From positions 3,032,237 to 3,096,236 of the forward strand of contig OZ244623.1 of the NCBI GenBank assembly GCA_965218465.1: a stretch of 64,000 nucleotides of DNA, in the 5' to 3' direction. The notes below the pieces were generated by a model. The model was not told where the DNA came from and made no database searches. It saw only the letters and a program-made list of their open reading frames with translations. Shown one piece after another: positions 1 through 64,000 of the stretch (positions are counted from its first letter, which is position 1; every line of letters starts with the position of its first letter). Both the position numbers and the translations under genes were made by a program. This stretch comes from Acidobacteriota bacterium (lineage in GTDB: Bacteria; Acidobacteriota; UBA6911; RPQK01; G965218465).

Positions 1-480
1 ATTGGGCCGGTTGAACAGGGTGTGCGTGAAGCGCTGGAAAGTGGCTATCTCGCTGGTTACGAGATGCAGGACGTCAAAATCAGACTCTTCGACGGATCTT
101 TTCATGAGGTAGATTCCTCGGAAATAGCTTTCAAGATCGCTGGTTCGTTAGCAGTCAAGGATGCCCTGGGACGCTCTCGGCCAATTCTATTGGAGCCCAT
201 CATGAGTGTTGAAGTGACGGTCCCCGATGACTACACGGGAGATGTCATCGGGGACTTGGCTGCACGCCGTGGCCGGATTGGCCAAATGGATCGCCGGGAA
301 AACGTGCAATTGGTCAGAGTGAGAGTCCCGTTAGCTGAGATGTTTGGCTATGCCACGGCTTTGCGTTCATTGTCGCAAGGGCGGGCCACTTACAGTATGC
401 ATTTTGACAAGTTTCAAGAACTACCTCTGCAGGAGTCGGAAGAGATTATCGCCCGGGCTCAAGGCAGACTGGTGAGCTAG
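1..480 (+). CDS. fusA: Elongation factor G, C-terminal part (gene runs off the left edge)
   Basis: [21 protein letters not shown] and [21 protein letters not shown] match EF-G domains IV/V; directly upstream of tuf. Confidence 0.97.
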
Positions 481-512
481 CTCGGTGGCTACAGGAAGAA
501 AAGGGTAAAGGA

Positions 513-1700
<1,188 letters not shown>

Positions 1701-1701
1701 A

Positions 1702-1719
1702 TTTCGGGGAATCCCGAAA
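1702..1719 (+). promoter_or_regulatory. Short perfect hairpin between tuf and rpsJ
   Basis: TTTCGGG-GAAT-CCCGAAA 7-bp stem right after the tuf stop and next to the rpsJ RBS; no U-tract; function unknown. Confidence 0.3.
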
Positions 1720-1736
1720 GAGGACCGTTGAGCGCT

Positions 1737-2042
1737 ATGTTAGACGAGAAAATCAGGATTCGACTCAAGGCCTACGATCATCGCGTGTTGGATCGGTCCA
1801 CCCGTGAGATTGTGGAAATCGCCAAACGCACCGGTGCTCGCGTCTTGGGACCGATTCCGTTGCCGACCAAGATTAGCCGCTACACGGTGCTGCGATCGCC
1901 CCATGTTGACAAGAAGTCTCGCGAGCAATTTGAAATTCGCACTCACAAGCGACTGGTCGATATCGTGGAGCCAACTCCCCAGACCGTTGATGCCCTTATG
2001 AAGCTGGATCTGCCTGCGGCCATCGATGTCGAAATCAGTTGA
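1737..2042 (+). CDS. rpsJ: 30S ribosomal protein S10
   Basis: [33 protein letters not shown]; ATG at 1737 chosen (TTG at 1728 is possible). Confidence 0.98.
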
Positions 2043-2094
2043 TGATATTTCGTGGATCAGGCTTGAGTCGTTGGGATGGAAAAAGGAATAAATC

Positions 2095-2733
2095 ATGGTA
2101 GTGGGTTTGATTGGCAAGAAGCTGGCCATGACTCAGCTATTTAGCCAGGAGGAGGGTGAGGCAGTGCCTGTCACCGTCCTGCAGGCAGGCCCTTGTGTCA
2201 TTGTCCAAAAAAAGACCGGGGACAAAGACGGCTACCGTGCAGTCCAACTGGGTTTGGTGGAGGCGCGCAAACCCCGGCGGACCAACAAGCCTCTTGAGGG
2301 TCACTTCAAGGTGGCTGGAGTGCGGCCCACGCGTATCTTGCGAGAGTTCCCTTTTAGTCTATCCGAGGGTGAAGAGTTGAAAATCGGCCAGCAATTGCTG
2401 GTGAGTGATGTGTTCGAAGTCAATCAGAAGGTAGATGTCCGTGGGCGCACTATCGGCCGAGGATTCCAAGGGGTGATGAAAAGGCATGGTTTTGCGGGGG
2501 GGCGGGCTAGCCACGGTTCCATGTTTCACCGGGGTCCGGGATCGATCGGGCAAAGTGCCAGCCCCAGCCGGGTGTTGAAGGGTATGAAAGCTCCAGGTCA
2601 TATGGGAAACCGTCAAGTTATCGCCCGCCGGCTGCGAGTGGTACAGATTGACAGGGAGAATAATCTGTTGCTGGTCAAGGGAGCGGTGCCAGGCTCCAAG
2701 GGCAACTACGTGTCGATTTTTCGCTCCCGGTAA
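2095..2733 (+). CDS. rplC: 50S ribosomal protein L3
   Basis: GKKLAMTQ, GRGFQGVMKRHGF, HRGPGSIG; S10 operon order. Confidence 0.98.
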   Translation: MVVGLIGKKLAMTQLFSQEEGEAVPVTVLQAGPCVIVQKKTGDKDGYRAVQLGLVEARKPRRTNKPLEGHFKVAGVRPTRILREFPFSLSEGEELKIGQQLLVSDVFEVNQKVDVRGRTIGRGFQGVMKRHGFAGGRASHGSMFHRGPGSIGQSASPSRVLKGMKAPGHMGNRQVIARRLRVVQIDRENNLLLVKGAVPGSKGNYVSIFRSR

Positions 2734-2755
2734 CTGGCAGCGAGGCGAGAGGGTC

Positions 2756-3382
2756 ATGGCACAAGTTGAAGTCAGGAACCAGCAAAACGAGATCGTGGAC
2801 AAGCTCGTTTTGGAAGACGATGTGTTTGACTATTCCGCCAGCCAGACGCTGGTTTGGGAAGCGGTGCGCGCTTTCCAGGCCGCCCAACGCAAAGGAACTC
2901 ACGCTACCAAGAATCGCTCTCAAGTACGAGGAGGCGGTCGCAAGCCTTGGCGTCAGAAAGGGACGGGAAGGGCTCGTGCGGGTAGTTTGCGTAGCCCCCT
3001 ATGGAGGTCAGGGGGAATCACTTTCGGGCCTCAGCCTCGTGACTACCGACAGCGTTTCCCCAAGAAAAAGCGGCGCGGCGCGGTCAAGTTGGTCTTGAGC
3101 GACAAGCTCAAGAACGATCGCATTACCGTGCTTGAAGATCTTTCTTTGACGAGCCATCAAACTCGAAATTTCTTGCAACTAGTAAAGACTCTGGATCTTA
3201 GCGGTAAGGTGCTGGTGGTGGACGATCAGGACAATCGGAACCTCTACCTCAGTACCCGCAATCTACCCTTGGTCAAGACAATCCGATCGTTGGCTGTCAA
3301 CGTAGTCGATCTACTCCATCACGATCAGTTGATGATCAGTAGAGCAGCTATCCTCAGGCTTCAGGAGGTTTTGCAACGATGA
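2756..3382 (+). CDS. rplD: 50S ribosomal protein L4
   Basis: RGGGRKPWRQKGTGRARAGS; ATG at 2756 after GAGAGG. Confidence 0.97.
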   Translation: MAQVEVRNQQNEIVDKLVLEDDVFDYSASQTLVWEAVRAFQAAQRKGTHATKNRSQVRGGGRKPWRQKGTGRARAGSLRSPLWRSGGITFGPQPRDYRQRFPKKKRRGAVKLVLSDKLKNDRITVLEDLSLTSHQTRNFLQLVKTLDLSGKVLVVDDQDNRNLYLSTRNLPLVKTIRSLAVNVVDLLHHDQLMISRAAILRLQEVLQR

Positions 3383-3681
3383 GCAGTCACCATTTTGAGA
3401 TCCTGCGGATTCCTCATGTGACCGAAAAGGGCATCACCGCCAATGAGAAGGCACGGGGAAGTGTGGTGGTGTTCCAGGTTCGAAAAGGGGCCAACAAACA
3501 CCAGATCCGAGAGGCCGTCGAAAAGATCTTCAAGGTCAAGGTCGAAAAGGTTCGAACCGCCAACTATCAGGGTAAAGTCACGCGGCAGGGACGCTATTCG
3601 GGGCGGCGGCCGGCGTGGAAGAAAGCCTATGTCACGCTCAAGCCGGGTCAACCACCGATCGAGTTCTTTGAGGGAGTTTAG
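3379..3681 (+). CDS. rplW: 50S ribosomal protein L23
   Basis: [25 protein letters not shown]. Confidence 0.97.
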
Positions 3682-3683
3682 TC

Positions 3684-4508
3684 GTGGCAACCAGAAGTTA
3701 CAAACCCACATCACCTGGAAGCCGTTTTCGGACTGTCCACACGCGCGAGGATTTGGCCGACATCAAGCCACTTAGAGCTCTGACCGAGGGTAAGAAACGG
3801 ATTAGTGGCCGCAGCAACGGTTCGATTGCCGTACGCCGGCGCGGGGGTGGGCATAAGCGACGTTATCGGATCGTCGATTTCAAGCGTGACAAGGAAGGTG
3901 TGCCGGCCCGTGTAGCCGCCCTTGAGTACGATCCCAATCGCAGCGCCTGGATCGCCCGGTTGCACTATCTGGATGGTGCCAAGAGCTACATTTTGGCTAC
4001 GGCCGGTATGAAAGCTGGTGACAGCGTGGTGGCCGGTCCTGATGTGGATATTGTGGCAGGTAATCATCTGCCCCTGGCCAGAATCCCCCTGGGGACGACA
4101 ATTCACAACATTGAGCTCACCCGAGGTCGTGGGGGGCAACTGGTGCGAAGTGCCGGAGGGGCGGCGCAATTGGTGGCCAAAGAGGGAACGTACGCTCAAA
4201 TCCGATTGCCTTCAGGCGAAGTGCGCAGGGTGCATATCCTCTGCCGAGCTACCGTGGGCCAAGTCGGTAACACCAATCACGAGAACGTCTCTTTCGGCAA
4301 GGCCGGAGTTTCCCGCTGGCTGGGTCGACGGCCCAAGGTGCGCGGCGTGGCTATGAATCCCGTAGATCATCCGATGGGGGGCGGCGAAGGGCGGACTTCC
4401 GGCGGCCGCCACCCCTGTTCTCCCTGGGGTTGGAAAACCAAGGGCCGGAAGACCCGAAACAACAAACGAACGGACAAGTTCATCATCCGTCGCCGAAAAA
4501 AGAAGTAA
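3684..4508 (+). CDS. rplB: 50S ribosomal protein L2
   Basis: [34 protein letters not shown]. Confidence 0.99.
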
Positions 4509-4534
4509 TAGAAGAATTTGAGAGAGGAGTCAGT

Positions 4535-4819
4535 ATGCCTCGTTCGGTGAAAAAAGGGCCCTTTGTGGATGACCATCTCTACAAGAAGATCAGGCACCTG
4601 AACGAGACCAACGAACAGGTGGTCATCAAGACCTGGTCGAGGCGGTCGACCATTACGCCGGAGATGGTCGGGCACACGCTAGCGGTTCACAACGGAAAGA
4701 GGTTTATTCCTATCTTCATCACCGAAAATATGGTAGGCCATAAACTGGGAGAGTTTTCTCCCACCCGCAATTTCAGGGGCCACACCAGCAAGACCGAACG
4801 TTCAGCAAGGATGAGGTAG
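4535..4819 (+). CDS. rpsS: 30S ribosomal protein S19
   Basis: [30 protein letters not shown]; ATG at 4535 after GAGGAG. Confidence 0.98.
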
Positions 4820-4863
4820 GGTCAAGAGCAGCCGGAGCAAGTCTCGACGAGGTCACTTTTACT

Positions 4864-5211
4864 ATGGAAGCCACAGCGACTGCGAAATACGTCAAGGGTT
4901 CGCCACAAAAAGCTCGGCTGGTGATTGATTTGATTCGAGGTAAGAGTGTGGAGGATGCGCTGTACATTCTTGAATACACCCGCAAACGGGCGGCAGGGCC
5001 TATTAGAAAGGTATTGCGTTCGGCTATCGCCAACGCCGAAGAAAAATCCTCAGGCCTGGATCCGGAGCAATTGGTAGTTACCGAGGCTCTGGTCAATCTC
5101 GGCCCCACCAAGAATCGTCGACGCCTGCGACCGGCTCCGATGGGACGAGCTCTTAGTCAGATGCGGCGCCAGAGCCACATCACTATTCGCGTTTCGGACG
5201 AGCCAAAATAG
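4864..5211 (+). CDS. rplV: 50S ribosomal protein L22
   Basis: [34 protein letters not shown]. Confidence 0.97.
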
Positions 5212-5219
5212 GAGGTAGT

Positions 5220-5858
5220 GTGGGTCAGAAAGTTCATCCCTATGGCTTCCGCCTTGGATACACTCGCAATTGGAAGTCCCGCTGGTTTGCCACCAAGAAC
5301 TATCCCCAGCTGTTGCACGAAGACCTTCGTATTAAGGCGCAGCTCAAGAAGCGTTTCTATCACGCCGGTATCTCGTCCATCGAAATCGAGCGGGCCGCCA
5401 ACAAGTTGACCATCATCATTTGCACCTCGCGCCCGGGCATCATCATCGGGCGAAAAGGCAGCGAGATTGACCGTCTCAAAAACGACCTGCACCAAAAAAC
5501 GGGCCGAGAAGTCTTTATCAACATTCAAGAAATACACAAGCCCGAGCTGGATGCCCAGCTCGTGGCCGAATCGATTGCTAACCAGTTGGTCAAACGCATT
5601 GCCTTTCGTCGTGCCATGCGGCGCTCCGTGGATACCAGTTTGCGCTTTGGCGCCAAGGGAATTCGGGTCCGCTGCGGGGGACGTCTCAACGGCGCTGAAA
5701 TCGCGCGAGCCGAGTGGTACCTGCAAGGACAGCTGCCGTTGCACACACTAAGGGCTGATATCGAGTATGGTTTCGCCGAGGCTTTTACCACCTATGGAGT
5801 TATCGGTGTCAAAGTGTGGATTTACAAGGGTGACATCCTCAAGAAGGTAGGAGACTAG
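5220..5858 (+). CDS. rpsC: 30S ribosomal protein S3
   Basis: [40 protein letters not shown]. Confidence 0.99.
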
Positions 5859-5860
5859 CC

Positions 5861-6274
5861 ATGCTGATGCCCAAGAAAGTCAGGTTTCGTAAGCGGATGA
5901 AAGGCCGCTTGGCGGGCAAGGCGCAGCGGGGCTCGACCATCCATTTTGGTGAGTATGGGCTCAAGGCTACCGAACCAGGTTGGATTAGCAACCGCCAGAT
6001 CGAGGCAGCACGAATTGCAATCACCCGATACACCAAGCGTGGCGGAAAGGTTTGGATTCGCATCTTTCCTGATAAACCGATCACCAAAAAGCCGGCCGAG
6101 ACTCGGATGGGAAAGGGCAAAGGGCCTCCGGAAGGCTGGGTGGCCGTGGTCAAACCTGGCCGCGTCCTTTACGAGATGGAAGGTGTGCCGCTGGAAGTGG
6201 CCAAAGAGGCCATGCGATTGGCTTCCCACAAGCTGTCTTTAAAGACCAAATTCGTAACCCGAATGGTTGGATGA
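5861..6274 (+). CDS. rplP: 50S ribosomal protein L16
   Basis: [31 protein letters not shown]. Confidence 0.99.
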
Positions 6275-6471
6275 TGAAAGCTGCAAGCTGGAGAGAAAGG
6301 TCGGTTAGTGAATTGCGGGAGGAGGTCAACGAGCTGCAGGAACAGCTCGTCCGCCTTCGTTTTCAAAAAGCCACCGGCCAGTTGGAAAACCCCCACAAGA
6401 TCCCTCAGGTGCGCAAAGATCTGGCGCGAGTCAAAACGGTGTTGACTGAAAAGGAGGCGGCGCGGCGCTAA
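6271..6471 (+). CDS. rpmC: 50S ribosomal protein L29
   Basis: [23 protein letters not shown]. Confidence 0.96.
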
Positions 6472-6492
6472 GCTTCCGACGGAAACAGTTCC

Positions 6493-6771
6493 ATGAACGA
6501 AATTGAGCAGCAGAAGCAAGTCAAGAGGGCCAACATCAAGATTGGCCGGATCGTCTCCGACAAGATGGAAAAGTCGGTGGTGGTCGCAGTTGATCGACTG
6601 GTGGAGCATCCTCTCTACCGCAAGACAATTCGACGCACCAATACCTTCATGGCCCACGATGAAGACGATGTCTGCAGTATCGGCGACAAAGTTAGAATTC
6701 AAGAGACGCGGCCCCTCAGCAAGCACAAGCGATGGAAGGTTGTGGAGATTCTCGAGAAGGCAAAGCGTTAA
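6493..6771 (+). CDS. rpsQ: 30S ribosomal protein S17
   Basis: [30 protein letters not shown]. Confidence 0.98.
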
Positions 6772-6782
6772 GGAGACCGATC

Positions 6783-7151
6783 ATGATTCAGATGCAGACT
6801 GTTCTAAACGTTGCCGACAATAGTGGCGCCCGCAAGATCGCCTGCATATCACCACTGGGTGGAGACACCGGACCTACAGCAGGGTTGGGAGATGTGATTA
6901 CCGCCTCGGTTAAGGAAGCCAGCCCAAATGGAAATGTTAAGAAGGGAGAAGTGGTCCAGGCGGTTATTGTTCGGACTCGCCGAGGAAATCGTCGTCGAGA
7001 TGGTTCCTATATTCGCTTCGATGAGAATGCCGCAGTGTTGATCACTGCCCAGAAAGAGCCGGTCGGGACCCGCGTATTTGGTCCGGTGGCTCGAGAACTA
7101 CGCGACCGGCGGTTCATGAAAATCGTGTCACTGGCGCCCGAGGTCATCTAA
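6783..7151 (+). CDS. rplN: 50S ribosomal protein L14
   Basis: [38 protein letters not shown]. Confidence 0.98.
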
Positions 7152-7154
7152 CCA

Positions 7155-7475
7155 ATGCTGCACATAAGAAAAAACGACCAAGTCAAAGTGCTGGCGGGAA
7201 AGGATCGTGGTAAGGAGGGTAAAGTCCTTCGTGTCTTTCCCGACAGAAATCGGGCAGTGGTGGAGAATATCAATCTCATTAGGCGGCATACGCGGCCCAA
7301 CCCCCAACGCAACATCAAGGGTGGAGTCGTGCAACGCGAAGGCCCGATTCAGGTTTCCAACCTCCAATTGATCTGCGGGGAGTGCGGAAAACCTACGCGA
7401 GTTGGTTTTAGCAGGCTGACCGACGGCAAGAAGGTACGGTTCTGTAAAAAGTGCGAAGGAACCATCGATAAGTAG
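7155..7475 (+). CDS. rplX: 50S ribosomal protein L24
   Basis: KOW motif [10 protein letters not shown]; C-terminal CxxC...CxxC. Confidence 0.97.
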
Positions 7476-7486
7476 CGCCGAAAACC

Positions 7487-8053
7487 ATGTCAAGACTTAA
7501 AGAGAAATACCATCAAGAGGTGGTTCCTGCATTGGTCGAGAAATTCCAATACTCGACCCCCATGGCAGTGCCTCGACTGAAGAAAATAGTGGTCAATATT
7601 GGGCTGGGTGAGGCGATCCAAAACGTCAAACTGCTGGATATGGCCGCCCGTGAGTTGGCCCTGATAACGGGTCAGCGACCGGTGGCTCGACGGGCTCGCA
7701 GGTCCATTGCCGGGTTCAAATTGCGTAAGGGTATGCCGATCGGCGTCAAGGTGACGTTGCGGCGGGCGCGGATGTTTGACTTTCTCGACCGCTTGATTGG
7801 GATCGCTCTGCCGCGGGTGCGCGATTTCCGGGGAATCTCACCCAAAGCCTTCGACGGCTTTGGAAACTACACGATCGGTTTGCGGGACCAGTTGATTTTT
7901 CCCGAGATCGACCTGGCCAAGACGGAGCGTATGAACGGTCTCAACGTCACCATCGTGACCACCGCCAAAACCGATGAAGAGGCCCGTTTCGTACTGACTG
8001 GTCTGGGAATGCCTTTCGCCAAGCGTGAACCGCGACGCTTGGCCATGATTTAG
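7487..8053 (+). CDS. rplE: 50S ribosomal protein L5
   Basis: [30 protein letters not shown]. Confidence 0.98.
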
Positions 8054-8065
8054 GATCGAGAACCA

Positions 8066-8251
8066 ATGGCGAAGAAATCACTGATTGCAAAACAGAAAAA
8101 GCGTCCCAAATTCTCGACCCGGGCCTATTCGCGTTGCCAGCGCTGTGGTCGCCCTCGCGGTTATTTGCGACGCTTTGCGCTCTGCCGAATCTGTTTTCGG
8201 CAATTGGCGCTGCGCGGAAAAATTCCAGGAGTGATCAAGGCCAGTTGGTGA
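8066..8251 (+). CDS. rpsN: 30S ribosomal protein S14, short zinc-binding type Z
   Basis: 61 aa with CQRC...CRIC zinc ribbon, ends KASW. Confidence 0.97.
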
Positions 8252-8288
8252 ACCGAACCTCCCCTCTTGCCGGAAGAAAGTAACGACC

Positions 8289-8687
8289 ATGACCATGACC
8301 GACCCCATCGCTGATCTGTTGACCCGGATTCGCAATGGGCTGATGGCAGCCCATGAATCGGTTGACGTGCCCCATTCGCGCCTGCGGGAAGAGATCGTTC
8401 AAATCCTGACGAAAGAAGGGTACCTCACATCTTACTCCAAGGATGAAAGTCGATTGTTCCCTTACCTCCGTGTGGTCCTCAAATACACGGAGAACCAACG
8501 TCCGGCTATCCAGGTTTTGCGTCGTGTTAGCAAACCCGGAAGGCGTGTCTACGAGGGTAAAGACGAGATTCCCGACGTTTTGGGAGGTTTGGGGATCAAC
8601 GTAGTTTCCACCTCGAAGGGATTGATGACCGGCAAGGCGGCGCGGGGCCAGGGGATCGGTGGCGAGGTGCTCTGCGAGGTTTATTGA
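8289..8687 (+). CDS. rpsH: 30S ribosomal protein S8
   Basis: TDPIADLLTRIRN, SKPGRRVY, STSKGLMT, GGEVLC. Confidence 0.98.
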   Translation: MTMTDPIADLLTRIRNGLMAAHESVDVPHSRLREEIVQILTKEGYLTSYSKDESRLFPYLRVVLKYTENQRPAIQVLRRVSKPGRRVYEGKDEIPDVLGGLGINVVSTSKGLMTGKAARGQGIGGEVLCEVY

Positions 8688-8725
8688 GCCGCCCGGCCGA
8701 GGGCCGGGGCCACAGGGAATGAGAT

Positions 8726-9286
8726 ATGTCGCGGGTTGGCAAGAAACCAATTAAAGTTCCGGCAGGCGTCAAGGTGACAATTGACACTGATCGGGTTCTG
8801 GTGGAGGGCCCCAAGGGAAAATCCAGTGCCCCGATTCCACCTGGAATCAAAGTCGAGGTCTCCGACGGTAGCCTGATCGCCCGGCGCTCCAACGACGAAA
8901 AAAAACAACGCTCACTCCACGGCTTGGCGCGCTCTTTGATCGCCAACACGGTGGAAGGAGTGACCAATGGTTTCCGGAAAGAATTGGACGTAGTCGGAAT
9001 TGGCTTCAAGGCTGAACTGCGCGGCAAATACCTCAATTTAGCGTTGGGCTTTTCCCATCCCATCGAGTTTCCCATCCCCCCGGGAATCGAGATTAAGGTC
9101 AGCCGTTTGCGCCGCACGGTGACCAATTATGTGGCGACGGTGACGATCCGAGGGATCGACAAAGGACAGGTCGGCCAAGTGGCCGCCAATATTCGCGCTC
9201 TGCGTCCCCCCGATCCCTACAAGGGTAAAGGGATCCGCTATGCCCTCGAAATGGTCCGTTTGAAGGTAGGTAAGAAGGGAGCCTGA
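8726..9286 (+). CDS. rplF: 50S ribosomal protein L6
   Basis: MSRVGKKPI, LGFSHP, RPPDPYKGKGIRY. Confidence 0.98.
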   Translation: MSRVGKKPIKVPAGVKVTIDTDRVLVEGPKGKSSAPIPPGIKVEVSDGSLIARRSNDEKKQRSLHGLARSLIANTVEGVTNGFRKELDVVGIGFKAELRGKYLNLALGFSHPIEFPIPPGIEIKVSRLRRTVTNYVATVTIRGIDKGQVGQVAANIRALRPPDPYKGKGIRYALEMVRLKVGKKGA

Positions 9287-9322
9287 GGACCGTTTCCGTG
9301 TCCGCAAGAGCAGGCTGAGAAT

Positions 9323-9685
9323 ATGACCAAGAAGTTGACCCGGAAGGCACGACGTCAACGCGTCAAGAATCGAATTCGAAACAAGATTTCAGGGACTGCC
9401 GAGCGCCCTCGGCTCTGCGTTTTCCGGAGTCTCAAGCACACTTATGCCCAACTGATTGACGACAACAGCGGCCGGACGTTGGTTTCGGCCTCGACGCTCA
9501 AAGCGTCGGCAGAAAAGACAAATGGTGCCAATGTTGCCGCCGCCAAGTGGGTTGGCGAGGAAATTGCCGCCCAGGCCAAGTCTCTTGGTATCGAACAGAC
9601 AGTCTTTGACCGGGCTGGCTATATCTACCACGGCCGCGTCAAAGCGTTGGCCACAGCCGTTCGGGAAGCCGGCCTCAAGTTCTAG
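9323..9685 (+). CDS. rplR: 50S ribosomal protein L18
   Basis: [28 protein letters not shown]. Confidence 0.98.
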
Positions 9686-9693
9686 GAGTACAA

Positions 9694-10188
9694 ATGAAAT
9701 ACGGTGCGGGCAGTGAAGGCGAATTAAAAGACCAGGTCGTCTCGATCAATCGCGTCACTAAAGTGGTCAAGGGTGGAAAAAACCTCAGTTTTAGCGCGCT
9801 GGTCGTGGTTGGCAACCAGAAAGGCCAAGTAGGCTTTGCGATGGGAAAGGCCAAGGAAGTGCCGTTGGCGATTCGCAAGGGGATCGAGAAGGCCAAGAAA
9901 AAGATGATGCAAGTTCCACTGAAGGGCTCAACCATTCCTCACGCTGTGATGGGTGTTTTTGGTGCTGGACGAGTGATGCTCAAACCGGCCCGCGAAGGAA
10001 CCGGAGTTATCGCCGGTAGTGCCGTGAGGGCGGTGATGGAAGCGGCCGGAGTGCGAGATGTGGTAACCAAGGTTTTGGGTTCGGACAATCCCCATAACGT
10101 CGTTAAAGCTGCCTTCCAGGGCTTGTCGGACTTGCGCAGTGCTCAGCAGGTAGCCCGCTTACGCGGCATTTCCGTCGAGGACCTGTGA
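9694..10188 (+). CDS. rpsE: 30S ribosomal protein S5
   Basis: [26 protein letters not shown]. Confidence 0.98.
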
Positions 10189-10385
10189 TGGCCGAGAAGA
10201 AAGTGACGACCCTAAAAATCCAGTACGTGCGTAGCACCATCGGTCGGCCGAAGAAGCACAAGAAGATTGTTCGAAGCTTAGGATTGCGCAAGCTCAACCA
10301 GGTGGTAGAACATCAGGACAACTCTGCCATGCGGGGAGCCGTGGCCAAGGTTCCTCATTTGGTGCGTATCGTTGATGGAGAATAA
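10188..10385 (+). CDS. rpmD: 50S ribosomal protein L30
   Basis: RSTIGRP, LGLRKLNQ, KVPHLV. Confidence 0.96.
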   Translation: MAEKKVTTLKIQYVRSTIGRPKKHKKIVRSLGLRKLNQVVEHQDNSAMRGAVAKVPHLVRIVDGE

Positions 10386-10388
10386 ATC

Positions 10389-10838
10389 GTGACCTTGCGT
10401 CTACATGATCTGCGTCCGGCCAAGGGTGCCAATCGGAAACGTAAGCGAATCGGACGAGGGCCTGGTTCAGGGAGCGGCAAAACGGCGGGAAGGGGCCACA
10501 AGGGTCAAAAGTCCCGTTCCGGTTACAGTCGGCGAGCTGGCTTCGAGGGCGGTCAGATGCCCCTCTATCGACGGTTGCCTAAACGGGGGTTCACTAACAT
10601 TTTTTCCAAACGGTGGGTCGTGCTCAACGTGCGCGATCTCAATCGCTATCAGGAAGGTGCTGTCGTCTCGCCAAAACTGCTGCAGGAGACCGGTTACGTC
10701 AAGAAGATTAAGGACGGATTGAGGATTCTGGGGCAGGGAAGTCTGGAAAAGAAACTGACCGTTCGGGCCCATCATTTCAGTGATTTGGCTCGAAAGAAAA
10801 TCGAAGCGGCCGGAGGAACTGTCGAGGTCTTGAAGTAA
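10389..10838 (+). CDS. rplO: 50S ribosomal protein L15
   Basis: [39 protein letters not shown]. Confidence 0.98.
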
Positions 10839-12241
10839 TGGCTGATTTTGCTCCCTTACTGACCAGCCTGAGAAACATGTTCAAGATTCCCGACTTACGT
10901 TGGCGAATTCTTTTCATGTTGGGAATGTTGGCTGTTTACCGAGTGGGAAGCTGGATTCCAACGCCAGGTATCAACATTGACGCGCTGCAGGCGTTTTTTG
11001 CCTCCCAGCAGGGAACCATCTTCGGTTTCCTGGATATTTTTTCCGGGGGCAACCTAAGTCGGCTTTCAATCTTTGCCCTCGGTATTACCCCCTACATTAC
11101 AGCGTCCATTATTTTGCAGCTGCTGACCGTCGTTTGGCCCTATTTGGAACGCCTCTCTAAAGAAGGTGAAATGGGGCGTAAGAAGATCAACCAGTACACG
11201 CGCTATCTGACGATTGTCCTGAGCCTGTTCCAGAGTTTTGCGACGGCGGCAGCGCTGGAGCAGACCTCGATGGATCAGCCCGTGGTGGACAATCCTGGCT
11301 GGGGGTTCCGTTTCATGACCATGATCACCCTCACTACCGGGACTGCCTTCGTAATGTGGATCGGAGAGCAGATCTCCGAACGGGGGATCGGCAACGGGAT
11401 CTCCTTGATCATTTTCGCCGGGATCGTAGTCGGTCTGCCTTCAGCCAGCGCTTCACTTTGGCGTGATTTCGTTAACGGAGAGCGCCACGTGCTGGCGATT
11501 CTCTTCTTGCTGATTCTGATGGTGGTTGTGGTGGGTGCGATCGTCTTTGTAGAAAGGGGCCAGCGCCGAATTGCGATTCAGTACGCCAAACGAGTGGTCG
11601 GCCGCAAGATGTATGGCGGCCAAGCCACCCACCTGCCGTTGCGTGTCAACTCGGGGGGAGTGATCCCAGTGATCTTTGCCGCCTCGATTGTGGCGTTTCC
11701 CTCGACCCTGCAACTGGTCATCGAGCACCCCTGGATGCAGAGTTTTGCCCAGAACCTGCAGCAGGGTTATCCCCTTTACAACCTCTTTTACATCGGGGGG
11801 ATTATCTTTTTCTGCTTTTTCTACGTCAGTATTATTTTCAACCCCGACGAAGTTGCCGACAACATCCGCAAGTATGGAGGCTTCATCCCAGGGATTCGAC
11901 CGGGCAAGAGGACTTCCGAGTTCATTGATAAGGTGCTCACTCGCCTGACAGCCGCCGGTGCCATCTACCTCGTGCTAGTCTGTCTTCTCCCCGAGTTTTT
12001 GATTACTGGTTTCAAGGTCCAACCTATCCCTTTAATTGGCCCCGGATTGGACGATTTTTTCATCAATAACAACCTGTCATTCATCACTACAGGTTTGGGA
12101 GTTAATTTCTATTTTGGCGGCACCTCGCTTCTGATCATCGTTGGTGTGGCTATGGACACGGTACAACAAATCGAGTCGCAACTGATTATGCGCCACTACG
12201 AAGGCTTCTTGAAAAAAGGGAGAGTGCGTGGCCGCCGTTAG
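10838..12241 (+). CDS. secY: Preprotein translocase subunit SecY
   Basis: SIFALGITPYITASII, GIGNGISL, GVIPVIFA, FIPGIRPG, FGGTSLLI. Confidence 0.99.
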   Translation: MADFAPLLTSLRNMFKIPDLRWRILFMLGMLAVYRVGSWIPTPGINIDALQAFFASQQGTIFGFLDIFSGGNLSRLSIFALGITPYITASIILQLLTVVWPYLERLSKEGEMGRKKINQYTRYLTIVLSLFQSFATAAALEQTSMDQPVVDNPGWGFRFMTMITLTTGTAFVMWIGEQISERGIGNGISLIIFAGIVVGLPSASASLWRDFVNGERHVLAILFLLILMVVVVGAIVFVERGQRRIAIQYAKRVVGRKMYGGQATHLPLRVNSGGVIPVIFAASIVAFPSTLQLVIEHPWMQSFAQNLQQGYPLYNLFYIGGIIFFCFFYVSIIFNPDEVADNIRKYGGFIPGIRPGKRTSEFIDKVLTRLTAAGAIYLVLVCLLPEFLITGFKVQPIPLIGPGLDDFFINNNLSFITTGLGVNFYFGGTSLLIIVGVAMDTVQQIESQLIMRHYEGFLKKGRVRGRR

Positions 12242-12404
12242 TCCGCATTTGAGGTGTGTTAGAATAAAAAGTTTGTTCGATGGAGCCGTTCAGCCCGACG
12301 GGGGGCACAATTAGGGAAGAAACTCCGATTCGGTCAGCGAGGCGTCCGATCGTACGCTCAGAAGTGGAAGACCAAAGTCCTGTTGGCCTCCAACGGTTGG
12401 AATC

Positions 12405-13193
12405 ATGATTGTTTGCAAAGGACAGGCAGAGCTGGCGAAGATGCGCGAGGCCAACGTGATTGTGGCCAGTGTTTTGGCCCATCTGGGTACTCTGATTGAG
12501 CCCGGCGTACGGACTCGAGATCTTGATTTGATTGCCGAGCAGATGATTCGCGAGGCGGGGGGCAGCCCTGCGTTTAAAGGATATCGCGGCTATCCGGCTA
12601 CTTTGTGTGCTTCCGTTAACGAACAAATTGTGCATGGAATCCCCAACAGCCACCCGCTCCGGGAAGGTGACATATTGAGTCTGGATGTCGGGGTGTGTTG
12701 GGACGGCTTCTACGGTGATGCAGCCTGGACTTTCCCCGTAGGCGAGATCTCCGAGCCGTTGCAAAAGCTGCTTGAAGTGACTCGGGAATCCCTGTTACGG
12801 GGAATCGCTCGTATCCGCGCCGGAAACCGGATTTCGGATATTTCGGCTTCGATTCAGCAACATGTGGAAGCCAATGGCTTCGCCGTAGTACGAGACTTTG
12901 TCGGGCATGGAATCGGCCGCTCGCTGCACGAGGAACCGCAAGTGCCCAACTTTGGCCGGCCGGGCCGGGGGCCGCTTCTTAGCGAAGGGATGGTGTTGGC
13001 GATCGAGCCCATGGTCAATGCCAAGAGTCCCGAAGCCCGCATTCTTGCTGACCAATGGACAGCGGTGACTGCTGACGGAGGTTGCAGCGCTCATTTTGAG
13101 CACTCGGTAGCGGTGACCAAGAATGGTCCCTGGATTTTGAGTTCGTTGGAGGAGATGAGTTCCGAAAACGGGTCAGGGGGAGCAGAACAATGA
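12405..13193 (+). CDS. map: Methionine aminopeptidase, type I
   Basis: [40 protein letters not shown]. Confidence 0.97.
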
Positions 13194-13303
13194 AAGTTCG
13201 GGCTTCGGTCAAGAAAATGTGCATCAAATGCAAGGTGGTCCGACGCCGCGGAGTGGTGCGGGTTATCTGTTCCAATCCCAAACACAAACAGCGTCAGGGG
13301 TGA
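13190..13303 (+). CDS. rpmJ: 50S ribosomal protein L36 (37 aa, not in the ORF track)
   Basis: Manual translation [37 protein letters not shown]; ATGA overlap with the map stop. Confidence 0.97.
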
Positions 13304-13319
13304 GGGGACCTCAAGCTTT

Positions 13320-13691
13320 ATGGCACGAATAGCTGGCATCAATATTCCCGATAACAAACGAGTTTTTGTTGGGTTAACTTATATTTACGGGATTGGTTAC
13401 TCGCGAGCACAGAAAATTCTGGCTACGGTCAATGTCGATCCGACCAAGAAAGTTCGGGATCTGAGCGAGGAAGAGTCGACGCTGATTCGCAGGATCATTG
13501 AAGATCAGGGCCGGGTCGAAGGCGATCTGCGCAAAGAGAATCAACTCAATATCAAGCGACTGATGGATATCGGGTGTTATCGAGGTTTGCGACATCGGCG
13601 TGGACTGCCGGTTCGGGGACAGCGCACCTCTACCAATGCACGCACCCGCAAGGGACCCAAGAAATCGGGGATCCGAAGGCGCAGAAGGTAG
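13320..13691 (+). CDS. rpsM: 30S ribosomal protein S13
   Basis: [31 protein letters not shown]. Confidence 0.98.
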
Positions 13692-13703
13692 TCGAGGCAA
13701 AGT

Positions 13704-14111
13704 ATGGTAAAGGCAGCGAAAAAAGGCACCAAGAAAAAGATCAAGAAGAAGAATCGGTCCACGGTTACCCATGGAATCGCCCACATCAGGGCGACTTTCA
13801 ACAACACGCTGATCAGCTTTAGTGATCTGGATGGCAACGTGCTCACCACTGGCAGCTCGGGTAGACAAGGTTTTAAGGGAAGCCGCAAAAGCACGCCTTT
13901 CGCGGCCTCGCAAGCAGCCCACCGAGCGGCTGCCGCAGCCCGCGATCTCTATGGAATGCGATTCTGTGAAGTTCGGGTTAAAGGTCCGGGATCAGGTCGG
14001 GAAGCCGCCATTCGTTCGATCCAAGCTGCCGGAGTGGAGATTAGAGCCATTCGTGACGTGACGCCCATCCCGCACAACGGTTGTCGCCCCCCCAAGAAAC
14101 GACGAGTGTAG
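13704..14111 (+). CDS. rpsK: 30S ribosomal protein S11
   Basis: [37 protein letters not shown]. Confidence 0.98.
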
Positions 14112-14177
14112 ACCCGGGAATGGCCATTGCCCAGAGCGGAAAAAATCTGGGTTGGGTGTTCGGAGAGGAGAAAAAAG

Positions 14178-14813
14178 TTGGCACGCTATACCGGTCCCGT
14201 TTGCAGGCTTTGTAGACGAGAAGGTTCCAAACTGTTTCTCAAAGGCCAACGCTGTCATTCGGAGAAATGCGCCGTCGACAAGCGCAACTTCTTTCCCGGA
14301 GAGCACGGCCGTTTGGTGCGTCGTCGCAGCCAAGTCATTGGCTACGGCTTACAGCTTCGAGAAAAGCAAAAGGTCAAGCGGATCTACGGAGTTCTGGAAC
14401 GCCAGTTCCGCAACTATTTCAAAAAGTCGGCAAGGATGAAGGGCATCACCGGCGCAAGACTCTTGCAATTCCTTGAGCGGCGGTTGGACAACATCGTCTA
14501 TCGTTTAGGTTTTGCCACTTCGCGCAATCAGGCTCGGCAGTTGGTCCGCCATGGCCACGTCGAGGTCAATGGGCGCCGGGTTAATATTCCCTCTTTTCTG
14601 GTAAAGAAAGGGGATGAAATAGCCGTCCGTCAAAAGAGCCGCAAGAACGTCTTTATCCAGGGAGCGCTAGAGAGTGTCTCGGCGCGTACAGTGCCAGAGT
14701 GGTTGGAGCTTCAGCCTCAGGAATTCAAGGGTCAGGTGCTCGAACTGCCGCGGCGAGAAGACATTTCGATTCCAATTGAAGAGCAGCTAATCGTCGAGCT
14801 CTATTCGAAGTAA
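14178..14813 (+). CDS. rpsD: 30S ribosomal protein S4
   Basis: TTG start at 14178 after GAGGAG gives [16 protein letters not shown]; [20 protein letters not shown]. Confidence 0.97.
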
Positions 14814-14967
14814 TCCATCACGTAATCCTTCGCTTTATCCTGGGCGACTATCGCGCTTCGGACTGATTTCAGGAGCACCGGACGGTCAAACGTCAACGGG
14901 TAGCGACAAAGGAAGTCCAAAGCCTTTCCAGAGTGGCGAGAGGATATCAGAAATCGGGAGAGAAGCT

Positions 14968-15954
14968 ATGGAGGGTTTTCAACGACCAAAACGACTGGCC
15001 TGTGCCAAGGAAACACTTTCGGACCGCTACGGTCACTTCTTTGCCCAACCTTTCCAGCGGGGTTTCGGCACCACTTTGGGCAACGCCCTCAGGCGAATTT
15101 TACTCTCTTCCATCGAAGGAGCAGCCATCACTGCGGTCAAGATTGACGGTGTGTTGCATGAGTTTTCGTCGATTCCCGGCGTCAAAGAAGATGTGACCGA
15201 CATCCTAATGAACGTTAAACAGATCCCGCTCAAACTCCACGTCGACCGCCCCAAAACGCTTTATCTGGAGTCTCAGGGAGCCCAGGAGCTGAAATCAGGC
15301 GACATTAAGACCGATCCCGATGTGGAGATCCTGGATCCCAATGTGGCCATTGCCACTCTCAACGAGACCGGGCAGGTGCGCATGGAGTTGAGAGTGCGGA
15401 AGAACCGGGGCTATGTTCCGGCCAATGAGAATTTTGAGGAAGATCTCGGGTTAGGCTACATCCCCGTGGACTCTATCCATTCCCCGGTTCGGAAGGTCAA
15501 CTTCTACGTCGAAGCTGCTCGGCTGGTGCAGGCAACTGACTACGACCGCCTCAACTTGGAGGTGTGGACCAACGGGTGTTTGTCGCCTGAAGACGCCATT
15601 GGCCAAGCAGCCAAAATCTTGAAGGATCACCTTTATATTTTCATCAATTTCGAGGAAGAAACGGATCATGCGGAGGCGACCGATGAAGAAGACCTGCAAG
15701 GAGTCAACAAACATCTCAACAAATCGGTCGAAGAATTGGAGCTTTCGGTCCGCTCTTACAATTGCCTCAAGAACGCCAGTATTCAGACGATTGGGCAACT
15801 GGTCGTGAAGACCGAGGCCGAGATGCTAAAGACCAAGAACTTTGGGCGCAAGTCCTTAACCGAGATCAAGGAAATCTTGGCGGATATGGGGCTGTCCTTC
15901 GGAATGGAACTTGATGAGAGAGGGCGTCCAATACCGGAAAAGGCCGAGGCCTGA
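14968..15954 (+). CDS. rpoA: RNA polymerase alpha subunit
   Basis: [50 protein letters not shown]. Confidence 0.99.
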
Positions 15955-16003
15955 ACATTCCCGAGCCACTTGACCTCCGCCCGGACACCAGGAGAAATAC
16001 CCA

Positions 16004-16405
16004 ATGCGACACCGAAGATCGGGCCGCAAACTTAATCGCACTCCCAGCCACCGCCATGCGATGCTGCGCAACTTGGTGACCGAGTTACTCGACAAAGAAC
16101 GCCTCATCACGACGGTACCCAAAGCCAAGGAACTGCGCCCTTTTGCAGACAAGATGATCACCCTAGGCAAACGCGAGACACTGCACGCCCGGCGAAAGGT
16201 GCTTTCGCTAGTCCGCCGTAAAGAGGTCGTCCACAAGCTCTTTGACACTCTGGCCCCGCGCTTTGCCGATCGCCAAGGTGGCTACTCACGCATTATTCGT
16301 ATGGGCTTCCGCAAAGGTGATAACGCCGAGATTGCTCTAATCGAGTTGGTGGGCAGCGAATACTCTTCTTCACTTCAGGACACCAAAAAACGCAAGAAGG
16401 GCTAG
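16004..16405 (+). CDS. rplQ: 50S ribosomal protein L17
   Basis: [32 protein letters not shown]. Confidence 0.98.
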
Positions 16406-16535
16406 TCCTGGTACGAGATCACCGAAAGTTTAAGGGTACGGACTTCCGGGTGCTCGTCATCGACCAGCCAATTGGGCCTCTGCGAACGAGAGTCGTCCCC
16501 GCCTTTTCTCCAGGGGCGACGGAGTGAACGTCCGA

Positions 16536-19364
16536 TCAAAGGATCCACGCGCTGTCGACAGGAGCCAGAGGCCGATTGAGAAAACGGGACCGGCGCAGAC
16601 CACCGGGATGAGTCTGGCGATCAAGGGCCATCTGGTTCCAACGTTTGAAAACCCGAAACGATCGCTCGGTGTCAACCATGACATCGCCGTACCGTTCGTC
16701 GGGGCCGGGAATACTCAGGCGAACCGTTTGTAGCCAACAATGGGCACCTGAGATGGGGTCAGGGTGAACCGCATGGGTGAGATTCTGGTGGACTCCACCG
16801 TCTCTCCAGAAGATTCGGCGACTGTCGGGGTCTCTCGATGGGTAGGGTTGGACGCCGCTAACAACCCGCATGCGCCATTGGCCTTTTCGCGGGCTGGAAA
16901 TTTCCACCGTGTTGGTCATCCAACCCCCCGGCGCATCCTGACGTCTTCGCCAGCGTCCGATGTGGTGTGAGCAGGCCACGACTCCCGGCCGAATCGCTTC
17001 GCTCACCCAGACTTTGTCCACAAACCAACCGATCTCCGTCTCGACTTTGACCAAAGAACCGGTCCGAAGTCCCAACTGGCGCCCATCCGTGGTGTGGATC
17101 CAAACCGGGTTCTGATTGGCGATTTCGGAGAGCCACTTGGAGTTAGCCGAACGGGTGTGGATGTGGGTCGGTAATCGGAAAGTCGGCAGCAGGACGAACT
17201 CATTTTCCTTCAGCCGGCTGGGATGGACGTGCGACCGAATATAGCCGGGCAAGACGTGGTCCCGGTAGCCGAAATCTTCCAGAATTGAGGAGTAGAACTC
17301 CTGGCGACGGGAGGGTGTCGGAAAGCCAACGTAGTTTTTATCATCGATCCGGACCCCAATTGCACGGTCATCCTTGACGATGCGGCCGCCCGACTCGACC
17401 TGAGCCTCTTGCATCTGCTCGGCGGATAACGGCGTCAAATGCTTTTGGTAGCCCTTCGTCTCCACTTCGAACGCACCATATTTGCGCATGTAGTCCAGCG
17501 GAGACAGGTTTTCCGTAGCGGCCTGCTCGGGGAGACCAGGTGTGTGCTCGAAAAGGTAGCGGTAGTATTCCTCCACCGTGATTTTTTGTCCGGGACGATA
17601 AGGGCTAAGGAAGTGCTCGCGGATTCCGAGATCATTCGTCTTGTCGATCTTCCAGGAGAGTTCGATCCAAAACTCGTCCTCTTCCCACACCTCGCCCGGA
17701 TTGACCTCCCAAGTAAAGCGAACCTGACGACCCTGGCGGCGGGCCAGTTCTCTCAATACCGGTTGTCGAAACGCGATCCAGGTCCCCGAATGAGTCTCGT
17801 AAGAGATCAGGTCGTGACGCTCTGAAGCGTGGCCCATCGGCAGCACATAGTCGGCAAAGAAAGCGGTTTCGTTCCAAGTTGGTGTCAGCGCGACATGACA
17901 GCCAATCGAATCTTCAGAGGTGAGCATCTCGATCCAGGAAAAGCCGTCCGGGTAGGTCCATACCGGGTTGAAGACCCGGGTAAAGTAGACATCAATCGAG
18001 CCACGCCCATCCTTGATTAAATGGGGCAGAATCGGACTCATCTCATAGTGGCTGAGAGTGTATTCGGGTGGAAAGTGCAACTCGTTCCACACCGGGGGAG
18101 GCGGTGGATGGTCAAAGAGCGGTGGGGAGAATTTGTTCCAGCTACTGGGAGAAGTGCCCCCCGGAGTACCTATCGATCCTGTCAGGACACTCAAGAAATG
18201 CAAACAGCGTGCCACCTGCCAGCCGCCCAGGTTGCCGATAGCGGCCGATCGCCAGATGTGGCAAGCAAAGCGGGAGCCGGCCTCTCCGATTAACTGGGCG
18301 ACCTCGACAACTTGTCGGCTGGGAAGCCCTGATTCCTGGGCAGCGAACTCGGGTGTGAACTCCGCGTACTCATCGCTCAGTTTGTCCAGGAATATCGAGA
18401 ATTCGAGCGGAGCCGAGGGATGTTGTTTTTGCAGATATTGCTGCCAGTTGACCCAGTCATGCAGGTAGTCGGCATCGTAGAGTTTTTCTTCGATCAAAAT
18501 TTTGGCGATGGCCAATAGGACGGCCGCTTCGCTTCCAGGATAGGTGGGAAGCCAGTGATCGGCCATCGAGGCTGTGTTGGAGAGTCGAGGGTCGATCACG
18601 ATCAGCTTGGCGCCCCCCATCATTCCCTCCAGAATACGCTGAGCGTGAGGATTGAAATAATGGCCCGTTTCCAGATGAGAACTCAGCAGCAAGATCACAC
18701 GGGCGCCGGCATGATCGGGTGAAGGCCGGTCGCTCTTGTGCCAGAGACTGTAACCGGTACGGGCGCCAGCCGAGCAGATGTTGGTGTGAGAGTTGTGACC
18801 GTCCACGCCCCAGGCCTTCAGAACCCTTTCGGCGTACCCTTCATGGCCGGGTCTTCCCACATGGTAGACGACCTTGTCTCGCCGGTTGGCCTGTAGTGAA
18901 GATCGAACCTTAGAAGCGATTTCCTTCAGCGCCTGATCCCAGCTGATCCGTTCCCACTGACCTCCACCCCTCTGGCCCGTGCGTTTGAGTGGGTAAAGAA
19001 TTCTCTGGGTATCTTCGATCTGGTTAATAGTCGCCGGACCCTTGGCACAATTGCGTCCGCGGGAACCGGGGTGATAAGGGTTGCCTTCGAATTTACGGAT
19101 CCGCCCGCTTTCCTGGTCGATGTAAGCCAACAGTCCGCAGCCCGCTTCACAATTAAAACAGGTGGTGGGGATGATCGAGTAATGTCGCTCGACCTGCTGA
19201 GGCCAAGCCTGAGCATCCAGTTCCACGAAGGCGTCCCACTCGTCGGGGGCTGGATAGCGGTGTAGCTTGGCCCCGGGTCCCAGGCGACCTGCCGGGGCCC
19301 GTTCCAAACTGGTTATCAAGCCGACTCGCTCGGCCGCCCGTTCGATCCAAGCTCGCTTGCTCAT
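16536..19364 (-). CDS. Molybdopterin (DMSO-reductase superfamily) oxidoreductase catalytic subunit, substrate unknown
   Basis: N-terminal CFNCEAGC...CAKG 4Fe-4S motif, ILYPLKR, WERISWDQAL, IDPR, ADYVLP, C-terminal Mo-bisPGD binding domain (HIHTRS, VWIH). Confidence 0.9.
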   Translation of the reverse strand: MSKRAWIERAAERVGLITSLERAPAGRLGPGAKLHRYPAPDEWDAFVELDAQAWPQQVERHYSIIPTTCFNCEAGCGLLAYIDQESGRIRKFEGNPYHPGSRGRNCAKGPATINQIEDTQRILYPLKRTGQRGGGQWERISWDQALKEIASKVRSSLQANRRDKVVYHVGRPGHEGYAERVLKAWGVDGHNSHTNICSAGARTGYSLWHKSDRPSPDHAGARVILLLSSHLETGHYFNPHAQRILEGMMGGAKLIVIDPRLSNTASMADHWLPTYPGSEAAVLLAIAKILIEEKLYDADYLHDWVNWQQYLQKQHPSAPLEFSIFLDKLSDEYAEFTPEFAAQESGLPSRQVVEVAQLIGEAGSRFACHIWRSAAIGNLGGWQVARCLHFLSVLTGSIGTPGGTSPSSWNKFSPPLFDHPPPPPVWNELHFPPEYTLSHYEMSPILPHLIKDGRGSIDVYFTRVFNPVWTYPDGFSWIEMLTSEDSIGCHVALTPTWNETAFFADYVLPMGHASERHDLISYETHSGTWIAFRQPVLRELARRQGRQVRFTWEVNPGEVWEEDEFWIELSWKIDKTNDLGIREHFLSPYRPGQKITVEEYYRYLFEHTPGLPEQAATENLSPLDYMRKYGAFEVETKGYQKHLTPLSAEQMQEAQVESGGRIVKDDRAIGVRIDDKNYVGFPTPSRRQEFYSSILEDFGYRDHVLPGYIRSHVHPSRLKENEFVLLPTFRLPTHIHTRSANSKWLSEIANQNPVWIHTTDGRQLGLRTGSLVKVETEIGWFVDKVWVSEAIRPGVVACSHHIGRWRRRQDAPGGWMTNTVEISSPRKGQWRMRVVSGVQPYPSRDPDSRRIFWRDGGVHQNLTHAVHPDPISGAHCWLQTVRLSIPGPDERYGDVMVDTERSFRVFKRWNQMALDRQTHPGGLRRSRFLNRPLAPVDSAWIL

Positions 19365-19469
19365 TGAATCGTTGCCTTTCTCTCACTCATTAGCCGTCTC
19401 TAGCGGAGCTGTTTTGAGCTTTCTGCACCTAGGTAACTTGGCGAAAACTCGAGCACTCGCCACTCGGCT

Positions 19470-21095
19470 CTAGGCCAATGGAATCAACTGGGGTACCCGC
19501 ACCCAGATATACTCAGTCACGAGGATTCCCCCCAAGACCAGCAGGGCAGCTGCTTCGGTAACGGGCCAGGGAGCACCCAGCACGAAAAGGATCAGTGGAA
19601 GGATTGATCCCAATATCCACCCTGCCAACGTGTAAATGCGGTAGGGGCCACGACCGATCAGCTTTGCCGCTTTACGCGTGTCGGCTGAGCCATGAGGCAT
19701 TACCATCTCCAAAAACTGGAGGCCCAAATTGATGCCCAACGAGACCAAGAGAACAGGGATGAGCATACCCGCTCGGCCCGGACTGAGCAAAAGTAGGACG
19801 GAACAACCCGCCAGCAGCGCGTGGTTGAGCATGCGAAAACCGGAAAGCGGTGACAGCCACCAGTCGCGGCCCTTGGCTTGGCCAAAAAGAAAGGCAGTGT
19901 AGACCGCTCCCATTAGAGCCAGTCCCATCGACGGCCATTGCAATAGTTGAGACCAGCCGGGCTTCCCCCACCAGGCAAAAAGCACCATCAGTCCGACCAG
20001 ACCTGCCAGTCCCGTAATTACATAAGCGCCTCGGACTAGCCACGAACGCCAGTTTGGTCTTAACAAGACGAAGAAAAACCGGTCGGGGCGGTCCAGATCA
20101 TGCACCAGCAGGCAGGCGGTCAGTCCCAGAAAAACCAGAGTTGTACTCCACCAAGTCAACTGTTCCATCTGGGAGGGCCGATCACCCAAGAGAGCTAGAA
20201 GAGTCCCCACCATGAAAACACCGGTGGCAACGGCCTTGGTCCAAATATAGCAGGGGACCTGCCAACCCCAGAGCACGCCCTTGTCAGGGGTGTCATAAAC
20301 ACGGCGGGGAGCGGCGGTCTGCTCCAGTTCCCTCCGGACATCGTCAACCGCCCGCTGCGAAACCGAGAATGCCCCCGCCAGCAGCACGCCACCCTGCCCT
20401 CGTTTGTCATCGGCCCCAGGTGAGATGAGATCCTTCTCGGATTGCGTGGCCAACCGATTTTCAGCGTACTCCGCATAGTGTCCGACTCCGGCAGCTTGGC
20501 CCGAGAAAAGGTAGTCGCGAGCAGGTTCGGCTGCCTGAGGATTGAGCGAAGCGTGATCCCCATCGATATAGAAAACGTTGGGTCGGGTTCCTTTTTCAGG
20601 CTTCCTGACCGAAGTCTGGTGACGGGCGACCAGTTGAGCGATGTTAGAACCAGGGTCCTCCAGGTCTCCCGAGATGATCGCCTCCACTGGGCAGACGATA
20701 ACGCAGGCCGGCTCATAATGATTCTCGATCCGGTGGGCACAGTAGTTGCACTTGGCGGCCGTTTGGGTTGCCGGGTCGATGTAAAGCGCATCATAGGGAC
20801 AGGCCTGCATGCACGACTTGCAGCCGATACAACGGTCGCCGTCGAAGTCCACGATTCCATCCCGACGTGTAAAAAGGGCAGAGGTGGGACAGATCTCAAC
20901 GCAAGGGGCGTCCTCACAATGATTGCAGCGGGTTACAGTGAAAGTCCGTCGCGAGGCGGGAAAGACGCCCTTTTCTACGTACTTGACGTGAGTGCGGTTG
21001 ACTCCCAAGGGGATCTGGTGCTCGGATTTGCAGGCCACCGTGCAAGCATGGCAACCAATACACTTTCGATTATCGATGACAAATCCGTAGTTCAT
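19470..21095 (-). CDS. Fusion of a DmsB/NrfC-like 4x[4Fe-4S] subunit and an NrfD/PsrC-like membrane anchor
   Basis: CIGCHACTVAC, CNHCEDAPCVEICP, CIGCKSCMQACPY, KCNYC..PACVIVCP, then WGWQV, DLDRPDRF, SWLVRG, YTAFL and about 8 hydrophobic segments. Confidence 0.9.
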   Translation of the reverse strand: MNYGFVIDNRKCIGCHACTVACKSEHQIPLGVNRTHVKYVEKGVFPASRRTFTVTRCNHCEDAPCVEICPTSALFTRRDGIVDFDGDRCIGCKSCMQACPYDALYIDPATQTAAKCNYCAHRIENHYEPACVIVCPVEAIISGDLEDPGSNIAQLVARHQTSVRKPEKGTRPNVFYIDGDHASLNPQAAEPARDYLFSGQAAGVGHYAEYAENRLATQSEKDLISPGADDKRGQGGVLLAGAFSVSQRAVDDVRRELEQTAAPRRVYDTPDKGVLWGWQVPCYIWTKAVATGVFMVGTLLALLGDRPSQMEQLTWWSTTLVFLGLTACLLVHDLDRPDRFFFVLLRPNWRSWLVRGAYVITGLAGLVGLMVLFAWWGKPGWSQLLQWPSMGLALMGAVYTAFLFGQAKGRDWWLSPLSGFRMLNHALLAGCSVLLLLSPGRAGMLIPVLLVSLGINLGLQFLEMVMPHGSADTRKAAKLIGRGPYRIYTLAGWILGSILPLILFVLGAPWPVTEAAALLVLGGILVTEYIWVRVPQLIPLA

Positions 21096-21272
21096 TCTTG
21101 TCCCGGCGACAGTTACAGTTCTGCCCCAAAAGGGGGAAGTAAGTCAACACTTTGCCGTAAGAAGACTGGATAGTCACCCACGATGGGGCGAGCAAAGAGG
21201 CTATGGGTCTCGACCGACGATCTGTTCTCTGCAGCCTAAGGGAGGAAGCGTGGGGATCATGAATTCGTCACC

Positions 21273-23534
21273 ATGACGATAACCTCCGATGCTAAGATGG
21301 AAGCCATGCAAACCAAGCATCTGAACTTATTATTGCTGAATTGTTTGGCCCTGTTCGCGGTTACCTCGGTCATCGCTCGTCAAACAGAGACGACTGGCGA
21401 CCAGAGACTCACTCTGGAAATGCTCTACCATCCCGACCGGAGGGTCGATCTGGATGGCTCTCCCCCGCGAATTATGGCTTGGCTTGAGGACAATCGCCAT
21501 TATCTGACGAACCGGCGCAACGACCAGCGAGTGCAACAATTGATCAAGGCCCACGCCCAAAGCGGCCAGGAGACGCCACTTTACGATCCTGCCCGATTGC
21601 AAAAGGATTTTTCCCGGTTATCGACCGTTGATGAAAAAGTGGCCTCGGATCTGCTTCGAGAAGGGCAACTTGATTTAAGCCCTGATGAAACCACGCTTCT
21701 GATTTCCTATGCGGGCGATTTGTTTCTTTACCGGCTCGACACCCACGAGGCCCAACATTTGACGCAGACTAAGGAGCGCGAAAGGGAGGCTCATTTCAGC
21801 CCCGACAGCAGGAAATTGGCCTTTGTTCGCAATAGTGACCTGCACGTCTTCGACCTTGCCACCGGTTCCGAGCTTCGCCTCACCTGGGGCGGAAACGAAG
21901 ATCTGCTCAATGGGGTGCTCGATTGGGTCTACCAGGAAGAGATCTATGGTCGCGGCGATTATCAAGGTTACTGGTGGAGCCCCGATTCAAGTCGAATCGC
22001 GTTTGTGCAGCTTGACGAAAGTTCCGTCCCCAGCTTTAGCGTAATCGACCATATTCCCCAGCACCTGAAGATCGAAGTGACCCGTTACCCCAAGGCGGGC
22101 GACCCCAATCCCAAGCCACGGCTGGGTGTGGTTTCCGCCGCCGCCGGAGGAACGCTTTGGATTGATTTGAGTGGCTATCGACCGGAAGACCTTCTGATTG
22201 TCCAGGTAGGTTGGAACAGCGATGGAAATGAAGTCGTTTTTCAGGCCCAGAACAAAGAGCAGACTTGGTTGGATCTCAATGCCGCCTCTCCTGACAACGG
22301 CAGTCGTAGGCGCCTTTTGCGAGAGACGAGCCCAACCTGGGTTAACCGCTTGGATCCGCCCTATTGGTTGCAGGATGGAAGCTTTCTGTGGTCCAGTGAA
22401 CGAACTGGCTGGCGCCATCTTTATCGCTACAGCTCGCAGGGCGAGTTGCTGGGTGCGGTCACTTCGGGTGACTGGGAGGCTAGACAGCTACATGGAGTGG
22501 ATGAAGAATCGGGCTGGATCTATTTTTCCGGCACGCGTCGTAGCCTGATCGGTCTGGATTTGTACCGGGTCAAACTGGACGGTAGCCAGATTTCACGCCT
22601 GACCCAGCGGCCCGGCAGCCACCGCGTGCGTTTCAATTCCGATTTGTCACTCTTTATTGACGCCTGGAGCGACTTCAATACACCCACCCAGACGCGGGTC
22701 CGTCGAGCTGACGGCCACGAGCTGCGAGTGGTTGATCCGAGCCCCAATCTTCGACTTTCCCAACTCAGGCTGACGCCGCCGGAACTGATTCAAGTCCCGA
22801 CCCGCGATGGCTTCGTTATGGAAGCACTCCTGATCAAGCCTGTTGATTTCGATCCCAGTCGCCGCTACCCCGTTGTGTCTCATGTCTATGGCGGTCCCCA
22901 CGCGCCGAGGGTCGTCAACCGCTGGGGTGGAACTACTTATTTGTGGCATCAGTATCTGGCCCAACAGGGTTATCTGATCTGGATTTGTGACAACCGAACC
23001 GCTAGTGGTAAGGGCGCTCAATCGACTTGGCCGGCCTATCGCAACCTGGGTGAAATGGAACTGAGAGATCTGGAAGACGGGCTCGACTGGCTCAAGGGCC
23101 AGCCTTGGGTCGACGGTAGCCGTATAGGTCTTTGGGGCTGGAGCTATGGGGGTTATCTGACCAGCTATGCCTTGACCCACAGCTCGAGTTTCAAGATCGG
23201 AATTGCCGGCGCACCGGTGACCGACTGGCGACTTTACGACACGATTTATACCGAACGATACATGGGAACCCCTCAAGGCAACCCCGAGGGTTACGATAAG
23301 AGTTCCGTGCTTAAGGCAGCTGCCAACCTGCAAGGCAAGCTGCTTTTGCTGCACGGAACCATAGATGACAACGTCCACCTGCAAAACACAATCCAGCTGA
23401 TCCATCAGTTGCAGAAGGCCGGCAAGCAGTTCGAACTGATGCTCTTTCCCCAAAGCCGTCACGGCATCCGTTCACCCCAACAGGTGTGGCATCTGCGCCA
23501 ACTGATGACGCGTTTTGTCCTGGACAATTTATGA
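21273..23534 (+). CDS. S9B family dipeptidyl peptidase IV-like protein, secreted (start may be 21297 or 21306)
   Basis: Signal peptide, DWVYQEE, YPKAG, catalytic GWSYGG, HGTIDDNVH, SRHG. Confidence 0.93.
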   Translation: MTITSDAKMEAMQTKHLNLLLLNCLALFAVTSVIARQTETTGDQRLTLEMLYHPDRRVDLDGSPPRIMAWLEDNRHYLTNRRNDQRVQQLIKAHAQSGQETPLYDPARLQKDFSRLSTVDEKVASDLLREGQLDLSPDETTLLISYAGDLFLYRLDTHEAQHLTQTKEREREAHFSPDSRKLAFVRNSDLHVFDLATGSELRLTWGGNEDLLNGVLDWVYQEEIYGRGDYQGYWWSPDSSRIAFVQLDESSVPSFSVIDHIPQHLKIEVTRYPKAGDPNPKPRLGVVSAAAGGTLWIDLSGYRPEDLLIVQVGWNSDGNEVVFQAQNKEQTWLDLNAASPDNGSRRRLLRETSPTWVNRLDPPYWLQDGSFLWSSERTGWRHLYRYSSQGELLGAVTSGDWEARQLHGVDEESGWIYFSGTRRSLIGLDLYRVKLDGSQISRLTQRPGSHRVRFNSDLSLFIDAWSDFNTPTQTRVRRADGHELRVVDPSPNLRLSQLRLTPPELIQVPTRDGFVMEALLIKPVDFDPSRRYPVVSHVYGGPHAPRVVNRWGGTTYLWHQYLAQQGYLIWICDNRTASGKGAQSTWPAYRNLGEMELRDLEDGLDWLKGQPWVDGSRIGLWGWSYGGYLTSYALTHSSSFKIGIAGAPVTDWRLYDTIYTERYMGTPQGNPEGYDKSSVLKAAANLQGKLLLLHGTIDDNVHLQNTIQLIHQLQKAGKQFELMLFPQSRHGIRSPQQVWHLRQLMTRFVLDNL

Positions 23535-23651
23535 GTTGTGGATTCAGTGGGCATTTTGAAGCCAATGAATTCAGACAGGTCTTGGTCTTGAAAAATCTCC
23601 TTAAGGTTGGCCCCAATTCTTGTCTGGGCCTTAATCCCTTCGCCGCCTGCC

Positions 23652-24833
23652 TCAATCTTTGAACGGATTGAACTTGTCGGCGCCGGCCATGGCTACGCCG
23701 ATGGGCCGTAGAACGTGCACGACTTTGATCGTGTTCTGGTGGGCCTTCAAAACGTCCGGCAGACGTTTGTAACAGTGGGGAGATTCATCTGTCCCGGCAC
23801 CGCGCAACTCCACACCCATGTCGGTTATCCAGGCCAGCATCATTTTGCGGCTGATTTCTCCCGGTGTCATTTGCACCGGGCGGCCCTTCTTATACTTGAC
23901 CTTACCGGCGGCCCGGCGCCTGGACATCACACGTCCGGCCCCGTGCACCGTCGAATAGAGAGCCTTTTCGCTCTCTGCCGAATCGATTCCTTCGAGGATG
24001 ACCGAGCAGTCCCCCATGGACCCGCCCACGAAGCCCCTCTGTCCGGGGAAGGCAGGCGTGGCACCCTTGCGGACAACCCACAACTCTTGCCCCCCGTGTT
24101 CTTCTTCCCAGGCAAAGTTATGGTGGTTGTGAACTTCTTCCAGAACGGCTGCCCCCATCAGCGCGGCAACCCTCTCACAAACCCAGTCTCGGCCGGCGTA
24201 GGCATAGCGGCCGGCCAGCCTCATGCAGGTAACGTACTCGGCTCCCAGCGACGTGTGTACTTCCAGCAACACCGGGTCGGCGTGCATTCCGGTCTGGCCG
24301 CCGCCCACCTTGATGAAGTGATTGGCCAACTTGTAGCCCAGGCCCCGCGAGCCGAAATGAACCCCTACCCATACGCGTGACTTTTCGTCAACCAGAAGGT
24401 CAACGTAGTGATTACCGCTACCAATGGTTCCCAACTGGTTACGGGCCAGCTGCCGGAGGCGAGCAGCTTCCGGAACGTACCAGGCCGGATCATCATCAAA
24501 GAGTGGGTGGTGACACTTCTCCTTGTTGACTCGCCCCACACCGAAGGAAATCGACTGCCAGATGTCGTCCATGATGGTAGGAATCTCGGTCTTGATGTCT
24601 TCGTACGCACAATCCAGTAACACCGCCTTGTTCCCACAACCGATGTCGAAACCTACACCCGAGGGGCTCACCCTGTCCTGATAGGCCATCACCCCGCCAA
24701 TGGGAACTGAGTAGCCGAGGTGGTGATCTGCCATCAATGCACAATGTTCGGCATCCTGGGCACACCTCTTCATTTGCTGAACCGCATTGTCCATTGGCTC
24801 TCCCCAAACGGGGATTCCGTCAACGAGTTTCAT
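23652..24833 (-). CDS. rtcB: RtcB-family RNA ligase
   Basis: DHHLGY, GFDIGCG, GTIGSGNHY, HFGSRG, HNHHN, VRKGAT, HGAGR, DESPHCYK. Confidence 0.92.
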   Translation of the reverse strand: MKLVDGIPVWGEPMDNAVQQMKRCAQDAEHCALMADHHLGYSVPIGGVMAYQDRVSPSGVGFDIGCGNKAVLLDCAYEDIKTEIPTIMDDIWQSISFGVGRVNKEKCHHPLFDDDPAWYVPEAARLRQLARNQLGTIGSGNHYVDLLVDEKSRVWVGVHFGSRGLGYKLANHFIKVGGGQTGMHADPVLLEVHTSLGAEYVTCMRLAGRYAYAGRDWVCERVAALMGAAVLEEVHNHHNFAWEEEHGGQELWVVRKGATPAFPGQRGFVGGSMGDCSVILEGIDSAESEKALYSTVHGAGRVMSRRRAAGKVKYKKGRPVQMTPGEISRKMMLAWITDMGVELRGAGTDESPHCYKRLPDVLKAHQNTIKVVHVLRPIGVAMAGADKFNPFKD

Positions 24834-25452
24834 CTTCCCAAATACTTACTATATCGCCGACGCTCCCGACTCTTCACCAGCCAAGAGTGCTGGAGACAGG
24901 ATTGCGCTCCCGTGATCGTACATTCTCGCCATCCGGAACCCTGCCTTAAATCCAAAACTGTTTCGGAAGCCGGCGGCGCCCCGCATCTCTTTCTCAATCT
25001 TCGCGAAAACAATGGCTACACTACGGAGCATACGGTCCTCTCCGAAGCTACCGTCAAGAAGATCTCTATTGGGTGGGAGCGAGCGTGAACACCGAGTCGA
25101 CACTGGATTCGGTGGGCGAGATTCTGAAGGAACGGGGGGAGGAAGGTCGGCTCTGAGCGAGAAGGAGCTAACGCGTTGTCAATCTGAGTTGGTAAGGGTA
25201 TGATCCAGCAGGCTGAGGAAATGGGAGCCAAGGCACGACTGCGTGGGCGGAGAAGAGGACTCCGGGAGTGTTTTCCCTGTCCTAGCATGAATTTGCCGGC
25301 ACGTTACCTCCATCCATCCGAAACGATGTCTCTCGCCTCCTCACACTTCTCGACGCACTGGGCGAGTAGGCTTGGCACTTGTGCACTTCACTAGAAGAAC
25401 CTATGCATAACCCGGCCTAGACAGTCGGCTCCCTCGGCTTCGAGGACGTCTG

Positions 25453-27879
25453 ATGAATCACCGAATCGGACTACTGGCCTGCATGTTGTTGGCGTTGCTG
25501 TTTTTCGGAGATACCTACTTCACAGAACGAACTCTGGTCCCCGCTGACTTCCTGTATCAGAACGAACCCTGGAAGTCGGAATGGCCAGCCTTTCAGAGCG
25601 AGCTCCCCCAACATTTCGATCTGGTGTTCCAGTTCTATCCCTGGGCTGATTTCTTGAAGCGTTGCGTAGAGAGCGGTGAATTTCCTCTATGGAATCCCTT
25701 TAGCTATATGGGAACACCTTTTTTTGCCAACCCCCAAACTGCCGTACTGTTTCCGTTGACATGGATTCATCTGATTTTTCCACTCACTTTCTCCTTCTCT
25801 TTGATTTTCACTTGCAAGCTAGTCATGGCGCTTCTGGGCATGTATCTGCTACTCAGAAAACAGCAGCTGAGCCCGGAGGCTAGCTTGATTGGGGCGGTCC
25901 TGTTTTCCCTATCGATGCACACTGTTGCGTCTCTAGCCTATCCCTACTCGAACGTGACCGTGCTCTTCCCATGGGCGGTCTTGTTGGTGGACCGATTGAT
26001 CGAGGATTCAAACTTCACTTGCTGGTGTGGACTCACGATTCTACTGATGATGTTGGTCCTGGGAGGACAGCCTCAGTCGGCCTTGGTTGCGTTCCTCTTT
26101 GCGGGACTCTTCGCCGGTCTGCGGATCCTGCATGAGAAGAGGAGACGTATCCGCGGACTGATCCTGGTGTCTGCCGCTTTCGCGATTTCCACGTTGTTAT
26201 CGGCAGTGCAGTGGGTCCCTTCGAAGGAGTACTTCGAGCACAGCATGGCCGCGCTGGGCCCTCGAATAGTCCACTCGATACCAGCCTACCCTCCTGGGAA
26301 TTTGATGAATTTTTTGGTGCCCGACTTTTTCGGTAGCTCCTTGGACGGAAACTTCTGGGGATTCCCAGACTACCCTGCCAGTGCCTTTTACTCCTCAATT
26401 TTCTGTTTGTTGCTGGTACCCTTTGCCATTGGACACAGGAATTCCGAGAGGGCCTCGTTCGTACTGTTTTGCACGCTGACTTTGGTGGCGTCTGCGGGAT
26501 TCGTGTTTGGTCTGCCCGTTTTCGAGAGCTTGCTCGATCTACCGGGCCTTCGACTGGTTCGGCGGAACAAATTCGTCTTTCTCATGATTTTCGCTTTGTC
26601 CGGCTTGGCGGCGAAGGGGGCGGAAAGGCTTTTCTCAAGACCTTCTATTCAGACTCCCACCGACCAGGATCGGCTTGATCGATTTCTCAAAGTGCAATGG
26701 GTGGGACCGGCGATCCTGGCGGTTCTCCTATTCGGCATCTGGCAATTCCGACCTTTCCTCACCGAATTGAAATTGACCGGGACCACATTACTGAACGCCT
26801 CTCACTCAGCCTTGTTTCTCTTGCTTGCCGTGTTGCTTCTGATGGTGTTCAGGGGAGCCAAGTTGAGAGTGTTGCTGGTTTCTTTGATTGCGGTGGATCT
26901 GGTCATGGTCTCTCACGCCATAAACCCACGGGGCAAGGCCGAGTCTCTGTATCCGTCCCTGGAGGTCGTCAAGAGACTTGAGGGGTCTCCCCCTCGAATC
27001 TACTCGTTCGGAAGCGTTTTCCCTCCCAACGCGGGAATGGTTTACGCTCTCCAGGATGTGCGGGCCTATGATGTGATGACGCCTCGCCGACTGTTCCGGT
27101 TCCTGCAGGAGATTGACCCCAATCTGGGCAACGCCTACGCTTGGCTTGAGCGCATTGAGCCGGATCGTCTCAACCCACGGACCCGACTGAGGAGAGGCTG
27201 GGAAGGTGCAATACAGGAGCATGGTGCGGAACTCGTGGATTACCTGAAACGAGATTCCTATTCGTCGGTGTCGATTCAAAGAATCAAGAATCCGAAACTT
27301 TTCAATCTGCTCAACATGCGGTACCTTCTGCGGACCAAGCGGAGGGCTGAACTCCAAAACTACACCGAACTTGAGAATGGACCGGCGGGCTTCTCCATTT
27401 ACTCGAATCCAGGAGCTAGGCGAGTCCACTTCTTCAGCGACTGGCGCGAGGCCAATTCGGAAAACGCGTTGGAGTACGTTCTGAAGACAGACTTGAGCCG
27501 AACTGTGATTGCCGAGTCTACATCTCCTGTATCTCCCACCGGCCGGAAGGCCGAATTCACCATTCGGGAAACCGGCAGGGGGTTCAACTTCAGAACTTAT
27601 GTTGTGAAGACCGATCAATGGGGGGTACTGGTAGAGTTCGAGCGATTCTATCCGGGTTGGAGAGCGTATGTGGATGGCCAGTTGCAGCAAGTCTTCCCCG
27701 CAGATTTCTTGTTTCGTGGTGTGTTTATTTCTCCAGGGCTGCATTCTGTCGAATTGAGATTTGAGCCGAGAAGTGTTGGTACTGGCCTGGCCCTTTCAAT
27801 CCTGGGTTTGGTTTTGCTGGGTTGCTTTGGCGTATGGGTCCGCAAGGGGGTGCAGAGCACAACCGAGCTGCGACGCTGA
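25453..27879 (+). CDS. YfhO-family (GT-C-like) multi-pass membrane protein
   Basis: PLWNPFSYMGTPFFANPQ, many TM segments, C-terminal FYPGWRAYVDG, FRGVFISPGLHSVELRFEP. Confidence 0.8.
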   Translation: MNHRIGLLACMLLALLFFGDTYFTERTLVPADFLYQNEPWKSEWPAFQSELPQHFDLVFQFYPWADFLKRCVESGEFPLWNPFSYMGTPFFANPQTAVLFPLTWIHLIFPLTFSFSLIFTCKLVMALLGMYLLLRKQQLSPEASLIGAVLFSLSMHTVASLAYPYSNVTVLFPWAVLLVDRLIEDSNFTCWCGLTILLMMLVLGGQPQSALVAFLFAGLFAGLRILHEKRRRIRGLILVSAAFAISTLLSAVQWVPSKEYFEHSMAALGPRIVHSIPAYPPGNLMNFLVPDFFGSSLDGNFWGFPDYPASAFYSSIFCLLLVPFAIGHRNSERASFVLFCTLTLVASAGFVFGLPVFESLLDLPGLRLVRRNKFVFLMIFALSGLAAKGAERLFSRPSIQTPTDQDRLDRFLKVQWVGPAILAVLLFGIWQFRPFLTELKLTGTTLLNASHSALFLLLAVLLLMVFRGAKLRVLLVSLIAVDLVMVSHAINPRGKAESLYPSLEVVKRLEGSPPRIYSFGSVFPPNAGMVYALQDVRAYDVMTPRRLFRFLQEIDPNLGNAYAWLERIEPDRLNPRTRLRRGWEGAIQEHGAELVDYLKRDSYSSVSIQRIKNPKLFNLLNMRYLLRTKRRAELQNYTELENGPAGFSIYSNPGARRVHFFSDWREANSENALEYVLKTDLSRTVIAESTSPVSPTGRKAEFTIRETGRGFNFRTYVVKTDQWGVLVEFERFYPGWRAYVDGQLQQVFPADFLFRGVFISPGLHSVELRFEPRSVGTGLALSILGLVLLGCFGVWVRKGVQSTTELRR

Positions 27880-28029
27880 AGGAGCCCCAGGGGCTGCGAG
27901 GTTCGAGCAGACAGATAGAGGTTGAGTGAACCAGAACCGGATTCAGCTGAAATTAGGCGGCGACCGCGGTCCTCAAAGTCCAGCCAACCCGAGGGGTTGG
28001 AGAACCAAACAGAGCCCGATCGACTCAAA

Positions 28030-28173
28030 CTATCGATCTATTCGGTCGGCGGGCTGATCATGTCGTTCTTGCGCCATGGTTGCCAGCAAATGGGTTGGCC
28101 GCAGTATATTCAGGAGATCATTATGGGCGTGATCATCGTGCTGGCAGTTTCATTAGATCGCGCGCGCCGGTAA
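28030..28173 (+). pseudogene. C-terminal remnant of an RbsC-type sugar ABC permease
   Basis: VGGLIMSFLRHGCQQMGWPQYIQEIIMGVIIVLAVSLDR resembles the RbsC C-terminus; no N-terminal part or partner genes. Confidence 0.65.
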
Positions 28174-28313
28174 GGGATCCTTAATGAGGGCGGTGAATAC
28201 CTTTCGGATGAAACAGAAGCGTAAGAAGAAGTGGCGGCAACCGGGTCCAGGTCTTGTTTGTTGCTGTGCCGCAAAATTGTGTTAAAACGGAACTTGAACC
28301 AAGAGGGGGATGC

Positions 28314-29720
28314 ATGAAAAAGAGTTCCAAACAACCCTCGCGCCGGGAATTTCTCAAACTGGCAGCCGCTACCGGAGCCGCAGGAAAGGCCACTGGTCAA
28401 CTGCTGGCATCCAGTACACTCGAACCCCGTCATCTCGTGCAATCGGAAGTCTCAGCCAACGATCGCATTGGCTTGGCCACCATTGGAATGGGGATCATCG
28501 GTTTCGACGACACGCGGACCGCTCTCCGGATCCCAGGAGTGGAACTGGTGGCCGTAGCCGACTGTTATGACGGCCGTCTGACTCGTACCAAGGAGGTTTT
28601 TGGCGACCACGTGTCCACGACCCATGACTACCGTGAAGTCTTGGCCCGCTCCGATGTTGATGTGGTGATCATTTCCACCCCTGATCATTGGCACCAGAGG
28701 ATGGCGATTGATGCCCTGAAAGCCGGCAAGGGGGTCTACTGCGAAAAGCCGATGGTGCAGAAGATCGAGGAGGGGCACGCTCTGATCAAGGCCGCCAAAG
28801 CTGCCTCGCAGCCGATTCAAATCGGTAGCCAAGTCGTCAGCTCGGTGATCACTGAAAAGGCCCGCCAGCTCTATCGGGCAGGGGCGATCGGCGAACTGAA
28901 CATGGTGAATATCTTGATCAGTCGCAACTCGGCTTTCGGAGCCTGGGAGTATAGTATCCCGCCCGATGCCTCCACCGAAACGATTGAATGGGAAGACTTT
29001 TTGGGGCATGCTCCCCGTGTCCCGTTTGATGTGGACCGCTTTTTTCGCTGGCGAAAGTATTGGGACTACGGGACCGGGGTAGCCGGTGACATGTACGTTC
29101 ACCGGTTCACTGCTTTACATCGAATCGTCGATTCCAACGGGCCCGTTAAGGCCATGGCCACGGGCGGGGTCCGCTACTGGAAAGAGCGTCGCGAAGTGCC
29201 CGATTTGATTCTGGGTCTGTATGAGTATCCCAAAACCGACAGCCACCCGGCGTTCACGTTACAGTTGGGCGCCAATTTTCAAGACGGAGGCCACGGCTCA
29301 ACTTTCCAGCTGATTGGAAACGAAGGAATTCTGCAGATCGGCAATGGCAGCGTCCAGGTCACCCGAGCCACACCTCGGCCTATTTCACTGCAGCAAGTCG
29401 TGGAGGGTTACAATTCGGTGCGTACTTTCGCCGAGGCCCAGCAAAAGGCTTTCATTCGGCAGTACAAAGAGCGGGAGGCCGAGCAGTCTCGAACCAGCGT
29501 CGAGTTGGGCGGCTCGAGTGAGTTCCGCGCACCCCGCGGCTACGATAGCCGCTTGGATCATTTTCGGACCCTTTTTGAGGCCATGCGCGGGCGGGCCAAA
29601 ATAATCGAAGATGCTGACTTTGGGTTCCGAGCCGCTGCGCCTGCGCTTTTGGCCAACCTCTGCTATCTGGATGACAGGGTCTATCGCTGGGACCCTGACG
29701 CAATGAAGTTAAAGAGCTGA
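28314..29720 (+). CDS. Gfo/Idh/MocA family oxidoreductase with Tat signal
   Basis: SRREFLK twin-arginine, [37 protein letters not shown]. Confidence 0.92.
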
Positions 29721-29989
29721 CCGGACACCCGGAAACGGCGGGTACCGGGCACTCCCCATTGCTCAACCTTCCGGAGAGCCGTTTTAACCTCGCTAGCACC
29801 GTAGCAAGATCGTCTTAATCGGGCTGCAAGAAACTCGGCCTGGGATAGCTTTCGGAAAAAGACACTGCTCCGTTGGTGCGTAAGCGGCTGCGTTGACGTT
29901 ACTTATCGCCCAGGCTGCGGCCTGCTTCAAACTTTCCGGCGAGAAATGCGGGCCAGGGACTGGAATCCGGCGTGGTATAATTGACCCCT

Positions 29990-32109
<2,120 letters not shown>

Positions 32110-32174
32110 GGGGTTGTTCTGTTATACTGTCGGCTTCTTACCTGACGGTAGAGATTCAGAAAGAACCGCAAAAC

Positions 32175-32477
32175 ATGGTGCAGTTTGTTCTGGCCCAGCA
32201 GGGCACGTCTCCGGGGATGATTGGACTCTTACCGATTGCTGCCATTGCATTGATCTTTTATTTCTTGATGTATCGACCGGTCAAGAAGCGACAGAAATCC
32301 CTGGAAGCGATGGTGGCCCAACTCAAGAATGGTGACAAGGTCATCACCAACGGCGGAATTTACGGTACCGTGGCTGGTATTCGCGACCTCACCGTGTTGC
32401 TCAAGGTGGCAGACCAGGCCAAGATTGAAGTGGCCAAGAGCGCCATTGCTTCGATGCAAACCCAGGCTCAGGATTGA
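32175..32477 (+). CDS. yajC: Preprotein translocase subunit YajC
   Basis: One TM, IFYFLMYRP, GDKVITNGGIYG; lies between tgt and secD. Confidence 0.95.
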   Translation: MVQFVLAQQGTSPGMIGLLPIAAIALIFYFLMYRPVKKRQKSLEAMVAQLKNGDKVITNGGIYGTVAGIRDLTVLLKVADQAKIEVAKSAIASMQTQAQD

Positions 32478-32520
32478 CCCCTGCTCTTTGGGACCCAAGC
32501 TCAAAATATAAGCAGCATCC

Positions 32521-34095
32521 ATGAGCAAGAATCTGCGATATCGATGGTTGGTTGTTGGGCTGGCTGTGATTGGCGCCACTTATTTTTACTGGAGTCGAGG
32601 CGTCAATCTTGGTTTGGATCTCCAAGGTGGCATCCATCTGGTGCTGCAGGTGGAAACGGGCAAGTCGTTGGAAGCCGAGATCGAGCAGGTGCGAGATCGG
32701 CTGGAATCGGGACTGCGGGATAAGGAAGTCACCTTTACCAGTGTGGAAATTGTTGACTCCACGCTCACTGTCAGCGGTGTCCCCAATGATCAAGCCGACG
32801 CTGCGGAGGAGGAAATCGGACTGATGGCCGCATCCTGGAATTCGCGCAGCCGGGTGCAGGGCGGTGAAATCAATTACACACTCGAAATGCGGGCCGCCGC
32901 CCGCAAGGCCCTGCTTGAGCTGACAGTGCGTCAAGTCAGGGAGATTATCCTAAATCGAATCGACCAATACGGAGTGACCGAGCCCACAATCACGGTCTAC
33001 GGTAGTGGAGAGATCCAAGATCAGATCATTGTTGAGCTTCCGGGGGTCGACGACTTTGACCGCGTAGTCCAACTGATTCGAGACACGGCCAAGCTGGAGC
33101 TGAGACTGGTACATCCCACCCATAACGACTTCTATCCGTCAGAAGCGGCTATCCTCGGTCTCTTCAACAACAATCTACCGGCCGATTACGAGATTCTGGC
33201 ATACCAATCAGAGACCCAAGGCGCTCAGCCCCAACTTATGATCGTGCGCAAGGCAGCCGTGATCACGGGCCAACATCTGAAAAACGCTCGTCGCTCGGAA
33301 AACCCTTTCACGGGACAATCAGAAGTCAGTTTTTTTCTCAATTCCGATGGCGTCACGCTGTTTAGCAAAGCGACCGGAGAGAATATCGGCAATCTGCTGT
33401 CGATTGTGCTCGACCGTCAGATCATTTCGGCCCCGCGCGTCGACGAGAAAATCCCCAGTGAATCGGCAGTGATCCGCGGATCCTTCACGCCGGAGGAGGC
33501 CGATGACCTGGCCTTGAAATTGCGGTCGGGGGCTCTGCCGGCGCCGATTGTGATCCTCGAACAACGGAGCGTGGGGCCGTCGCTAGGCCTGGATTCGATT
33601 CGACGAGGGCTGTCGGCCTCAATACTCGGGATGACTCTGGTGGTCCTCTTGATGCTGGTAGTCTACAAGTTGTCAGGGATCAATGCGGTTGTTTGTTTGG
33701 CCCTGAACCTATTGCTTCTGGTGGGGTGTTTGTCCGCTTTCGGCGCGACTCTGACTTTGCCCGGCATTGCAGGTGTGATTCTGACTATCGGGATTGCCGT
33801 CGACGCCAATATTTTGATCTTTGAGCGAATTAAAGAAGAGTTGCGGCGCGGCAAGACGCTTCGGAGCGGGGTTGAGTCAGCCTTTGGTCGCGTTTTCAGC
33901 ACCATTCTTGACACCAACATTACCACCCTGGTGGCAGCTCTTTTTCTGTTTCAGTTCGGTACCGGTCCGGTACGTGGGTTTGCGGTAACCCTGGCGGCCG
34001 GCCTTTTGGCCAATATTTTTACGGCAACCTTCGTGTCGCGGACCATCTTCCTCTCTATCTTGCAGAACCGCAATGTCAAGCGGCTGTCGATTTGA
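32521..34095 (+). CDS. secD: Protein translocase subunit SecD
   Basis: LGLDLQGG, RIDQYGVTEP, LRSGALP, VGPSLG, AVDANILIFERIKEE, DTNITT. Confidence 0.97.
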   Translation: MSKNLRYRWLVVGLAVIGATYFYWSRGVNLGLDLQGGIHLVLQVETGKSLEAEIEQVRDRLESGLRDKEVTFTSVEIVDSTLTVSGVPNDQADAAEEEIGLMAASWNSRSRVQGGEINYTLEMRAAARKALLELTVRQVREIILNRIDQYGVTEPTITVYGSGEIQDQIIVELPGVDDFDRVVQLIRDTAKLELRLVHPTHNDFYPSEAAILGLFNNNLPADYEILAYQSETQGAQPQLMIVRKAAVITGQHLKNARRSENPFTGQSEVSFFLNSDGVTLFSKATGENIGNLLSIVLDRQIISAPRVDEKIPSESAVIRGSFTPEEADDLALKLRSGALPAPIVILEQRSVGPSLGLDSIRRGLSASILGMTLVVLLMLVVYKLSGINAVVCLALNLLLLVGCLSAFGATLTLPGIAGVILTIGIAVDANILIFERIKEELRRGKTLRSGVESAFGRVFSTILDTNITTLVAALFLFQFGTGPVRGFAVTLAAGLLANIFTATFVSRTIFLSILQNRNVKRLSI

Positions 34096-34156
34096 GGGAA
34101 CTATCGGTTCCTAGCAGGAACTAAGACAACAGGAGCAATTCCGGGAAAAGATAGGA

Positions 34157-35338
34157 ATGGAAATCTTCAAGGATCCAAAGGTCGAGTGGCTCAAATACAA
34201 ATGGGTCTTTATCGGTCTTTCCACCGTGCTGGCCTCCTGCGGTGCTCTATCGCTGCTGGTTCACGGACTCAATCTCGGAGTGGATTTCTCGGGAGGGACG
34301 CTGGTTTACGTCAAGTTCAAGGAGACTCCCGACCTGGAGAGAATTCGAAGCGTTCTGAGGGGCGGGGACTTGAACGCTGAAGAGGTGACCCGGTTTGACG
34401 AGCCGGAGCTGAACCAGGTCCAGATTCGGATGTCGAGTATCGGCGAAGACGTTTCCGGGGAGCTAACCCAGCAAAGCGCGCGAGTGCTGGAAAAACTACA
34501 CGCCGAATTCGATCGCGAGTTTGTCGGCGGAACCAAATGGGATTTCAACAACATTAACCGGTCGGAATTGGCGATGCGGTTGGCTGATGCCAATTTGGAG
34601 GGACTCGATGGCAGTGAAGATGTTGAGGCGCTGCCGGAGGATCATGAGGCGTTGGCGGCCCGGATCATTGACTTTCGCAGCCAGCGGGGCGGAGTGATCC
34701 ATAGCCTGGAAGAACTGGAAGAGGCTGGTCTTTCCCAATCCTTGCGTGATTGGGCCTCTGAGAATTTCTATCTGGGTAGCTTTAACCTCATCAGTGTCGA
34801 AAGCGTGGGGCCCAAGGTTGGACGGGAGCTGATGGACCGGGCCAGTTCCGCAGTCTTGTTCTCGTTGATCGGAATGCTCATCTACATTGCTTGGCGATTT
34901 CGCACCATTTACGGAATCGCGGCCATCGCGGCGCTGTTTCATGATGTGTTCATCACCTTGGGATTTTTCTCACTTTTCAACAAGGAAATCTCGCTGACAG
35001 TGGTGGCCGCGCTGTTGACGTTGGTGGGCTATTCGATCAATGACACAATCGTGGTCTTCGATCGAGTTCGCGAGAACCGACGCTTGGCGCGGCGGGAAGA
35101 TTTGGGGTCGATCATCAACCGGAGCATCAACCAAACACTGAATCGAACCGTTCTGACCTCGGGGGGCACATTCTTGGCGGTGATGGCTCTTTATCTGCGG
35201 GGAGGGCAAGTGCTCAATGGGTTCTCGTTTGCGCTGGTGGTCGGCATCATCATTGGGACCTACTCTTCAGTGGCAATCGCGAGTCCGATTGTCTTGTGGT
35301 GGCAAAATTTTACCCAACGACGCAAGGCTCGAATCTGA
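34157..35338 (+). CDS. secF: Protein translocase subunit SecF with an enlarged periplasmic domain
   Basis: LGVDFSGG, VGPKVG, HDV, GYSINDTIVVFDRVRE, GTYSS. Confidence 0.96.
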   Translation: MEIFKDPKVEWLKYKWVFIGLSTVLASCGALSLLVHGLNLGVDFSGGTLVYVKFKETPDLERIRSVLRGGDLNAEEVTRFDEPELNQVQIRMSSIGEDVSGELTQQSARVLEKLHAEFDREFVGGTKWDFNNINRSELAMRLADANLEGLDGSEDVEALPEDHEALAARIIDFRSQRGGVIHSLEELEEAGLSQSLRDWASENFYLGSFNLISVESVGPKVGRELMDRASSAVLFSLIGMLIYIAWRFRTIYGIAAIAALFHDVFITLGFFSLFNKEISLTVVAALLTLVGYSINDTIVVFDRVRENRRLARREDLGSIINRSINQTLNRTVLTSGGTFLAVMALYLRGGQVLNGFSFALVVGIIIGTYSSVAIASPIVLWWQNFTQRRKARI

Positions 35339-35510
35339 GAAGATTGCCTGGATGTTCATACGATTTTATCTTGTAGTATCTTACGACTGGAGAGAGAGAA
35401 AATCTATTAGTTCTTGACTCGTTTGGAGACGAATAGTAACATCGGCGCCTTGTGAAGCCGGTTTCAAATCCGACTGGGCAAGATCACTGAGGGGAAGGGA
35501 GGGTGTCCCT

Positions 35511-36263
35511 ATGTTCGATCATTTAATCGAATCCACATCAAACCGCAAGCGGCGAGGGGGGAACAGGACCTTTTTCATCTCGTTCTTGGTGCACGCTCTC
35601 GCGATTGGAATATTCGTGGTGATTCCGCTCTACTTTTACGCAGAGCTCGATGAGGGAGAATTGCTCACCTTCCTGGCGGCACCGCCACCGCCGCCACCAC
35701 CGCCGCCACCGCCACCACCACCGGCCAATGAACCGATTGTCCGACCCAAGATTCAGGTGGTGAAACTTGATCCCAACAGGTTCACGGCTCCGGTCGAAAT
35801 ACCTGACGACATTCCGGCACCGGTCGATGATGTTCCGGCCCTATCCACCTTTACTGGGGGTATTCCGGGCGGAGTGACTGGTGGAATCGTGGGTGGCGTC
35901 CCGGGCGGTGTTCGTGGAGGCGTGATCGGTGGCGTGCCGGCTGCACCACCACCGCCGCCGCCAAAGGCGGCCCGGAAACCGGTTCGAGTCGGCGGCAATG
36001 TCCAGAACTCAAAGCTGATCCGCAAGGTTCAACCGATTTACCCGGAACTGGCCAAGCGGGCTCGGGTTTCGGCCGTCGTGTTGCTGCAAGTCACGGTCAG
36101 CGAACTGGGCGAGGTTGTTGATATCAAGCTCGTGCGAGGACATCCTCTTCTCAACCAGGCTGCTATCGACGCGGTCCGGCAGTGGCGATACTCGCCCACT
36201 CTGCTCAACGGTGAACCGGTGCCTGTCATCGCTACCGTTACTGTCAACTTTATCCTCAGATAA
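35511..36263 (+). CDS. tonB: TonB-family energy transducer
   Basis: TM with SxxxH (SFLVH), poly-Pro and Gly-rich linker, C-terminal PIYPELAKRARV, AAIDAVRQWRYSP. Confidence 0.9.
   Translation: MFDHLIESTSNRKRRGGNRTFFISFLVHALAIGIFVVIPLYFYAELDEGELLTFLAAPPPPPPPPPPPPPPANEPIVRPKIQVVKLDPNRFTAPVEIPDDIPAPVDDVPALSTFTGGIPGGVTGGIVGGVPGGVRGGVIGGVPAAPPPPPPKAARKPVRVGGNVQNSKLIRKVQPIYPELAKRARVSAVVLLQVTVSELGEVVDIKLVRGHPLLNQAAIDAVRQWRYSPTLLNGEPVPVIATVTVNFILR
35682..35723 (+). repeat. Poly-proline tract (14 CCG/CCA codons) in tonB
   Basis: CCG/CCA run read directly from the sequence. Confidence 0.9.
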
Positions 36264-36305
36264 CAAGGAACCAGGAATTCTGAGCTAGCGAATGGGAGAT
36301 TGACA

Positions 36306-37001
36306 ATGGAAATTGGTTTTATGGCAATGTGGGATCAGATGGGCTTGCTAGCCAAGCTAGTGGTCGTCGTTTTGTTGATTCAGTCCGTCTGGTCGATCGC
36401 GGTGATGGTCGAGCGCTTTTTGACTTATCGTGCCGCTCGTAATCAGTCTAGAGACTTTGCTCCGGCAGTGGCCGAAGCGCTTCAGCAGCACAATTTGAGC
36501 GGGGCGCTGAGCGAAGCTTTGGAGATTTCCGAACAGTACAAGAAAAGCCACTTGGCAAGAGTATTGGCCGCCGGCCTGCAGGAATTCCAGGCGCATCAGG
36601 GTTCCTCAGACATACCCGGGGAAATGGTTGAGGCATCCAGGCGGGCGCTGCAACGGGCTGTTGCGGTTGGCATAGAGGATTTCAGGAAAGGATTAAGTGG
36701 ATTGGCCACCATCGGGAGCACCGCTCCCTTTGTGGGTCTTTTCGGGACCACGGTTGGAATCATCAACGCCTTTGCAGGAATGAGCCAAGCGGAAGATACC
36801 GGTTTGGCCGCCGTGGCCGGTGGCATCTCAGAAGCCCTGGTGGCCACGGCTTTCGGACTGTTCGTGGCGGTTCCCGCAGTATGGATGTATAACTACTTCA
36901 CCACCAAGATCGAATCGTTTGTGGTGGAGATGGATAATTCCTCCTCGGAATTGCTCGATTACTTTTTGAAGCGAAGAGGTGGCAACGATGGCAATGGCTA
37001 G
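36306..37001 (+). CDS. exbB: MotA/TolQ/ExbB proton channel protein
   Basis: LATIGSTAPFVGLFGT, GISEALVATAFGLFVAVPA. Confidence 0.9.
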   Translation: MEIGFMAMWDQMGLLAKLVVVVLLIQSVWSIAVMVERFLTYRAARNQSRDFAPAVAEALQQHNLSGALSEALEISEQYKKSHLARVLAAGLQEFQAHQGSSDIPGEMVEASRRALQRAVAVGIEDFRKGLSGLATIGSTAPFVGLFGTTVGIINAFAGMSQAEDTGLAAVAGGISEALVATAFGLFVAVPAVWMYNYFTTKIESFVVEMDNSSSELLDYFLKRRGGNDGNG

Positions 37002-37422
37002 GGGCGGACTCGAAACGGGAGTGACTTCCGACATCAATGTCACTCCCATGGCCGATATCATGCTGGTGCTTCTGATCATCTTCATGATCACAACGCCACT
37101 CCTGACCGATCCACTCTTCATCAATAAACCCAAGGCCGTCAACGCCCAGGAAGCTCCTGAAGTTGAGGGCAAGGAAGCGACTACGGTCGCCATCGATCGC
37201 ATGCAGCAGGTTTACATCAACAGAGAGCCGGTTCCCCTCGAGCAAGTGGTCGAGCGGCTGGCCGAGCGAGCGGCTCTGGCTCCTGAAAAACCTTTGTTTA
37301 TCAAGAGCGATGTGGCTGTCCCTTACGGGACCGTCGTCGACATAATTAACAAAGCCCGGGACGCTGAAATTGAGCGGATCGGGTTGCTGGTCGATCGAAT
37401 ACGAATAAGAGAGGGAGGATGA
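36988..37422 (+). CDS. exbD: ExbD/TolR family protein (first paralogue)
   Basis: DINVTPMADIMLVLLIIFM, IKSDVAVPYG. Confidence 0.9.
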   Translation: MAMARGGLETGVTSDINVTPMADIMLVLLIIFMITTPLLTDPLFINKPKAVNAQEAPEVEGKEATTVAIDRMQQVYINREPVPLEQVVERLAERAALAPEKPLFIKSDVAVPYGTVVDIINKARDAEIERIGLLVDRIRIREGG

Positions 37423-37428
37423 ACGGCC

Positions 37429-37848
37429 ATGGCCATGACTACCGCCAGCAAAGGCCCCAATTCAGATATCAATGTTACCCCTTACATAGACATCCTGTTG
37501 GTTCTGTTGATCATCTTCATGGTCATCCAACCGACCACCCAGTACGATTTGGAAGCGCGGGTGCCGAACCGGCCTCCTGAAGATATGCCCGAGAACGTGA
37601 TTGTCCAGTCGGATTCTATCGTGGTCGCCATGTCTCAAGACGGCGGGCTGCGAATCAATCAGGATCCGGTTACTTTGGCGGAGTTGGGTGCACGACTTTT
37701 TGACGTCTTCAGCGCCCGAGCCAACAAGAACATGTTCATCCAAGGCGACGGGGATTTGCCGTTTGGTGACGTAGTCAAAGTCATCGATGTCGCTAAGGGG
37801 GCAGGTGTCGGTGATATTGGTTTGATGACTGCCGACGTCGGCTACTGA
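37429..37848 (+). CDS. exbD: ExbD/TolR family protein (second paralogue)
   Basis: DINVTPYIDILLVLLIIFM, IQGDGDLPFG. Confidence 0.9.
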   Translation: MAMTTASKGPNSDINVTPYIDILLVLLIIFMVIQPTTQYDLEARVPNRPPEDMPENVIVQSDSIVVAMSQDGGLRINQDPVTLAELGARLFDVFSARANKNMFIQGDGDLPFGDVVKVIDVAKGAGVGDIGLMTADVGY

Positions 37849-37899
37849 TAATCAAAATTGTCCGGAGCCTCAAACGGAGGGTTCCCGAGGGAGCGAGAA

Positions 37900-38694
37900 A
37901 TGAGTGGGCGGATCAGACGCATTTCTTTGATGGTTGCTCTTTGGCTGGTGGCGGCTACACTTCCCGCTTGTGGGGTGATCAGCTATTTCCAGGCCCGAGA
38001 TCACCTCAACGAGGGAGTCAAGGCATACCATTCACAGAAGCACGAGGAAGCGACCGAGCATTTCAGGCAGGCCTACGATTTAGACCCGGAACTGAGCATA
38101 GCTTTGCTTTATTTGGCTACTAATTACCGGGCCCAGTGGGTTCCCGGCCTTCCTGGCGAAGAAAATGACCGGTTGGCCGAGCTAGCCATCCAGACCTTTG
38201 AGGAGGTTCTCGAGGTCGAGCCCGAGAACATCAATGCGCTGGCCAGCCTTGCCCTGATCTATGATGGTTTGGATGATCCGGAAGAGGCCAAGAAATGGTA
38301 TCTCAAGCGGATCGAAGTGCAACCAGACAACGCTGAACCCTATTATGGAATTGGCACCATCGATTGGAAACAGGTGCACGATGAGACCGGCGATGCCGGT
38401 AGTAATGTGGAGAATCTGGAAGAGGAATCGTTGGCGGAACTCTCTCGGCTAATCGACCAGGGTGTCGAATCACTCAGTACAGCGCTTGAGTTGAATCCCG
38501 AATACTCGGAAGCAATGCAATACCTCAACTTGCTCTACCGGGAGCGTGCCTATCTCTCCAGCGACGAGGAAGAGAAACGCAGATGGGAGCGGGAAGCCGA
38601 CAAGCTGGCCCTGCAAGCGCTCGAAATCAAGCGCCGGCAAGAAGAGGAAGCTGAACGGCAGCGACGTTCATTCGCTCAAGAAGCAGCACAATGA
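37900..38694 (+). CDS. Tetratricopeptide-repeat lipoprotein
   Basis: Lipobox-like LPA-C; TPR-like helical repeats (A..LDPE, LEVEPEN, LELNPEY). Confidence 0.8.
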   Translation: MSGRIRRISLMVALWLVAATLPACGVISYFQARDHLNEGVKAYHSQKHEEATEHFRQAYDLDPELSIALLYLATNYRAQWVPGLPGEENDRLAELAIQTFEEVLEVEPENINALASLALIYDGLDDPEEAKKWYLKRIEVQPDNAEPYYGIGTIDWKQVHDETGDAGSNVENLEEESLAELSRLIDQGVESLSTALELNPEYSEAMQYLNLLYRERAYLSSDEEEKRRWEREADKLALQALEIKRRQEEEAERQRRSFAQEAAQ

Positions 38695-38729
38695 ACTAAG
38701 GGTGGAATCCACCTCTGGGCTCTTGAAAG

Positions 38730-38765
38730 GGCAAGAAGACCGACTCAGTCTTCTTGCCTTTTTTT
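38730..38765 (+). terminator. Rho-independent terminator after the TPR gene
   Basis: GGCAAGAAGAC-N7-GTCTTCTTGCC perfect 11-bp stem followed by T7. Confidence 0.85.
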
Positions 38766-39057
38766 GTGCGCGCCGGCCACAGGCGGCAAGGATTCCTCCT
38801 TGTCTTTGCCTCTATCTCCCCTTTCTGTTCCCGAGAGCGAGAACTTCAGGCACAACTCTCCCACAGCGCCCGGTTTTTCCAGCGGTTCTTGTTCCGGGCA
38901 TCGACAGCTGACTCCGGAAATGACAATGCGATGGTAGAATCAACCGATCTCAGGCGATCCTCAAACGGTCCAAAGCCGGATTTCCGGCATCGCACCGCCT
39001 TGTCGTCAGCGGCCGTTTCTTTTGCCAAACCGGATCTCCCTGTGCTAGGCTAACGAA

Positions 39058-39393
39058 ATGTCTCACGATCTGACGCGCAGGGGCGTCGCGTTGTTTCTAG
39101 CCCTTGTGCTGCTGACTTTCGGCGGAGCGAGATCGGTTGAGATTCTCCATCCCCTCGAGGAGGCCCTCCAGGACCCCCATCAACAGCACCCGGAGGAAGT
39201 GCTGGAGAGGTCTTTCGTCCACGAGGCTCATTTCTGCGCTCATCTTCAGAAGCTGGAGTTGCCGCGGATCGAGTTGGATGCGTTTCCCCTAGGCATATCC
39301 CCTGCTCCCATGATTGAACTGGTGGTTGGCCACCAGTCCCTTCTTGTTTCCTCAATCCGCAGTCGCGGTCCTCCTCAGCTCGCCAGATCCTGA
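39058..39393 (+). CDS. Putative ribosome-arrest leader peptide (DUF2946/CruR-like layout, His-rich, C-terminal RGPP)
   Basis: N-terminal signal/TM (TRRGVALFLALVLLTFGGA), HQQH and HEAHFCAH, ends IRSRGPPQLARS, 76 nt upstream of a TBDR gene. Confidence 0.65.
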   Translation: MSHDLTRRGVALFLALVLLTFGGARSVEILHPLEEALQDPHQQHPEEVLERSFVHEAHFCAHLQKLELPRIELDAFPLGISPAPMIELVVGHQSLLVSSIRSRGPPQLARS

Positions 39394-39464
39394 TTTTCTG
39401 GATAGAGAACGGATAGGCTCACCAGGAGTCTTCCATTCTTCATAGCGAGCGACATACGGAGGAC
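39368..39464 (+). promoter_or_regulatory. Predicted SD-sequestering structure linking the RGPP codons to the TBDR RBS
   Basis: GTCCTCC (39368-39374) pairs with GGAGGAC (39458-39464); nested GCTCGC (39378-39383) pairs with GCGAGC (39445-39450). Confidence 0.6.
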
Positions 39465-39469
39465 AACTT

Positions 39470-41884
39470 ATGTTTCGATCGACTAGAAAGCAGTGGGCCT
39501 TTCTCTGGTTTGGAGTCATGTGCCTGCTAATGGTTTTGGTAAAGGCCCAATCTGGAGGCGTAGTGGAAGGAACCACCAGGCTGGACCGGACCGGTGAGCC
39601 AATTCATGGTGTTGCTGTCTTGATCGTCCAGCTCGGGCTGACAGTAGAGGCCGATACTTCCGGTCATTTCCGGTTTGAGAACGTGCCGGCCGGAAACTAT
39701 GACATTCTGGCCCAAAGTGGGGTGCTCAGCACCCCTACCCAACTCATTGAGGTGCGTCCGGACGAGGTCACCACTGTCGACTTTTCTCTCAAACTGGAAC
39801 CGATTCGACACGAGATTACCGTGACGGCCCGGGGGCAAGAGGAGACGGCTTTTGAAGCTGTGCAGTCGGTCACCACGCTCGATTCTTTTGACTTGGCCCA
39901 GAAGATGTCATCTTCGCTGGGCGACGTACTTGACGACGAGCCGGGGGTCTCCAAGCGGAGTTTCGGCCCCGGTAGCACCCGGCCGGTCATCCGGGGGTTT
40001 GACGGCGACCGCGTTTTGGTCATGCAGGACGGCATTCGAGTCGGCTCATTGGCTTCGCAATCAGGTGACCATGGAGAGCCGCTGGATTCGGCTGGCGTGG
40101 AGCGGGTCGAGATCATCAAAGGTCCGGCCACGCTGCTTTATGGCAGCAACGCTATCGGAGGCGTAGTCAATGCTGTCAGCGGGCATAACGAGGCGCACCA
40201 GCGTCCCCACCAGGGTTTGACCGGCCAGTTCACCACTGGAGCCGGCGCCAACGACGGCTATGGTGCAGCCAGCATAAAGGCCGAATATGGTAATCGGGGC
40301 TGGTTTTTTTGGGCTGGAGGCGGCGGTCGACGCAGCGGCGATTATACAACCCCGATCGGCTTGGTAGACAACTCCAAGAGTCGAATGACCAACGTTTCGG
40401 CCGGCCTGGGTTACTTCGGGAACAAAGCCTACCTCAGCTTTGGAACCACTATTAACGACGGTCTCTATGGAATCCCTGGAGCTGAAGATTCTCACGGGCT
40501 GCACGGACACGAAGACGAGGATGAGCATCACGACGAAGACGAGGATGAGCATCACGACGAAGAAGACGAGCATGGTCATGGGGAAGAGGAGCTGGAGGCA
40601 ATCGATATCGATTTCCGGCGCACCAATTATCGCTTCCGCGCCGGTTTGCAGAATCTGAACCGAGGCATGCAGGGCTTTGACTTCTCCCTCAACTATTCCG
40701 ACTGGAACCACAATGAGCTCGAGCTTTTCGCAAGTGGAGAGCAACTGCTAGCCACTCGATTCGACAACCGGCAGTGGGTCTACCGCGGAGTTTTCGAACA
40801 GCAAAGAATCGGAAACCTCGGAGGAAGATTTGGTTTCTGGGGCCGGGTGCGGAATTATGAGGTGGTGGGCGAGGAATCACTTTCGCCTCCCGTCGACCAG
40901 CAAGCCTTCGCCCTATTTGCTCTGGAGGAGCTCGATTTCGAAAGCGTCAAGCTGCAGTTTGGAGCTCGTGTCGAGTTCAACGACTACGAAGTGAAGGGAC
41001 TCCAGTTGCGAGAACACCTCCACGAGGAAGAAGAGGAACACGAACACGAGGAAGAGGAACACGATGAGGAAGAGGAACACGATGAGGAAGAAGAGGTAGA
41101 GGCGATTCAGCTTCCGAGGCGGGACTTCATGGCCTTTTCGGCTGGAATCGGCGCCCGCTTCGATATTGGAACCCACGGCGCCTTTATTGCCAACTTCACT
41201 TCTTCGCAACGGGCCCCGGCTTTGGAGGAGCTCTACAACTTCGGACCCCACGTCGGAAATCTCGCCTTCGAGGTCGGGAATCCCTATCTGGAGCCTGAAC
41301 GCAGCAACGGACTCGACTTCTCCTTTCGGCACCACCATGAGCGCTTGCACGTCAACGCCAGTTTCTTCTACTACGACATCGACAACTTCATCTTCCTGCA
41401 ATCTTCCGGAGAGGTAGTTGACGGTTTACTGGAAGGGCAGTTCGAACAAGGCGACAGCCGCTTCGTAGGAGCGGAGTTCCGCTTCGACAGCAGTCTCCAT
41501 GAGAATTTGTGGCTCAACCTGGGTTTGGATCTCGTGGACGCCGAGCTCACCCAGCTCGGTCAACCTCTACCCCGCATTCCACCCATCAAGGGACGGATCG
41601 GACTGGATTTTCGGCATCGCGGTTTCAGCTTTCGGCCGCAACTCGTGATGGCCGGCCGACAGGACAGCGTTGTTGCTCCGGTGGAGACGCCCACGGCAGG
41701 CTACGCGGTGCTCGATTTGAAGGCCTCGTACACGATTCCGGCGCAGCACTTTCTGCACCAGTTCGCGGTCAACGTCTACAATGTCGGGGACCGGCTTTAT
41801 CGAAACCATCTCTCGTTTATCAAAGAGTTGGCTCCCGAGATCGGTCGGGGAATTCGCGTTTCCTATACCGTCAAGTTCTTTTGA
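39470..41884 (+). CDS. TonB-dependent receptor, ZnuD-like with His/acid-rich loops (divalent-metal uptake)
   Basis: Signal peptide, carboxypeptidase-regulatory-like N-domain, plug (RPVIRGFDGDRV, GDH, VEIIKGPATLLYG), His/Glu/Asp tracts, RAPALEELY..GPH, C-terminal Phe. Confidence 0.9.
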   Translation: MFRSTRKQWAFLWFGVMCLLMVLVKAQSGGVVEGTTRLDRTGEPIHGVAVLIVQLGLTVEADTSGHFRFENVPAGNYDILAQSGVLSTPTQLIEVRPDEVTTVDFSLKLEPIRHEITVTARGQEETAFEAVQSVTTLDSFDLAQKMSSSLGDVLDDEPGVSKRSFGPGSTRPVIRGFDGDRVLVMQDGIRVGSLASQSGDHGEPLDSAGVERVEIIKGPATLLYGSNAIGGVVNAVSGHNEAHQRPHQGLTGQFTTGAGANDGYGAASIKAEYGNRGWFFWAGGGGRRSGDYTTPIGLVDNSKSRMTNVSAGLGYFGNKAYLSFGTTINDGLYGIPGAEDSHGLHGHEDEDEHHDEDEDEHHDEEDEHGHGEEELEAIDIDFRRTNYRFRAGLQNLNRGMQGFDFSLNYSDWNHNELELFASGEQLLATRFDNRQWVYRGVFEQQRIGNLGGRFGFWGRVRNYEVVGEESLSPPVDQQAFALFALEELDFESVKLQFGARVEFNDYEVKGLQLREHLHEEEEEHEHEEEEHDEEEEHDEEEEVEAIQLPRRDFMAFSAGIGARFDIGTHGAFIANFTSSQRAPALEELYNFGPHVGNLAFEVGNPYLEPERSNGLDFSFRHHHERLHVNASFFYYDIDNFIFLQSSGEVVDGLLEGQFEQGDSRFVGAEFRFDSSLHENLWLNLGLDLVDAELTQLGQPLPRIPPIKGRIGLDFRHRGFSFRPQLVMAGRQDSVVAPVETPTAGYAVLDLKASYTIPAQHFLHQFAVNVYNVGDRLYRNHLSFIKELAPEIGRGIRVSYTVKFF
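40510..40557 (+). repeat. 24-bp tandem repeat x2 encoding EDEDEHHD
   Basis: CGAAGACGAGGATGAGCATCACGA occurs twice in tandem. Confidence 0.85.
41021..41096 (+). repeat. Low-complexity His/Glu coding repeats with an 18-bp unit (GAGGAAGAGGAACACGAT)
   Basis: Encodes HEEEEEHEHEEEEHDEEEEHDEEEE. Confidence 0.8.
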
Positions 41885-41897
41885 TGAGGCGCTCAAC

Positions 41898-41927
41898 GAA
41901 GCCGACTCTCCAACGGGGGTCGGCTTC
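41898..41927. terminator. Hairpin between the convergent TBDR and porin genes
   Basis: GAAGCCGAC...GTCGGCTTC 9-bp stem extended by G-U pairs; no clear U-tract. Confidence 0.45.
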
Positions 41928-42276
41928 AAAAGCGGACCAGGAAGATTCCGCCAGGATTCGGCTGCAGAACCGGGAAAGCACCTTATTTTGACCACTAGAT
42001 CGCGGCCCCATCCCCCCGCGCTCGGGAACCTCGCCTGAGCCTTTTCTCAGAGGTGCGGGATGCTCGATTCTTACGGATCTTGCAGTCTAGATTTGACGGC
42101 GTGGTTGGCCCGCTACACCGATTTCCAACGCGCGGAATAATTCATCGCTGTTTCCGGTGGCGTCGGCCCTGTCAGCTTGTGTTGAAACGGCTCAAACCCC
42201 GAGGGGCAGCCGGCTATCCCCAATCTTTCTTGCACGTAATTCCCGAGAGAATCACCGCTGCTTATCAATCGCCCGG

Positions 42277-43629
42277 TCAGAATTTATACGCTGCAACCAA
42301 GTAGGTGAAGGTGTTTCCGTGCCCCGGCGAGTTAGCCTTGAGAAAAGGCCCGGGGAACATGTACCCTACGCCGCCGCCCAGGCTAAGGGTTTGCGATACG
42401 GGTACCGTGAACACAGCGTTGACCTCGTCTCCGACCTTCGAATCTGTTGCTCCGCCGGGAGGCGGTGCGACGGACAAGCGCCCGCCCACGTTGTAGAGGG
42501 CGTCACCTGTAGTAGCTAGCCAGAACGAGTGGAAGTCGAATTGCAGGCCGAGCTTCCTGTGGGGCTTGAACTCCGTCCCAAATCGGATATTTTTTAGATT
42601 GCGCCACCCGACAAGGTCGTTGTAGCCGTACCAACGGTGCGCGGTGGGATACACATCCACGAAGCCGCCGATCCGACCATCCCCAGGATCCTCGTCACCC
42701 GAACCAAAATTGTAGTGAGCGTAAAATCTCGGGCTCCAACGGGCATCGATGGAATAGCCGAGTTCAGCGTAGTAGGCCCAAGCCCGGATCTCTGCGCCTG
42801 CCACGTCGCCCCATTGTCCAACCAGAGCCACATTGTAATCCCAAGGCCCGAGGCCCTTTGCCCAAGCTCTCAAACCCAGCGTGTACCGGTCGAGATCGCC
42901 GCTCGCGTTCAACTCATTGCTGGCCAAAGGCCTGGTCTGCCAAAGGACATAGGGTTCCAGCGTGGACCCCGGTATCACGTTTTCGATGGCGCCGTAGATT
43001 CCGTGCAAGTTGTTTCCCTCGGCCGACCGGTTGATTCGGCGGTCGGGATCGTTCTGCACCACTTGCGCAGAGAAGACATCGACCTTGAAGCTGTCGCCCC
43101 GCAATTGGAGCTTGACTGCGTCGAAGGCCCGGGAGGTGTTGGCCCAGTCCAAGGCGCCTACGAGGCGCTGGTCGCCGTAAGCCAGCAGTTGGCGCCCCAC
43201 CGTCAGCGCGACGGGAGAGTTGTCGTCGCCGATCTGGGCGTATGCTTGCCGCAGGTCGAACCCATCCCGAAAGGCTCCGATATTGGGTAACCCTTGGCGG
43301 ATGCCCGGAGCACGGGCATCCTGACCCTGAAACCCAAACTTCAGCCACGAGGCGGGCCTGATTGCCACGTCCAAGCGGTTGCGGACTAGACCATATCCAT
43401 CGTCGCTTCCTTTGCGGTAGCCCAAGGCTTGGCGGTCTTCGTAGCGGACGCGGAACTCTCCAAAAATATGGAGCCAACTCGGCAGATCATCACCGATACC
43501 ACGCTGGAGTGTTCCCTGAGGCTTTTTGCTCTCTTGGTCCCGCCCGTCGCCGAAGCCAACCGCCGCCGACAGAACGCAGACTATGCCCACGAGTGCCGCG
43601 CGCTTTACCTGCACAGAGAGACTCCGCAT
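42277..43629 (-). CDS. Alginate-export (AlgE-like) family outer-membrane porin
   Basis: Signal peptide, GEFRVRYE, DLRQAY, VGRQLLAYGDQRLVG.LDW.N.SRAFDA, GSGD, YPTAH, C-terminal YKF. Confidence 0.82.
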   Translation of the reverse strand: MRSLSVQVKRAALVGIVCVLSAAVGFGDGRDQESKKPQGTLQRGIGDDLPSWLHIFGEFRVRYEDRQALGYRKGSDDGYGLVRNRLDVAIRPASWLKFGFQGQDARAPGIRQGLPNIGAFRDGFDLRQAYAQIGDDNSPVALTVGRQLLAYGDQRLVGALDWANTSRAFDAVKLQLRGDSFKVDVFSAQVVQNDPDRRINRSAEGNNLHGIYGAIENVIPGSTLEPYVLWQTRPLASNELNASGDLDRYTLGLRAWAKGLGPWDYNVALVGQWGDVAGAEIRAWAYYAELGYSIDARWSPRFYAHYNFGSGDEDPGDGRIGGFVDVYPTAHRWYGYNDLVGWRNLKNIRFGTEFKPHRKLGLQFDFHSFWLATTGDALYNVGGRLSVAPPPGGATDSKVGDEVNAVFTVPVSQTLSLGGGVGYMFPGPFLKANSPGHGNTFTYLVAAYKF

Positions 43630-43659
43630 GCTCGGTGACCTTCGACCGGTTTTCTTGCT

Positions 43660-43958
43660 GGCTCGGTGCCAAGACGGTTGGGAAGGGGTGCCAAGAACGC
43701 CGGTTCGACCGTGGAACGAGCCGTTATCTCCAAGGTTTGGTGCTCGCTGTGGAGGTTGAGGACCTGCCGCCTGTTACCGAAACAATCCGTTTCTTGGTTC
43801 AGGAAAGCCGGTGGCACTGTTTGGATTTCGAAGTCGAGGAGTCGTTGGCCTCTATCGTTGCCCGGCTTCAGCCAGAGCAACATCGTGCACCGCTGTGCCT
43901 GAAATGCATAGCGGTAGCGGGAAACGTGCTCGATCTCATATCGGACGGCGTTGACCAT
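43660..43958 (-). pseudogene. Truncated transglutaminase-like protein (N-terminal domain only)
   Basis: RYEIEHVSRYRY, LKP, DCFGN, H..LEITARSTVE match Bact_transglu_N; the catalytic core is missing and the ORF runs into the porin start. Confidence 0.75.
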
Positions 43959-43962
43959 GGAA

Positions 43963-44458
43963 TCAGTGTACCGGGGAGTCCTCGATAGGATAATCGATAT
44001 AGGCCAAGATCACCAGATCGTGGAGCTTCAAGCAATTCTCCCTGATCTCCCGGATAAGACCTTCTTGATCCTCTCGATCCGGCCAATCATAGTGGATTAG
44101 AGCACAAAGACGGCTAGCCAGCCGCCGGGCCACAGCGCTGGAATGAGCAATAGGGTCGGGCCCAATGGCGTCGAGTTCCTCGGCCACCGCTTCGAGGGAT
44201 CGGCAGAGCGAACTCGGTAACAGTGGATCCGTGACAAGCAAGTCGAGGACTTGGCTCGGCTGGACTTCGATGCTGTAGTTGCGATTGTAGGCATCAAAAT
44301 GCCTGGCCAAAACGTAAGAGGCTGGTCGAGCCCTGCCCTAAAGATTCCGCATTCGCCGGGCGGTAGCAAGGTGAGCTAGAAATAAGGCGGCAGAGGTGCT
44401 CTGCCCTCTCGAGGTAACGGCCCATCCAATAGAGACCTTGGACGTTGCGTGAAAGCAA
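43963..44458 (-). pseudogene. Alpha-E (DUF403) protein with internal deletion and frameshift
   Basis: TTG at 44458 gives MLSRNVQGLYWMGRYLERAEHL (typical alpha-E start) then a stop; another frame gives the C-terminal half (DAYNRNY, VLDLLVTDPLLPSSLCRSL). Confidence 0.8.
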
Positions 44459-44491
44459 TTTGCCTCTCCCGCTGATCGCGTCCTCCTGTTC

Positions 44492-45877
44492 CTAGTTCAG
44501 GTCATCCTCTTCCGGCATGAGCACAAACTCGGGATAGGCCTCCATGCCCAACTCCCCGACGTCTTGACCCAGTCGTTCGACTTGGCGCGATACGCGGACA
44601 CTCAGAGTTATAGCTATCAAACGCCACAGCAGCCACGAGGTCGCGAACACAAACGCCCCAACCGCTCCCACACCCAGCAGTTGCACGCCGAGGTTTCCGC
44701 CGCCGGCGATGCAAACCGCCAGGGTTCCCCAGATACCGGCGAACAGATGGGCGGGCACCGCCCCGACGACATCGTCGATCTTGACGCTTTCCAGCAACTT
44801 GATCCCCGCGGTGCACACGATTGCACCGACGGCGCCAATGATGATCGCCCAATGGTGGGTGACGATGGCAGGGCCGGCGGTAATGGAGACTAGTCCCGCA
44901 ATGGCGCCGTTCAAGGTAGCGAACAGATCCATGCGCCCCAGGATAGGCCGGGAAACAATGAGGGCGGCTACGACGCCGGCTGCCGCCGCCAAGTTGGTGT
45001 TGACCAGGACATGACTCATGGCCAACACGTCGGCGGCACTCCCCAGCGCCAGTTGCGATCCGCCGTTGAAGCCGAACCAGCCGAACCAGAGGATAAACAC
45101 CCCCAAAGTCACCACCGGGACGTTGGAGGGCGGCGTGGGCTTGACCGTGCCGTCGCTCCGGAACTTGCCTAGCCGCGGTCCTACAACCAGCGCGCCCGCC
45201 AGCGCCGCCCAGCCACCGGTGCTATGGACTATGGTCGAGCCGGCGAAATCCTGGAACCCCAGTGCATTCAGCCACCCGCCACCCCAAGTCCAGGCACCGA
45301 CCATCGGATAGATGACTGCGGTCAGCACCAGCGTAAAGAGGAAGAACGACCACATCTTGACTCGTTCGGCCAGCGCGCCGGAAACGATGGAGGCGGCGGT
45401 CGCCACGAAGACCATCTGGAAGAACCAGTCCGACATGGTGGAATAGCCGTTTGCAATCACGGAGGCCTGTGCCCCCTCTTGTCCTGCCGCCAAGGCGAGA
45501 TCATGGGCCGACGGCCCGTAGAGAAACTTGAACGATCCGACCAAGCTTCCCACGTCGACATACATGAGGTTATAGCCGATGAGGTAGTAGGCCAGCCCGG
45601 CTACGGAGTAAAGGCCGATGTTCTTCATGCAGATCATGGAGGAGTTCTTGGTGCGCACGGATCCGGTCTCGAGCATAGTGAACCCTGCACACATCCACAT
45701 GACCATCGCACCCCAAACCAAAAGCGAGAAGGTGTTGAAGATGAACAGGATCTCCTCGTCAACCGCTGCTTGGGCGGTAGTTGTGCCGCACAACAGGCAA
45801 ACGACCACAACCAAAGTCCTTCCTGCAAAGCTGCCTCCGAGGCGTTGGTGCAGCGGGGCTCTTGTATCCTTTCTCAT
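44492..45877 (-). CDS. amt: Ammonium transporter (Amt family)
   Basis: AGFTMLETGSVRTKN, FFQMVF, SGALAER, DFAGSTIVH, WFGWFGFNGGS, IDDVVGAVPAH (twin His). Confidence 0.95.
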   Translation of the reverse strand: MRKDTRAPLHQRLGGSFAGRTLVVVVCLLCGTTTAQAAVDEEILFIFNTFSLLVWGAMVMWMCAGFTMLETGSVRTKNSSMICMKNIGLYSVAGLAYYLIGYNLMYVDVGSLVGSFKFLYGPSAHDLALAAGQEGAQASVIANGYSTMSDWFFQMVFVATAASIVSGALAERVKMWSFFLFTLVLTAVIYPMVGAWTWGGGWLNALGFQDFAGSTIVHSTGGWAALAGALVVGPRLGKFRSDGTVKPTPPSNVPVVTLGVFILWFGWFGFNGGSQLALGSAADVLAMSHVLVNTNLAAAAGVVAALIVSRPILGRMDLFATLNGAIAGLVSITAGPAIVTHHWAIIIGAVGAIVCTAGIKLLESVKIDDVVGAVPAHLFAGIWGTLAVCIAGGGNLGVQLLGVGAVGAFVFATSWLLWRLIAITLSVRVSRQVERLGQDVGELGMEAYPEFVLMPEEDDLN

Positions 45878-45958
45878 AAGCTACCTCCCAAGTTGCAGTC
45901 GAGTCACACAAGCAAGATCAGTGATTGCGCATTGCACAAAAATAGAGAGCTCTTTTGC

Positions 45959-47392
45959 TCAGTCTCCCAACACCCACAGGTCCTTGCCGCCTCCCCCCTG
46001 ACCGGAGTTCACCACCAAGCTGCCCTGACGCAGGGCAACGCGACAGAAGGCTCCGGGCACGATACGGATCTGGCGGCCTTGGAGCACAAACGGCCGCAGA
46101 TCGACATGGCGCGGCGCGGCCCGGCCTTCGATTACACAGGGGGCGCGTGAGAGTGGCAGCACCGGCTGAGAAATAAAGTCGGCCGGATTGGCCCGCACCT
46201 GCTTGGCGTAGGCCTCGCGTTCCTCCGGCGTCGCGTGGGGACCGACCAGCATGCCGTAACCCCCGGACTCTCCTACGCGCTTCACCACCAAGTTCTCCAA
46301 GTTGTCGAGGGTGTACTCAAGACCCTCGGGGCGACGGCAGAGGTGAGTCTTCACGTTATCTATAAGAGGTTCTTCACCCAAGTAATAGCGGATCATGTCT
46401 GGAACATAGGCGTAGACGCTCTTGTCGTCGGCGACACCCGTCCCGGGTGCGTTCACCAGGGAGACATTGCCGCGCTTATAGGCGTGAATCAACCCGGGTA
46501 CGCCGAGCAGAGAGTCCGGGCGGAAGACCAGCGGATCGAGAAAGTCGTCGTCTACTCGCCGATAGATCACGTCGACACGCCGCAGGCCCGCGGTGGTGCG
46601 CATGTAAACAACACCATCGTTGACTAGAAGGTCGCGGCCTTCGACCAGTTCCGCGCCAATCTCGCGGGCCAGAAACATGTGCTCGTAGAAGGCAGAGTTG
46701 TAAACCCCGGGCGTCAGCAGTGCGATGCAGGGGTCGGATTGCCCCCTTGGGGAAAGCTCTCTTAGGGTCTGGCGCAAGACGCGTCCATAGTGCTCCACTT
46801 CTCGCACCCGAGAGCTTCGGTAGAGAAGGCGCAGGCTAGCCTTCACCGCCTTACGATTGGCAACCATGTACGAAACCCCCGAGGGAACCCGCAGGTTGTC
46901 CTCCAGCACCTGGAACCCATCGTTAGTGCGGACCAAGTCGGTGCCGCAAACACCCACCCAGATGCCATGGGGCACGGAGACACCGCGCATCTCGATGCGG
47001 TACTGGGGACAACTTCGCACCACGTCCGCCGGGATGACTCCTTCCGTAATGATACGAGCCTCGTTGTAAATGTCCCCCAGAAAAGTGTTCAGCGCGCTAA
47101 GTCGCTGGGTCAGGCCAGCTTCGATTTGACGCCACTCGTTGCCTGAGAGAATCCGGGGCACGCAGTCGATGGGGATGATGCGTTCCTCGGCTTCTTCGTC
47201 GCCGTAAACGGTAAAAGTGATGCCTTCGTTGGAGAAAGAGCGCGTTACGCGTTCCTGGATGCTGCCAACTTCCTCGGCAGCGAGCTGGCTCAGCGTTTCA
47301 TAGAGCAACTGACAATCTTCCCGAGGCGCGCCGTCCGGCAAGAACATTTCGTCGTAGATATGCGGATCGAGATCGTAGGCCTCAAAATCCAT
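45959..47392 (-). CDS. Circularly permuted type 2 ATP-grasp protein
   Basis: YDEM, GITFTVY, VLEDNLRVPSGVSY, LTPGVYNSAFYEH, VDVIYRRVDDDFLDP, NAPGTGVADDK, SGGYG, RHVDLRPF, VVNSGQGGGGKD. Confidence 0.93.
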   Translation of the reverse strand: MDFEAYDLDPHIYDEMFLPDGAPREDCQLLYETLSQLAAEEVGSIQERVTRSFSNEGITFTVYGDEEAEERIIPIDCVPRILSGNEWRQIEAGLTQRLSALNTFLGDIYNEARIITEGVIPADVVRSCPQYRIEMRGVSVPHGIWVGVCGTDLVRTNDGFQVLEDNLRVPSGVSYMVANRKAVKASLRLLYRSSRVREVEHYGRVLRQTLRELSPRGQSDPCIALLTPGVYNSAFYEHMFLAREIGAELVEGRDLLVNDGVVYMRTTAGLRRVDVIYRRVDDDFLDPLVFRPDSLLGVPGLIHAYKRGNVSLVNAPGTGVADDKSVYAYVPDMIRYYLGEEPLIDNVKTHLCRRPEGLEYTLDNLENLVVKRVGESGGYGMLVGPHATPEEREAYAKQVRANPADFISQPVLPLSRAPCVIEGRAAPRHVDLRPFVLQGRQIRIVPGAFCRVALRQGSLVVNSGQGGGGKDLWVLGD

Positions 47393-47671
47393 TGCAACGA
47401 ATCAACAGCCGACTCGAGTAAATTCCAGAATATTGGGTCGCCTTGACTAAGGCTCCTCAAGCACCGAATCATACCGCACTGGCTGAATTTTCTCCAACTG
47501 ATTCCAAGACCTGCATACGCGACCGGTCCGCAACCTCACCATAAGAACGAAAGAGCTGCACTGAATAGCCCCCCCCCGACGGGGACAGCGGATGGCAGTG
47601 CCGGTCATTCCCAAAACTGTCAGCTAGGGAACGGCTTGGCGTTCGGTTGCTGGAACCTCACCGGCAAGGAG

Positions 47672-49885
47672 CTAGCTTGATGGAGAAGTCGGGGCTCCTC
47701 CCGGATTGGGCTCATCGCCGCCTTCCGTGTTGGTGGAAGGGCGTTTCAAAGGGATCTCGACGATCATTTCGGTGAACTCGCCGGGTTGGGACTCGACTCG
47801 AATGGTCCCTCCGTGCTCGCGCACGATATCGTTGGAGAGCGCAAGGCCAAGCCCAGTGCCTTGGTCCGTGGGCTTGGTGGTGAAAAAGGGATTGAAGATC
47901 TTGTCAATGATGTGGGGTGGAATCCCATCCCCATTGTCCTTGATGCGGATCTCCACCCGGTCCTCTCTACGCCGGGTGGAGAGCCACAATGTCGGAGAAT
48001 AGACCGCCCCCCCTTTTTCCCCGGCAGCAGCACGGCGTTTTTGGTCGGTCGCGTGGCCGGCGTTGCTCACCATGTTCAAGAAAACACGACCTAGGTCCTG
48101 TGGAATAACTTCAAGCCGCCCCATCTGCGGGTCCAGATCCTGCTTCATGTCGAGTTGGAAATCCGGATCGGTCGCCCGTGCGCTGTGGTAGGCGAGCCGG
48201 GCGTGCTCGTCGAGCAAATTGTTGATGTCGGCGGCCTGCCAATCGCCTGAACCACGACCCATCATGAGCATGTCGTTAACGATCCGGTTAGCCCGTTCGC
48301 CATGTTCAAGGATACGGCGCAAATTGTCTGTGAGGTCCTGGATAAGCTCCTCGATCAGCTTGCGCTGGTCGGCGCTTAGCTTCTCGGCGTCTTCCTCGAG
48401 GGTCTCCTGGAGTTCCTCCAAAAGTTCCTCCGAGGCTTCCGAGAAGTTCTTGACGAAGTTCAGCGGGTTCTTGATCTCGTGGGCGACACCCGCGGTCAGC
48501 TCACCGAGCGCTGCCAGTTTCTCACGCATGACGATCTGGTCCTGAGCCCGCCGCAAGTCAGCGAGCACGCTTTCCAGCTGGGTGTTCTTCCCCCGCAACT
48601 CTTCCGCCAGTTTTTCCACCAAGTTCAGGCGCTGAACCTCCAAGGCGTGTCGACGGAATACCTCCAAAGCCGCAGCCATGTCCGCCACCTCGTCGCGTCC
48701 TTCAATCTCGACCTTACCCTCCAAGTCGCCGTCAGCCATTCGGCGCATCCGTTCCGACAAGAGCGCCAGACGGCGCAACAATATCCGGCCGACGATAAGC
48801 CAAGCGATAAGCAAGGCACCGACGATGCTGAGCCCGTTAATGGACAACAGGAGGGTGCGTCCTGTCAGAATGGCCTGCGTGGAAGCGCGAGTGGCTTCCT
48901 CTGCGCCGGCACGAGACTCGTTCACCAAGCCATCGACCTCGGCGACCAAGTTGATGGCGATGCCGCGATTTTGCGCCAGAAGATCCCGTTGGCGCTGCGC
49001 GAGGTTCAGTTCCCGGACCAGCAAATTCAAGCAGCCCTGCTCTCCGACTCCCAACTTGAACAGCTGGTCGAAGATAGGGGAAACTTCGGTACGCAACGAG
49101 GTTTCTCCAAGCGCCGACAGACTGCGCTCAATACGATTGGCGGAGGCCTCGAAACGCTCCCGCAGTGGCTCAATCAAGGAGGCGTCCGAGACGGTGAAAG
49201 CACTGGCCAGAAGCTGGGTTGCGATGTTGGCGTCGGCCTGCAGATCGGCCAGATGGCGATAGCGGCGGAACTCATCCTCCGAGAAATGCTCCCCGCGAGG
49301 GGCCGGAGGTTGGCCCAGTCTACGGTAGCCGGTCATGGTGTAGAAGAATTGGTCATCAATGGCCGGAAAGACGACACCATCCAGGCGACCACGCAGTTCC
49401 GCAAGCTCCGTTCGCAAAGCTGCACTCCGCTCGGTCAGCTCAAGGAACTCCGCCATCTCGTCCTGAATGGCGCCAATGTTGGAAATCAGCGTGTCGGCGT
49501 GAGCACGGATGCGCGCAAAGCGTTCATCCTCCGAATCTCTCCGCTCCAGGATGGCCAACTGTTCCTCGAGGGCGGTATGCGCGTCAGCGATGCTGGAAGC
49601 CACCCGGGAAAAGTCCTCGGAGGTCTCGGCAGTGGTTAGCCGCGGAGCTGCCGCCACCAGGGTACCGCTGTACTGTGCAACTCCAAAGGCAGCCGCCATC
49701 TCAGGGACACTGCCTTCATTGACACGACGCTGGACATCGCCTACGCGATCGAACGAAAACCAGCCAACCAGACTTGCGGCCATGGTTAGGGCAACAGCTC
49801 CTCCGATCGTGAGGTAGAGATGAGTCGATATCCGGAAGCGGACTTTCAGCAGCGTCGGGAGCAAGCGTTTCAGTCGGTCGATCAC
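47672..49885 (-). CDS. Sensor histidine kinase (large helical periplasmic domain, HAMP, HisKA, HATPase)
   Basis: GTG start at 49885 overlaps the upstream stop; two TMs; HAMP (GRDEVADMA); LGELTAGVAHEIKNPLN; DNGDG; NPFFTTK; GTGLGL. Confidence 0.92.
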   Translation of the reverse strand: MIDRLKRLLPTLLKVRFRISTHLYLTIGGAVALTMAASLVGWFSFDRVGDVQRRVNEGSVPEMAAAFGVAQYSGTLVAAAPRLTTAETSEDFSRVASSIADAHTALEEQLAILERRDSEDERFARIRAHADTLISNIGAIQDEMAEFLELTERSAALRTELAELRGRLDGVVFPAIDDQFFYTMTGYRRLGQPPAPRGEHFSEDEFRRYRHLADLQADANIATQLLASAFTVSDASLIEPLRERFEASANRIERSLSALGETSLRTEVSPIFDQLFKLGVGEQGCLNLLVRELNLAQRQRDLLAQNRGIAINLVAEVDGLVNESRAGAEEATRASTQAILTGRTLLLSINGLSIVGALLIAWLIVGRILLRRLALLSERMRRMADGDLEGKVEIEGRDEVADMAAALEVFRRHALEVQRLNLVEKLAEELRGKNTQLESVLADLRRAQDQIVMREKLAALGELTAGVAHEIKNPLNFVKNFSEASEELLEELQETLEEDAEKLSADQRKLIEELIQDLTDNLRRILEHGERANRIVNDMLMMGRGSGDWQAADINNLLDEHARLAYHSARATDPDFQLDMKQDLDPQMGRLEVIPQDLGRVFLNMVSNAGHATDQKRRAAAGEKGGAVYSPTLWLSTRRREDRVEIRIKDNGDGIPPHIIDKIFNPFFTTKPTDQGTGLGLALSNDIVREHGGTIRVESQPGEFTEMIVEIPLKRPSTNTEGGDEPNPGGAPTSPSS

Positions 49886-51066
49886 GGCTGCGTGTCCCGC
49901 AGTGAGTTGATAGGTCGATAACGCCCGTCTCGACCGATCACGGTCAGGAAAACGGCGTCCGATCCCTGGTTGTCTCCTTTGCCGTACTGGAGTCGGAACC
50001 CGTCGAGGTCGATTCCGTCGGTGTGGCGCAAGCGGTCTAGAAAGCAGGTTCGATCGACCTCCCTGCCACACTTTCTCAGGCCGGTAATAGCCAGTCGGCC
50101 AGCCAGATAGCCCTCAAAGGAGACAAAGCCGGGAACGGCGGCGGCAGCAAAGGCGGAAAGGGCGCGATGGTAGGCAGCCACGATGGGAAGAGACCTGTCG
50201 GTTGGGAAGGGTACCACCTGAGTGACGAAAACTCCGGCACCACGGGGACCGAGTTCCTTCGTCAAGGCATTGCTGCCCACGAAGGAAATATTCACGAATA
50301 CGGCATCCAATCCCATATACCGCGCCCAGGAAATGAACGCTGCCAGGGGCTGGTAAGCTCCGATAAGAATCACGGCTTTGGGGGCTCCCTGGTAGACGTC
50401 CAGCAGAGCCATCTTTACCGCCAGCGTATTGCGGGGATACAAGCCGATGGCCACCGGCGTCATCTTTCTCCGCTCCAGCGCGGCCCGTACTCCCCGATAG
50501 CCGGCACGACCGAAGGAATCGTCCTGGTACAACACGGCGATACGCTTGATGCCCAGGTCCTCGGTCAAACGAGCGACCATTTCCTCAGTCTCCTGGTTGT
50601 AGGAGGCTCGCAGGTTGATCACGTTTTGCCACTTGGCGTCGCGCAGGAAGGCGGCGCCGGTGAAGGGAGCGATGTAGGGAACATCCGCCGCTGCGGCGAT
50701 GGGAACAGTCGAGCGCGCAGTCGGCGTCCCGACGGCGCCGATAAGCGCGAAAACCTCTCGCTCCCGGATCAGAGTGGTAGTGTTGGCGATGGCGGCTTCC
50801 GGCTCGTAGGCATCATCCAGAGCTATCAACTCCAACCGCCGACCATGAACGCCGCCGGCCCGGTTGGCCTCATGGAAAGCAGCCTCGATCCCGAGCCGCA
50901 TGTTTCTGCCCAGTTCTTGGGCAGGACCGCTGAAGGCAGCCGACTGTCCGAAGAGTATGCGTCCCTGGGAGACGCCCGGTTGCTGCGCTGTCACCGGCGT
51001 CGCCGCCGACAGCCACACCCCCGCCAGAGACAGCAGAGTTGCCGGTAGATGAAAGATCCGGGTCAT
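49882..51066 (-). CDS. Periplasmic ligand-binding protein, LIV-binding (type I PBP) family
   Basis: ATG at 51066 (TAATG overlap), signal peptide, GQSAAFSGP, GGVHGR, DDAYEP, GAVGTPT, YQDDSFG. Confidence 0.88.
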   Translation of the reverse strand: MTRIFHLPATLLSLAGVWLSAATPVTAQQPGVSQGRILFGQSAAFSGPAQELGRNMRLGIEAAFHEANRAGGVHGRRLELIALDDAYEPEAAIANTTTLIREREVFALIGAVGTPTARSTVPIAAAADVPYIAPFTGAAFLRDAKWQNVINLRASYNQETEEMVARLTEDLGIKRIAVLYQDDSFGRAGYRGVRAALERRKMTPVAIGLYPRNTLAVKMALLDVYQGAPKAVILIGAYQPLAAFISWARYMGLDAVFVNISFVGSNALTKELGPRGAGVFVTQVVPFPTDRSLPIVAAYHRALSAFAAAAVPGFVSFEGYLAGRLAITGLRKCGREVDRTCFLDRLRHTDGIDLDGFRLQYGKGDNQGSDAVFLTVIGRDGRYRPINSLRDTQP

Positions 51067-51611
51067 TAGACTCGCCCCTTGACCAGGGTGAGATGGTTTC
51101 TGCCTCCCTCCCGCCGATAGTGCAACTCGTCCATCATGGTGCGCACCAGATGGACGCCCAGCCCCCCCACGGACCGCTCCTCCACCCCCGACTCCAGATC
51201 GGGCGGGGGCGCATCCCTGAGCGGATCGAAAGGCAGACCGTTGTCCACGATCTCGATGGTCAGCGCATCCGCTTCCGAGGTCAGCCTGATCTCGATCTGC
51301 TGCAGATTTGCGCTCTTGCCGTGGTTGATGACGTTCAGCCCCAACTCCTCCAGAACCAATTCCACCTGAAAGAGCAAGTCGGCAGGCCATTGCTGCGCCT
51401 CCCCGAATTCCTCCACCGCAGCGGTAATGGTCTCCAATTCCTCGACTCTCGGGTCGACCTTCAGGACCAGTTTTCCGCTCAATGATCCCTCTCGCTGCGA
51501 TAGAGTGTCATGCAGGTGATGTCGTCCGATTGCGGCGTCTCACCCACGAAGTCTCTCACCGCTTCGAAAACCGCCCGGTTGGCCTCCCGGGAGTCCTTGG
51601 GCGCAGACGCC
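51048..51611. repeat. Direct repeat copy A (at least 564 bp)
   Basis: Matches 63437-64000 at offset 12389; 5 substitutions found by eye. Confidence 0.93.
51066..51482 (-). CDS. RsbW/SpoIIAB-like anti-sigma factor kinase (copy 1)
   Basis: LVLEELGLNVINHG, DNGLPFDP, GGLGVHLV, NHLTL. Confidence 0.88.
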   Translation of the reverse strand: MSGKLVLKVDPRVEELETITAAVEEFGEAQQWPADLLFQVELVLEELGLNVINHGKSANLQQIEIRLTSEADALTIEIVDNGLPFDPLRDAPPPDLESGVEERSVGGLGVHLVRTMMDELHYRREGGRNHLTLVKGRV

Positions 51612-52648
51612 GCAAAAATCTCGTACAGGCGATGCGTCCCAAACTCCTCGCCCGAACTGTCCATGGCCTCGGTGACGCCGTCGGTGTAAAACACCACCGT
51701 GTCGCCAGGCGAGAGAACCACCGTGTTCTCTCGAAACTCAAGACCGGGCATCACTCCCAGGGCAATCCCCTCCGTCAGGGGAAGCAGGGCCGAACTCCCG
51801 TCGGCATGGACAACGAGCGGCGAATTGTGCCCACCGTTGGCATAGGTCAGCTCCCCCGTGACCGGATCGTACACCGCGTACAGGACGGTGACGAACATGG
51901 AGGCCTCGTTGTCCTCGTTCAGCAGATCATTGACCTCGCGCAGCACTTGGCCTGGATAGACACTGCCGATGGCCGCACCCTTGAGCAGAGTCCGGCTGGA
52001 CATCATGAACAGCGCCGCAGGCACCCCCTTGTCCGACACGTCCGCAATGGCCAGACCAATCCGGTCTCCGTCAAGATGAATGACATCGAAAAAATCACCA
52101 CCCACGTTGCGCGCCGCCTCCATGCTGGCAAACACCTGGTAGTCATCACTCTCGGGAAACCGGTTGGGAAGAATCGATTGCTGCATCTGGTTGGCTACAT
52201 TGAGCTCGTTCTGCAGCGCCACCAGCTTGTCGCGCGAGGCAAGCGCCTCTCGCCACTCCATCATGTGGCGCACCGTCCGCTCGATGGTGACTCGCAGATC
52301 CTTGAAATCCAGCGGCTTGGTGACGAAGTCAAACGCCCCCCGGTTCATCGCCGTGCGGATGTTCTTCATGTCGCCATAGGCCGAAATGATGACGGACCGA
52401 ATGTTGGGATCCACCTTGGGAATCTGCTGCAACAGCGTCAGACCATCCATCTGAGGCATGTTGATGTCCGACAGCACCATGTCAATGCTGTGGTCCTGAT
52501 TCAGCAGTTCCAGCGCCTCCACGCCATTGTGGGCAAACACGAACTCATAGCGGCCAGCTCGTATGGCTCGCCGCATGCGCTGCAGCATCAGCGGCTCGAG
52601 ATCAGTCTCGTCGTCCACCACCAGGATCTTGCACGGCTGCTGTGTCAT
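51479..52648 (-). CDS. Response regulator with REC and SpoIIE/PP2C phosphatase domains (RsbU/RsbP-like)
   Basis: ILVVDDE, SDINMP, VTKP; VGGDFFD, IADVSDKG, NGGH, YTDGVTEA, DDIT. Confidence 0.92.
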   Translation of the reverse strand: MTQQPCKILVVDDETDLEPLMLQRMRRAIRAGRYEFVFAHNGVEALELLNQDHSIDMVLSDINMPQMDGLTLLQQIPKVDPNIRSVIISAYGDMKNIRTAMNRGAFDFVTKPLDFKDLRVTIERTVRHMMEWREALASRDKLVALQNELNVANQMQQSILPNRFPESDDYQVFASMEAARNVGGDFFDVIHLDGDRIGLAIADVSDKGVPAALFMMSSRTLLKGAAIGSVYPGQVLREVNDLLNEDNEASMFVTVLYAVYDPVTGELTYANGGHNSPLVVHADGSSALLPLTEGIALGVMPGLEFRENTVVLSPGDTVVFYTDGVTEAMDSSGEEFGTHRLYEIFAASAPKDSREANRAVFEAVRDFVGETPQSDDITCMTLYRSERDH

Positions 52649-52809
52649 GTCCCGTCCCTCGCCAATTCCGCCTCTGCCTTCAAAGAGCCGTGGGCAAAGA
52701 TTGTCGCCCCGTCCCGGCTATCGGCGGCGTTCTCCGGTCACAAAATGCTCCCGCCTCAGCCGGACGTCTCTATGGTCTCGGCGCCAAGCGGAACCCTCAT
52801 TACGGGCTC

Positions 52810-53148
52810 TTAACCACCGTGTGCCACGAGTGCTTCGGACCGGGAGGCATAGGTCGGGATGATCTTGCTGAAGCCGCTGATCTCAAAGACCTCATTGATG
52901 GGATCCGAGAGCGAGCAGACCACGAATTTCCCGCCCCGCTGCTGGAGCCTCTTGGCAACCAGCAGAAAAACGCGAAGACCCGCGCTGCTGATGTAGGAAA
53001 GAGCCGCCAAATCCAGGATCAAGACGCGATCGTTGTCGCCGATTGCAGCTCGGAGCGCGTCATCGAACTCACGGGCATTGGCTCCATCAACACGACCCTC
53101 CGCCCTGGCGATCAAGGTGCTGCCTTCCCGCTCGCTATGAATCTCCAT
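52810..53148 (-). CDS. STAS-domain anti-anti-sigma factor (RsbV/SpoIIAA-like)
   Basis: GRVDGANA, LDLAALSYISSAGLRV (phospho-Ser motif), VFEISGF. Confidence 0.9.
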   Translation of the reverse strand: MEIHSEREGSTLIARAEGRVDGANAREFDDALRAAIGDNDRVLILDLAALSYISSAGLRVFLLVAKRLQQRGGKFVVCSLSDPINEVFEISGFSKIIPTYASRSEALVAHGG

Positions 53149-53364
53149 TGACCATCACTCCTCGATTACAGCCTGAACCTCAAGATTGTCGTTCACCGAA
53201 TATTACCACCGGCGAACTGACAAGCAAAATCGTTTGGCCCTAGACCTAGAACAAGTTGGCAGCCATCCTTTCAGGTCGCGGGGAAGACAGCCGTGACCCA
53301 GCTCACTACGGCCCTGTTCCGCTGAGACTGAAACGTTCCCACCACCGGCATGGATTCAGGTGAC

Positions 53365-53582
53365 CCTAGTCAGGTCTATTCTGACGTGGTCGTTAGCCAA
53401 GATGACGAGTCAGCGCATGATGGTGGTGAGGGTGACCTTGAGTCGTTTACCTTTTAGCACAAAGCTGGTGATACTCTCGGCTGAGGTTCAGGTCGCAGCA
53501 CCCATGACCGCCCCCTTTGTTCTTGCCACTCAAGTGCTGGTTCAGCACCATGGGGATCATGCTCGCCCCAAGGCGCAAGTCC
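53365..53582 (-). mobile_element. Degraded IS110-family transposase C-terminal remnant
   Basis: Across frameshifts and a stop: GLAP, SGKNK/GRSWV, CDLNLSREYHQLCAK/GKRLKVTLTTIMR*LVILAN, resembling the IS110 GLAP..SG..GK..KVALTA.MRKL...AN pattern. Confidence 0.6.
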
Positions 53583-53741
53583 TCGTCTACAAAATTGTCG
53601 TGGACTAGGTTGTTCGGCGGGCGTTCGCAAGTCTCCATCTTGAGGGCACGCCCGAACCGCTGCCGTCAAACAACCGGTGTTGCGTAGTTCCGAGCGACTG
53701 GACCGCTCATGCACCGTAACCGACGACTACCACCCGACTGG

Positions 53742-54992
53742 TTAGAAGTTGTAAATCAAGTTCAGCTCGATGAAGCTGTCGCCTCGGACCTCGTAGTCGA
53801 GAGCTGCCTTGTCGATACCGAGAAGACCGATGGCCTCCAGGCGCAGAGACCACTGGTCAGAAATGCGCCGGTTCAACTCGACAGTCAGTACACGTCCCGC
53901 ACTGTCCATGTCTTTCAGAATACTGGCGACGACTTCGGTGCTCTGGACATCGTTGAACGCAAAGCGTGTGCCGAGGAAGAAATCGTTCTGGAAGATATTG
54001 GTGGCATTTCTACCCCGTCCATCGTAGTTCCACTCACTGAGCAGGGTAAGATCGGCAGCCGAGCCCCCTAAGGAATAGAAAGTGTATTCACCGCCAATAG
54101 TGGAAGCCGCATAGTCCTCTTCTCTACCGAGACGGTTTCGAGCACCGGAACGGCGAATGGCCTCCAGCTTGAACAACCAGGAGCCGACCGTCAGCTGGGT
54201 ATCCAGCCCAAACTGGCGGATCTGCTCGTAATACGGAGTAAAAATCGGCGCGCCACTACCGTCCCTCCCCGGCAACAGAAAAGGATCCCGGCTGGTGCCA
54301 TCAAATACGCTCATCCCCACATCGAAGGGTCCGAAACTACGGCTGTAGCGAGCGGCGAGATCCAGATGCCACTGCTTGGCGTCGCTCTCATATGAGACCT
54401 GCTCGTTGTCCACGACGAGTGGAAAGCGCAGCCGGCCAAAGCGGCCCGGAAAGGTGCGGGCGCGATGGTAGGTCAGACCGAATATTTCTGCCACACCCCA
54501 ATCTCCGGACCAAGTGAGATGGGCCATGGGTTGGCCCAGCTTCGGCTCTTTGTAGGGGTGTTCCACCAAGTCGATCTGGTTGATGATATTGACGAGGTGG
54601 CGTGATTCGGTAACTCCCCAGAACACCTGGTCAACGCCAAGGCGCAGCTCCCATCCGCTATTGCCGATTTCACCGAATAGCAAGAGATAGGCTTCATGCA
54701 GATCGGCATGGGTGCGACGTGGGTCCGCGGCATCGTAGCGAAAGAACGGCGTCAGAGTGAAACTTCTACCCTCGGCATCTTCAAGATAGAGTTTGGGCGT
54801 TGCCACAAAACCGCTTGCATGCGAGCGCTGGCCGGAATGAGTGCCGGTTTGGGGATGCCACCGGCTTTCGATGCTCAAGCTCCCGGAAAACTCGTGTTTG
54901 ACGATCTCGGCGCGCACTCCGATGGGAAAGACCAAGACCAGAACCCAGGCAGCGCCGAGTGGAGCGCACTGAAGAGCAACACGCTGGAGCAT
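53742..54992 (-). CDS. Outer-membrane beta-barrel protein of the MMPL/LolA-like triad
   Basis: Signal peptide, amphipathic strands (VFWGVTES, IINQID, LGQPM, WLFKLEA), C-terminal YNF. Confidence 0.7.
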   Translation of the reverse strand: MLQRVALQCAPLGAAWVLVLVFPIGVRAEIVKHEFSGSLSIESRWHPQTGTHSGQRSHASGFVATPKLYLEDAEGRSFTLTPFFRYDAADPRRTHADLHEAYLLLFGEIGNSGWELRLGVDQVFWGVTESRHLVNIINQIDLVEHPYKEPKLGQPMAHLTWSGDWGVAEIFGLTYHRARTFPGRFGRLRFPLVVDNEQVSYESDAKQWHLDLAARYSRSFGPFDVGMSVFDGTSRDPFLLPGRDGSGAPIFTPYYEQIRQFGLDTQLTVGSWLFKLEAIRRSGARNRLGREEDYAASTIGGEYTFYSLGGSAADLTLLSEWNYDGRGRNATNIFQNDFFLGTRFAFNDVQSTEVVASILKDMDSAGRVLTVELNRRISDQWSLRLEAIGLLGIDKAALDYEVRGDSFIELNLIYNF

Positions 54993-55816
54993 CAACGAAC
55001 CCGTTGCAGCCCAGTGCGGGTGAAGTCGCGTTCGTTGAGCTTGGTTCGGAATTCATAATCCGTCCAGTTCAGCACGGTGCTCTTGCCAGTGAGATGATTC
55101 ACCATCGTCATCTCGCCGGCGTACCAGTAACGATCCAGATGTTGCTCGTAGCTCCCCAAGGTGAGAGTCTTCAGATGCGCATCCTTGCGGTCGTAATACT
55201 CCACTTTCCGGACCCGAAGCTCGTCCCGGTCGCGCCAGACCAGTTGGCGGCGGTAGCCCGATCTCTTATCCACCGGGACGCGTTCGGAGACCACGCATGT
55301 CAAATCGCCGCAAGGCTCGTCACGCAAGTATCGGTAACTGAATCTCTCTATCTCCTGGACAGTCATGTCCTCATAGGCAAATTCGCTGCCCATGAAGGAG
55401 CCGGACCGGTTCGACGAACTGATGCGCTTGACCCGTTTCAGAGCGGGCAAATAGAGCCATTGGTCGTCTGCAGCATCCTTGTGGGCATGGATAAGCAGCG
55501 CGGTTCCCTTGACGTCGCGCGGCTGATCGAACACGAACAGGCTCCTGTCACCGTCTCCGGTGACCTCGAGAACCATTACCCGCAGCTGCCGCCGGCTCTC
55601 CTGCCCCTGTTTGTTGCGCAGCACCATGGTCTGACGAGCCGTGAAATTGCCAAAACCCTGGCCGCGTTCGCGGGCTTCGCGCGCGATCTTCAATGCGGTT
55701 TCCTCAGTGTCAGTGCTTTGTGTCGGTTCGAGTGGCCCGGCACCAAGACAAGCCAAAGAGGCCAAATAAGGCACCATCAACAAGAGCGCCGATCGGACGA
55801 GATAAACGTGAATCAT
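54992..55816 (-). CDS. LolA-like outer-membrane lipoprotein-sorting protein
   Basis: ATG at 55816; PRDVKGTALL, DDQWLYLPALKRVKRI, FMGSEFAYED, YYDRK. Confidence 0.85.
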   Translation of the reverse strand: MIHVYLVRSALLLMVPYLASLACLGAGPLEPTQSTDTEETALKIAREARERGQGFGNFTARQTMVLRNKQGQESRRQLRVMVLEVTGDGDRSLFVFDQPRDVKGTALLIHAHKDAADDQWLYLPALKRVKRISSSNRSGSFMGSEFAYEDMTVQEIERFSYRYLRDEPCGDLTCVVSERVPVDKRSGYRRQLVWRDRDELRVRKVEYYDRKDAHLKTLTLGSYEQHLDRYWYAGEMTMVNHLTGKSTVLNWTDYEFRTKLNERDFTRTGLQRVR

Positions 55817-58104
55817 GAGGTCCTCCGGTCGATGGCCATCAGCAGAGTCGGAAGAAGAAGAAAATCGGCTAGGAGTGCAAAGATGAGCGTGGTCGCGACC
55901 AGAAGGCCGAGCGCCCAGCTGACCTCGAATCCCGATGCAGCGAATACCAGGAAGCCCCCCGACAAGACAACGGTTGTGGTCCATAACGCCTGACCTACAG
56001 TGCAAAAGGCGGCGCGCACGGACTCAGGCGCCGGGAGGCCCTCGCGGCGGGCCTTCAGGTATTTGCTCAGAAAATGAATCGTATCGTCCACGATAATCCC
56101 GAAGGCGACGACGGTGACTACCGAGGAAGCAATACCCACGCGGCCGACCAGATAGCCCCACAGACCGAAGCTCATGGCTGCGGGGATAAAATTGGGCAAA
56201 AGACTGATGAGGCCAAGGCGCACGCTTTTGAAAACCACGATTAGGATTAACGAAATGAGAGCCATGGCGATGATCGTGCCGCGCAGCATGCTGTCGATGT
56301 TTCGTTTGGAAATGTGAGCAAAGATCATACTGATGCCCGATGCCGCGGTCGCCAAGTCGGGCGCATTGGCGAGGAGCCAAGCCTGTGCGCGCGCATCAAG
56401 CTCGCGCTGTTCCCGAGCTGACGAACTGCGGACTACGGCGGTCATGCGCGTAGCCGACTTGGCAACGTCAATGCGGTCGTTGAGATCACTGCCGAATGGA
56501 AGCGAAAGCTCGTAGAGCAACAGATACTGCGCAGCCAGCTCCGGATCGTCAGGCAACCGATAGAAGCTCGGGTCATCACCGTGCATGTTCTTGTTCAGAC
56601 GTTTCATGACATCCGGAAAGGCTTGCACGTGGGTCACTTCGGGCTGCTCCCGGTACCATTCGGCGAAACTATCGACTGCTCGCAGATAATCGGGATTGGT
56701 GATGCTGCCTTCGCTCCCCGCTTTCAGCGAGTATTCCAGCGTATTCAAGCCGGTCAGGTTTTGGAGAACAAAGTCCGTATGGCGCCGGAACTGGTAACGC
56801 TCATCGAAATACCGCGTCCAGTTGTCACTCAGCTCATTGCGGGGAATGCCCATGATCAGCGCGCCTGCCACAAGGACGACAAACCAAAGTAGGATTGTCC
56901 GTCGTGAGATGACGAAGGTAGCGAAACGGTCGAAGAAGACAGGCCGTCCAGCGCGGACAGGACGAGCACGCAAGGGCAGGAACGAAAGCAACGCCGGCAG
57001 GAGAGTCATGGAATAGACAAAGGCGCATGTCACTCCAAATGCCACCAGATTGCCCAGGACGTGAAAAGGTGGCGAATCCGAGGCATTCAGGCTGAGAAAC
57101 CCGATCGCAGTCGTGACCGTGGTGAGAAACATCGGATAGGCATTGTGGCGAAGCGACTCCGCAATCGCCGTATTCCTGCCTAGGCCACGGCCCATACCCA
57201 ATAAGACAGCCGAGACGATGTGGACTGAATGCGCAACGGCAACCGCCATGACGATGAGTGGTACGCCGGCATTGGTGGGGCTGAACACCGTGCGGATCCA
57301 GCCGGCGAACCCCATAGTGGTGTTGACCACGAACACGAGCACGATAACGATGGACAGGGTGCCCAATACCGAGCGTAGGAGAAAGGCCGTGGCAGCGACG
57401 ATGATGACAAACATGATCGGTGCCAGGGTCCGAATATCGTCCTGGGTGGCGTCGGCAAAGGCACGGTTCATGACAACATCGCCGGTCAGGTAAAAGTCGA
57501 TGTCCGGATGGCGCGCGTGGGTCTCATCCAGGAGCGCGTTGAGATAATCGGTAATCTCAACCACCGCGGCGTCTAGATTTTCGGGCAGGACGAAATTAAT
57601 CGCCAACCCGCCTACGCGTCCGTCACGGGAGACCATACGCCCGGCAATTTCGATTGCGTTCAGTGCGATCCTCTCGATTCGCTCCAGATTGGCATCGCTC
57701 AGCGACTGCGCGTCTTCGACCAGCGGTTCGACGATCAAATCGTCCCCCAACGCCTCGCTATGGGAATAGTTGGTGAGGGAATCGACTCGACTTGAATAAG
57801 GCGCGCGCCACGCGGCTTCGGTCAGCTCCTCAATGGTGCCAAGCGTCTCGCGGGTAAACACCGAACCCTCTCGGGGCGCGATGGCAATCAGTGCTGTATC
57901 GGATGCGGAGTAGGTGTTCTCCAAGGAGTCGAAAGCGGCAAGTTGCGGATTGTCTTCTCCGAACATAACACGGTAATCGTTGGTGACGGCGACGAAGCGG
58001 GCGCCCGCCGTCATGACCAGCATCAGGAGTAGGGCCAGCACGGCAACCAGCCAGCGACGGCGCAGAATGGTGGCGACGTAGCGGTCCAATACCACAGGCC
58101 TCAT
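55813..58104 (-). CDS. MMPL/RND-family transporter
   Basis: Two repeats of TM, large loop and TM cluster; TTVTTAIGFLSL, LLPALL, GIIVDDTIHF. Confidence 0.9.
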   Translation of the reverse strand: MRPVVLDRYVATILRRRWLVAVLALLLMLVMTAGARFVAVTNDYRVMFGEDNPQLAAFDSLENTYSASDTALIAIAPREGSVFTRETLGTIEELTEAAWRAPYSSRVDSLTNYSHSEALGDDLIVEPLVEDAQSLSDANLERIERIALNAIEIAGRMVSRDGRVGGLAINFVLPENLDAAVVEITDYLNALLDETHARHPDIDFYLTGDVVMNRAFADATQDDIRTLAPIMFVIIVAATAFLLRSVLGTLSIVIVLVFVVNTTMGFAGWIRTVFSPTNAGVPLIVMAVAVAHSVHIVSAVLLGMGRGLGRNTAIAESLRHNAYPMFLTTVTTAIGFLSLNASDSPPFHVLGNLVAFGVTCAFVYSMTLLPALLSFLPLRARPVRAGRPVFFDRFATFVISRRTILLWFVVLVAGALIMGIPRNELSDNWTRYFDERYQFRRHTDFVLQNLTGLNTLEYSLKAGSEGSITNPDYLRAVDSFAEWYREQPEVTHVQAFPDVMKRLNKNMHGDDPSFYRLPDDPELAAQYLLLYELSLPFGSDLNDRIDVAKSATRMTAVVRSSSAREQRELDARAQAWLLANAPDLATAASGISMIFAHISKRNIDSMLRGTIIAMALISLILIVVFKSVRLGLISLLPNFIPAAMSFGLWGYLVGRVGIASSVVTVVAFGIIVDDTIHFLSKYLKARREGLPAPESVRAAFCTVGQALWTTTVVLSGGFLVFAASGFEVSWALGLLVATTLIFALLADFLLLPTLLMAIDRRTS

Positions 58105-58281
58105 GACCTCGACCTTTCCAGGCTGGGAGCAGCGACTAAATCGTCAACTCGATTGCGCGGCGCTATCGACACGGCCAACTACAGATAACTTCGTTCCATC
58201 TGCCGGCCGAATCTCTGCTTCCTGTGACCAGACCGAAACCGTTATCGTACAGAGTCGGTTGCAGCGCAGCCACAAGCATCG

Positions 58282-59436
58282 TCACCATTTGATTGATTTT
58301 GATGTGTGGACGTGATCGGGCATCTTGTAACTCAGTCCGTGGTCGTCGTATACCGAAATCTGGAGAAGCTGAGAGAAGTTATCCGATCTGAGGATCTGTT
58401 TGTCCGTGAGCATGCGCTGCAAGCGTTGTTTCATCCGGTAAAACCACAGTGTGCCTAATGTGGAGGTCTTTGGAAACTGGAACTGGTCGGCAAGTCGGTT
58501 TCCTATGAGTGCTCGTGAAAGGCGGTAGGCTAGATCTGTCAGTTTTTTCTGCTCAACTGGATCCTCTATATCCGCAACTGTCGGAATGGCATTTATCAAC
58601 ATATTGGCCACGCCTATCGAATCGGCGTCCGGCGGCGGCTCGCACATATAGCCGATCCTGTACATCTCTTCCGCCTCTTGGCTGGTGGTATAGAGGATGG
58701 TCTCAGGAATCCCCATGAGATAGCCAGCGTAGCGCCAAACCTTGACAACACTCTCTTGTTCTTCCTTGTTGAGGTTTGCGCCCACCCGCAACGAGTATTC
58801 CACCAAGCGCTTGGAAAAGACGGAGATGGCGAACCCCAGGTGTGCCGCGCTTACCGGCATGCCCCAAGTTTCGTGATCCCAATCGTCGGATTTCGCCAGC
58901 AGGTTTCTTATTCGAGTATGAACGAAGCGTATTCGTGTGGATAGCTTCCATCCGTCGCCGTTTCTTTGCAGGCCGCCGGGAAAAAAGATATCCATCATGT
59001 GGCGGTTATTCTGTTGCAGGCGCCTTTTGGTCGACGCCACCCGCCCGGTAATATTGAAAGACTTGGCAATAAGCGTCGAGAAGCCTTCCACCAGCACCCC
59101 CGTAACAAATGCGACGAGCATGAGGTTTACGTTTGCGTGGAAGGCGCGAATCCCCGGACGAAAGTCTTCGTAGTCGAGCCAGGGAGGTTCTTCGAGACTT
59201 TCGAAGAAATCGCGCAGGGCCTGTGGCGCATTACACAGAACCTCATCGCGCCCCTCTATGCCAGCCCCGATGAACCGGTGCAGTTCTTGAGGAGGAAAAG
59301 AGGAGAGTTCCTCCATCACCGGGTCCAGCATGGGATCGCCAATGGTGGTATGTTTGATGTAGTTGTCGGCCATTGCCTGGTCGTAGAGACGGGCCTTCGC
59401 TTGACCCTCAACGTACGCCGATGGGACTTGTTTCAT
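58282..59436 (-). CDS. Lcp/MpaB-family (DUF2236) heme oxygenase-like protein, no signal peptide
   Basis: GDP..D, PPWLD, RFVHTRIR (putative heme-ligand His), WGMPVS, WRYAGYLMGI; ATG at 59436. Confidence 0.75.
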   Translation of the reverse strand: MKQVPSAYVEGQAKARLYDQAMADNYIKHTTIGDPMLDPVMEELSSFPPQELHRFIGAGIEGRDEVLCNAPQALRDFFESLEEPPWLDYEDFRPGIRAFHANVNLMLVAFVTGVLVEGFSTLIAKSFNITGRVASTKRRLQQNNRHMMDIFFPGGLQRNGDGWKLSTRIRFVHTRIRNLLAKSDDWDHETWGMPVSAAHLGFAISVFSKRLVEYSLRVGANLNKEEQESVVKVWRYAGYLMGIPETILYTTSQEAEEMYRIGYMCEPPPDADSIGVANMLINAIPTVADIEDPVEQKKLTDLAYRLSRALIGNRLADQFQFPKTSTLGTLWFYRMKQRLQRMLTDKQILRSDNFSQLLQISVYDDHGLSYKMPDHVHTSKSIKW

Positions 59437-59926
59437 CCTTCGATCTCCTTGCAGTCTTATCAACGAATTCCCCGAAGAAACAAGTAGAGAGTGCCAGTCA
59501 CAAACTTGATCGGGAGTAATGGTTTCCCGAACTGTCCTGGGCTAATTTCCTTAGCCTCCGCGACCGGTTTACAGTGTCAGCAACCACCGCATAGAGCCTG
59601 AACCCAAGCGCCCGTTGCGCATGTCGGAGACATACTCCAACTCGTCGCTTGGCAGCTAGACAAATCGATGCTATCACGACCACAACCGTATTCGTCAACC
59701 TTGTATTATCACGCTTGAGAGCGGTGTGGTCGCGTTTGCCCCCATTCTGGCGGCAATTCGTCCCCAAGTTTTGGTTCTTCATAATAAGCAAAGTCCCCAA
59801 CCAGAGCATCTTCTTACCAAGGGCTGACTTCGGTCTCCCTATCCTGCTTCATGTTCAACCGGTGTGCCCGGACTCGCCATTTCCAGGCGCCGAGTCCTGT
59901 TCCACCCATGGCTTCGTTTTGCCCGC

Positions 59927-61186
59927 TTACGGTCTATCACCGGCAACGGCGCGGGCGGCCATGTGACCGGAACGAACGGCACTTTCGATGGTGGCGGGCA
60001 GACCTGTATCGATCCAATCCCCTGCCAAATAGAGGTTGGAGAACTTGCTTCGGGTTCGCGGACGGCGCCGGACTTGCTCAGGCGTTTGTGCGAACGTGGC
60101 GCGTTTTTCCTTGACGATGCGATGCGCCGGTAACGTGTCCCGCTTGCGATCAAGTGCCTTGGCGACATCGTTCCAGGTCTTGCGGGCAATCGTGCCGGCC
60201 GGCTCCTCCGCGAGTGCATCGCCCGCGCTTACCGTTATCGATGCAATGTCACCACGAACAAACAGCCACTGGGCTGTCCCCCCTATCAGTCCAAGAATAG
60301 GCAGTTCCGCCGGTAGATCAGCGGGGGCGGACAAACGGAAATGAACGTTTACGATGGCATGGCTTAGTGCCGGAACGGTCAGCGCCGGCACTAAGCCAGC
60401 CGCAACCGGCGGGGGCACCGCCAGCACAACGCTCTCGCCATCTTGCAATTCGATCGTTTCGGCGCCGAAGTCCAGACCGCGCGCACGGCGGCCGCTGTAG
60501 TTGATCCGGCGCAACCGGCGTCCAAACCGAATGGGAGCGCCTTGTTGATTCAAGAACTCCACGGCCGGATCCACGAAGGCGCGGGAAAGGCCTTTTTTGG
60601 CGATTCGTGGCCGGCAGGCTGCCTCTCCTTTAGCGAACGTCTCACGTACTACGGACCACAACAGACGGGCTGCACCGGCTCGAGCCGGCGTGTTCAATGC
60701 CCCGACGGCGAGAGGTTGCCAGAATCTCTCGAACAAAATAGTGCTGTCGGCGACGCAATCGGTCACAGTGCAATCGGCGCCGGCCACGGCCAATCGCAGC
60801 GCCGACAAATAGTTCCAAACTTTGGTCCCGGGCACGCGCCGCTTGGCGTCGAGGATCCACCAGGGCACCCTTCCGGCATTGGGTCGCAAGAGCCATCGCT
60901 GACCGGTGCGAAGATCAAGGAACGGAAAGCAGGCCGAAACCGGGCCGATCAATGCTTCCGTGGCTTCGATCTCCTCCAGATAGCGCATTGCAGCCTTGTT
61001 GCCGCTCAGTAGCAGATGGTTGCCGTTGTCGACCACACAATCGAGCTTGGCATCGAGGTAGGACCGGCAACGGCCGCCGGCCTGACCGCGCGCTTCGTAG
61101 AGGGTGACAGCCCGCCCCTCTCGCACTAACGATACTGCAGTGGCAAGACCCGCCAAGCCGGCGCCGATGATGTGAACTCGGGGCAC
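59927..61186 (-). CDS. hpnE: Hydroxysqualene dehydroxylase
   Basis: GAGLAGL, GGRCRSY, DNGNHLLLSGN, VKEKRATF, LAGDW.DTGLPATIESAV; follows hpnD. Confidence 0.92.
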   Translation of the reverse strand: MPRVHIIGAGLAGLATAVSLVREGRAVTLYEARGQAGGRCRSYLDAKLDCVVDNGNHLLLSGNKAAMRYLEEIEATEALIGPVSACFPFLDLRTGQRWLLRPNAGRVPWWILDAKRRVPGTKVWNYLSALRLAVAGADCTVTDCVADSTILFERFWQPLAVGALNTPARAGAARLLWSVVRETFAKGEAACRPRIAKKGLSRAFVDPAVEFLNQQGAPIRFGRRLRRINYSGRRARGLDFGAETIELQDGESVVLAVPPPVAAGLVPALTVPALSHAIVNVHFRLSAPADLPAELPILGLIGGTAQWLFVRGDIASITVSAGDALAEEPAGTIARKTWNDVAKALDRKRDTLPAHRIVKEKRATFAQTPEQVRRRPRTRSKFSNLYLAGDWIDTGLPATIESAVRSGHMAARAVAGDRP

Positions 61187-61198
61187 GAAAAAAGTCCG

Positions 61199-62092
61199 TC
61201 AGAGAAATCCGTAACGCAAGGCGAGCAACATCTTTCGCATAGGCGTCAGCCTAACCGAAACATCTATTCGCTTCCAACCCCGTTCTTGCAGGCGCTCCAG
61301 CATCTCTCGATAAACCGCCATCATAAGGGCGGCAGGCCGCATTTTCCGCCATCCGAGTCCCGCCAACAATTCGTCGGCTTTGGTGTAGTAGCTCTGCGCA
61401 AGGTCGGCCAGTTCCGAACAAGTTTCGGCAAAGCCCGGATGATTGAAAACTGCGTTCAATGAATTCGCGATGACACCATGTTTGCCGAGCATTTCCAAAG
61501 GCAAATAGAGGCGCTGCAACGCCGCATCTTCTTTCAAGTCGCGCAGGATGTTGGTTAATTGCAGGGCATTTCCGAGCGTCTCGGCAATTTGCGGTCCAGG
61601 GTGCCGGGGCACGCCAAAGGCGTGGATCGACAGCATGCCAACCGCGCCGGCGACCTTGCGACAATAGTTCAACAAGTCGTCCAGCTTCTGCATCCGTACC
61701 GTTGGGGCCGCGTCGATTTCCACACCGTCGATCACGGCCAGGAATTCCTCCCGCGGCAAGTTGAAGCTTTGCACCGATTTCAGCAGCGCCTTTGTCGTAG
61801 GCCATTTCGGCTGTTTGGCATAAAGCCGGGCAATCTCTTCACGCCAAGCCGCCAGCGCTCGCCTCTTGTCTGCCACTTGGCCCGGCTCGTCGGCAATGTC
61901 GTCAACCTCGCGGCAAAACGCATAAATGGCGTGCATTGCGCGCCGCCGTTCGGTCGGTAATAGCTTCAAACCCCAAAGAAACGAGGTGCCCGATTGTGCA
62001 ACGACGCGATTCACGTGAGCCCATGGCTCGATCTGGGCAGGGGTCGACTTGCTTGGGGTGAGGGTAGCCAGGGAATGATGCGCCGAACTCAC
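61199..62092 (-). CDS. hpnD: Presqualene diphosphate synthase
   Basis: SGTSF, IYAFCREVDDIAD, YCRKVAGAVG, ALQLTNILRDLKEDA, RLYLP. Confidence 0.9.
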   Translation of the reverse strand: MSSAHHSLATLTPSKSTPAQIEPWAHVNRVVAQSGTSFLWGLKLLPTERRRAMHAIYAFCREVDDIADEPGQVADKRRALAAWREEIARLYAKQPKWPTTKALLKSVQSFNLPREEFLAVIDGVEIDAAPTVRMQKLDDLLNYCRKVAGAVGMLSIHAFGVPRHPGPQIAETLGNALQLTNILRDLKEDAALQRLYLPLEMLGKHGVIANSLNAVFNHPGFAETCSELADLAQSYYTKADELLAGLGWRKMRPAALMMAVYREMLERLQERGWKRIDVSVRLTPMRKMLLALRYGFL

Positions 62093-62367
62093 GTCGTTAG
62101 AACCCCCAATACTTGCGTCGGAATCAGTCCGCCGACTTGATACCTGTGTAAGAGCGAATCCAACCAGACAAATATAGAGCAGATTTTACTCTATCTGCAA
62201 ATCGGCCCCGACGAGGCTGCGGCAGTCGCTTCCCGCCGCTCGAAACCGCTCTCGATTAGAGGCGGGCTTGTCCCAATAGGAAACAGGCCGTGCAGGTGGT
62301 CAACAATTAGGTCCGGGCGAGGCCCCGCAGGGACCGGCGATCAAGGCGACAAATGACGACCGGCGCA

Positions 62368-63267
62368 CTACTTGAGGTTTGAGGGAAGCGTTTCCGCCGG
62401 ATGACCCCGGCGCAAGGCTCTTCGGAACATGACTTTCCCAATGCCGTGGGCACAGCTTCCCGCCAACTGCGCTTTCGTCAGCACCACACGTTCCGCCAAG
62501 GGGTCCCGCCGACGCAATTCAGCACTGAGTTTCCTGGCGATGGTGACGATTACGGAAGTTTCCATGGCAAAGCGGAAGTTGCGAAACTGGTCCGGCAAAG
62601 GATCGGCCAATGTCAGCAAGTCATCGGTTGCATCGAGACACAGGTCCAGCACTTGGCGCAGGGCTGTTGTCGACCGTTTGTTACTGAGCACCTCGACACC
62701 GATGCCCGCTTCCCTCATCCAGTTCCGCGGCAGGTAGACTCGATTCAGCCTCTCGTAATCATCCTGGCAGTCCTGCAGGTGGTTGAGCACTTGCAGCCCG
62801 TTGCAAAGGGCGTCGCAAGCCGGATATGTTGTCGCCGACTCGCCATGCAGGTCGACCAGGTAGCGGCCTACAGGTGCCGCCGAGAGATTGCAATAGCCGA
62901 TCAGATCGTCCCAATCGTCATAGCGCAGTTTGGTCGCATCCAGTTTGAAGGCGCGTGTCAGATCAATGCAATGCCGATGCGTCACCCCTGTGGCAGCCAA
63001 GCTGCGACGGATCGCGTGCGCTTTGCGGAAGGCCGGATCGGTTGCCTCGACACCCCTCACCGCTTTGGCGAAGCCGTCCAGGCGTTCGATCTTGTCGGCG
63101 GGCTCCAAGTTGGGGTTGTCAGCAATGTCATCGATCGCCCGCGCGTAGGCATAAAAGGTTGCGATATGCGGTCGCAGATGGGCGGGCAGCAGCCGGGACC
63201 CGACGGGAAAATTCTCATCTGTTGCGACCTTGCCGGATGGTGTCTCGATCGAAGCAGCCTTGTCCAT
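62368..63267 (-). CDS. hpnC: Hydroxysqualene synthase
   Basis: ENFPVGS, YARAIDDIAD, YCNLSAAPVGR, DALC..LQVLNHLQD, RVYLP. Confidence 0.92.
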   Translation of the reverse strand: MDKAASIETPSGKVATDENFPVGSRLLPAHLRPHIATFYAYARAIDDIADNPNLEPADKIERLDGFAKAVRGVEATDPAFRKAHAIRRSLAATGVTHRHCIDLTRAFKLDATKLRYDDWDDLIGYCNLSAAPVGRYLVDLHGESATTYPACDALCNGLQVLNHLQDCQDDYERLNRVYLPRNWMREAGIGVEVLSNKRSTTALRQVLDLCLDATDDLLTLADPLPDQFRNFRFAMETSVIVTIARKLSAELRRRDPLAERVVLTKAQLAGSCAHGIGKVMFRRALRRGHPAETLPSNLK

Positions 63268-63361
63268 GGCAAATCTATGGGCGAAGGGAACCTGTCGTTG
63301 GCGTGTCTAACCTCAAGGTTATCGCGAAAGCGCCGGCACCTGCTACATGCCGGGTCACCGC

Positions 63362-63455
63362 ATCACGGTTTTGGGAACCGCCTGGTACGGGTCCAGCAGA
63401 GCCATCTTACCGCCGGCTTATTGCGGGGATATGGCCGATGAAAGATCCGGGTCAT
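63362..63455 (-). pseudogene. Remnant of a second LIV-type binding-protein gene with a ~600-bp internal deletion
   Basis: Start MTRIFH as in the 51066 copy, joined at GATG to sequence homologous to 50369-50449. Confidence 0.7.
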
Positions 63456-63871
63456 TAGACTCGCCCCTTGACCAGGGTGAGATGGTTTCTGCCTCCCTCC
63501 CGCCGATAGTGCAACTCGTCCATCATAGTGCGCACCAGATGGACGCCCAGCCCCCCCACGGATCGCTCCTCCACCCCCGACTCCAGATCGGGCGGGGGCG
63601 CATCCCTGAGCGGATCGAAAGGCAGACCGTTGTCCACGATCTCGATGGTCAGCGCATCCGCTTTCGAGGTCAGCCTGATCTCGATCTGCTGCAGATTTTC
63701 GCTCTTGCCGTGGTTGATGACGTTCAGCCCCAACTCCTCCAGAACCAATTCCACCTGAAAGAGCAAGTCGGCAGGCCATTGCTGCGCCTCCCCGAATTCC
63801 TCCACCGCAGCGGTAATGGTCTCCAATTCCTCGACTCTCGGGTCGACCTTCAGGACCAGTTTTCCGCTCAA
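63455..63871 (-). CDS. RsbW-like anti-sigma factor kinase (copy 2)
   Basis: 138 aa, differs from copy 1 at two residues (A/E and E/K). Confidence 0.88.
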   Translation of the reverse strand: MSGKLVLKVDPRVEELETITAAVEEFGEAQQWPADLLFQVELVLEELGLNVINHGKSENLQQIEIRLTSKADALTIEIVDNGLPFDPLRDAPPPDLESGVEERSVGGLGVHLVRTMMDELHYRREGGRNHLTLVKGRV

Positions 63872-64000
63872 TGATCCCTCTCGCTGCGATAGAGTGTCAT
63901 GCAGGTGATGTCGTCCGATTGCGGCGTCTCACCCACGAAGTCTCTCACCGCCTCGAAAACCGCCCGGTTGGCCTCCCGGGAGTCCTTGGGCGCAGACGCC
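63868..64000 (-). CDS. 3' end of a second REC-PP2C phosphatase gene (runs off the right edge)
   Basis: Near-identical to 51479-51611 (QSDDITCMTLYRSERDH). Confidence 0.85.
   Translation of the reverse strand, partial: ASAPKDSREANRAVFEAVRDFVGETPQSDDITCMTLYRSERDH

Follow-up and report, generated by a model that had tools for sequence, protein, structure and literature searches.

We describe a 111-aa leader gene that precedes a TonB-dependent receptor gene in a 64,000-nt stretch of an Acidobacteriota genome (the window, to which all positions refer). The leader is a conserved small gene that, judging from its motifs, probably stalls its own ribosome at an Arg-Gly-Pro-Pro sequence, and in the window the Gly-Pro-Pro stall codons double as the anti-Shine-Dalgarno (anti-SD) of the receptor SD. 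We consider it fairly probable that the leader is a regulatory arrest peptide of the RAPP/RGPP class, which heads a two-gene unit with a ZnuD-like receptor and is switched by metal. The observations of a first-pass annotation of this DNA were confirmed as a whole, and its interpretation is partly supported. The features are as follows.

38725–38772, + strand: intrinsic terminator closing the upstream TonB-ExbB-ExbD-ExbD-TPR gene row (stem, U run, fold)
39022–39051, + strand: putative promoter, TTGCCA (39022–39027), 18-nt spacer and TGC-TAGGCT (−10 at 39046–39051), read from the sequence
39058–39393, + strand: leader ORF, 111 aa, conserved unannotated family (ORF translation, homologue and profile searches)
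39079–39135, + strand: predicted export signal or N-terminal membrane helix, residues about 8–26 (hydrophobic stretch after basic residues; AlphaFold2 helix; invariant F21)
39139–39162, + strand: E28-x-x-H31-P32-x-E34-E35, candidate metal ligands (conserved, directly after the hydrophobic helix)
39229–39243, + strand: H58-x-C60-x-H62, candidate metal sensor (C60 invariant; H58 and H62 at least 90% conserved)
39238–39363, + strand: 42-residue spacer from C60 to R103, fixed in length and free in sequence (locus and protein counts)
39364–39375, + strand: R103-G-P-P106 codons CGC GGT CCT CCT, predicted stall site (R103 and P106 invariant; P105 at least 90% conserved)
39368–39383, + strand: 5′ arm of the masking helix, anti-SD GUCCUCC plus UC, then GCUCGC (folds)
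39394–39469, + strand: intergenic region, 76 nt, two inner hairpins closed by the long-range helix (folds)
39445–39464, + strand: 3′ arm of the masking helix, GCGAGCGA (39445–39452) plus the receptor SD GGAGGAC (39458–39464) (sequence, folds)
39470–41884, + strand: TonB-dependent receptor, 804 aa, ZnuD-like (Pfam CarboxypepD_reg, Plug and barrel; ZnuD as best NCBIfam and PDB match)

The leader family and its receptor

The leader and the receptor form a separate transcription unit, since the gene row upstream is closed by the terminator, a 16-bp G+C-rich stem followed by seven U (fold of 38695–38800, −50.5 kcal/mol, z = −4.59; none of 200 shuffles as good). The putative −10 box ends 6 nt before the leader ATG at 39058, which would give an mRNA with little or no 5′ untranslated region, and a TAnnnT box lies 6–13 nt before the leader start with no SD between them in all 18 loci examined. 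A consensus promoter scan of the leader upstream region returned no promoter, because the −10 box matches at only three of six positions. A metatranscriptome contig (run X2, 157 nt, depth 3.45) that spans 39324–39479, and thus runs from the predicted stall codons across the intergenic region to the start of the receptor gene, lends weak support to a transcript; it is shallow, may contain DNA, and does not allow transcript ends to be read.

The 111-aa ORF reported in the first-pass annotation, with its signal-like helix, HQQH, HEAHFCAH and C-terminal RGPP, is present in every part: the protein carries T6-R7-R8-G9, a hydrophobic stretch at residues 10–24, H41QQH44 and H55EAHFCAH62, and RGPP (residues 103–106) is followed by QLARS and the TGA stop at 39391–39393. 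The Tat-like reading of TRRG did not hold up for lack of conservation, with LMGRG at this place in the 92%-identical homologue and no twin arginine in other members. A Tat signal peptide was thus rejected, the motif being absent from that homologue and from most members.

Three close homologues share 73–92% identity with the leader. Within the Acidobacteriota order to which the window belongs, the leader profile found a match in 28 of the 76 genomes and in 18 of the 32 genera, and a search of 1.84 billion proteins gave 61 cluster representatives at E ≤ 1e-3. In an alignment of 45 sequences with a mean column identity of 28%, F21, E28, C60, R103 and P106 are invariant and P32, H58, H62 and P105 are at least 90% conserved; E28, H31, P32 and E34 are invariant in a 15-sequence alignment. 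Such a pattern would be typical of a regulatory nascent chain. AlphaFold2 models the window leader as a single helix (residues 2–37, pLDDT 89–98), with a pLDDT of 55–62 over the remainder, and so predicts no folded domain beyond the N-terminal helix. This export-type helix stands at a fixed distance from E-x-x-H-P-x-E-E in all family members.

The supposition that the leader is a "His-liganded, non-CxxC variant" stood in its second half, the motif being H-x-C-x-H, but not as a purely His site, given the invariant C60 and the additional E-x-x-H-P-x-E-E. An invariant CXXC was ruled out; the single invariant Cys of the family is the one in H-x-C-x-H. Of 52 scored proteins, 50 have 42 residues between this Cys and the Arg of the core motif and the other two have 43 (by locus, 42 in 24 of 27 and 43 in two); the adjacent His-to-Cys gap, by contrast, ranges from 27 to 43 residues. 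Neither the 15- nor the 45-sequence alignment has a conserved column within the Cys-to-Arg stretch, where the AlphaFold2 pLDDT is likewise 55–62.

The core motif is RGPP in 35 and RAPP in 15 of 63 leader proteins, with a tail of mostly 2–8 residues after RxPP; PPP follows the core only in a few members (for example, RAPPP in locus L040). ApdA, ApdP and ApcA are arrest peptides of the RAPP/RGPP type. In passages of a recent survey, RAPP and RGPP are described as robust, EF-P-refractory arrest motifs that are avoided in proteomes, but enriched close to the C-terminal end of small secretory proteins whose genes precede those of TonB receptors (PMC12992588). The long ORFs of the window genome contain RGPP 7 and RAPP 3 times, versus 16 for AGPP and 17 for AAPP. 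The motif itself thus points to stalling at the leader RGPP, and by analogy with the CruR toeprint in the same source (PMC12992588), Pro105 would occupy the P site and Pro106 the A site, which would place H58-x-C60-x-H62 43–47 residues from the peptidyl-transferase center.

The ORF could also be a small exported or membrane-anchored metal-binding partner of the receptor, such as a chaperone or shuttle, with RxPP and the SD pairing playing no regulatory part. Its conserved His/Cys/Glu residues, its export signal and its strict linkage to the receptor would suit such a protein, which we nonetheless hold to be very improbable: no folded domain is predicted by AlphaFold2, the 42-residue stretch is conserved in length only, and RxPP is invariant at a fixed place 2–8 residues from the end, despite its avoidance in proteomes (PMC12992588).

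The best NCBIfam match of the receptor is ZnuD (NF038289) at 220.5 bits, far below the curated cut-off of 950, so that membership in NF038289 proper was rejected. Its best solved relative is also ZnuD (4rdr, E 7.4e-32, over residues 139–351 only), and by sequence its closest relative thus appears to be ZnuD. The poly-His/acid loops noticed earlier correspond to two His/Asp/Glu-rich inserts at residues about 339–377 and 516–543 (nucleotides about 40484–40600 and 41015–41098). Of the 13 aligned relatives, which comprise 12 leader-linked orthologues and an adjacent paralogue, 11 carry the His/acid-rich loop A; two leader-linked receptors have no His in their loops.

Leader and receptor are adjacent on the same strand in 19 of the best 30 receptor loci, and they are the sole genes common to 15 compared loci. 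Upstream of orthologous receptors, the leader ORF and its RxPP are conserved, but not everywhere: five orthologous receptors (49–54% identity) have no such leader ORF in the 1500 nt upstream. One orthologous receptor is headed by a CxxC-type leader instead.

Pairing of the predicted stall codons with the receptor SD

In the window, GTCCTCC (39368–39374) is the exact complement of GGAGGAC (39458–39464), the receptor SD located 5 nt ahead of the receptor ATG at 39470, as the first-pass annotation had claimed; its second, nested helix was also recovered, with GCTCGC (39378–39383) complementing GCGAGC (39445–39450). Both helices are present in the minimum-energy and centroid folds of 39340–39480 (−43.2 kcal/mol, z = −2.38; 3 of 200 shuffles as good), and both are retained when the whole leader mRNA (39058–39490) is folded. 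No Rfam family matched the intergenic region 39394–39469 at E ≤ 1. The 5′ arm covers positions −2 to +13 relative to the P-site codon and thus lies within the predicted stalled ribosome, and the probability that the SD pairs inside this footprint is 1.0 in the window ensemble with 150 nt of upstream context. The genome uses CCT for 16% of its Pro codons and GGT for 21% of its Gly codons, so that for the given peptide the prior probability of GGT-CCT is about 3.4%; in a recoding test, 5.4% of 1000 synonymous recodings reached the strength with which the native sequence pairs with the SD window.

The idea that a stalled ribosome would cover the anti-SD is therefore well matched by the prediction for the window (P 1.0) but extends to only part of the family: masking of the SD by the stall footprint is predicted (P ≥ 0.58) for 14 of the 24 loci, which correspond to 12 of 20 lineages after collapsing, and is not predicted (P < 0.2) in the other 10 loci, of which L007, L010 and L011 are close relatives of loci with strong predicted masking. 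The leader–receptor gap of the 24 loci is 54–214 nt. The covariation check of the SD/anti-SD pair that was proposed earlier gave support, since in several lineages the pairing recurs with both partners changed in step. Loci with unusual SDs carry matching leader codons, and in L012, L014, L016 and L040 the cognate pair outperforms at least 22 of the 23 non-cognate pairs. The synonymous recoding test gave p ≤ 0.06 in five of 20 lineages (Fisher combined p = 4e-4) and was not significant in 15, with the window itself at only 0.054. The first Pro codon of RxPP is CCT in 13 of 21 lineages, versus the 16% usage in the window genome. Any Pro-Pro codon pair is C-rich and therefore pairs to some extent with G-rich SDs; non-cognate SD/leader duplexes average −9 to −16 kcal/mol.

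The loci without predicted masking bear on a second reading, in which the stall occurs as proposed but acts mainly through Rho-dependent termination, the stalled ribosome shielding a rut-like C-rich stretch and the SD helix being secondary or incidental. Another output must exist in these 10 of 24 loci, since footprint masking is not predicted there, and CruR works through Rho before a TonB receptor (PMC9426467). In the window, a stretch with more C than G (39298–39405; C 36–37%, G 21%, C/G about 1.8) covers the stall site. We still judge this reading unlikely: the intergenic region has 76 nt versus 162 nt in Bordetella pertussis (PMC9426467), the window SD helix is strong and survives full-length folding, synonymous sites favor SD pairing in several lineages, and Rho dependence is not readable from sequence. 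How much SD unmasking and how much Rho control would contribute to the output is an inference on our part.

A proposed metal-released arrest switch

In the model that we prefer, a regulatory arrest switched by metal, the unit would have a promoter of its own and a transcript that is probably leaderless, and the leader would be translated while its N-terminal helix targets it to the membrane. The ribosome would stall at Pro105–Pro106 and hold nt 39368–39383 in its mRNA channel. These nucleotides otherwise pair with the receptor SD, and thus the stall is proposed to free the SD and allow receptor translation; the stalled ribosome would also cover a C-rich, G-poor stretch and could additionally block Rho, as in CruR. 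H58-x-C60-x-H62, just outside the exit tunnel at the stall, may bind metal, perhaps together with E28, H31 and E34-E35, and metal binding may compact or pull the chain and so release the stall. Once released, the ribosome would terminate; with the helix formed again, synthesis of the receptor would cease. This metal-off polarity would be the one expected for an uptake receptor.

A reversed polarity, in which metal causes or prolongs the stall and turns the receptor on as in CutF, or a stall that reports export or Sec capacity rather than metal, seems improbable to us. The CutF stall is Cu-induced during secretion and requires the signal sequence (bioRxiv 10.1101/2025.02.05.636593), and the fixed distance between the export-type helix and E-x-x-H-P-x-E-E throughout the leader family would fit such a mode. 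However, the regulated gene is an uptake receptor, whose induction by excess metal would be counter-productive, and plain Sec monitoring leaves the invariant His/Cys/Glu residues unexplained.

Returning to the metal-released arrest, the metal, among Zn, Ni, Co and Cu, would most likely be zinc. The metal identity is clouded by the CxxC-type leaders elsewhere in the phylum, which precede receptors 41–45% identical to the window receptor; one receptor behind a CxxC-type leader also carries a His-rich loop. A bolder version, which we put forward tentatively as possible rather than probable, is that the leaders are an independent, non-DUF2946 family of metal-sensing arrest peptides, and the first of them to respond to zinc. 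An H-x-C-x-H site placed exactly 42 residues away from the stall codon would read the metal as the site emerges from the ribosomal tunnel, perhaps with a bridge across the translocon to E-x-x-H-P-x-E-E on its far side, and release an RGPP stall whose codons are the anti-SD of a ZnuD-like receptor. If this were true, the almost equal spacing of two families that look unrelated (42 residues in these leaders, 43–45 in DUF2946) would amount to a general "tunnel ruler" for ligand-released arrest.

To our knowledge, two metal-responsive arrest leaders have been studied, both copper-related and both DUF2946. The present family would add a sharply defined second sensor design, with other ligand residues and in another phylum, and the closest relative of its receptor imports zinc. 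The 42-residue spacer, conserved in length only, makes the model in which metal binds just outside the tunnel and pulls directly testable, and stall codons that serve as an anti-SD offer a minimal testable switch joining a CruR-type motif with a CutF-type output. In addition, a function can now be proposed for a 110-aa ORF family left blank by gene callers and Pfam.

Comparison with known arrest leaders and ZnuD

Passages of the CruR study describe Bp2923 of B. pertussis, a DUF2946 protein with CXXC, 45 residues and RAPP, which precedes a TonB receptor and regulates via Rho-dependent termination; the distance from metal motif to RAPP is conserved within 1–2 residues (PMC9426467). Like CruR, the window leader is the small first gene of its unit, is predicted to carry an N-terminal export signal and to be otherwise unstructured, has a short Cys-bearing motif, the candidate metal site, whose distance to the C-terminal R-A/G-P-P is fixed in its family, and is followed by a few-residue tail, a long untranslated gap (76 nt in the window) and a TonB-dependent receptor. 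Unlike CruR with its CXXC, the leader family has H-x-C-x-H plus E-x-x-H-P-x-E-E; its spacer is 42 residues, versus 45 in CruR (PMC9426467) and 43–45 in the CxxC leaders of the phylum; the window receptor is ZnuD-like, whereas that of CruR is of the copper type; and the predicted stall codons in the window are themselves the anti-SD.

In line with the earlier supposition, neither Pfam searches nor profile comparison place the family within DUF2946. DUF2946 (PF11162) membership was rejected for the window ORF, which has no Pfam family at E ≤ 10 and does not reach the gathering score of 23.7 bits. PF11162 weakly matches two of 45 family members (best E 7.4e-4); it gave no match at the leader locus in a six-frame search of the window's own genome and none over the cut-off in the sampled part of the window's order. 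The CxxC leaders found in this phylum form a set of their own. An hhalign comparison of the 45 members with nine CxxC leaders aligned 25 C-terminal columns only (probability 47%, E 2e-4). Language-model look-alikes of the leader include clusters automatically named DUF2946 (scores 0.94–0.96), which we treat as a lead only.

In passages of the CutF study from Rhodobacter capsulatus, Cu induces stalling at an EF-P-dependent PPP during co-translational secretion, for which the signal sequence is required, and the stall melts a stem-loop shielding the RBS of the next gene, switching on a detoxifying oxidase (bioRxiv 10.1101/2025.02.05.636593). Like CutF, the window and, across the family, 14 of 24 loci have a predicted RBS-shielding mRNA helix that a stalled ribosome could open. 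Unlike the EF-P-dependent PPP of CutF, the leader motif is R-G/A-P-P, of the EF-P-refractory class (PMC12992588). Where CutF serves a detoxifying oxidase, the leader here precedes an uptake receptor, and its polarity is therefore expected to be the reverse.

As a class, RAPP/RGPP leaders ahead of TonB receptors have been published before: the survey of Fujiwara et al. (2025) includes "TonB-related" RAPP/RGPP upstream ORFs across Gram-negative phyla (PMC12992588). Like the arrest peptides in it, the window leader has the RGPP/RAPP core near the C-terminus of a small secretory protein upstream of the gene presumed to be regulated. The survey sorts ORFs by the annotation of the downstream gene, whereas the leader family is defined here by its own motifs, and the main-text passages of that paper do not describe this family, its H-x-C-x-H and E-x-x-H-P-x-E-E motifs or the 42-residue rule (PMC12992588). 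As judged from its motifs, the family of the window leader is thus new in sequence and belongs to a kind of switch that was described recently.

The receptor resembles ZnuD of Neisseria meningitidis (4rdr) in its His/acid-rich inserts and, unlike ZnuD, has an extra N-terminal CarboxypepD_reg domain. ZnuD itself is regulated by Zur.

A leader ORF with an arrest-type terminus

The ORF that precedes the gene for the TonB-dependent receptor (804 residues; 39470-41884, plus strand) carries an N-terminal hydrophobic segment, three motifs rich in His or acidic residues and a C-terminal RGPP, which is predicted to arrest the ribosome.

Features of the leader, all on the plus strand
39058-39393: leader ORF, 111 amino acids with a TGA stop; basic N-terminus, then a hydrophobic stretch
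Residues 28-35: EILHPLEE motif, from the translation
Residues 41-44: HQQH motif, from the translation
Residues 55-62: HEAHFCAH motif, from the translation
39364-39375 (residues 103-106): RGPP, codons CGC GGT CCT CCT, followed by QLARS and the TGA stop

A word-seeded protein search recovered three homologues (73-92% identity), every one with the RGPPQLARS terminus, and six-frame searches of relatives found an ORF with the same motifs in 18 of the first 20 loci and divergent forms in the remaining two. The leader profile matched 28 of the 76 genomes in the window's order, from 18 of 32 genera, and 19 of the 52 genomes that are at least 90% complete; in an even sample of the phylum, the 12 matching genomes out of 401 all fell within this order. 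Scanned in full with HMMER, 1.84 billion cluster representatives yielded 61 matches at E <= 1e-3, 40 of them at E <= 1e-10. The database names of the family are "hypothetical protein" or none, and no family protein carries a precomputed Pfam domain. The unpublished genome G003 supplied one row of alignment A1, the query of the profile searches, and accounts for 1 of the 27 loci and 1 of the 20 lineages; no conclusion rests solely on it.

In an alignment of 45 sequences (mean column identity 28%), F21, E28, C60, R103 and P106 are invariant, and P32, H58, H62 and P105 are at least 90% conserved. The stall-type motif reads RGPP in 35 of 63 proteins and RAPP in 15, with rare RSPP, RDPP, RGSP and RAQP, and is mostly followed by a tail of 2-8 residues; P0027, P0048, P0051 and P0057 gave no motif match in this count, and the matches of P0013 and P0060 are false. 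The Tat-like TRRG of the first-pass annotation is not conserved. Its proposal of a His-liganded sensor without CxxC holds in that the CxxC is missing and an H-x-C-x-H stands in the leader, but the invariant Cys (C60) belongs to the sensor.

The stretch from C60 to R103 has no conserved residue, and its length is fixed: of 27 loci, 24 have a gap of 42 residues and two a gap of 43; counted by protein, it is 42 in 50 and 43 in two of the 52 scored (12 of the 64 proteins were unscored). The neighbouring stretch from H31 to C60 is variable, at 27-43 residues. HP-x-EE follows the start codon at a distance of 30 residues in 17 of 18 loci. AlphaFold2, run on the family alignment of 45 sequences, predicted a single helix at residues 2-37 (pLDDT 89-98) and no folded domain or metal site, the remainder having a pLDDT of 55-62. 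A free-standing function of the leader peptide is the rival explanation on which these data bear; as judged from sequence and model, the profile fits a regulatory nascent chain rather than a folded protein. In one low-G+C relative (L033/L017, G013:C39), RGSP replaces RxPP and D replaces H31; the 42-residue gap is nonetheless retained by hand count.

Pairing between the stall codons and the receptor Shine-Dalgarno sequence

GTCCTCC (39368-39374) in the Gly-Pro-Pro codons is the exact complement of GGAGGAC (39458-39464), the Shine-Dalgarno (SD) sequence 5 nt ahead of the receptor ATG (39470), and GCTCGC (39378-39383) is complementary to GCGAGC (39445-39450). Both helices are present in the minimum-energy and centroid folds of 39340-39480 (-43.2 kcal/mol, z = -2.38, equalled by 3 of 200 shuffles), in the fold of the whole leader mRNA and, with P = 1.0, in the window ensemble with 150 nt of upstream context, confirming the earlier proposal of an RGPP ORF with an anti-SD at its Gly-Pro-Pro codons and of two nested helices. 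The pairing in the window requires rare codons, because CCT makes up 16% of the Pro codons and GGT 21% of the Gly codons of the genome; among 1000 synonymous recodings, 5.4% pair as well as the native sequence.

Masking in the family was computed as the ensemble probability that the receptor SD is paired within the footprint of a stalled ribosome that has the first Pro codon in its P site. The SD analyses took in the 24 loci with a clear receptor start; L018 and L019 were left out for an unclear receptor start and L033 as lying outside the motif filter, and L044 is truncated by the end of its contig. All 24 loci have an SD that is mostly paired (0.63-1.0); the masking probability reaches 0.58 or more in 14 of them and stays below 0.2 in the other 10. 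After near-identical leaders were collapsed (L006, L009, L010 and L011 merged onto L008), masking is predicted in 12 of 20 lineages. The anti-SD of some loci lies two to four codons past RxPP, still within the footprint.

Unusual SDs occur in several loci, each with matching codons in its own leader. For four such loci, at most one of 23 non-cognate pairs equals or exceeds the cognate pair, and a further compensatory example comes from G003. CCT serves as the first Pro codon in 13 of 21 lineages, and the recoding test gave p <= 0.06 in 5 of 20 lineages (Fisher combined p = 4e-4). Over all loci, the comparison of cognate with non-cognate duplexes gave a modest signal: depending on the locus, anything from 0 to all 23 of the 23 non-cognate pairs match or exceed the cognate one in strength. 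Non-cognate duplexes are also fairly stable because Pro-Pro codons are C-rich whatever the codon choice. Moreover, L007, a close relative of strongly pairing loci, has lost much of the helix. Taken together, SD masking by the stall codons is well supported in the window and about half of the lineages, but is not a universal property of the family.

In the two loci with an unclear receptor start (L018 and L019; genomes G015 and G010), a clear SD, GGGAGG, is followed by no ATG, GTG or TTG at the usual distance in the receptor frame, and an unusual start codon is possible. The SD of L104 (G043:C2) carries a mismatch. A search of 39058-39470 against Rfam gave no known RNA element at E <= 1, and four weak hits elsewhere were far below the gathering scores.

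Transcription unit, linkage to the receptor and candidate metal

Features around the leader-receptor unit
35511-38694: genes for TonB (long poly-Pro runs), ExbB, two ExbD and a TPR lipoprotein-like protein, directly upstream of the unit
38725-38772, plus strand: intrinsic terminator, a 16-bp stem and then seven U, z = -4.59
6 nt before the leader ATG, plus strand: promoter reading TTGCCA, 18 nt, TGC-TAGGCT, the box of conserved position
42277-43629, minus strand: Alginate_exp family outer-membrane protein (Pfam), convergent with the receptor
44492-45877, minus strand: ammonium-transporter-like ORF (function from reading the translation), farther downstream

The terminator closes the TonB-ExbB-ExbD-ExbD-TPR row upstream of the leader. 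This row is absent as a neighbour in the 14 other loci examined, and has no linkage to the module there. The leader and the receptor are the only genes common to 15 loci, compared over contexts of up to 18 kb, and no conserved neighbour across these loci hints at a metal.

All 18 loci compared have a TAnnnT box 6-13 nt ahead of the leader start and lack an SD there. Since a consensus promoter scan of 38600-39600 gave no site, we can only infer a leaderless start of the leader mRNA, the promoter reading relying on a weaker -10 box of conserved position. In the metatranscriptome X2, a 157-nt contig (depth 3.45) spans 39324-39479 and another lies over 39229-39353, and a possible RNA run, X1, covers 39073-39222; such contigs show neither ends nor strand and may derive from library DNA. 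The runs have no cover upstream of 39058 or over most of the receptor and are uninformative on transcript ends, and the short matches at 40514-40548 and 41022-41060 come from low-complexity parts of contigs of other organisms. The 157-nt contig differs from the window by a synonymous T>C in the Ser102 codon (39363) and by a G>C and an inserted C in the 3' arm of the second helix (39449), which may be errors or reflect a related strain. A terminator-like 8-bp hairpin with a T-rich run lies inside the leader at 39318-39337, about 30 nt before the RGPP codons; the scanned region holds four terminator-like sites against 1.1 expected.

The leader had been expected before orthologous receptors. Among the best 30 receptor loci of the order, an H-x-C-x-H leader lies directly upstream on the same strand in 19, including two divergent leaders that the profile missed and that both keep the 42-residue gap, but five have no leader-type ORF within 1500 nt. 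One is preceded instead by a leader of the CxxC (DUF2946-like) type, whose gap is 44 residues, and five were unjudgeable owing to a contig end or a partial match. At L083 (G023:C1:4291528-4296879), in the same order, a CxxC leader with 44 residues to its RAPP precedes a receptor 44% identical to that of the window (41% by tblastn), and therefore both leader types serve related receptors; the L083 receptor has a His-rich loop with 12 His. Leader-linked receptors are split at L104 (ORFs of 150 and 618 residues) and at L099 (G012:C11; 334, 258 and 124 residues), which may reflect frameshifts, decay or misassembly. Two receptor paralogues, 50% and 52% identical to the window's, occur in one genome (L076 and G443:C2:1864846-1867810), with a leader at one only.

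The receptor has CarboxypepD_reg, Plug and barrel domains (Pfam). Among NCBIfam models it scores highest with ZnuD, at 220.5 bits (the cut-off is 950), and reaches 80 bits with the copper receptor model; its best solved relative is ZnuD 4rdr (E 7.4e-32), followed by haem receptors (1e-16) and OprC (1e-11). Of 13 aligned relatives (12 leader-linked orthologues and one adjacent paralogue), 11 carry loop A, a His/acid-rich insert with 3-9 His. The leader-linked orthologue at L091 has one His in loop A; at L092, the insert of the leader-linked receptor is acidic and has a single His, and the neighbouring paralogue has no insert. Elsewhere in the phylum, CxxC leaders precede receptors 41-45% identical to the window's. 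The His insert is missing in five of six receptors behind CxxC leaders and present in one, inside the window's order. Zinc is our best guess for the metal from these comparisons, with copper or other divalent metals also in play.

Proposed mechanism and relation to known arrest leaders

At the predicted stall, 105 residues are polymerised and H-x-C-x-H lies 43-47 residues from the peptidyl-transferase centre. The ribosomal exit tunnel holds roughly 30-40 residues. The motif would sit just outside the tunnel, and the N-terminal helix, at least 80 residues away, could already engage the membrane. This helix also bears on the rival explanation that the stall serves Sec monitoring; the reading we prefer places sensing in H-x-C-x-H. 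The stalled ribosome would cover 39368-39383 and free the SD, and would also cover 39298-39405, a C-rich, G-poor stretch over the leader 3' end (C 36-37%, G 21%) and a possible Rho entry site. Metal binding to the emerging H-x-C-x-H would then release the stall and switch the receptor off. We chose this polarity because of CruR, a CxxC-type leader, and the needs of an uptake system; a rival reading is that the polarity is reversed.

As to family, the window ORF has no DUF2946 match in Pfam, 2 of 45 family members have weak ones only, and its own genome has no DUF2946 match over the cut-off. A profile-profile comparison with nine CxxC leaders of the phylum aligned the last 25 columns only (probability 47%). 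By these comparisons the family is not a Pfam DUF2946 member, in agreement with the earlier view. The neighbours in a language-model search, which we take as a lead only, were unannotated clusters and clusters automatically named DUF2946, most commonly labelled Gemmatimonadota. In the text of openly accessible papers, we found nothing on a zinc or ZnuD arrest leader, and only unrelated papers for CruR with zinc and arrest.

CruR, a DUF2946 protein encoded before a TonB receptor, carries an export signal; its invariant CXXC is separated by 45 residues, a distance kept to within one or two, from a RAPP that lies three residues from the C-terminus. Once copper has released the stall, transcription is terminated by Rho (PMC9426467). 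The rut site of cruR was mapped in a "C>G bubble" (PMC9426467), which the stretch at 39298-39405 resembles. The CruR stall has two Pro codons in the P and A sites (PMC12992588). In CutF, a PPP stall lets the ribosome melt a stem-loop over the RBS of the next gene (bioRxiv 10.1101/2025.02.05.636593). Fujiwara et al. 2025 describe RAPP/RGPP as robust, EF-P-refractory arrest motifs that are avoided in proteomes and enriched towards the C-terminal end of small secretory proteins whose genes precede those of TonB receptors (PMC12992588). To the limits of sequence comparison, the finding is real and its core reading stands. On every feature that can be read, the leader family would work like the CruR, CutF and RAPP/RGPP systems: RAPP/RGPP leaders before TonB receptors are a class already in print, and the two halves of the mechanism are found in CruR and CutF.

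Follow-up and report, generated by a model that had tools for sequence, protein, structure and literature searches.

Seven co-oriented genes in an acidobacterial genome are best explained as one repeat-flanked insertion, a horizontally acquired island that makes squalene and processes it without cyclisation, a joint reading to which we give a probability of roughly 0.55. They lie in a stretch of 64,000 nucleotides (hereafter the window), where hpnC, hpnD and hpnE are followed by genes for an oxygenase, an RND pump, a LolA-like protein and an outer-membrane barrel. The first-pass annotation of this DNA had described the seven as co-oriented, and all were found on the minus strand at the following positions, listed together with the features that surround or separate them:

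62368..63267, minus strand: hpnC, which provides the hydroxysqualene synthase step in the three-enzyme route to squalene (TIGR03464, 259.9 bits, cut-off 250.45; PF00494, 173 bits)
61199..62092, minus strand: hpnD, presqualene diphosphate synthase (TIGR03465, 305.3 bits, cut-off 278.6)
59927..61186, minus strand: hpnE, FAD-dependent hydroxysqualene dehydroxylase (TIGR03467, 400.2 bits, cut-off 283.05)
59437..59926, minus strand: intergenic gap between hpnE and the oxygenase gene, upstream of the latter, 490 bp
58282..59436, minus strand: MpaB/Lcp-family oxygenase, putative haem enzyme, 384 aa, cytoplasmic (PF09995 MPAB_Lcp_cat, 73.9 bits, cut-off 23)
55813..58104, minus strand: MMPL/HAE3-like RND inner-membrane transporter, 763 aa (PF03176 MMPL, 109 bits, over cut-off)
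54992..55816, minus strand: LolA-like periplasmic lipid carrier or plug with signal peptide (PF17131, 198 bits)
53742..54995, minus strand: outer-membrane beta-barrel, DUF1302-like, with signal peptide (PF06980 DUF1302, 29.2 bits, cut-off 23.2)
51048..53234, no strand: direct repeat copy A, in which the response-regulator gene (51479-52648) is intact and a binding-protein gene is represented by its first 114 codons
63437..64000, no strand: direct repeat copy B, which extends to about 65621, past the window end

The seven-gene unit measures 10.2 kb and has 2,187-bp direct repeats on both sides, as detected by blastn of the genome region against itself. The two repeat copies (51048-53234 and 63437-65621) share 98.2% identity and bracket exactly the seven genes. 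Based on tblastn, copy B contains a second copy of the response regulator (98.5% identity) and a truncated fragment of the binding-protein gene (90.6% over 127 aa). The flanks hold a response regulator, a binding protein and a histidine kinase, in agreement with the earlier statement that hpn tailoring genes are missing from the vicinity.

HpnC, HpnD and HpnE each exceed the curated NCBIfam equivalog cut-off. HpnC and HpnD are expected to carry aspartate-rich motifs, and HpnE to begin with a dinucleotide fold of the GxGxxG type; the translations contain DDIAD and QDCQDD in HpnC, DDIAD and RDLKED in HpnD, and IGAGLAG in HpnE. The closest relatives of the latter are the cassette-linked HpnE proteins of Binatia-type MAGs (69-71% identity), where cassette denotes the four genes for the oxygenase, the pump, the LolA-like protein and the barrel. 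Considering these family assignments, HpnD, HpnC and HpnE would together convert farnesyl diphosphate to squalene.

The host genome is closed, with a single contig of 3.42 Mb and 97.7% completeness. The missing squalene-hopene cyclase, noted at first for the neighbourhood of the genes, turned out to be absent throughout this closed genome: searches for a triterpene cyclase in the whole contig gave no match to TIGR01507 at E<=0.001 and none to PF13243 at E<=1. Besides, no protein of the crtI/crtN family exceeded the cut-off in this genome (best score 106.9 bits, cut-off 238.1), on which ground we rejected a C30-carotenoid route there. With neither a cyclase nor a crtI-family desaturase over the cut-off, the squalene of this host is thus left without another known fate. 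The window resembles hopanoid loci, which combine HpnCDE with ispH and dxs nearby and an RND lipid transporter (HpnN), but differs from them in that shc is absent genome-wide and the oxygenase and two outer-membrane partners stand in the place of the cyclase. A non-cyclising fate of squalene made by HpnCDE has a precedent in the route in which CrtN and CrtP yield C30 carotenoids, as described in PMC9907078; the partner enzyme there is a desaturase of the amine-oxidase type, whereas in the window it is a predicted haem oxygenase.

The oxygenase carries the DUF2236 domain (PF09995) and, as judged by Foldseek, a fold of the 3/3-globin type. Its AF2 model (pLDDT 81.2) best matched the haem b rubber oxygenase LcpK30 (PDB 5O1L/5O1M; TM 0.64-0.68, E 9e-7), followed by t-anethole oxygenase (8s1j), and those of its solved structural relatives for which an activity is given cleave alkenes. 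LcpK30 shares PF09995 with the window oxygenase and cleaves an isoprenoid chain at C=C bonds, although the two are only 16-17% identical. The proximal histidine and three arginines of LcpK30 are kept: His173 aligns with Lcp His198, the proximal haem ligand, and is invariant in 29 sequences, and Arg170, Arg177 and Arg138/139 align with Lcp Arg195, Arg202 and Arg164, the roles of these four Lcp residues being described in PMC5522427 and PMC6311187. Arg139, the counterpart of Lcp Arg164, is at least 90% conserved and the neighbouring Arg138 is invariant. On the other hand, Thr168 (present in 99.6% of Lcps), the distal ligand Lys167 (59%) and the base Glu148 are not conserved; in the phmmer alignment the first two correspond to Asn143 and Gln142, and Glu148 to Ser126, the last in a weakly aligned and uncertain stretch. 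These differences at Lcp active-site positions imply that the reaction may differ from that of Lcp. Unlike Lcp, the window protein also has an extra conserved C-terminal tail (residues 345-384), which is disordered in the model, and its gene context is squalene synthesis rather than rubber catabolism.

The proposal of the first-pass annotation that the oxygenase has no signal peptide stands. The start of the gene agrees with homologues of 383-387 aa, which begin at the same N-terminal point, and the N-terminus (MKQVPSAYVEG...) lacks a hydrophobic or twin-arginine leader. Lcp is secreted by means of an export signal, whereas the window oxygenase has neither a Tat nor a Sec signal and is thus cytoplasmic. 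The closest functional analogy is to MpaB/MpaB' of mycophenolic acid biosynthesis, presented as a globin-like oxygenase that cleaves a prenyl side chain (PMC6900556, bioRxiv 10.1101/524025). As portrayed in these sources, this enzyme of the same Pfam family is likewise intracellular and acts on a farnesyl-derived chain in a biosynthetic pathway; it is likened to the window oxygenase by family and description, but it is fungal and ER-bound, and it acts on a meroterpenoid rather than a free triterpene. We suggest that the cytoplasmic oxygenase, a putative haem b enzyme with the MpaB/Lcp fold, would oxidise a C=C bond of squalene. The likeliest reaction, judging from Lcp, MpaB' and t-anethole oxygenase as characterised relatives, would be cleavage to aldehyde and ketone fragments.

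The genes of the transporter overlap at their stops and starts, ATGA between the RND and LolA-like genes and TGATG between the LolA-like and barrel genes. The best NCBIfam match of the pump was TIGR00921 HAE3 with 148.3 bits, below the cut-off of 351.9; scores against the HpnN models TIGR03480 (83.8 bits, cut-off 751.85) and NF052374 (26.5 bits, cut-off 1100) remained far below the cut-offs. The LolA-like protein matched PDB 3bk5 with E 7e-82, and its PF17131 score of 198 bits lies far above the 37.5 bits for DUF1329. Its loop of residues 126-141 is invariant. A sequence search of the PDB gave no match for the barrel; its AF2 model is all-beta with about 20 strands and resembles porins and AlgE, Foldseek returned 224 matches at E<=0.001 (50 of 50 among the matches listed being outer-membrane barrels), and the C-terminal YNF is invariant in 19 sequences. 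Modelling of the LolA-like protein with the barrel gave a score of 0.83, against 0.01 for the best control; among solved complexes 116 of 157 attain this mark, among mismatched pairs 2 of 215. The model runs had at least 92% of contacts in common, with a partner pLDDT of at least 84, and the predicted complex supports the LolA-like protein as a plug of the barrel.

Assuming outward transport by the RND pump from the behaviour of its family, the hydrophobic product would leave the inner membrane through this HAE3-like protein. It may then reach the outer-membrane complex, in which, according to the complex model and family behaviour, the LolA-like protein is seated in the DUF1302-like barrel, and its end point would be the outer membrane or the cell exterior. 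The closest studied transporter is AmeABCD of Castellaniella defragrans, which is described as effluxing terpenes and giving monoterpene tolerance (PMC6394551), and for cofitness clusters of DUF1302, DUF1329, BNR and COG1033 genes a role in exporting some component of the cell wall has been suggested (bioRxiv 10.1101/072470). From these accounts, both systems combine a HAE3-type RND pump, a LolA-superfamily periplasmic protein and a DUF1302 outer-membrane protein; the window likewise encodes an RND pump, HAE3-like by its best subfamily match, together with proteins of the other two kinds. The window lacks the fourth component of AmeABCD, with no BNR/COG4447 (AmeC) ORF within the overlapping RND, LolA-like and barrel genes, and this family did not recur in the 47 related loci that we compared. 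Further differences from AmeABCD, as reported, are the reversed gene order and the shorter barrel (417 aa, against 605 for AmeA), and the window transporter, unlike AmeABCD, is coupled to an oxygenase and squalene synthesis.

The pairing of oxygenase and exporter with hpnCDE, on which the first-pass annotation had built its pathway, recurs elsewhere: it was found in seven of the 47 loci, and also in two Acidobacteriota of the same order (G134, G182), where hpnE lies directly upstream of the oxygenase gene as in the window. Six further loci have an Sqs-type synthase in place of hpnCDE. All four cassette genes were matched in 27 of the 47 loci; within 10 kb of the oxygenase, hpnCDE occurred in 7, an Sqs-type gene in 6, ispH in 14 and dxs in 9, and at least one of these in 18, with varying arrangements and six or more phylum labels. 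Since related loci repeat the arrangement, the clustering goes beyond chance. Binatia-type loci carry the four-gene cassette with dxs on one side and ispH-hpnEDC on the other, at the position that shc occupies in the classical hopanoid locus; such a classical hpnE-shc-ispH-dxs locus is present within 11 kb in G001. The three genomes checked (G007, G024, G045) have no dxs besides the linked one and no ispH over the cut-off besides the linked one, but G008 has a second ispH over the cut-off. On these grounds we rejected a role of the linked dxs and ispH as additional, flux-boosting copies; they are mostly housekeeping copies and no mark of a dedicated pathway.

These neighbourhoods also bear on whether hpnCDE and the cassette are two unrelated units that lie side by side in the window by chance. 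The 490-bp gap between hpnE and the oxygenase gene and the 29 of 47 loci with no isoprenoid gene within 10 kb would fit such a coincidence, which we nevertheless disfavour as very improbable. A single repeat pair encloses all seven genes, the two units are neighbours again in four or more distinct arrangements and with either of two routes to squalene, and a locus of 20 kb represents only about 0.5% of a 4-Mb genome. Moreover, in L002 a remnant of hpnE, 89% identical to the window hpnE, persists upstream of the cassette.

Beyond the adjacency itself, we found the oxygenase in 46 genomes from about ten phyla, with 50-89% identity. Its identity does not follow that of RpoB, which indicates horizontal transfer; the phylogenetic tree used was a quick tree. 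HpnE exceeded the cut-off in 18 of the 46 genomes and an Sqs-type synthase was detected at E<=1e-40 in 28, six of the latter matches being weak (E 1e-42 to 1e-54; two of these partial) and the best match in five further genomes having an in-frame stop. Taken together, HpnE or an Sqs-type synthase was present in 45 of 46. Shc exceeded the cut-off in 10 of the 46 genomes; among the 18 HpnE carriers it did so in 2; the 36 genomes without it belong to a set that includes loci-derived genomes of unrated completeness. Within the Acidobacteriota, a squalene route (HpnE or Sqs) accompanied the oxygenase in 21 of 22 positive genomes, compared to 1 of 20 listed genomes of the same order that lack the oxygenase, these genome counts including related genomes that are not independent. 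On the other hand, the LolA-like gene was absent in four of five oxygenase genomes checked (two Dehalococcoidia and two Holophagales-type), and 12 of the 47 loci have no transporter gene within 10 kb of the oxygenase. As some carriers have no transporter, export by the cassette is not obligatory and the conserved core consists of the oxygenase and squalene synthase.

This distribution speaks to an alternative that we consider unlikely, in which the transporter delivers unaltered squalene, or some other lipid of the envelope, to the outer membrane, as HpnN does with hopanoids. The oxygenase would then stand outside the pathway, as a globin for turnover, damage control or O2/redox sensing that trims or senses the pool. 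The Lcp fold is a 3/3 globin that PMC5522427 relates to globin-coupled sensors, oxygenase and transporter are separable among genomes and loci, a gap of 177 bp lies between the oxygenase and pump genes, and the export of a cell-wall component proposed for DUF1302/DUF1329/COG1033 clusters in bioRxiv 10.1101/072470 would agree with such a role. However, it is the oxygenase and not the transporter that tracks squalene synthesis (45 of 46 genomes), and this link persists in genomes without the LolA-like gene. The oxygenase also directly adjoins synthase genes in G134, G182 and the genus g137, in the last case as a 40%-identical paralogue beside a gene of the SQS_PSY type, and its solved relatives with a stated activity cleave alkenes, as mentioned above.

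Somewhat less probable again is a role of the cassette in the tolerance or catabolism of foreign isoprenoids, for instance squalene from a host or its diet, carotenoids, polyprenols or terpenoid toxins, with the oxygenase degrading these compounds, the RND system expelling them as AmeABCD does with monoterpenes, and the link to hpnCDE being regulatory or accidental. The monoterpene tolerance given by AmeABCD (PMC6394551) and the catabolic role of Lcp (PMC6311187), as these sources present them, would be in line with this, as would the mobility of the module and the near-identical DNA that is present in libraries labelled sponge metagenome, sponges being a habitat rich in terpenoids. Yet the oxygenase has no export signal, unlike Lcp, its neighbours are biosynthetic (dxs, ispH, hpnCDE, sqs), no beta-oxidation or other catabolic genes recur in the 47 loci, and an endogenous squalene route accompanies it in the proportions given above, both overall and within the Acidobacteriota.

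Apart from the 490-bp gap, which corresponds to 430 bp in G134 and 341 bp in G182, and the 177 bp upstream of the pump gene, the genes of the island are separated by 275 bp (hpnC-hpnD) and 12 bp (hpnD-hpnE). An Rfam scan of 51000-64000 gave a single match at chance level and none in the 490-bp gap, and a promoter and terminator scan found sites no commoner than in shuffled sequence. The intergenic DNA is not kept in other loci, except that L010 and L006 share some of the gap between the oxygenase and RND genes. A search of the gaps for remnants of ispH or dxs found none (best match E 0.066). Exactly matching contigs from RNA libraries are 158-458 nt long, of low depth, and may include DNA. One of them spans the hpnD/hpnE junction (61064-61231) and another (58044-58250) comprises the start of the RND gene and 146 nt of the gap upstream; among these short, shallow contigs none bridges hpnE and the oxygenase or the oxygenase and the pump.

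Overall, the genomic evidence backs the acyclic squalene route put forward in the first-pass annotation, in which the mode of cleavage, the nature of the product and transport in the outward direction are inferred. We propose, more tentatively, that the island represents a horizontally exchanged module of marine host-associated bacteria from about ten phyla, which would convert squalene to undescribed acyclic nor- or apo-triterpenoids (aldehydes, ketones, acids) that are placed or released by the dedicated RND pump, plug and barrel, possibly as a substitute for hopanoids in the outer membrane that needs no cyclase, or as a host-directed compound. That unrelated bacteria living in the same communities share the module suggests a benefit in their habitat.

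Squalene in bacteria is usually explained by hopanoids, sterols or C30 carotenoids. In 36 of the 46 genomes, however, from many phyla, there is an apparent squalene route and no cyclase, and one conserved, predicted haem oxygenase is common to all, often together with an envelope lipid transporter. A literature search, with most subscription journals outside its scope, found no paper that connects the oxygenase family with either the synthesis of squalene or the transporter. The outcome of the combination is probably a non-cyclic product of squalene that has yet to be described. Should squalene prove to be the substrate of the oxygenase, this would be a fourth fate of squalene in bacteria; a large uncharacterised clade of MpaB/Lcp proteins would gain its first substrate, and a widespread type of RND/LolA-like/DUF1302 transporter its first candidate cargo.

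All seven genes of the island (window positions 53742-63267) lie co-oriented on the minus strand, where the first-pass annotation had placed them. HpnC, HpnD and HpnE exceeded their NCBIfam equivalog cut-offs (259.9/250.45, 305.3/278.6 and 400.2/283.05 bits, respectively). The next gene after hpnE encodes an oxygenase matching PF09995 (MPAB_Lcp_cat, 73.9 bits), followed by an RND protein with an MMPL domain and HAE3 as its top NCBIfam model, a LolA-like protein (PF17131, 198 bits) and a barrel protein with a weak DUF1302 match (29.2 bits; cut-off 23.2); these four genes are here called the cassette. The gaps reported earlier around the oxygenase were also right, at 490 bp before it, with its start set as in homologues, and 177 bp after it. 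Translational coupling links the three transporter genes, since RND and LolA-like overlap by ATGA and LolA-like and barrel by TGATG.

The genome of the window's organism, a single contig of 3.42 Mb (97.7% complete), gave no match to the hopene cyclase model at E ≤ 0.001 and none to the cyclase C-terminal Pfam domain at E ≤ 1, extending to the whole genome the absence of shc that had been claimed for the neighborhood. Besides, no member of the crtI/crtN family scored over the cut-off (top score 106.9 vs 238.1 bits). Hopanoids, sterols and C30 carotenoids are the known fates of bacterial squalene, as far as PMC9907078 describes them, and this genome encodes none of the three. In the same closed genome, no DXS, the entry enzyme of the MEP pathway, was found over the cut-off (best 60.8 bits vs 465.95), and Dxr (457.7 bits) and IspH were both detected despite the missing DXS. 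A Vicinamibacterales MAG (G008) likewise had no DXS at E ≤ 1e-60.

The AF2 model of the oxygenase is all-helical (pLDDT 81.2). LcpK30 was its top confident PDB match (E 9e-7, TM 0.64-0.68), and t-anethole oxygenase (TM 0.46-0.57) was the only other one. The cleavage target of Lcp is the C=C bonds of polyisoprene, and t-anethole oxygenase cleaves a C=C bond too. Residue equivalences were taken from a phmmer alignment to Lcp and a 29-sequence alignment of the oxygenases.

Residues of the oxygenase and their LcpK30 equivalents, with roles as far as PMC5522427 and PMC6311187 describe them
His173, invariant: His198, proximal haem ligand
Arg170, invariant: Arg195, described as important for the Lcp structure
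Arg177, invariant: Arg202, described as important for the Lcp structure
Arg139, at least 90% conserved (neighboring Arg138 invariant): Arg164, essential for activity
Gln142, residue differs: Lys167, distal ligand in Lcp
Asn143, residue differs: Thr168, near-invariant in Lcps
Ser126, weakly aligned: Glu148, proposed base in Lcp

The oxygenase carries no export signal, in agreement with the first reading. Its residues 345-384 (window 58282-58401) are modelled as disordered (pLDDT below 50) and contain five positions invariant in the 29 sequences (Asp364, Tyr370, Met372, Pro373 and His375), a set that includes genomes without the transporter; this tail may act as a distal haem ligand or a lid. 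With no export signal and with this conserved tail, the oxygenase represents a separate cytoplasmic clade within the MpaB/Lcp superfamily rather than an Lcp. It is likely to bind haem.

The barrel protein starts with a signal peptide and ends in an invariant YNF, and its AF2 model contains about 20 strands (pLDDT 73). Foldseek returned 224 matches at E ≤ 0.001, the best 50 of which were all outer-membrane barrels (e.g. OprB, porins and AlgE). The RND protein is not HpnN (83.8 bits vs a cut-off of 751.85), and the LolA-like protein matches the structural-genomics entry 3bk5 (E 7e-82). A complex prediction for the mature barrel and mature LolA-like protein, built on custom alignments, scored 0.83, against 0.01 for the best of three controls; 116 of 157 solved complexes and 2 of 215 mismatched pairs scored at least this high. 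The model runs had at least 92% of their contacts in common (partner pLDDT at least 84), and the contacts encircle the whole barrel rim, with the invariant LolA-like loop 126-140 taking part. As a prediction, the model supports binding between the two proteins and suggests a plug-in-barrel outer-membrane unit, which may resemble LptD/LptE. Among studied systems, AmeABCD of Castellaniella defragrans comes closest. It is required for monoterpene tolerance, and PMC6394551 describes it as an HAE3 pump together with a COG4447 protein, a DUF1329/LolA-superfamily protein and, in the outer membrane, a DUF1302 protein. Its four families are reported to cofit in several bacteria, with cell-wall component export as the proposed role (bioRxiv 10.1101/072470). 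In contrast to AmeABCD, the window system has no COG4447 partner. Elsewhere in the organism's genome, an MMPL/RND paralogue 48% identical to the island pump was found at C1:755657-757768, but by tblastn the LolA-like and barrel genes have no homologues beyond the island. Oxygenase carriers do not all need the transporter: the two Dehalococcoidia and two Holophagales-type genomes with the oxygenase lack any LolA-like gene at E ≤ 1e-10. Dehalococcoidia are single-membrane bacteria.

Scanning one genome per species recovered the oxygenase at 50-89% identity at 47 loci in 46 genomes. By tblastn, the full four-gene cassette is matched at 27 of these loci, the oxygenase with only the RND pump at 4, remnants or no pump at 4, and the oxygenase alone at 12. 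The proposed pairing with hpnCDE recurs: within 10-kb flanks, hpnCDE was found at 7 of the 47 loci, an Sqs-type synthase at 6 (best model TIGR01559, 111 bits, below cut-off), ispH at 14, dxs at 9, and at least one of these at 18. The Binatia-type order is dxs, oxygenase, RND, LolA-like and barrel, then convergent ispH-hpnE-hpnD-hpnC, and the window HpnE is nearest (69-71%) to this cassette-linked HpnE and not to that of its Acidobacteriota relatives. In Vicinamibacterales and Thiotrichales loci, ispH and sqs follow a short way downstream; one Dehalococcoidia locus consists of dxs, oxygenase and ispH only. Two Acidobacteriota of the same order (G134 and G182) share the window's arrangement of hpnE immediately before the oxygenase, with 430 and 341 bp between the two genes, and in six genomes of genus g137 an oxygenase paralogue (37-41% identical) adjoins an SQS_PSY-type gene. 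At locus L002, an hpnE remnant (58 residues, 89% identical to the window hpnE) precedes ispH and the oxygenase. The classical locus of an alphaproteobacterial MAG (G001) has hpnE, shc, ispH and dxs within 11 kb; the Binatia-type loci share this dxs/ispH/hpnEDC frame, but with the oxygenase-transporter cassette inside and no shc.

In G001, the native hpnE-shc-ispH-dxs locus has its ispH broken into two pieces, and the imported cassette is preceded by an intact ispH and an hpnE remnant; it looks as though the ispH copy of the island had taken the place of the native one (C2:952799-954022 and C3:1277009-1287691). A large subunit of the molybdopterin aldehyde oxidase/xanthine dehydrogenase family, which could oxidise an aldehyde product, occurs within 10 kb of the oxygenase at 8 of the 47 loci (L008, L012, L015, L020, L026, L035, L039 and L041), directly after the RND gene in L020, L035 and L039.

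At the level of whole genomes, HpnE exceeded its cut-off in 18 of the 46 oxygenase genomes and an Sqs-type profile matched in 28, six of these matches being weak and the best match of five other genomes carrying an in-frame stop. One genome has both and only G046 has neither, so that 45 of the 46 have a squalene route, although the genomes reached through their loci entered without completeness estimates. The cyclase gene shc exceeded its cut-off in 10 of the 46, just 2 of these being among the 18 HpnE carriers. Among Acidobacteriota, 21 of the 22 genomes that match the oxygenase have a squalene route, vs 1 of 20 listed same-order genomes lacking such a match (10 of 11 vs 1 of 12 genera), a comparison that leaves aside the other 358 oxygenase-negative genomes; the counts, here and for the 46 genomes, include related genomes and are hence not independent. 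Three Longimicrobiales genomes and one gammaproteobacterial genome (G015, G016, G018 and G020) have strong Sqs-type matches with one in-frame TGA each, which may mark the end of a gene, a disrupted gene or recoding. Full-length, sub-cut-off hopene-cyclase-like matches (258-276 bits) were observed in G026, G030, G034, G036 and G043, in frames of ~1150-1206 aa that may be fused or divergent cyclase-like proteins.

The module has spread horizontally. Record titles of carriers include Latescibacterota, Binatia, Thermodesulfobacteriota, 'Deltaproteobacteria', Vicinamibacterales, Holophagales, Ca. Multivorans, Longimicrobiales, Ca. Palauibacter, Nitrospirales, Alpha- and Gammaproteobacteria (including Arenicellales and Thiotrichales) and Dehalococcoidia. 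The RpoB of the window's organism is that of an Acidobacteriota member, closest to Vicinamibacterales (71-72% identity), whereas the oxygenase of a Latescibacterota MAG is 89% identical to the window's with an RpoB identity of only 60%. Across 45 genomes, oxygenase and RpoB identities were uncorrelated (Spearman 0.09, p 0.54), with the oxygenase identity being the higher in 38. A quick maximum-likelihood search split the Acidobacteriota rows over three parts of the tree and the Gemmatimonadota rows over two; its backbone is short and unresolved, and Vicinamibacterales and Longimicrobiales mingle on it. Several loci contain transposase genes of the DDE_3 and Mutator families, and the oxygenase has a patchy distribution within the phylum (22 of 400 other genomes sampled; 12 of 227 genera, including the window's own).

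Self-comparison of the genome region revealed two direct repeats of 2,187 bp (98.2% identity) at 51048-53234 and 63437-65621. Both contain a response-regulator/SpoIIE gene with the 586 bp upstream of it and the opening 114 codons of a binding-protein gene; the one adjoining hpnC terminates in a truncated gene remnant. The 10,202 bp between them (53235-63436) comprise exactly hpnC through the barrel gene. This pattern is that of either single-crossover integration of circular DNA with a homologous segment or local duplication. Whichever of the two origins applies, hpnCDE came in or moved jointly with the cassette. The island interrupts a three-gene module (47672-52648) of a response regulator/SpoIIE phosphatase, a periplasmic binding protein and a HAMP histidine kinase. 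The same module (37-60% identity) adjoins the cassette in Nitrospirota and Thiotrichales loci (L014, L028, L036 and L045), convergent there but co-oriented in the window, and may be a travelling regulator. Past the outer repeat, 7-16 kb beyond the window end, lies a type III restriction-modification-like set of ResIII helicase/endonuclease and N6_N4 methylase genes (L067 4702-14242).

Near-identical DNA was found in at least 20 runs from 11 studies, and two of those listed are RNA libraries labelled sponge metagenome. These yielded short window-identical contigs on hpnD, hpnE and their junction, on the 3' part of the RND gene, and on its start with 146 nt of the upstream gap, although DNA may be the source of such contigs. 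Two other runs gave the oxygenase, RND and LolA-like genes a summed contig depth ~3- to 50-fold that of hpnCDE, depending on the bin, with many variants 90-95% alike; the excess depth and these variants fit the presence of the cassette in many organisms of the same communities.

No paper in the literature searched ties this oxygenase family to squalene synthesis or to the transporter. The results establish what the genes are, that a cyclase is missing, how the island is built, its horizontal spread, its co-occurrence with squalene synthesis and the oxygenase fold. On the simplest reading, the oxygenase would be an alternative squalene consumer, and we infer its reaction to be a cleavage of this substrate. 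The RND, LolA-like and barrel route would then carry the resulting lipid outward.
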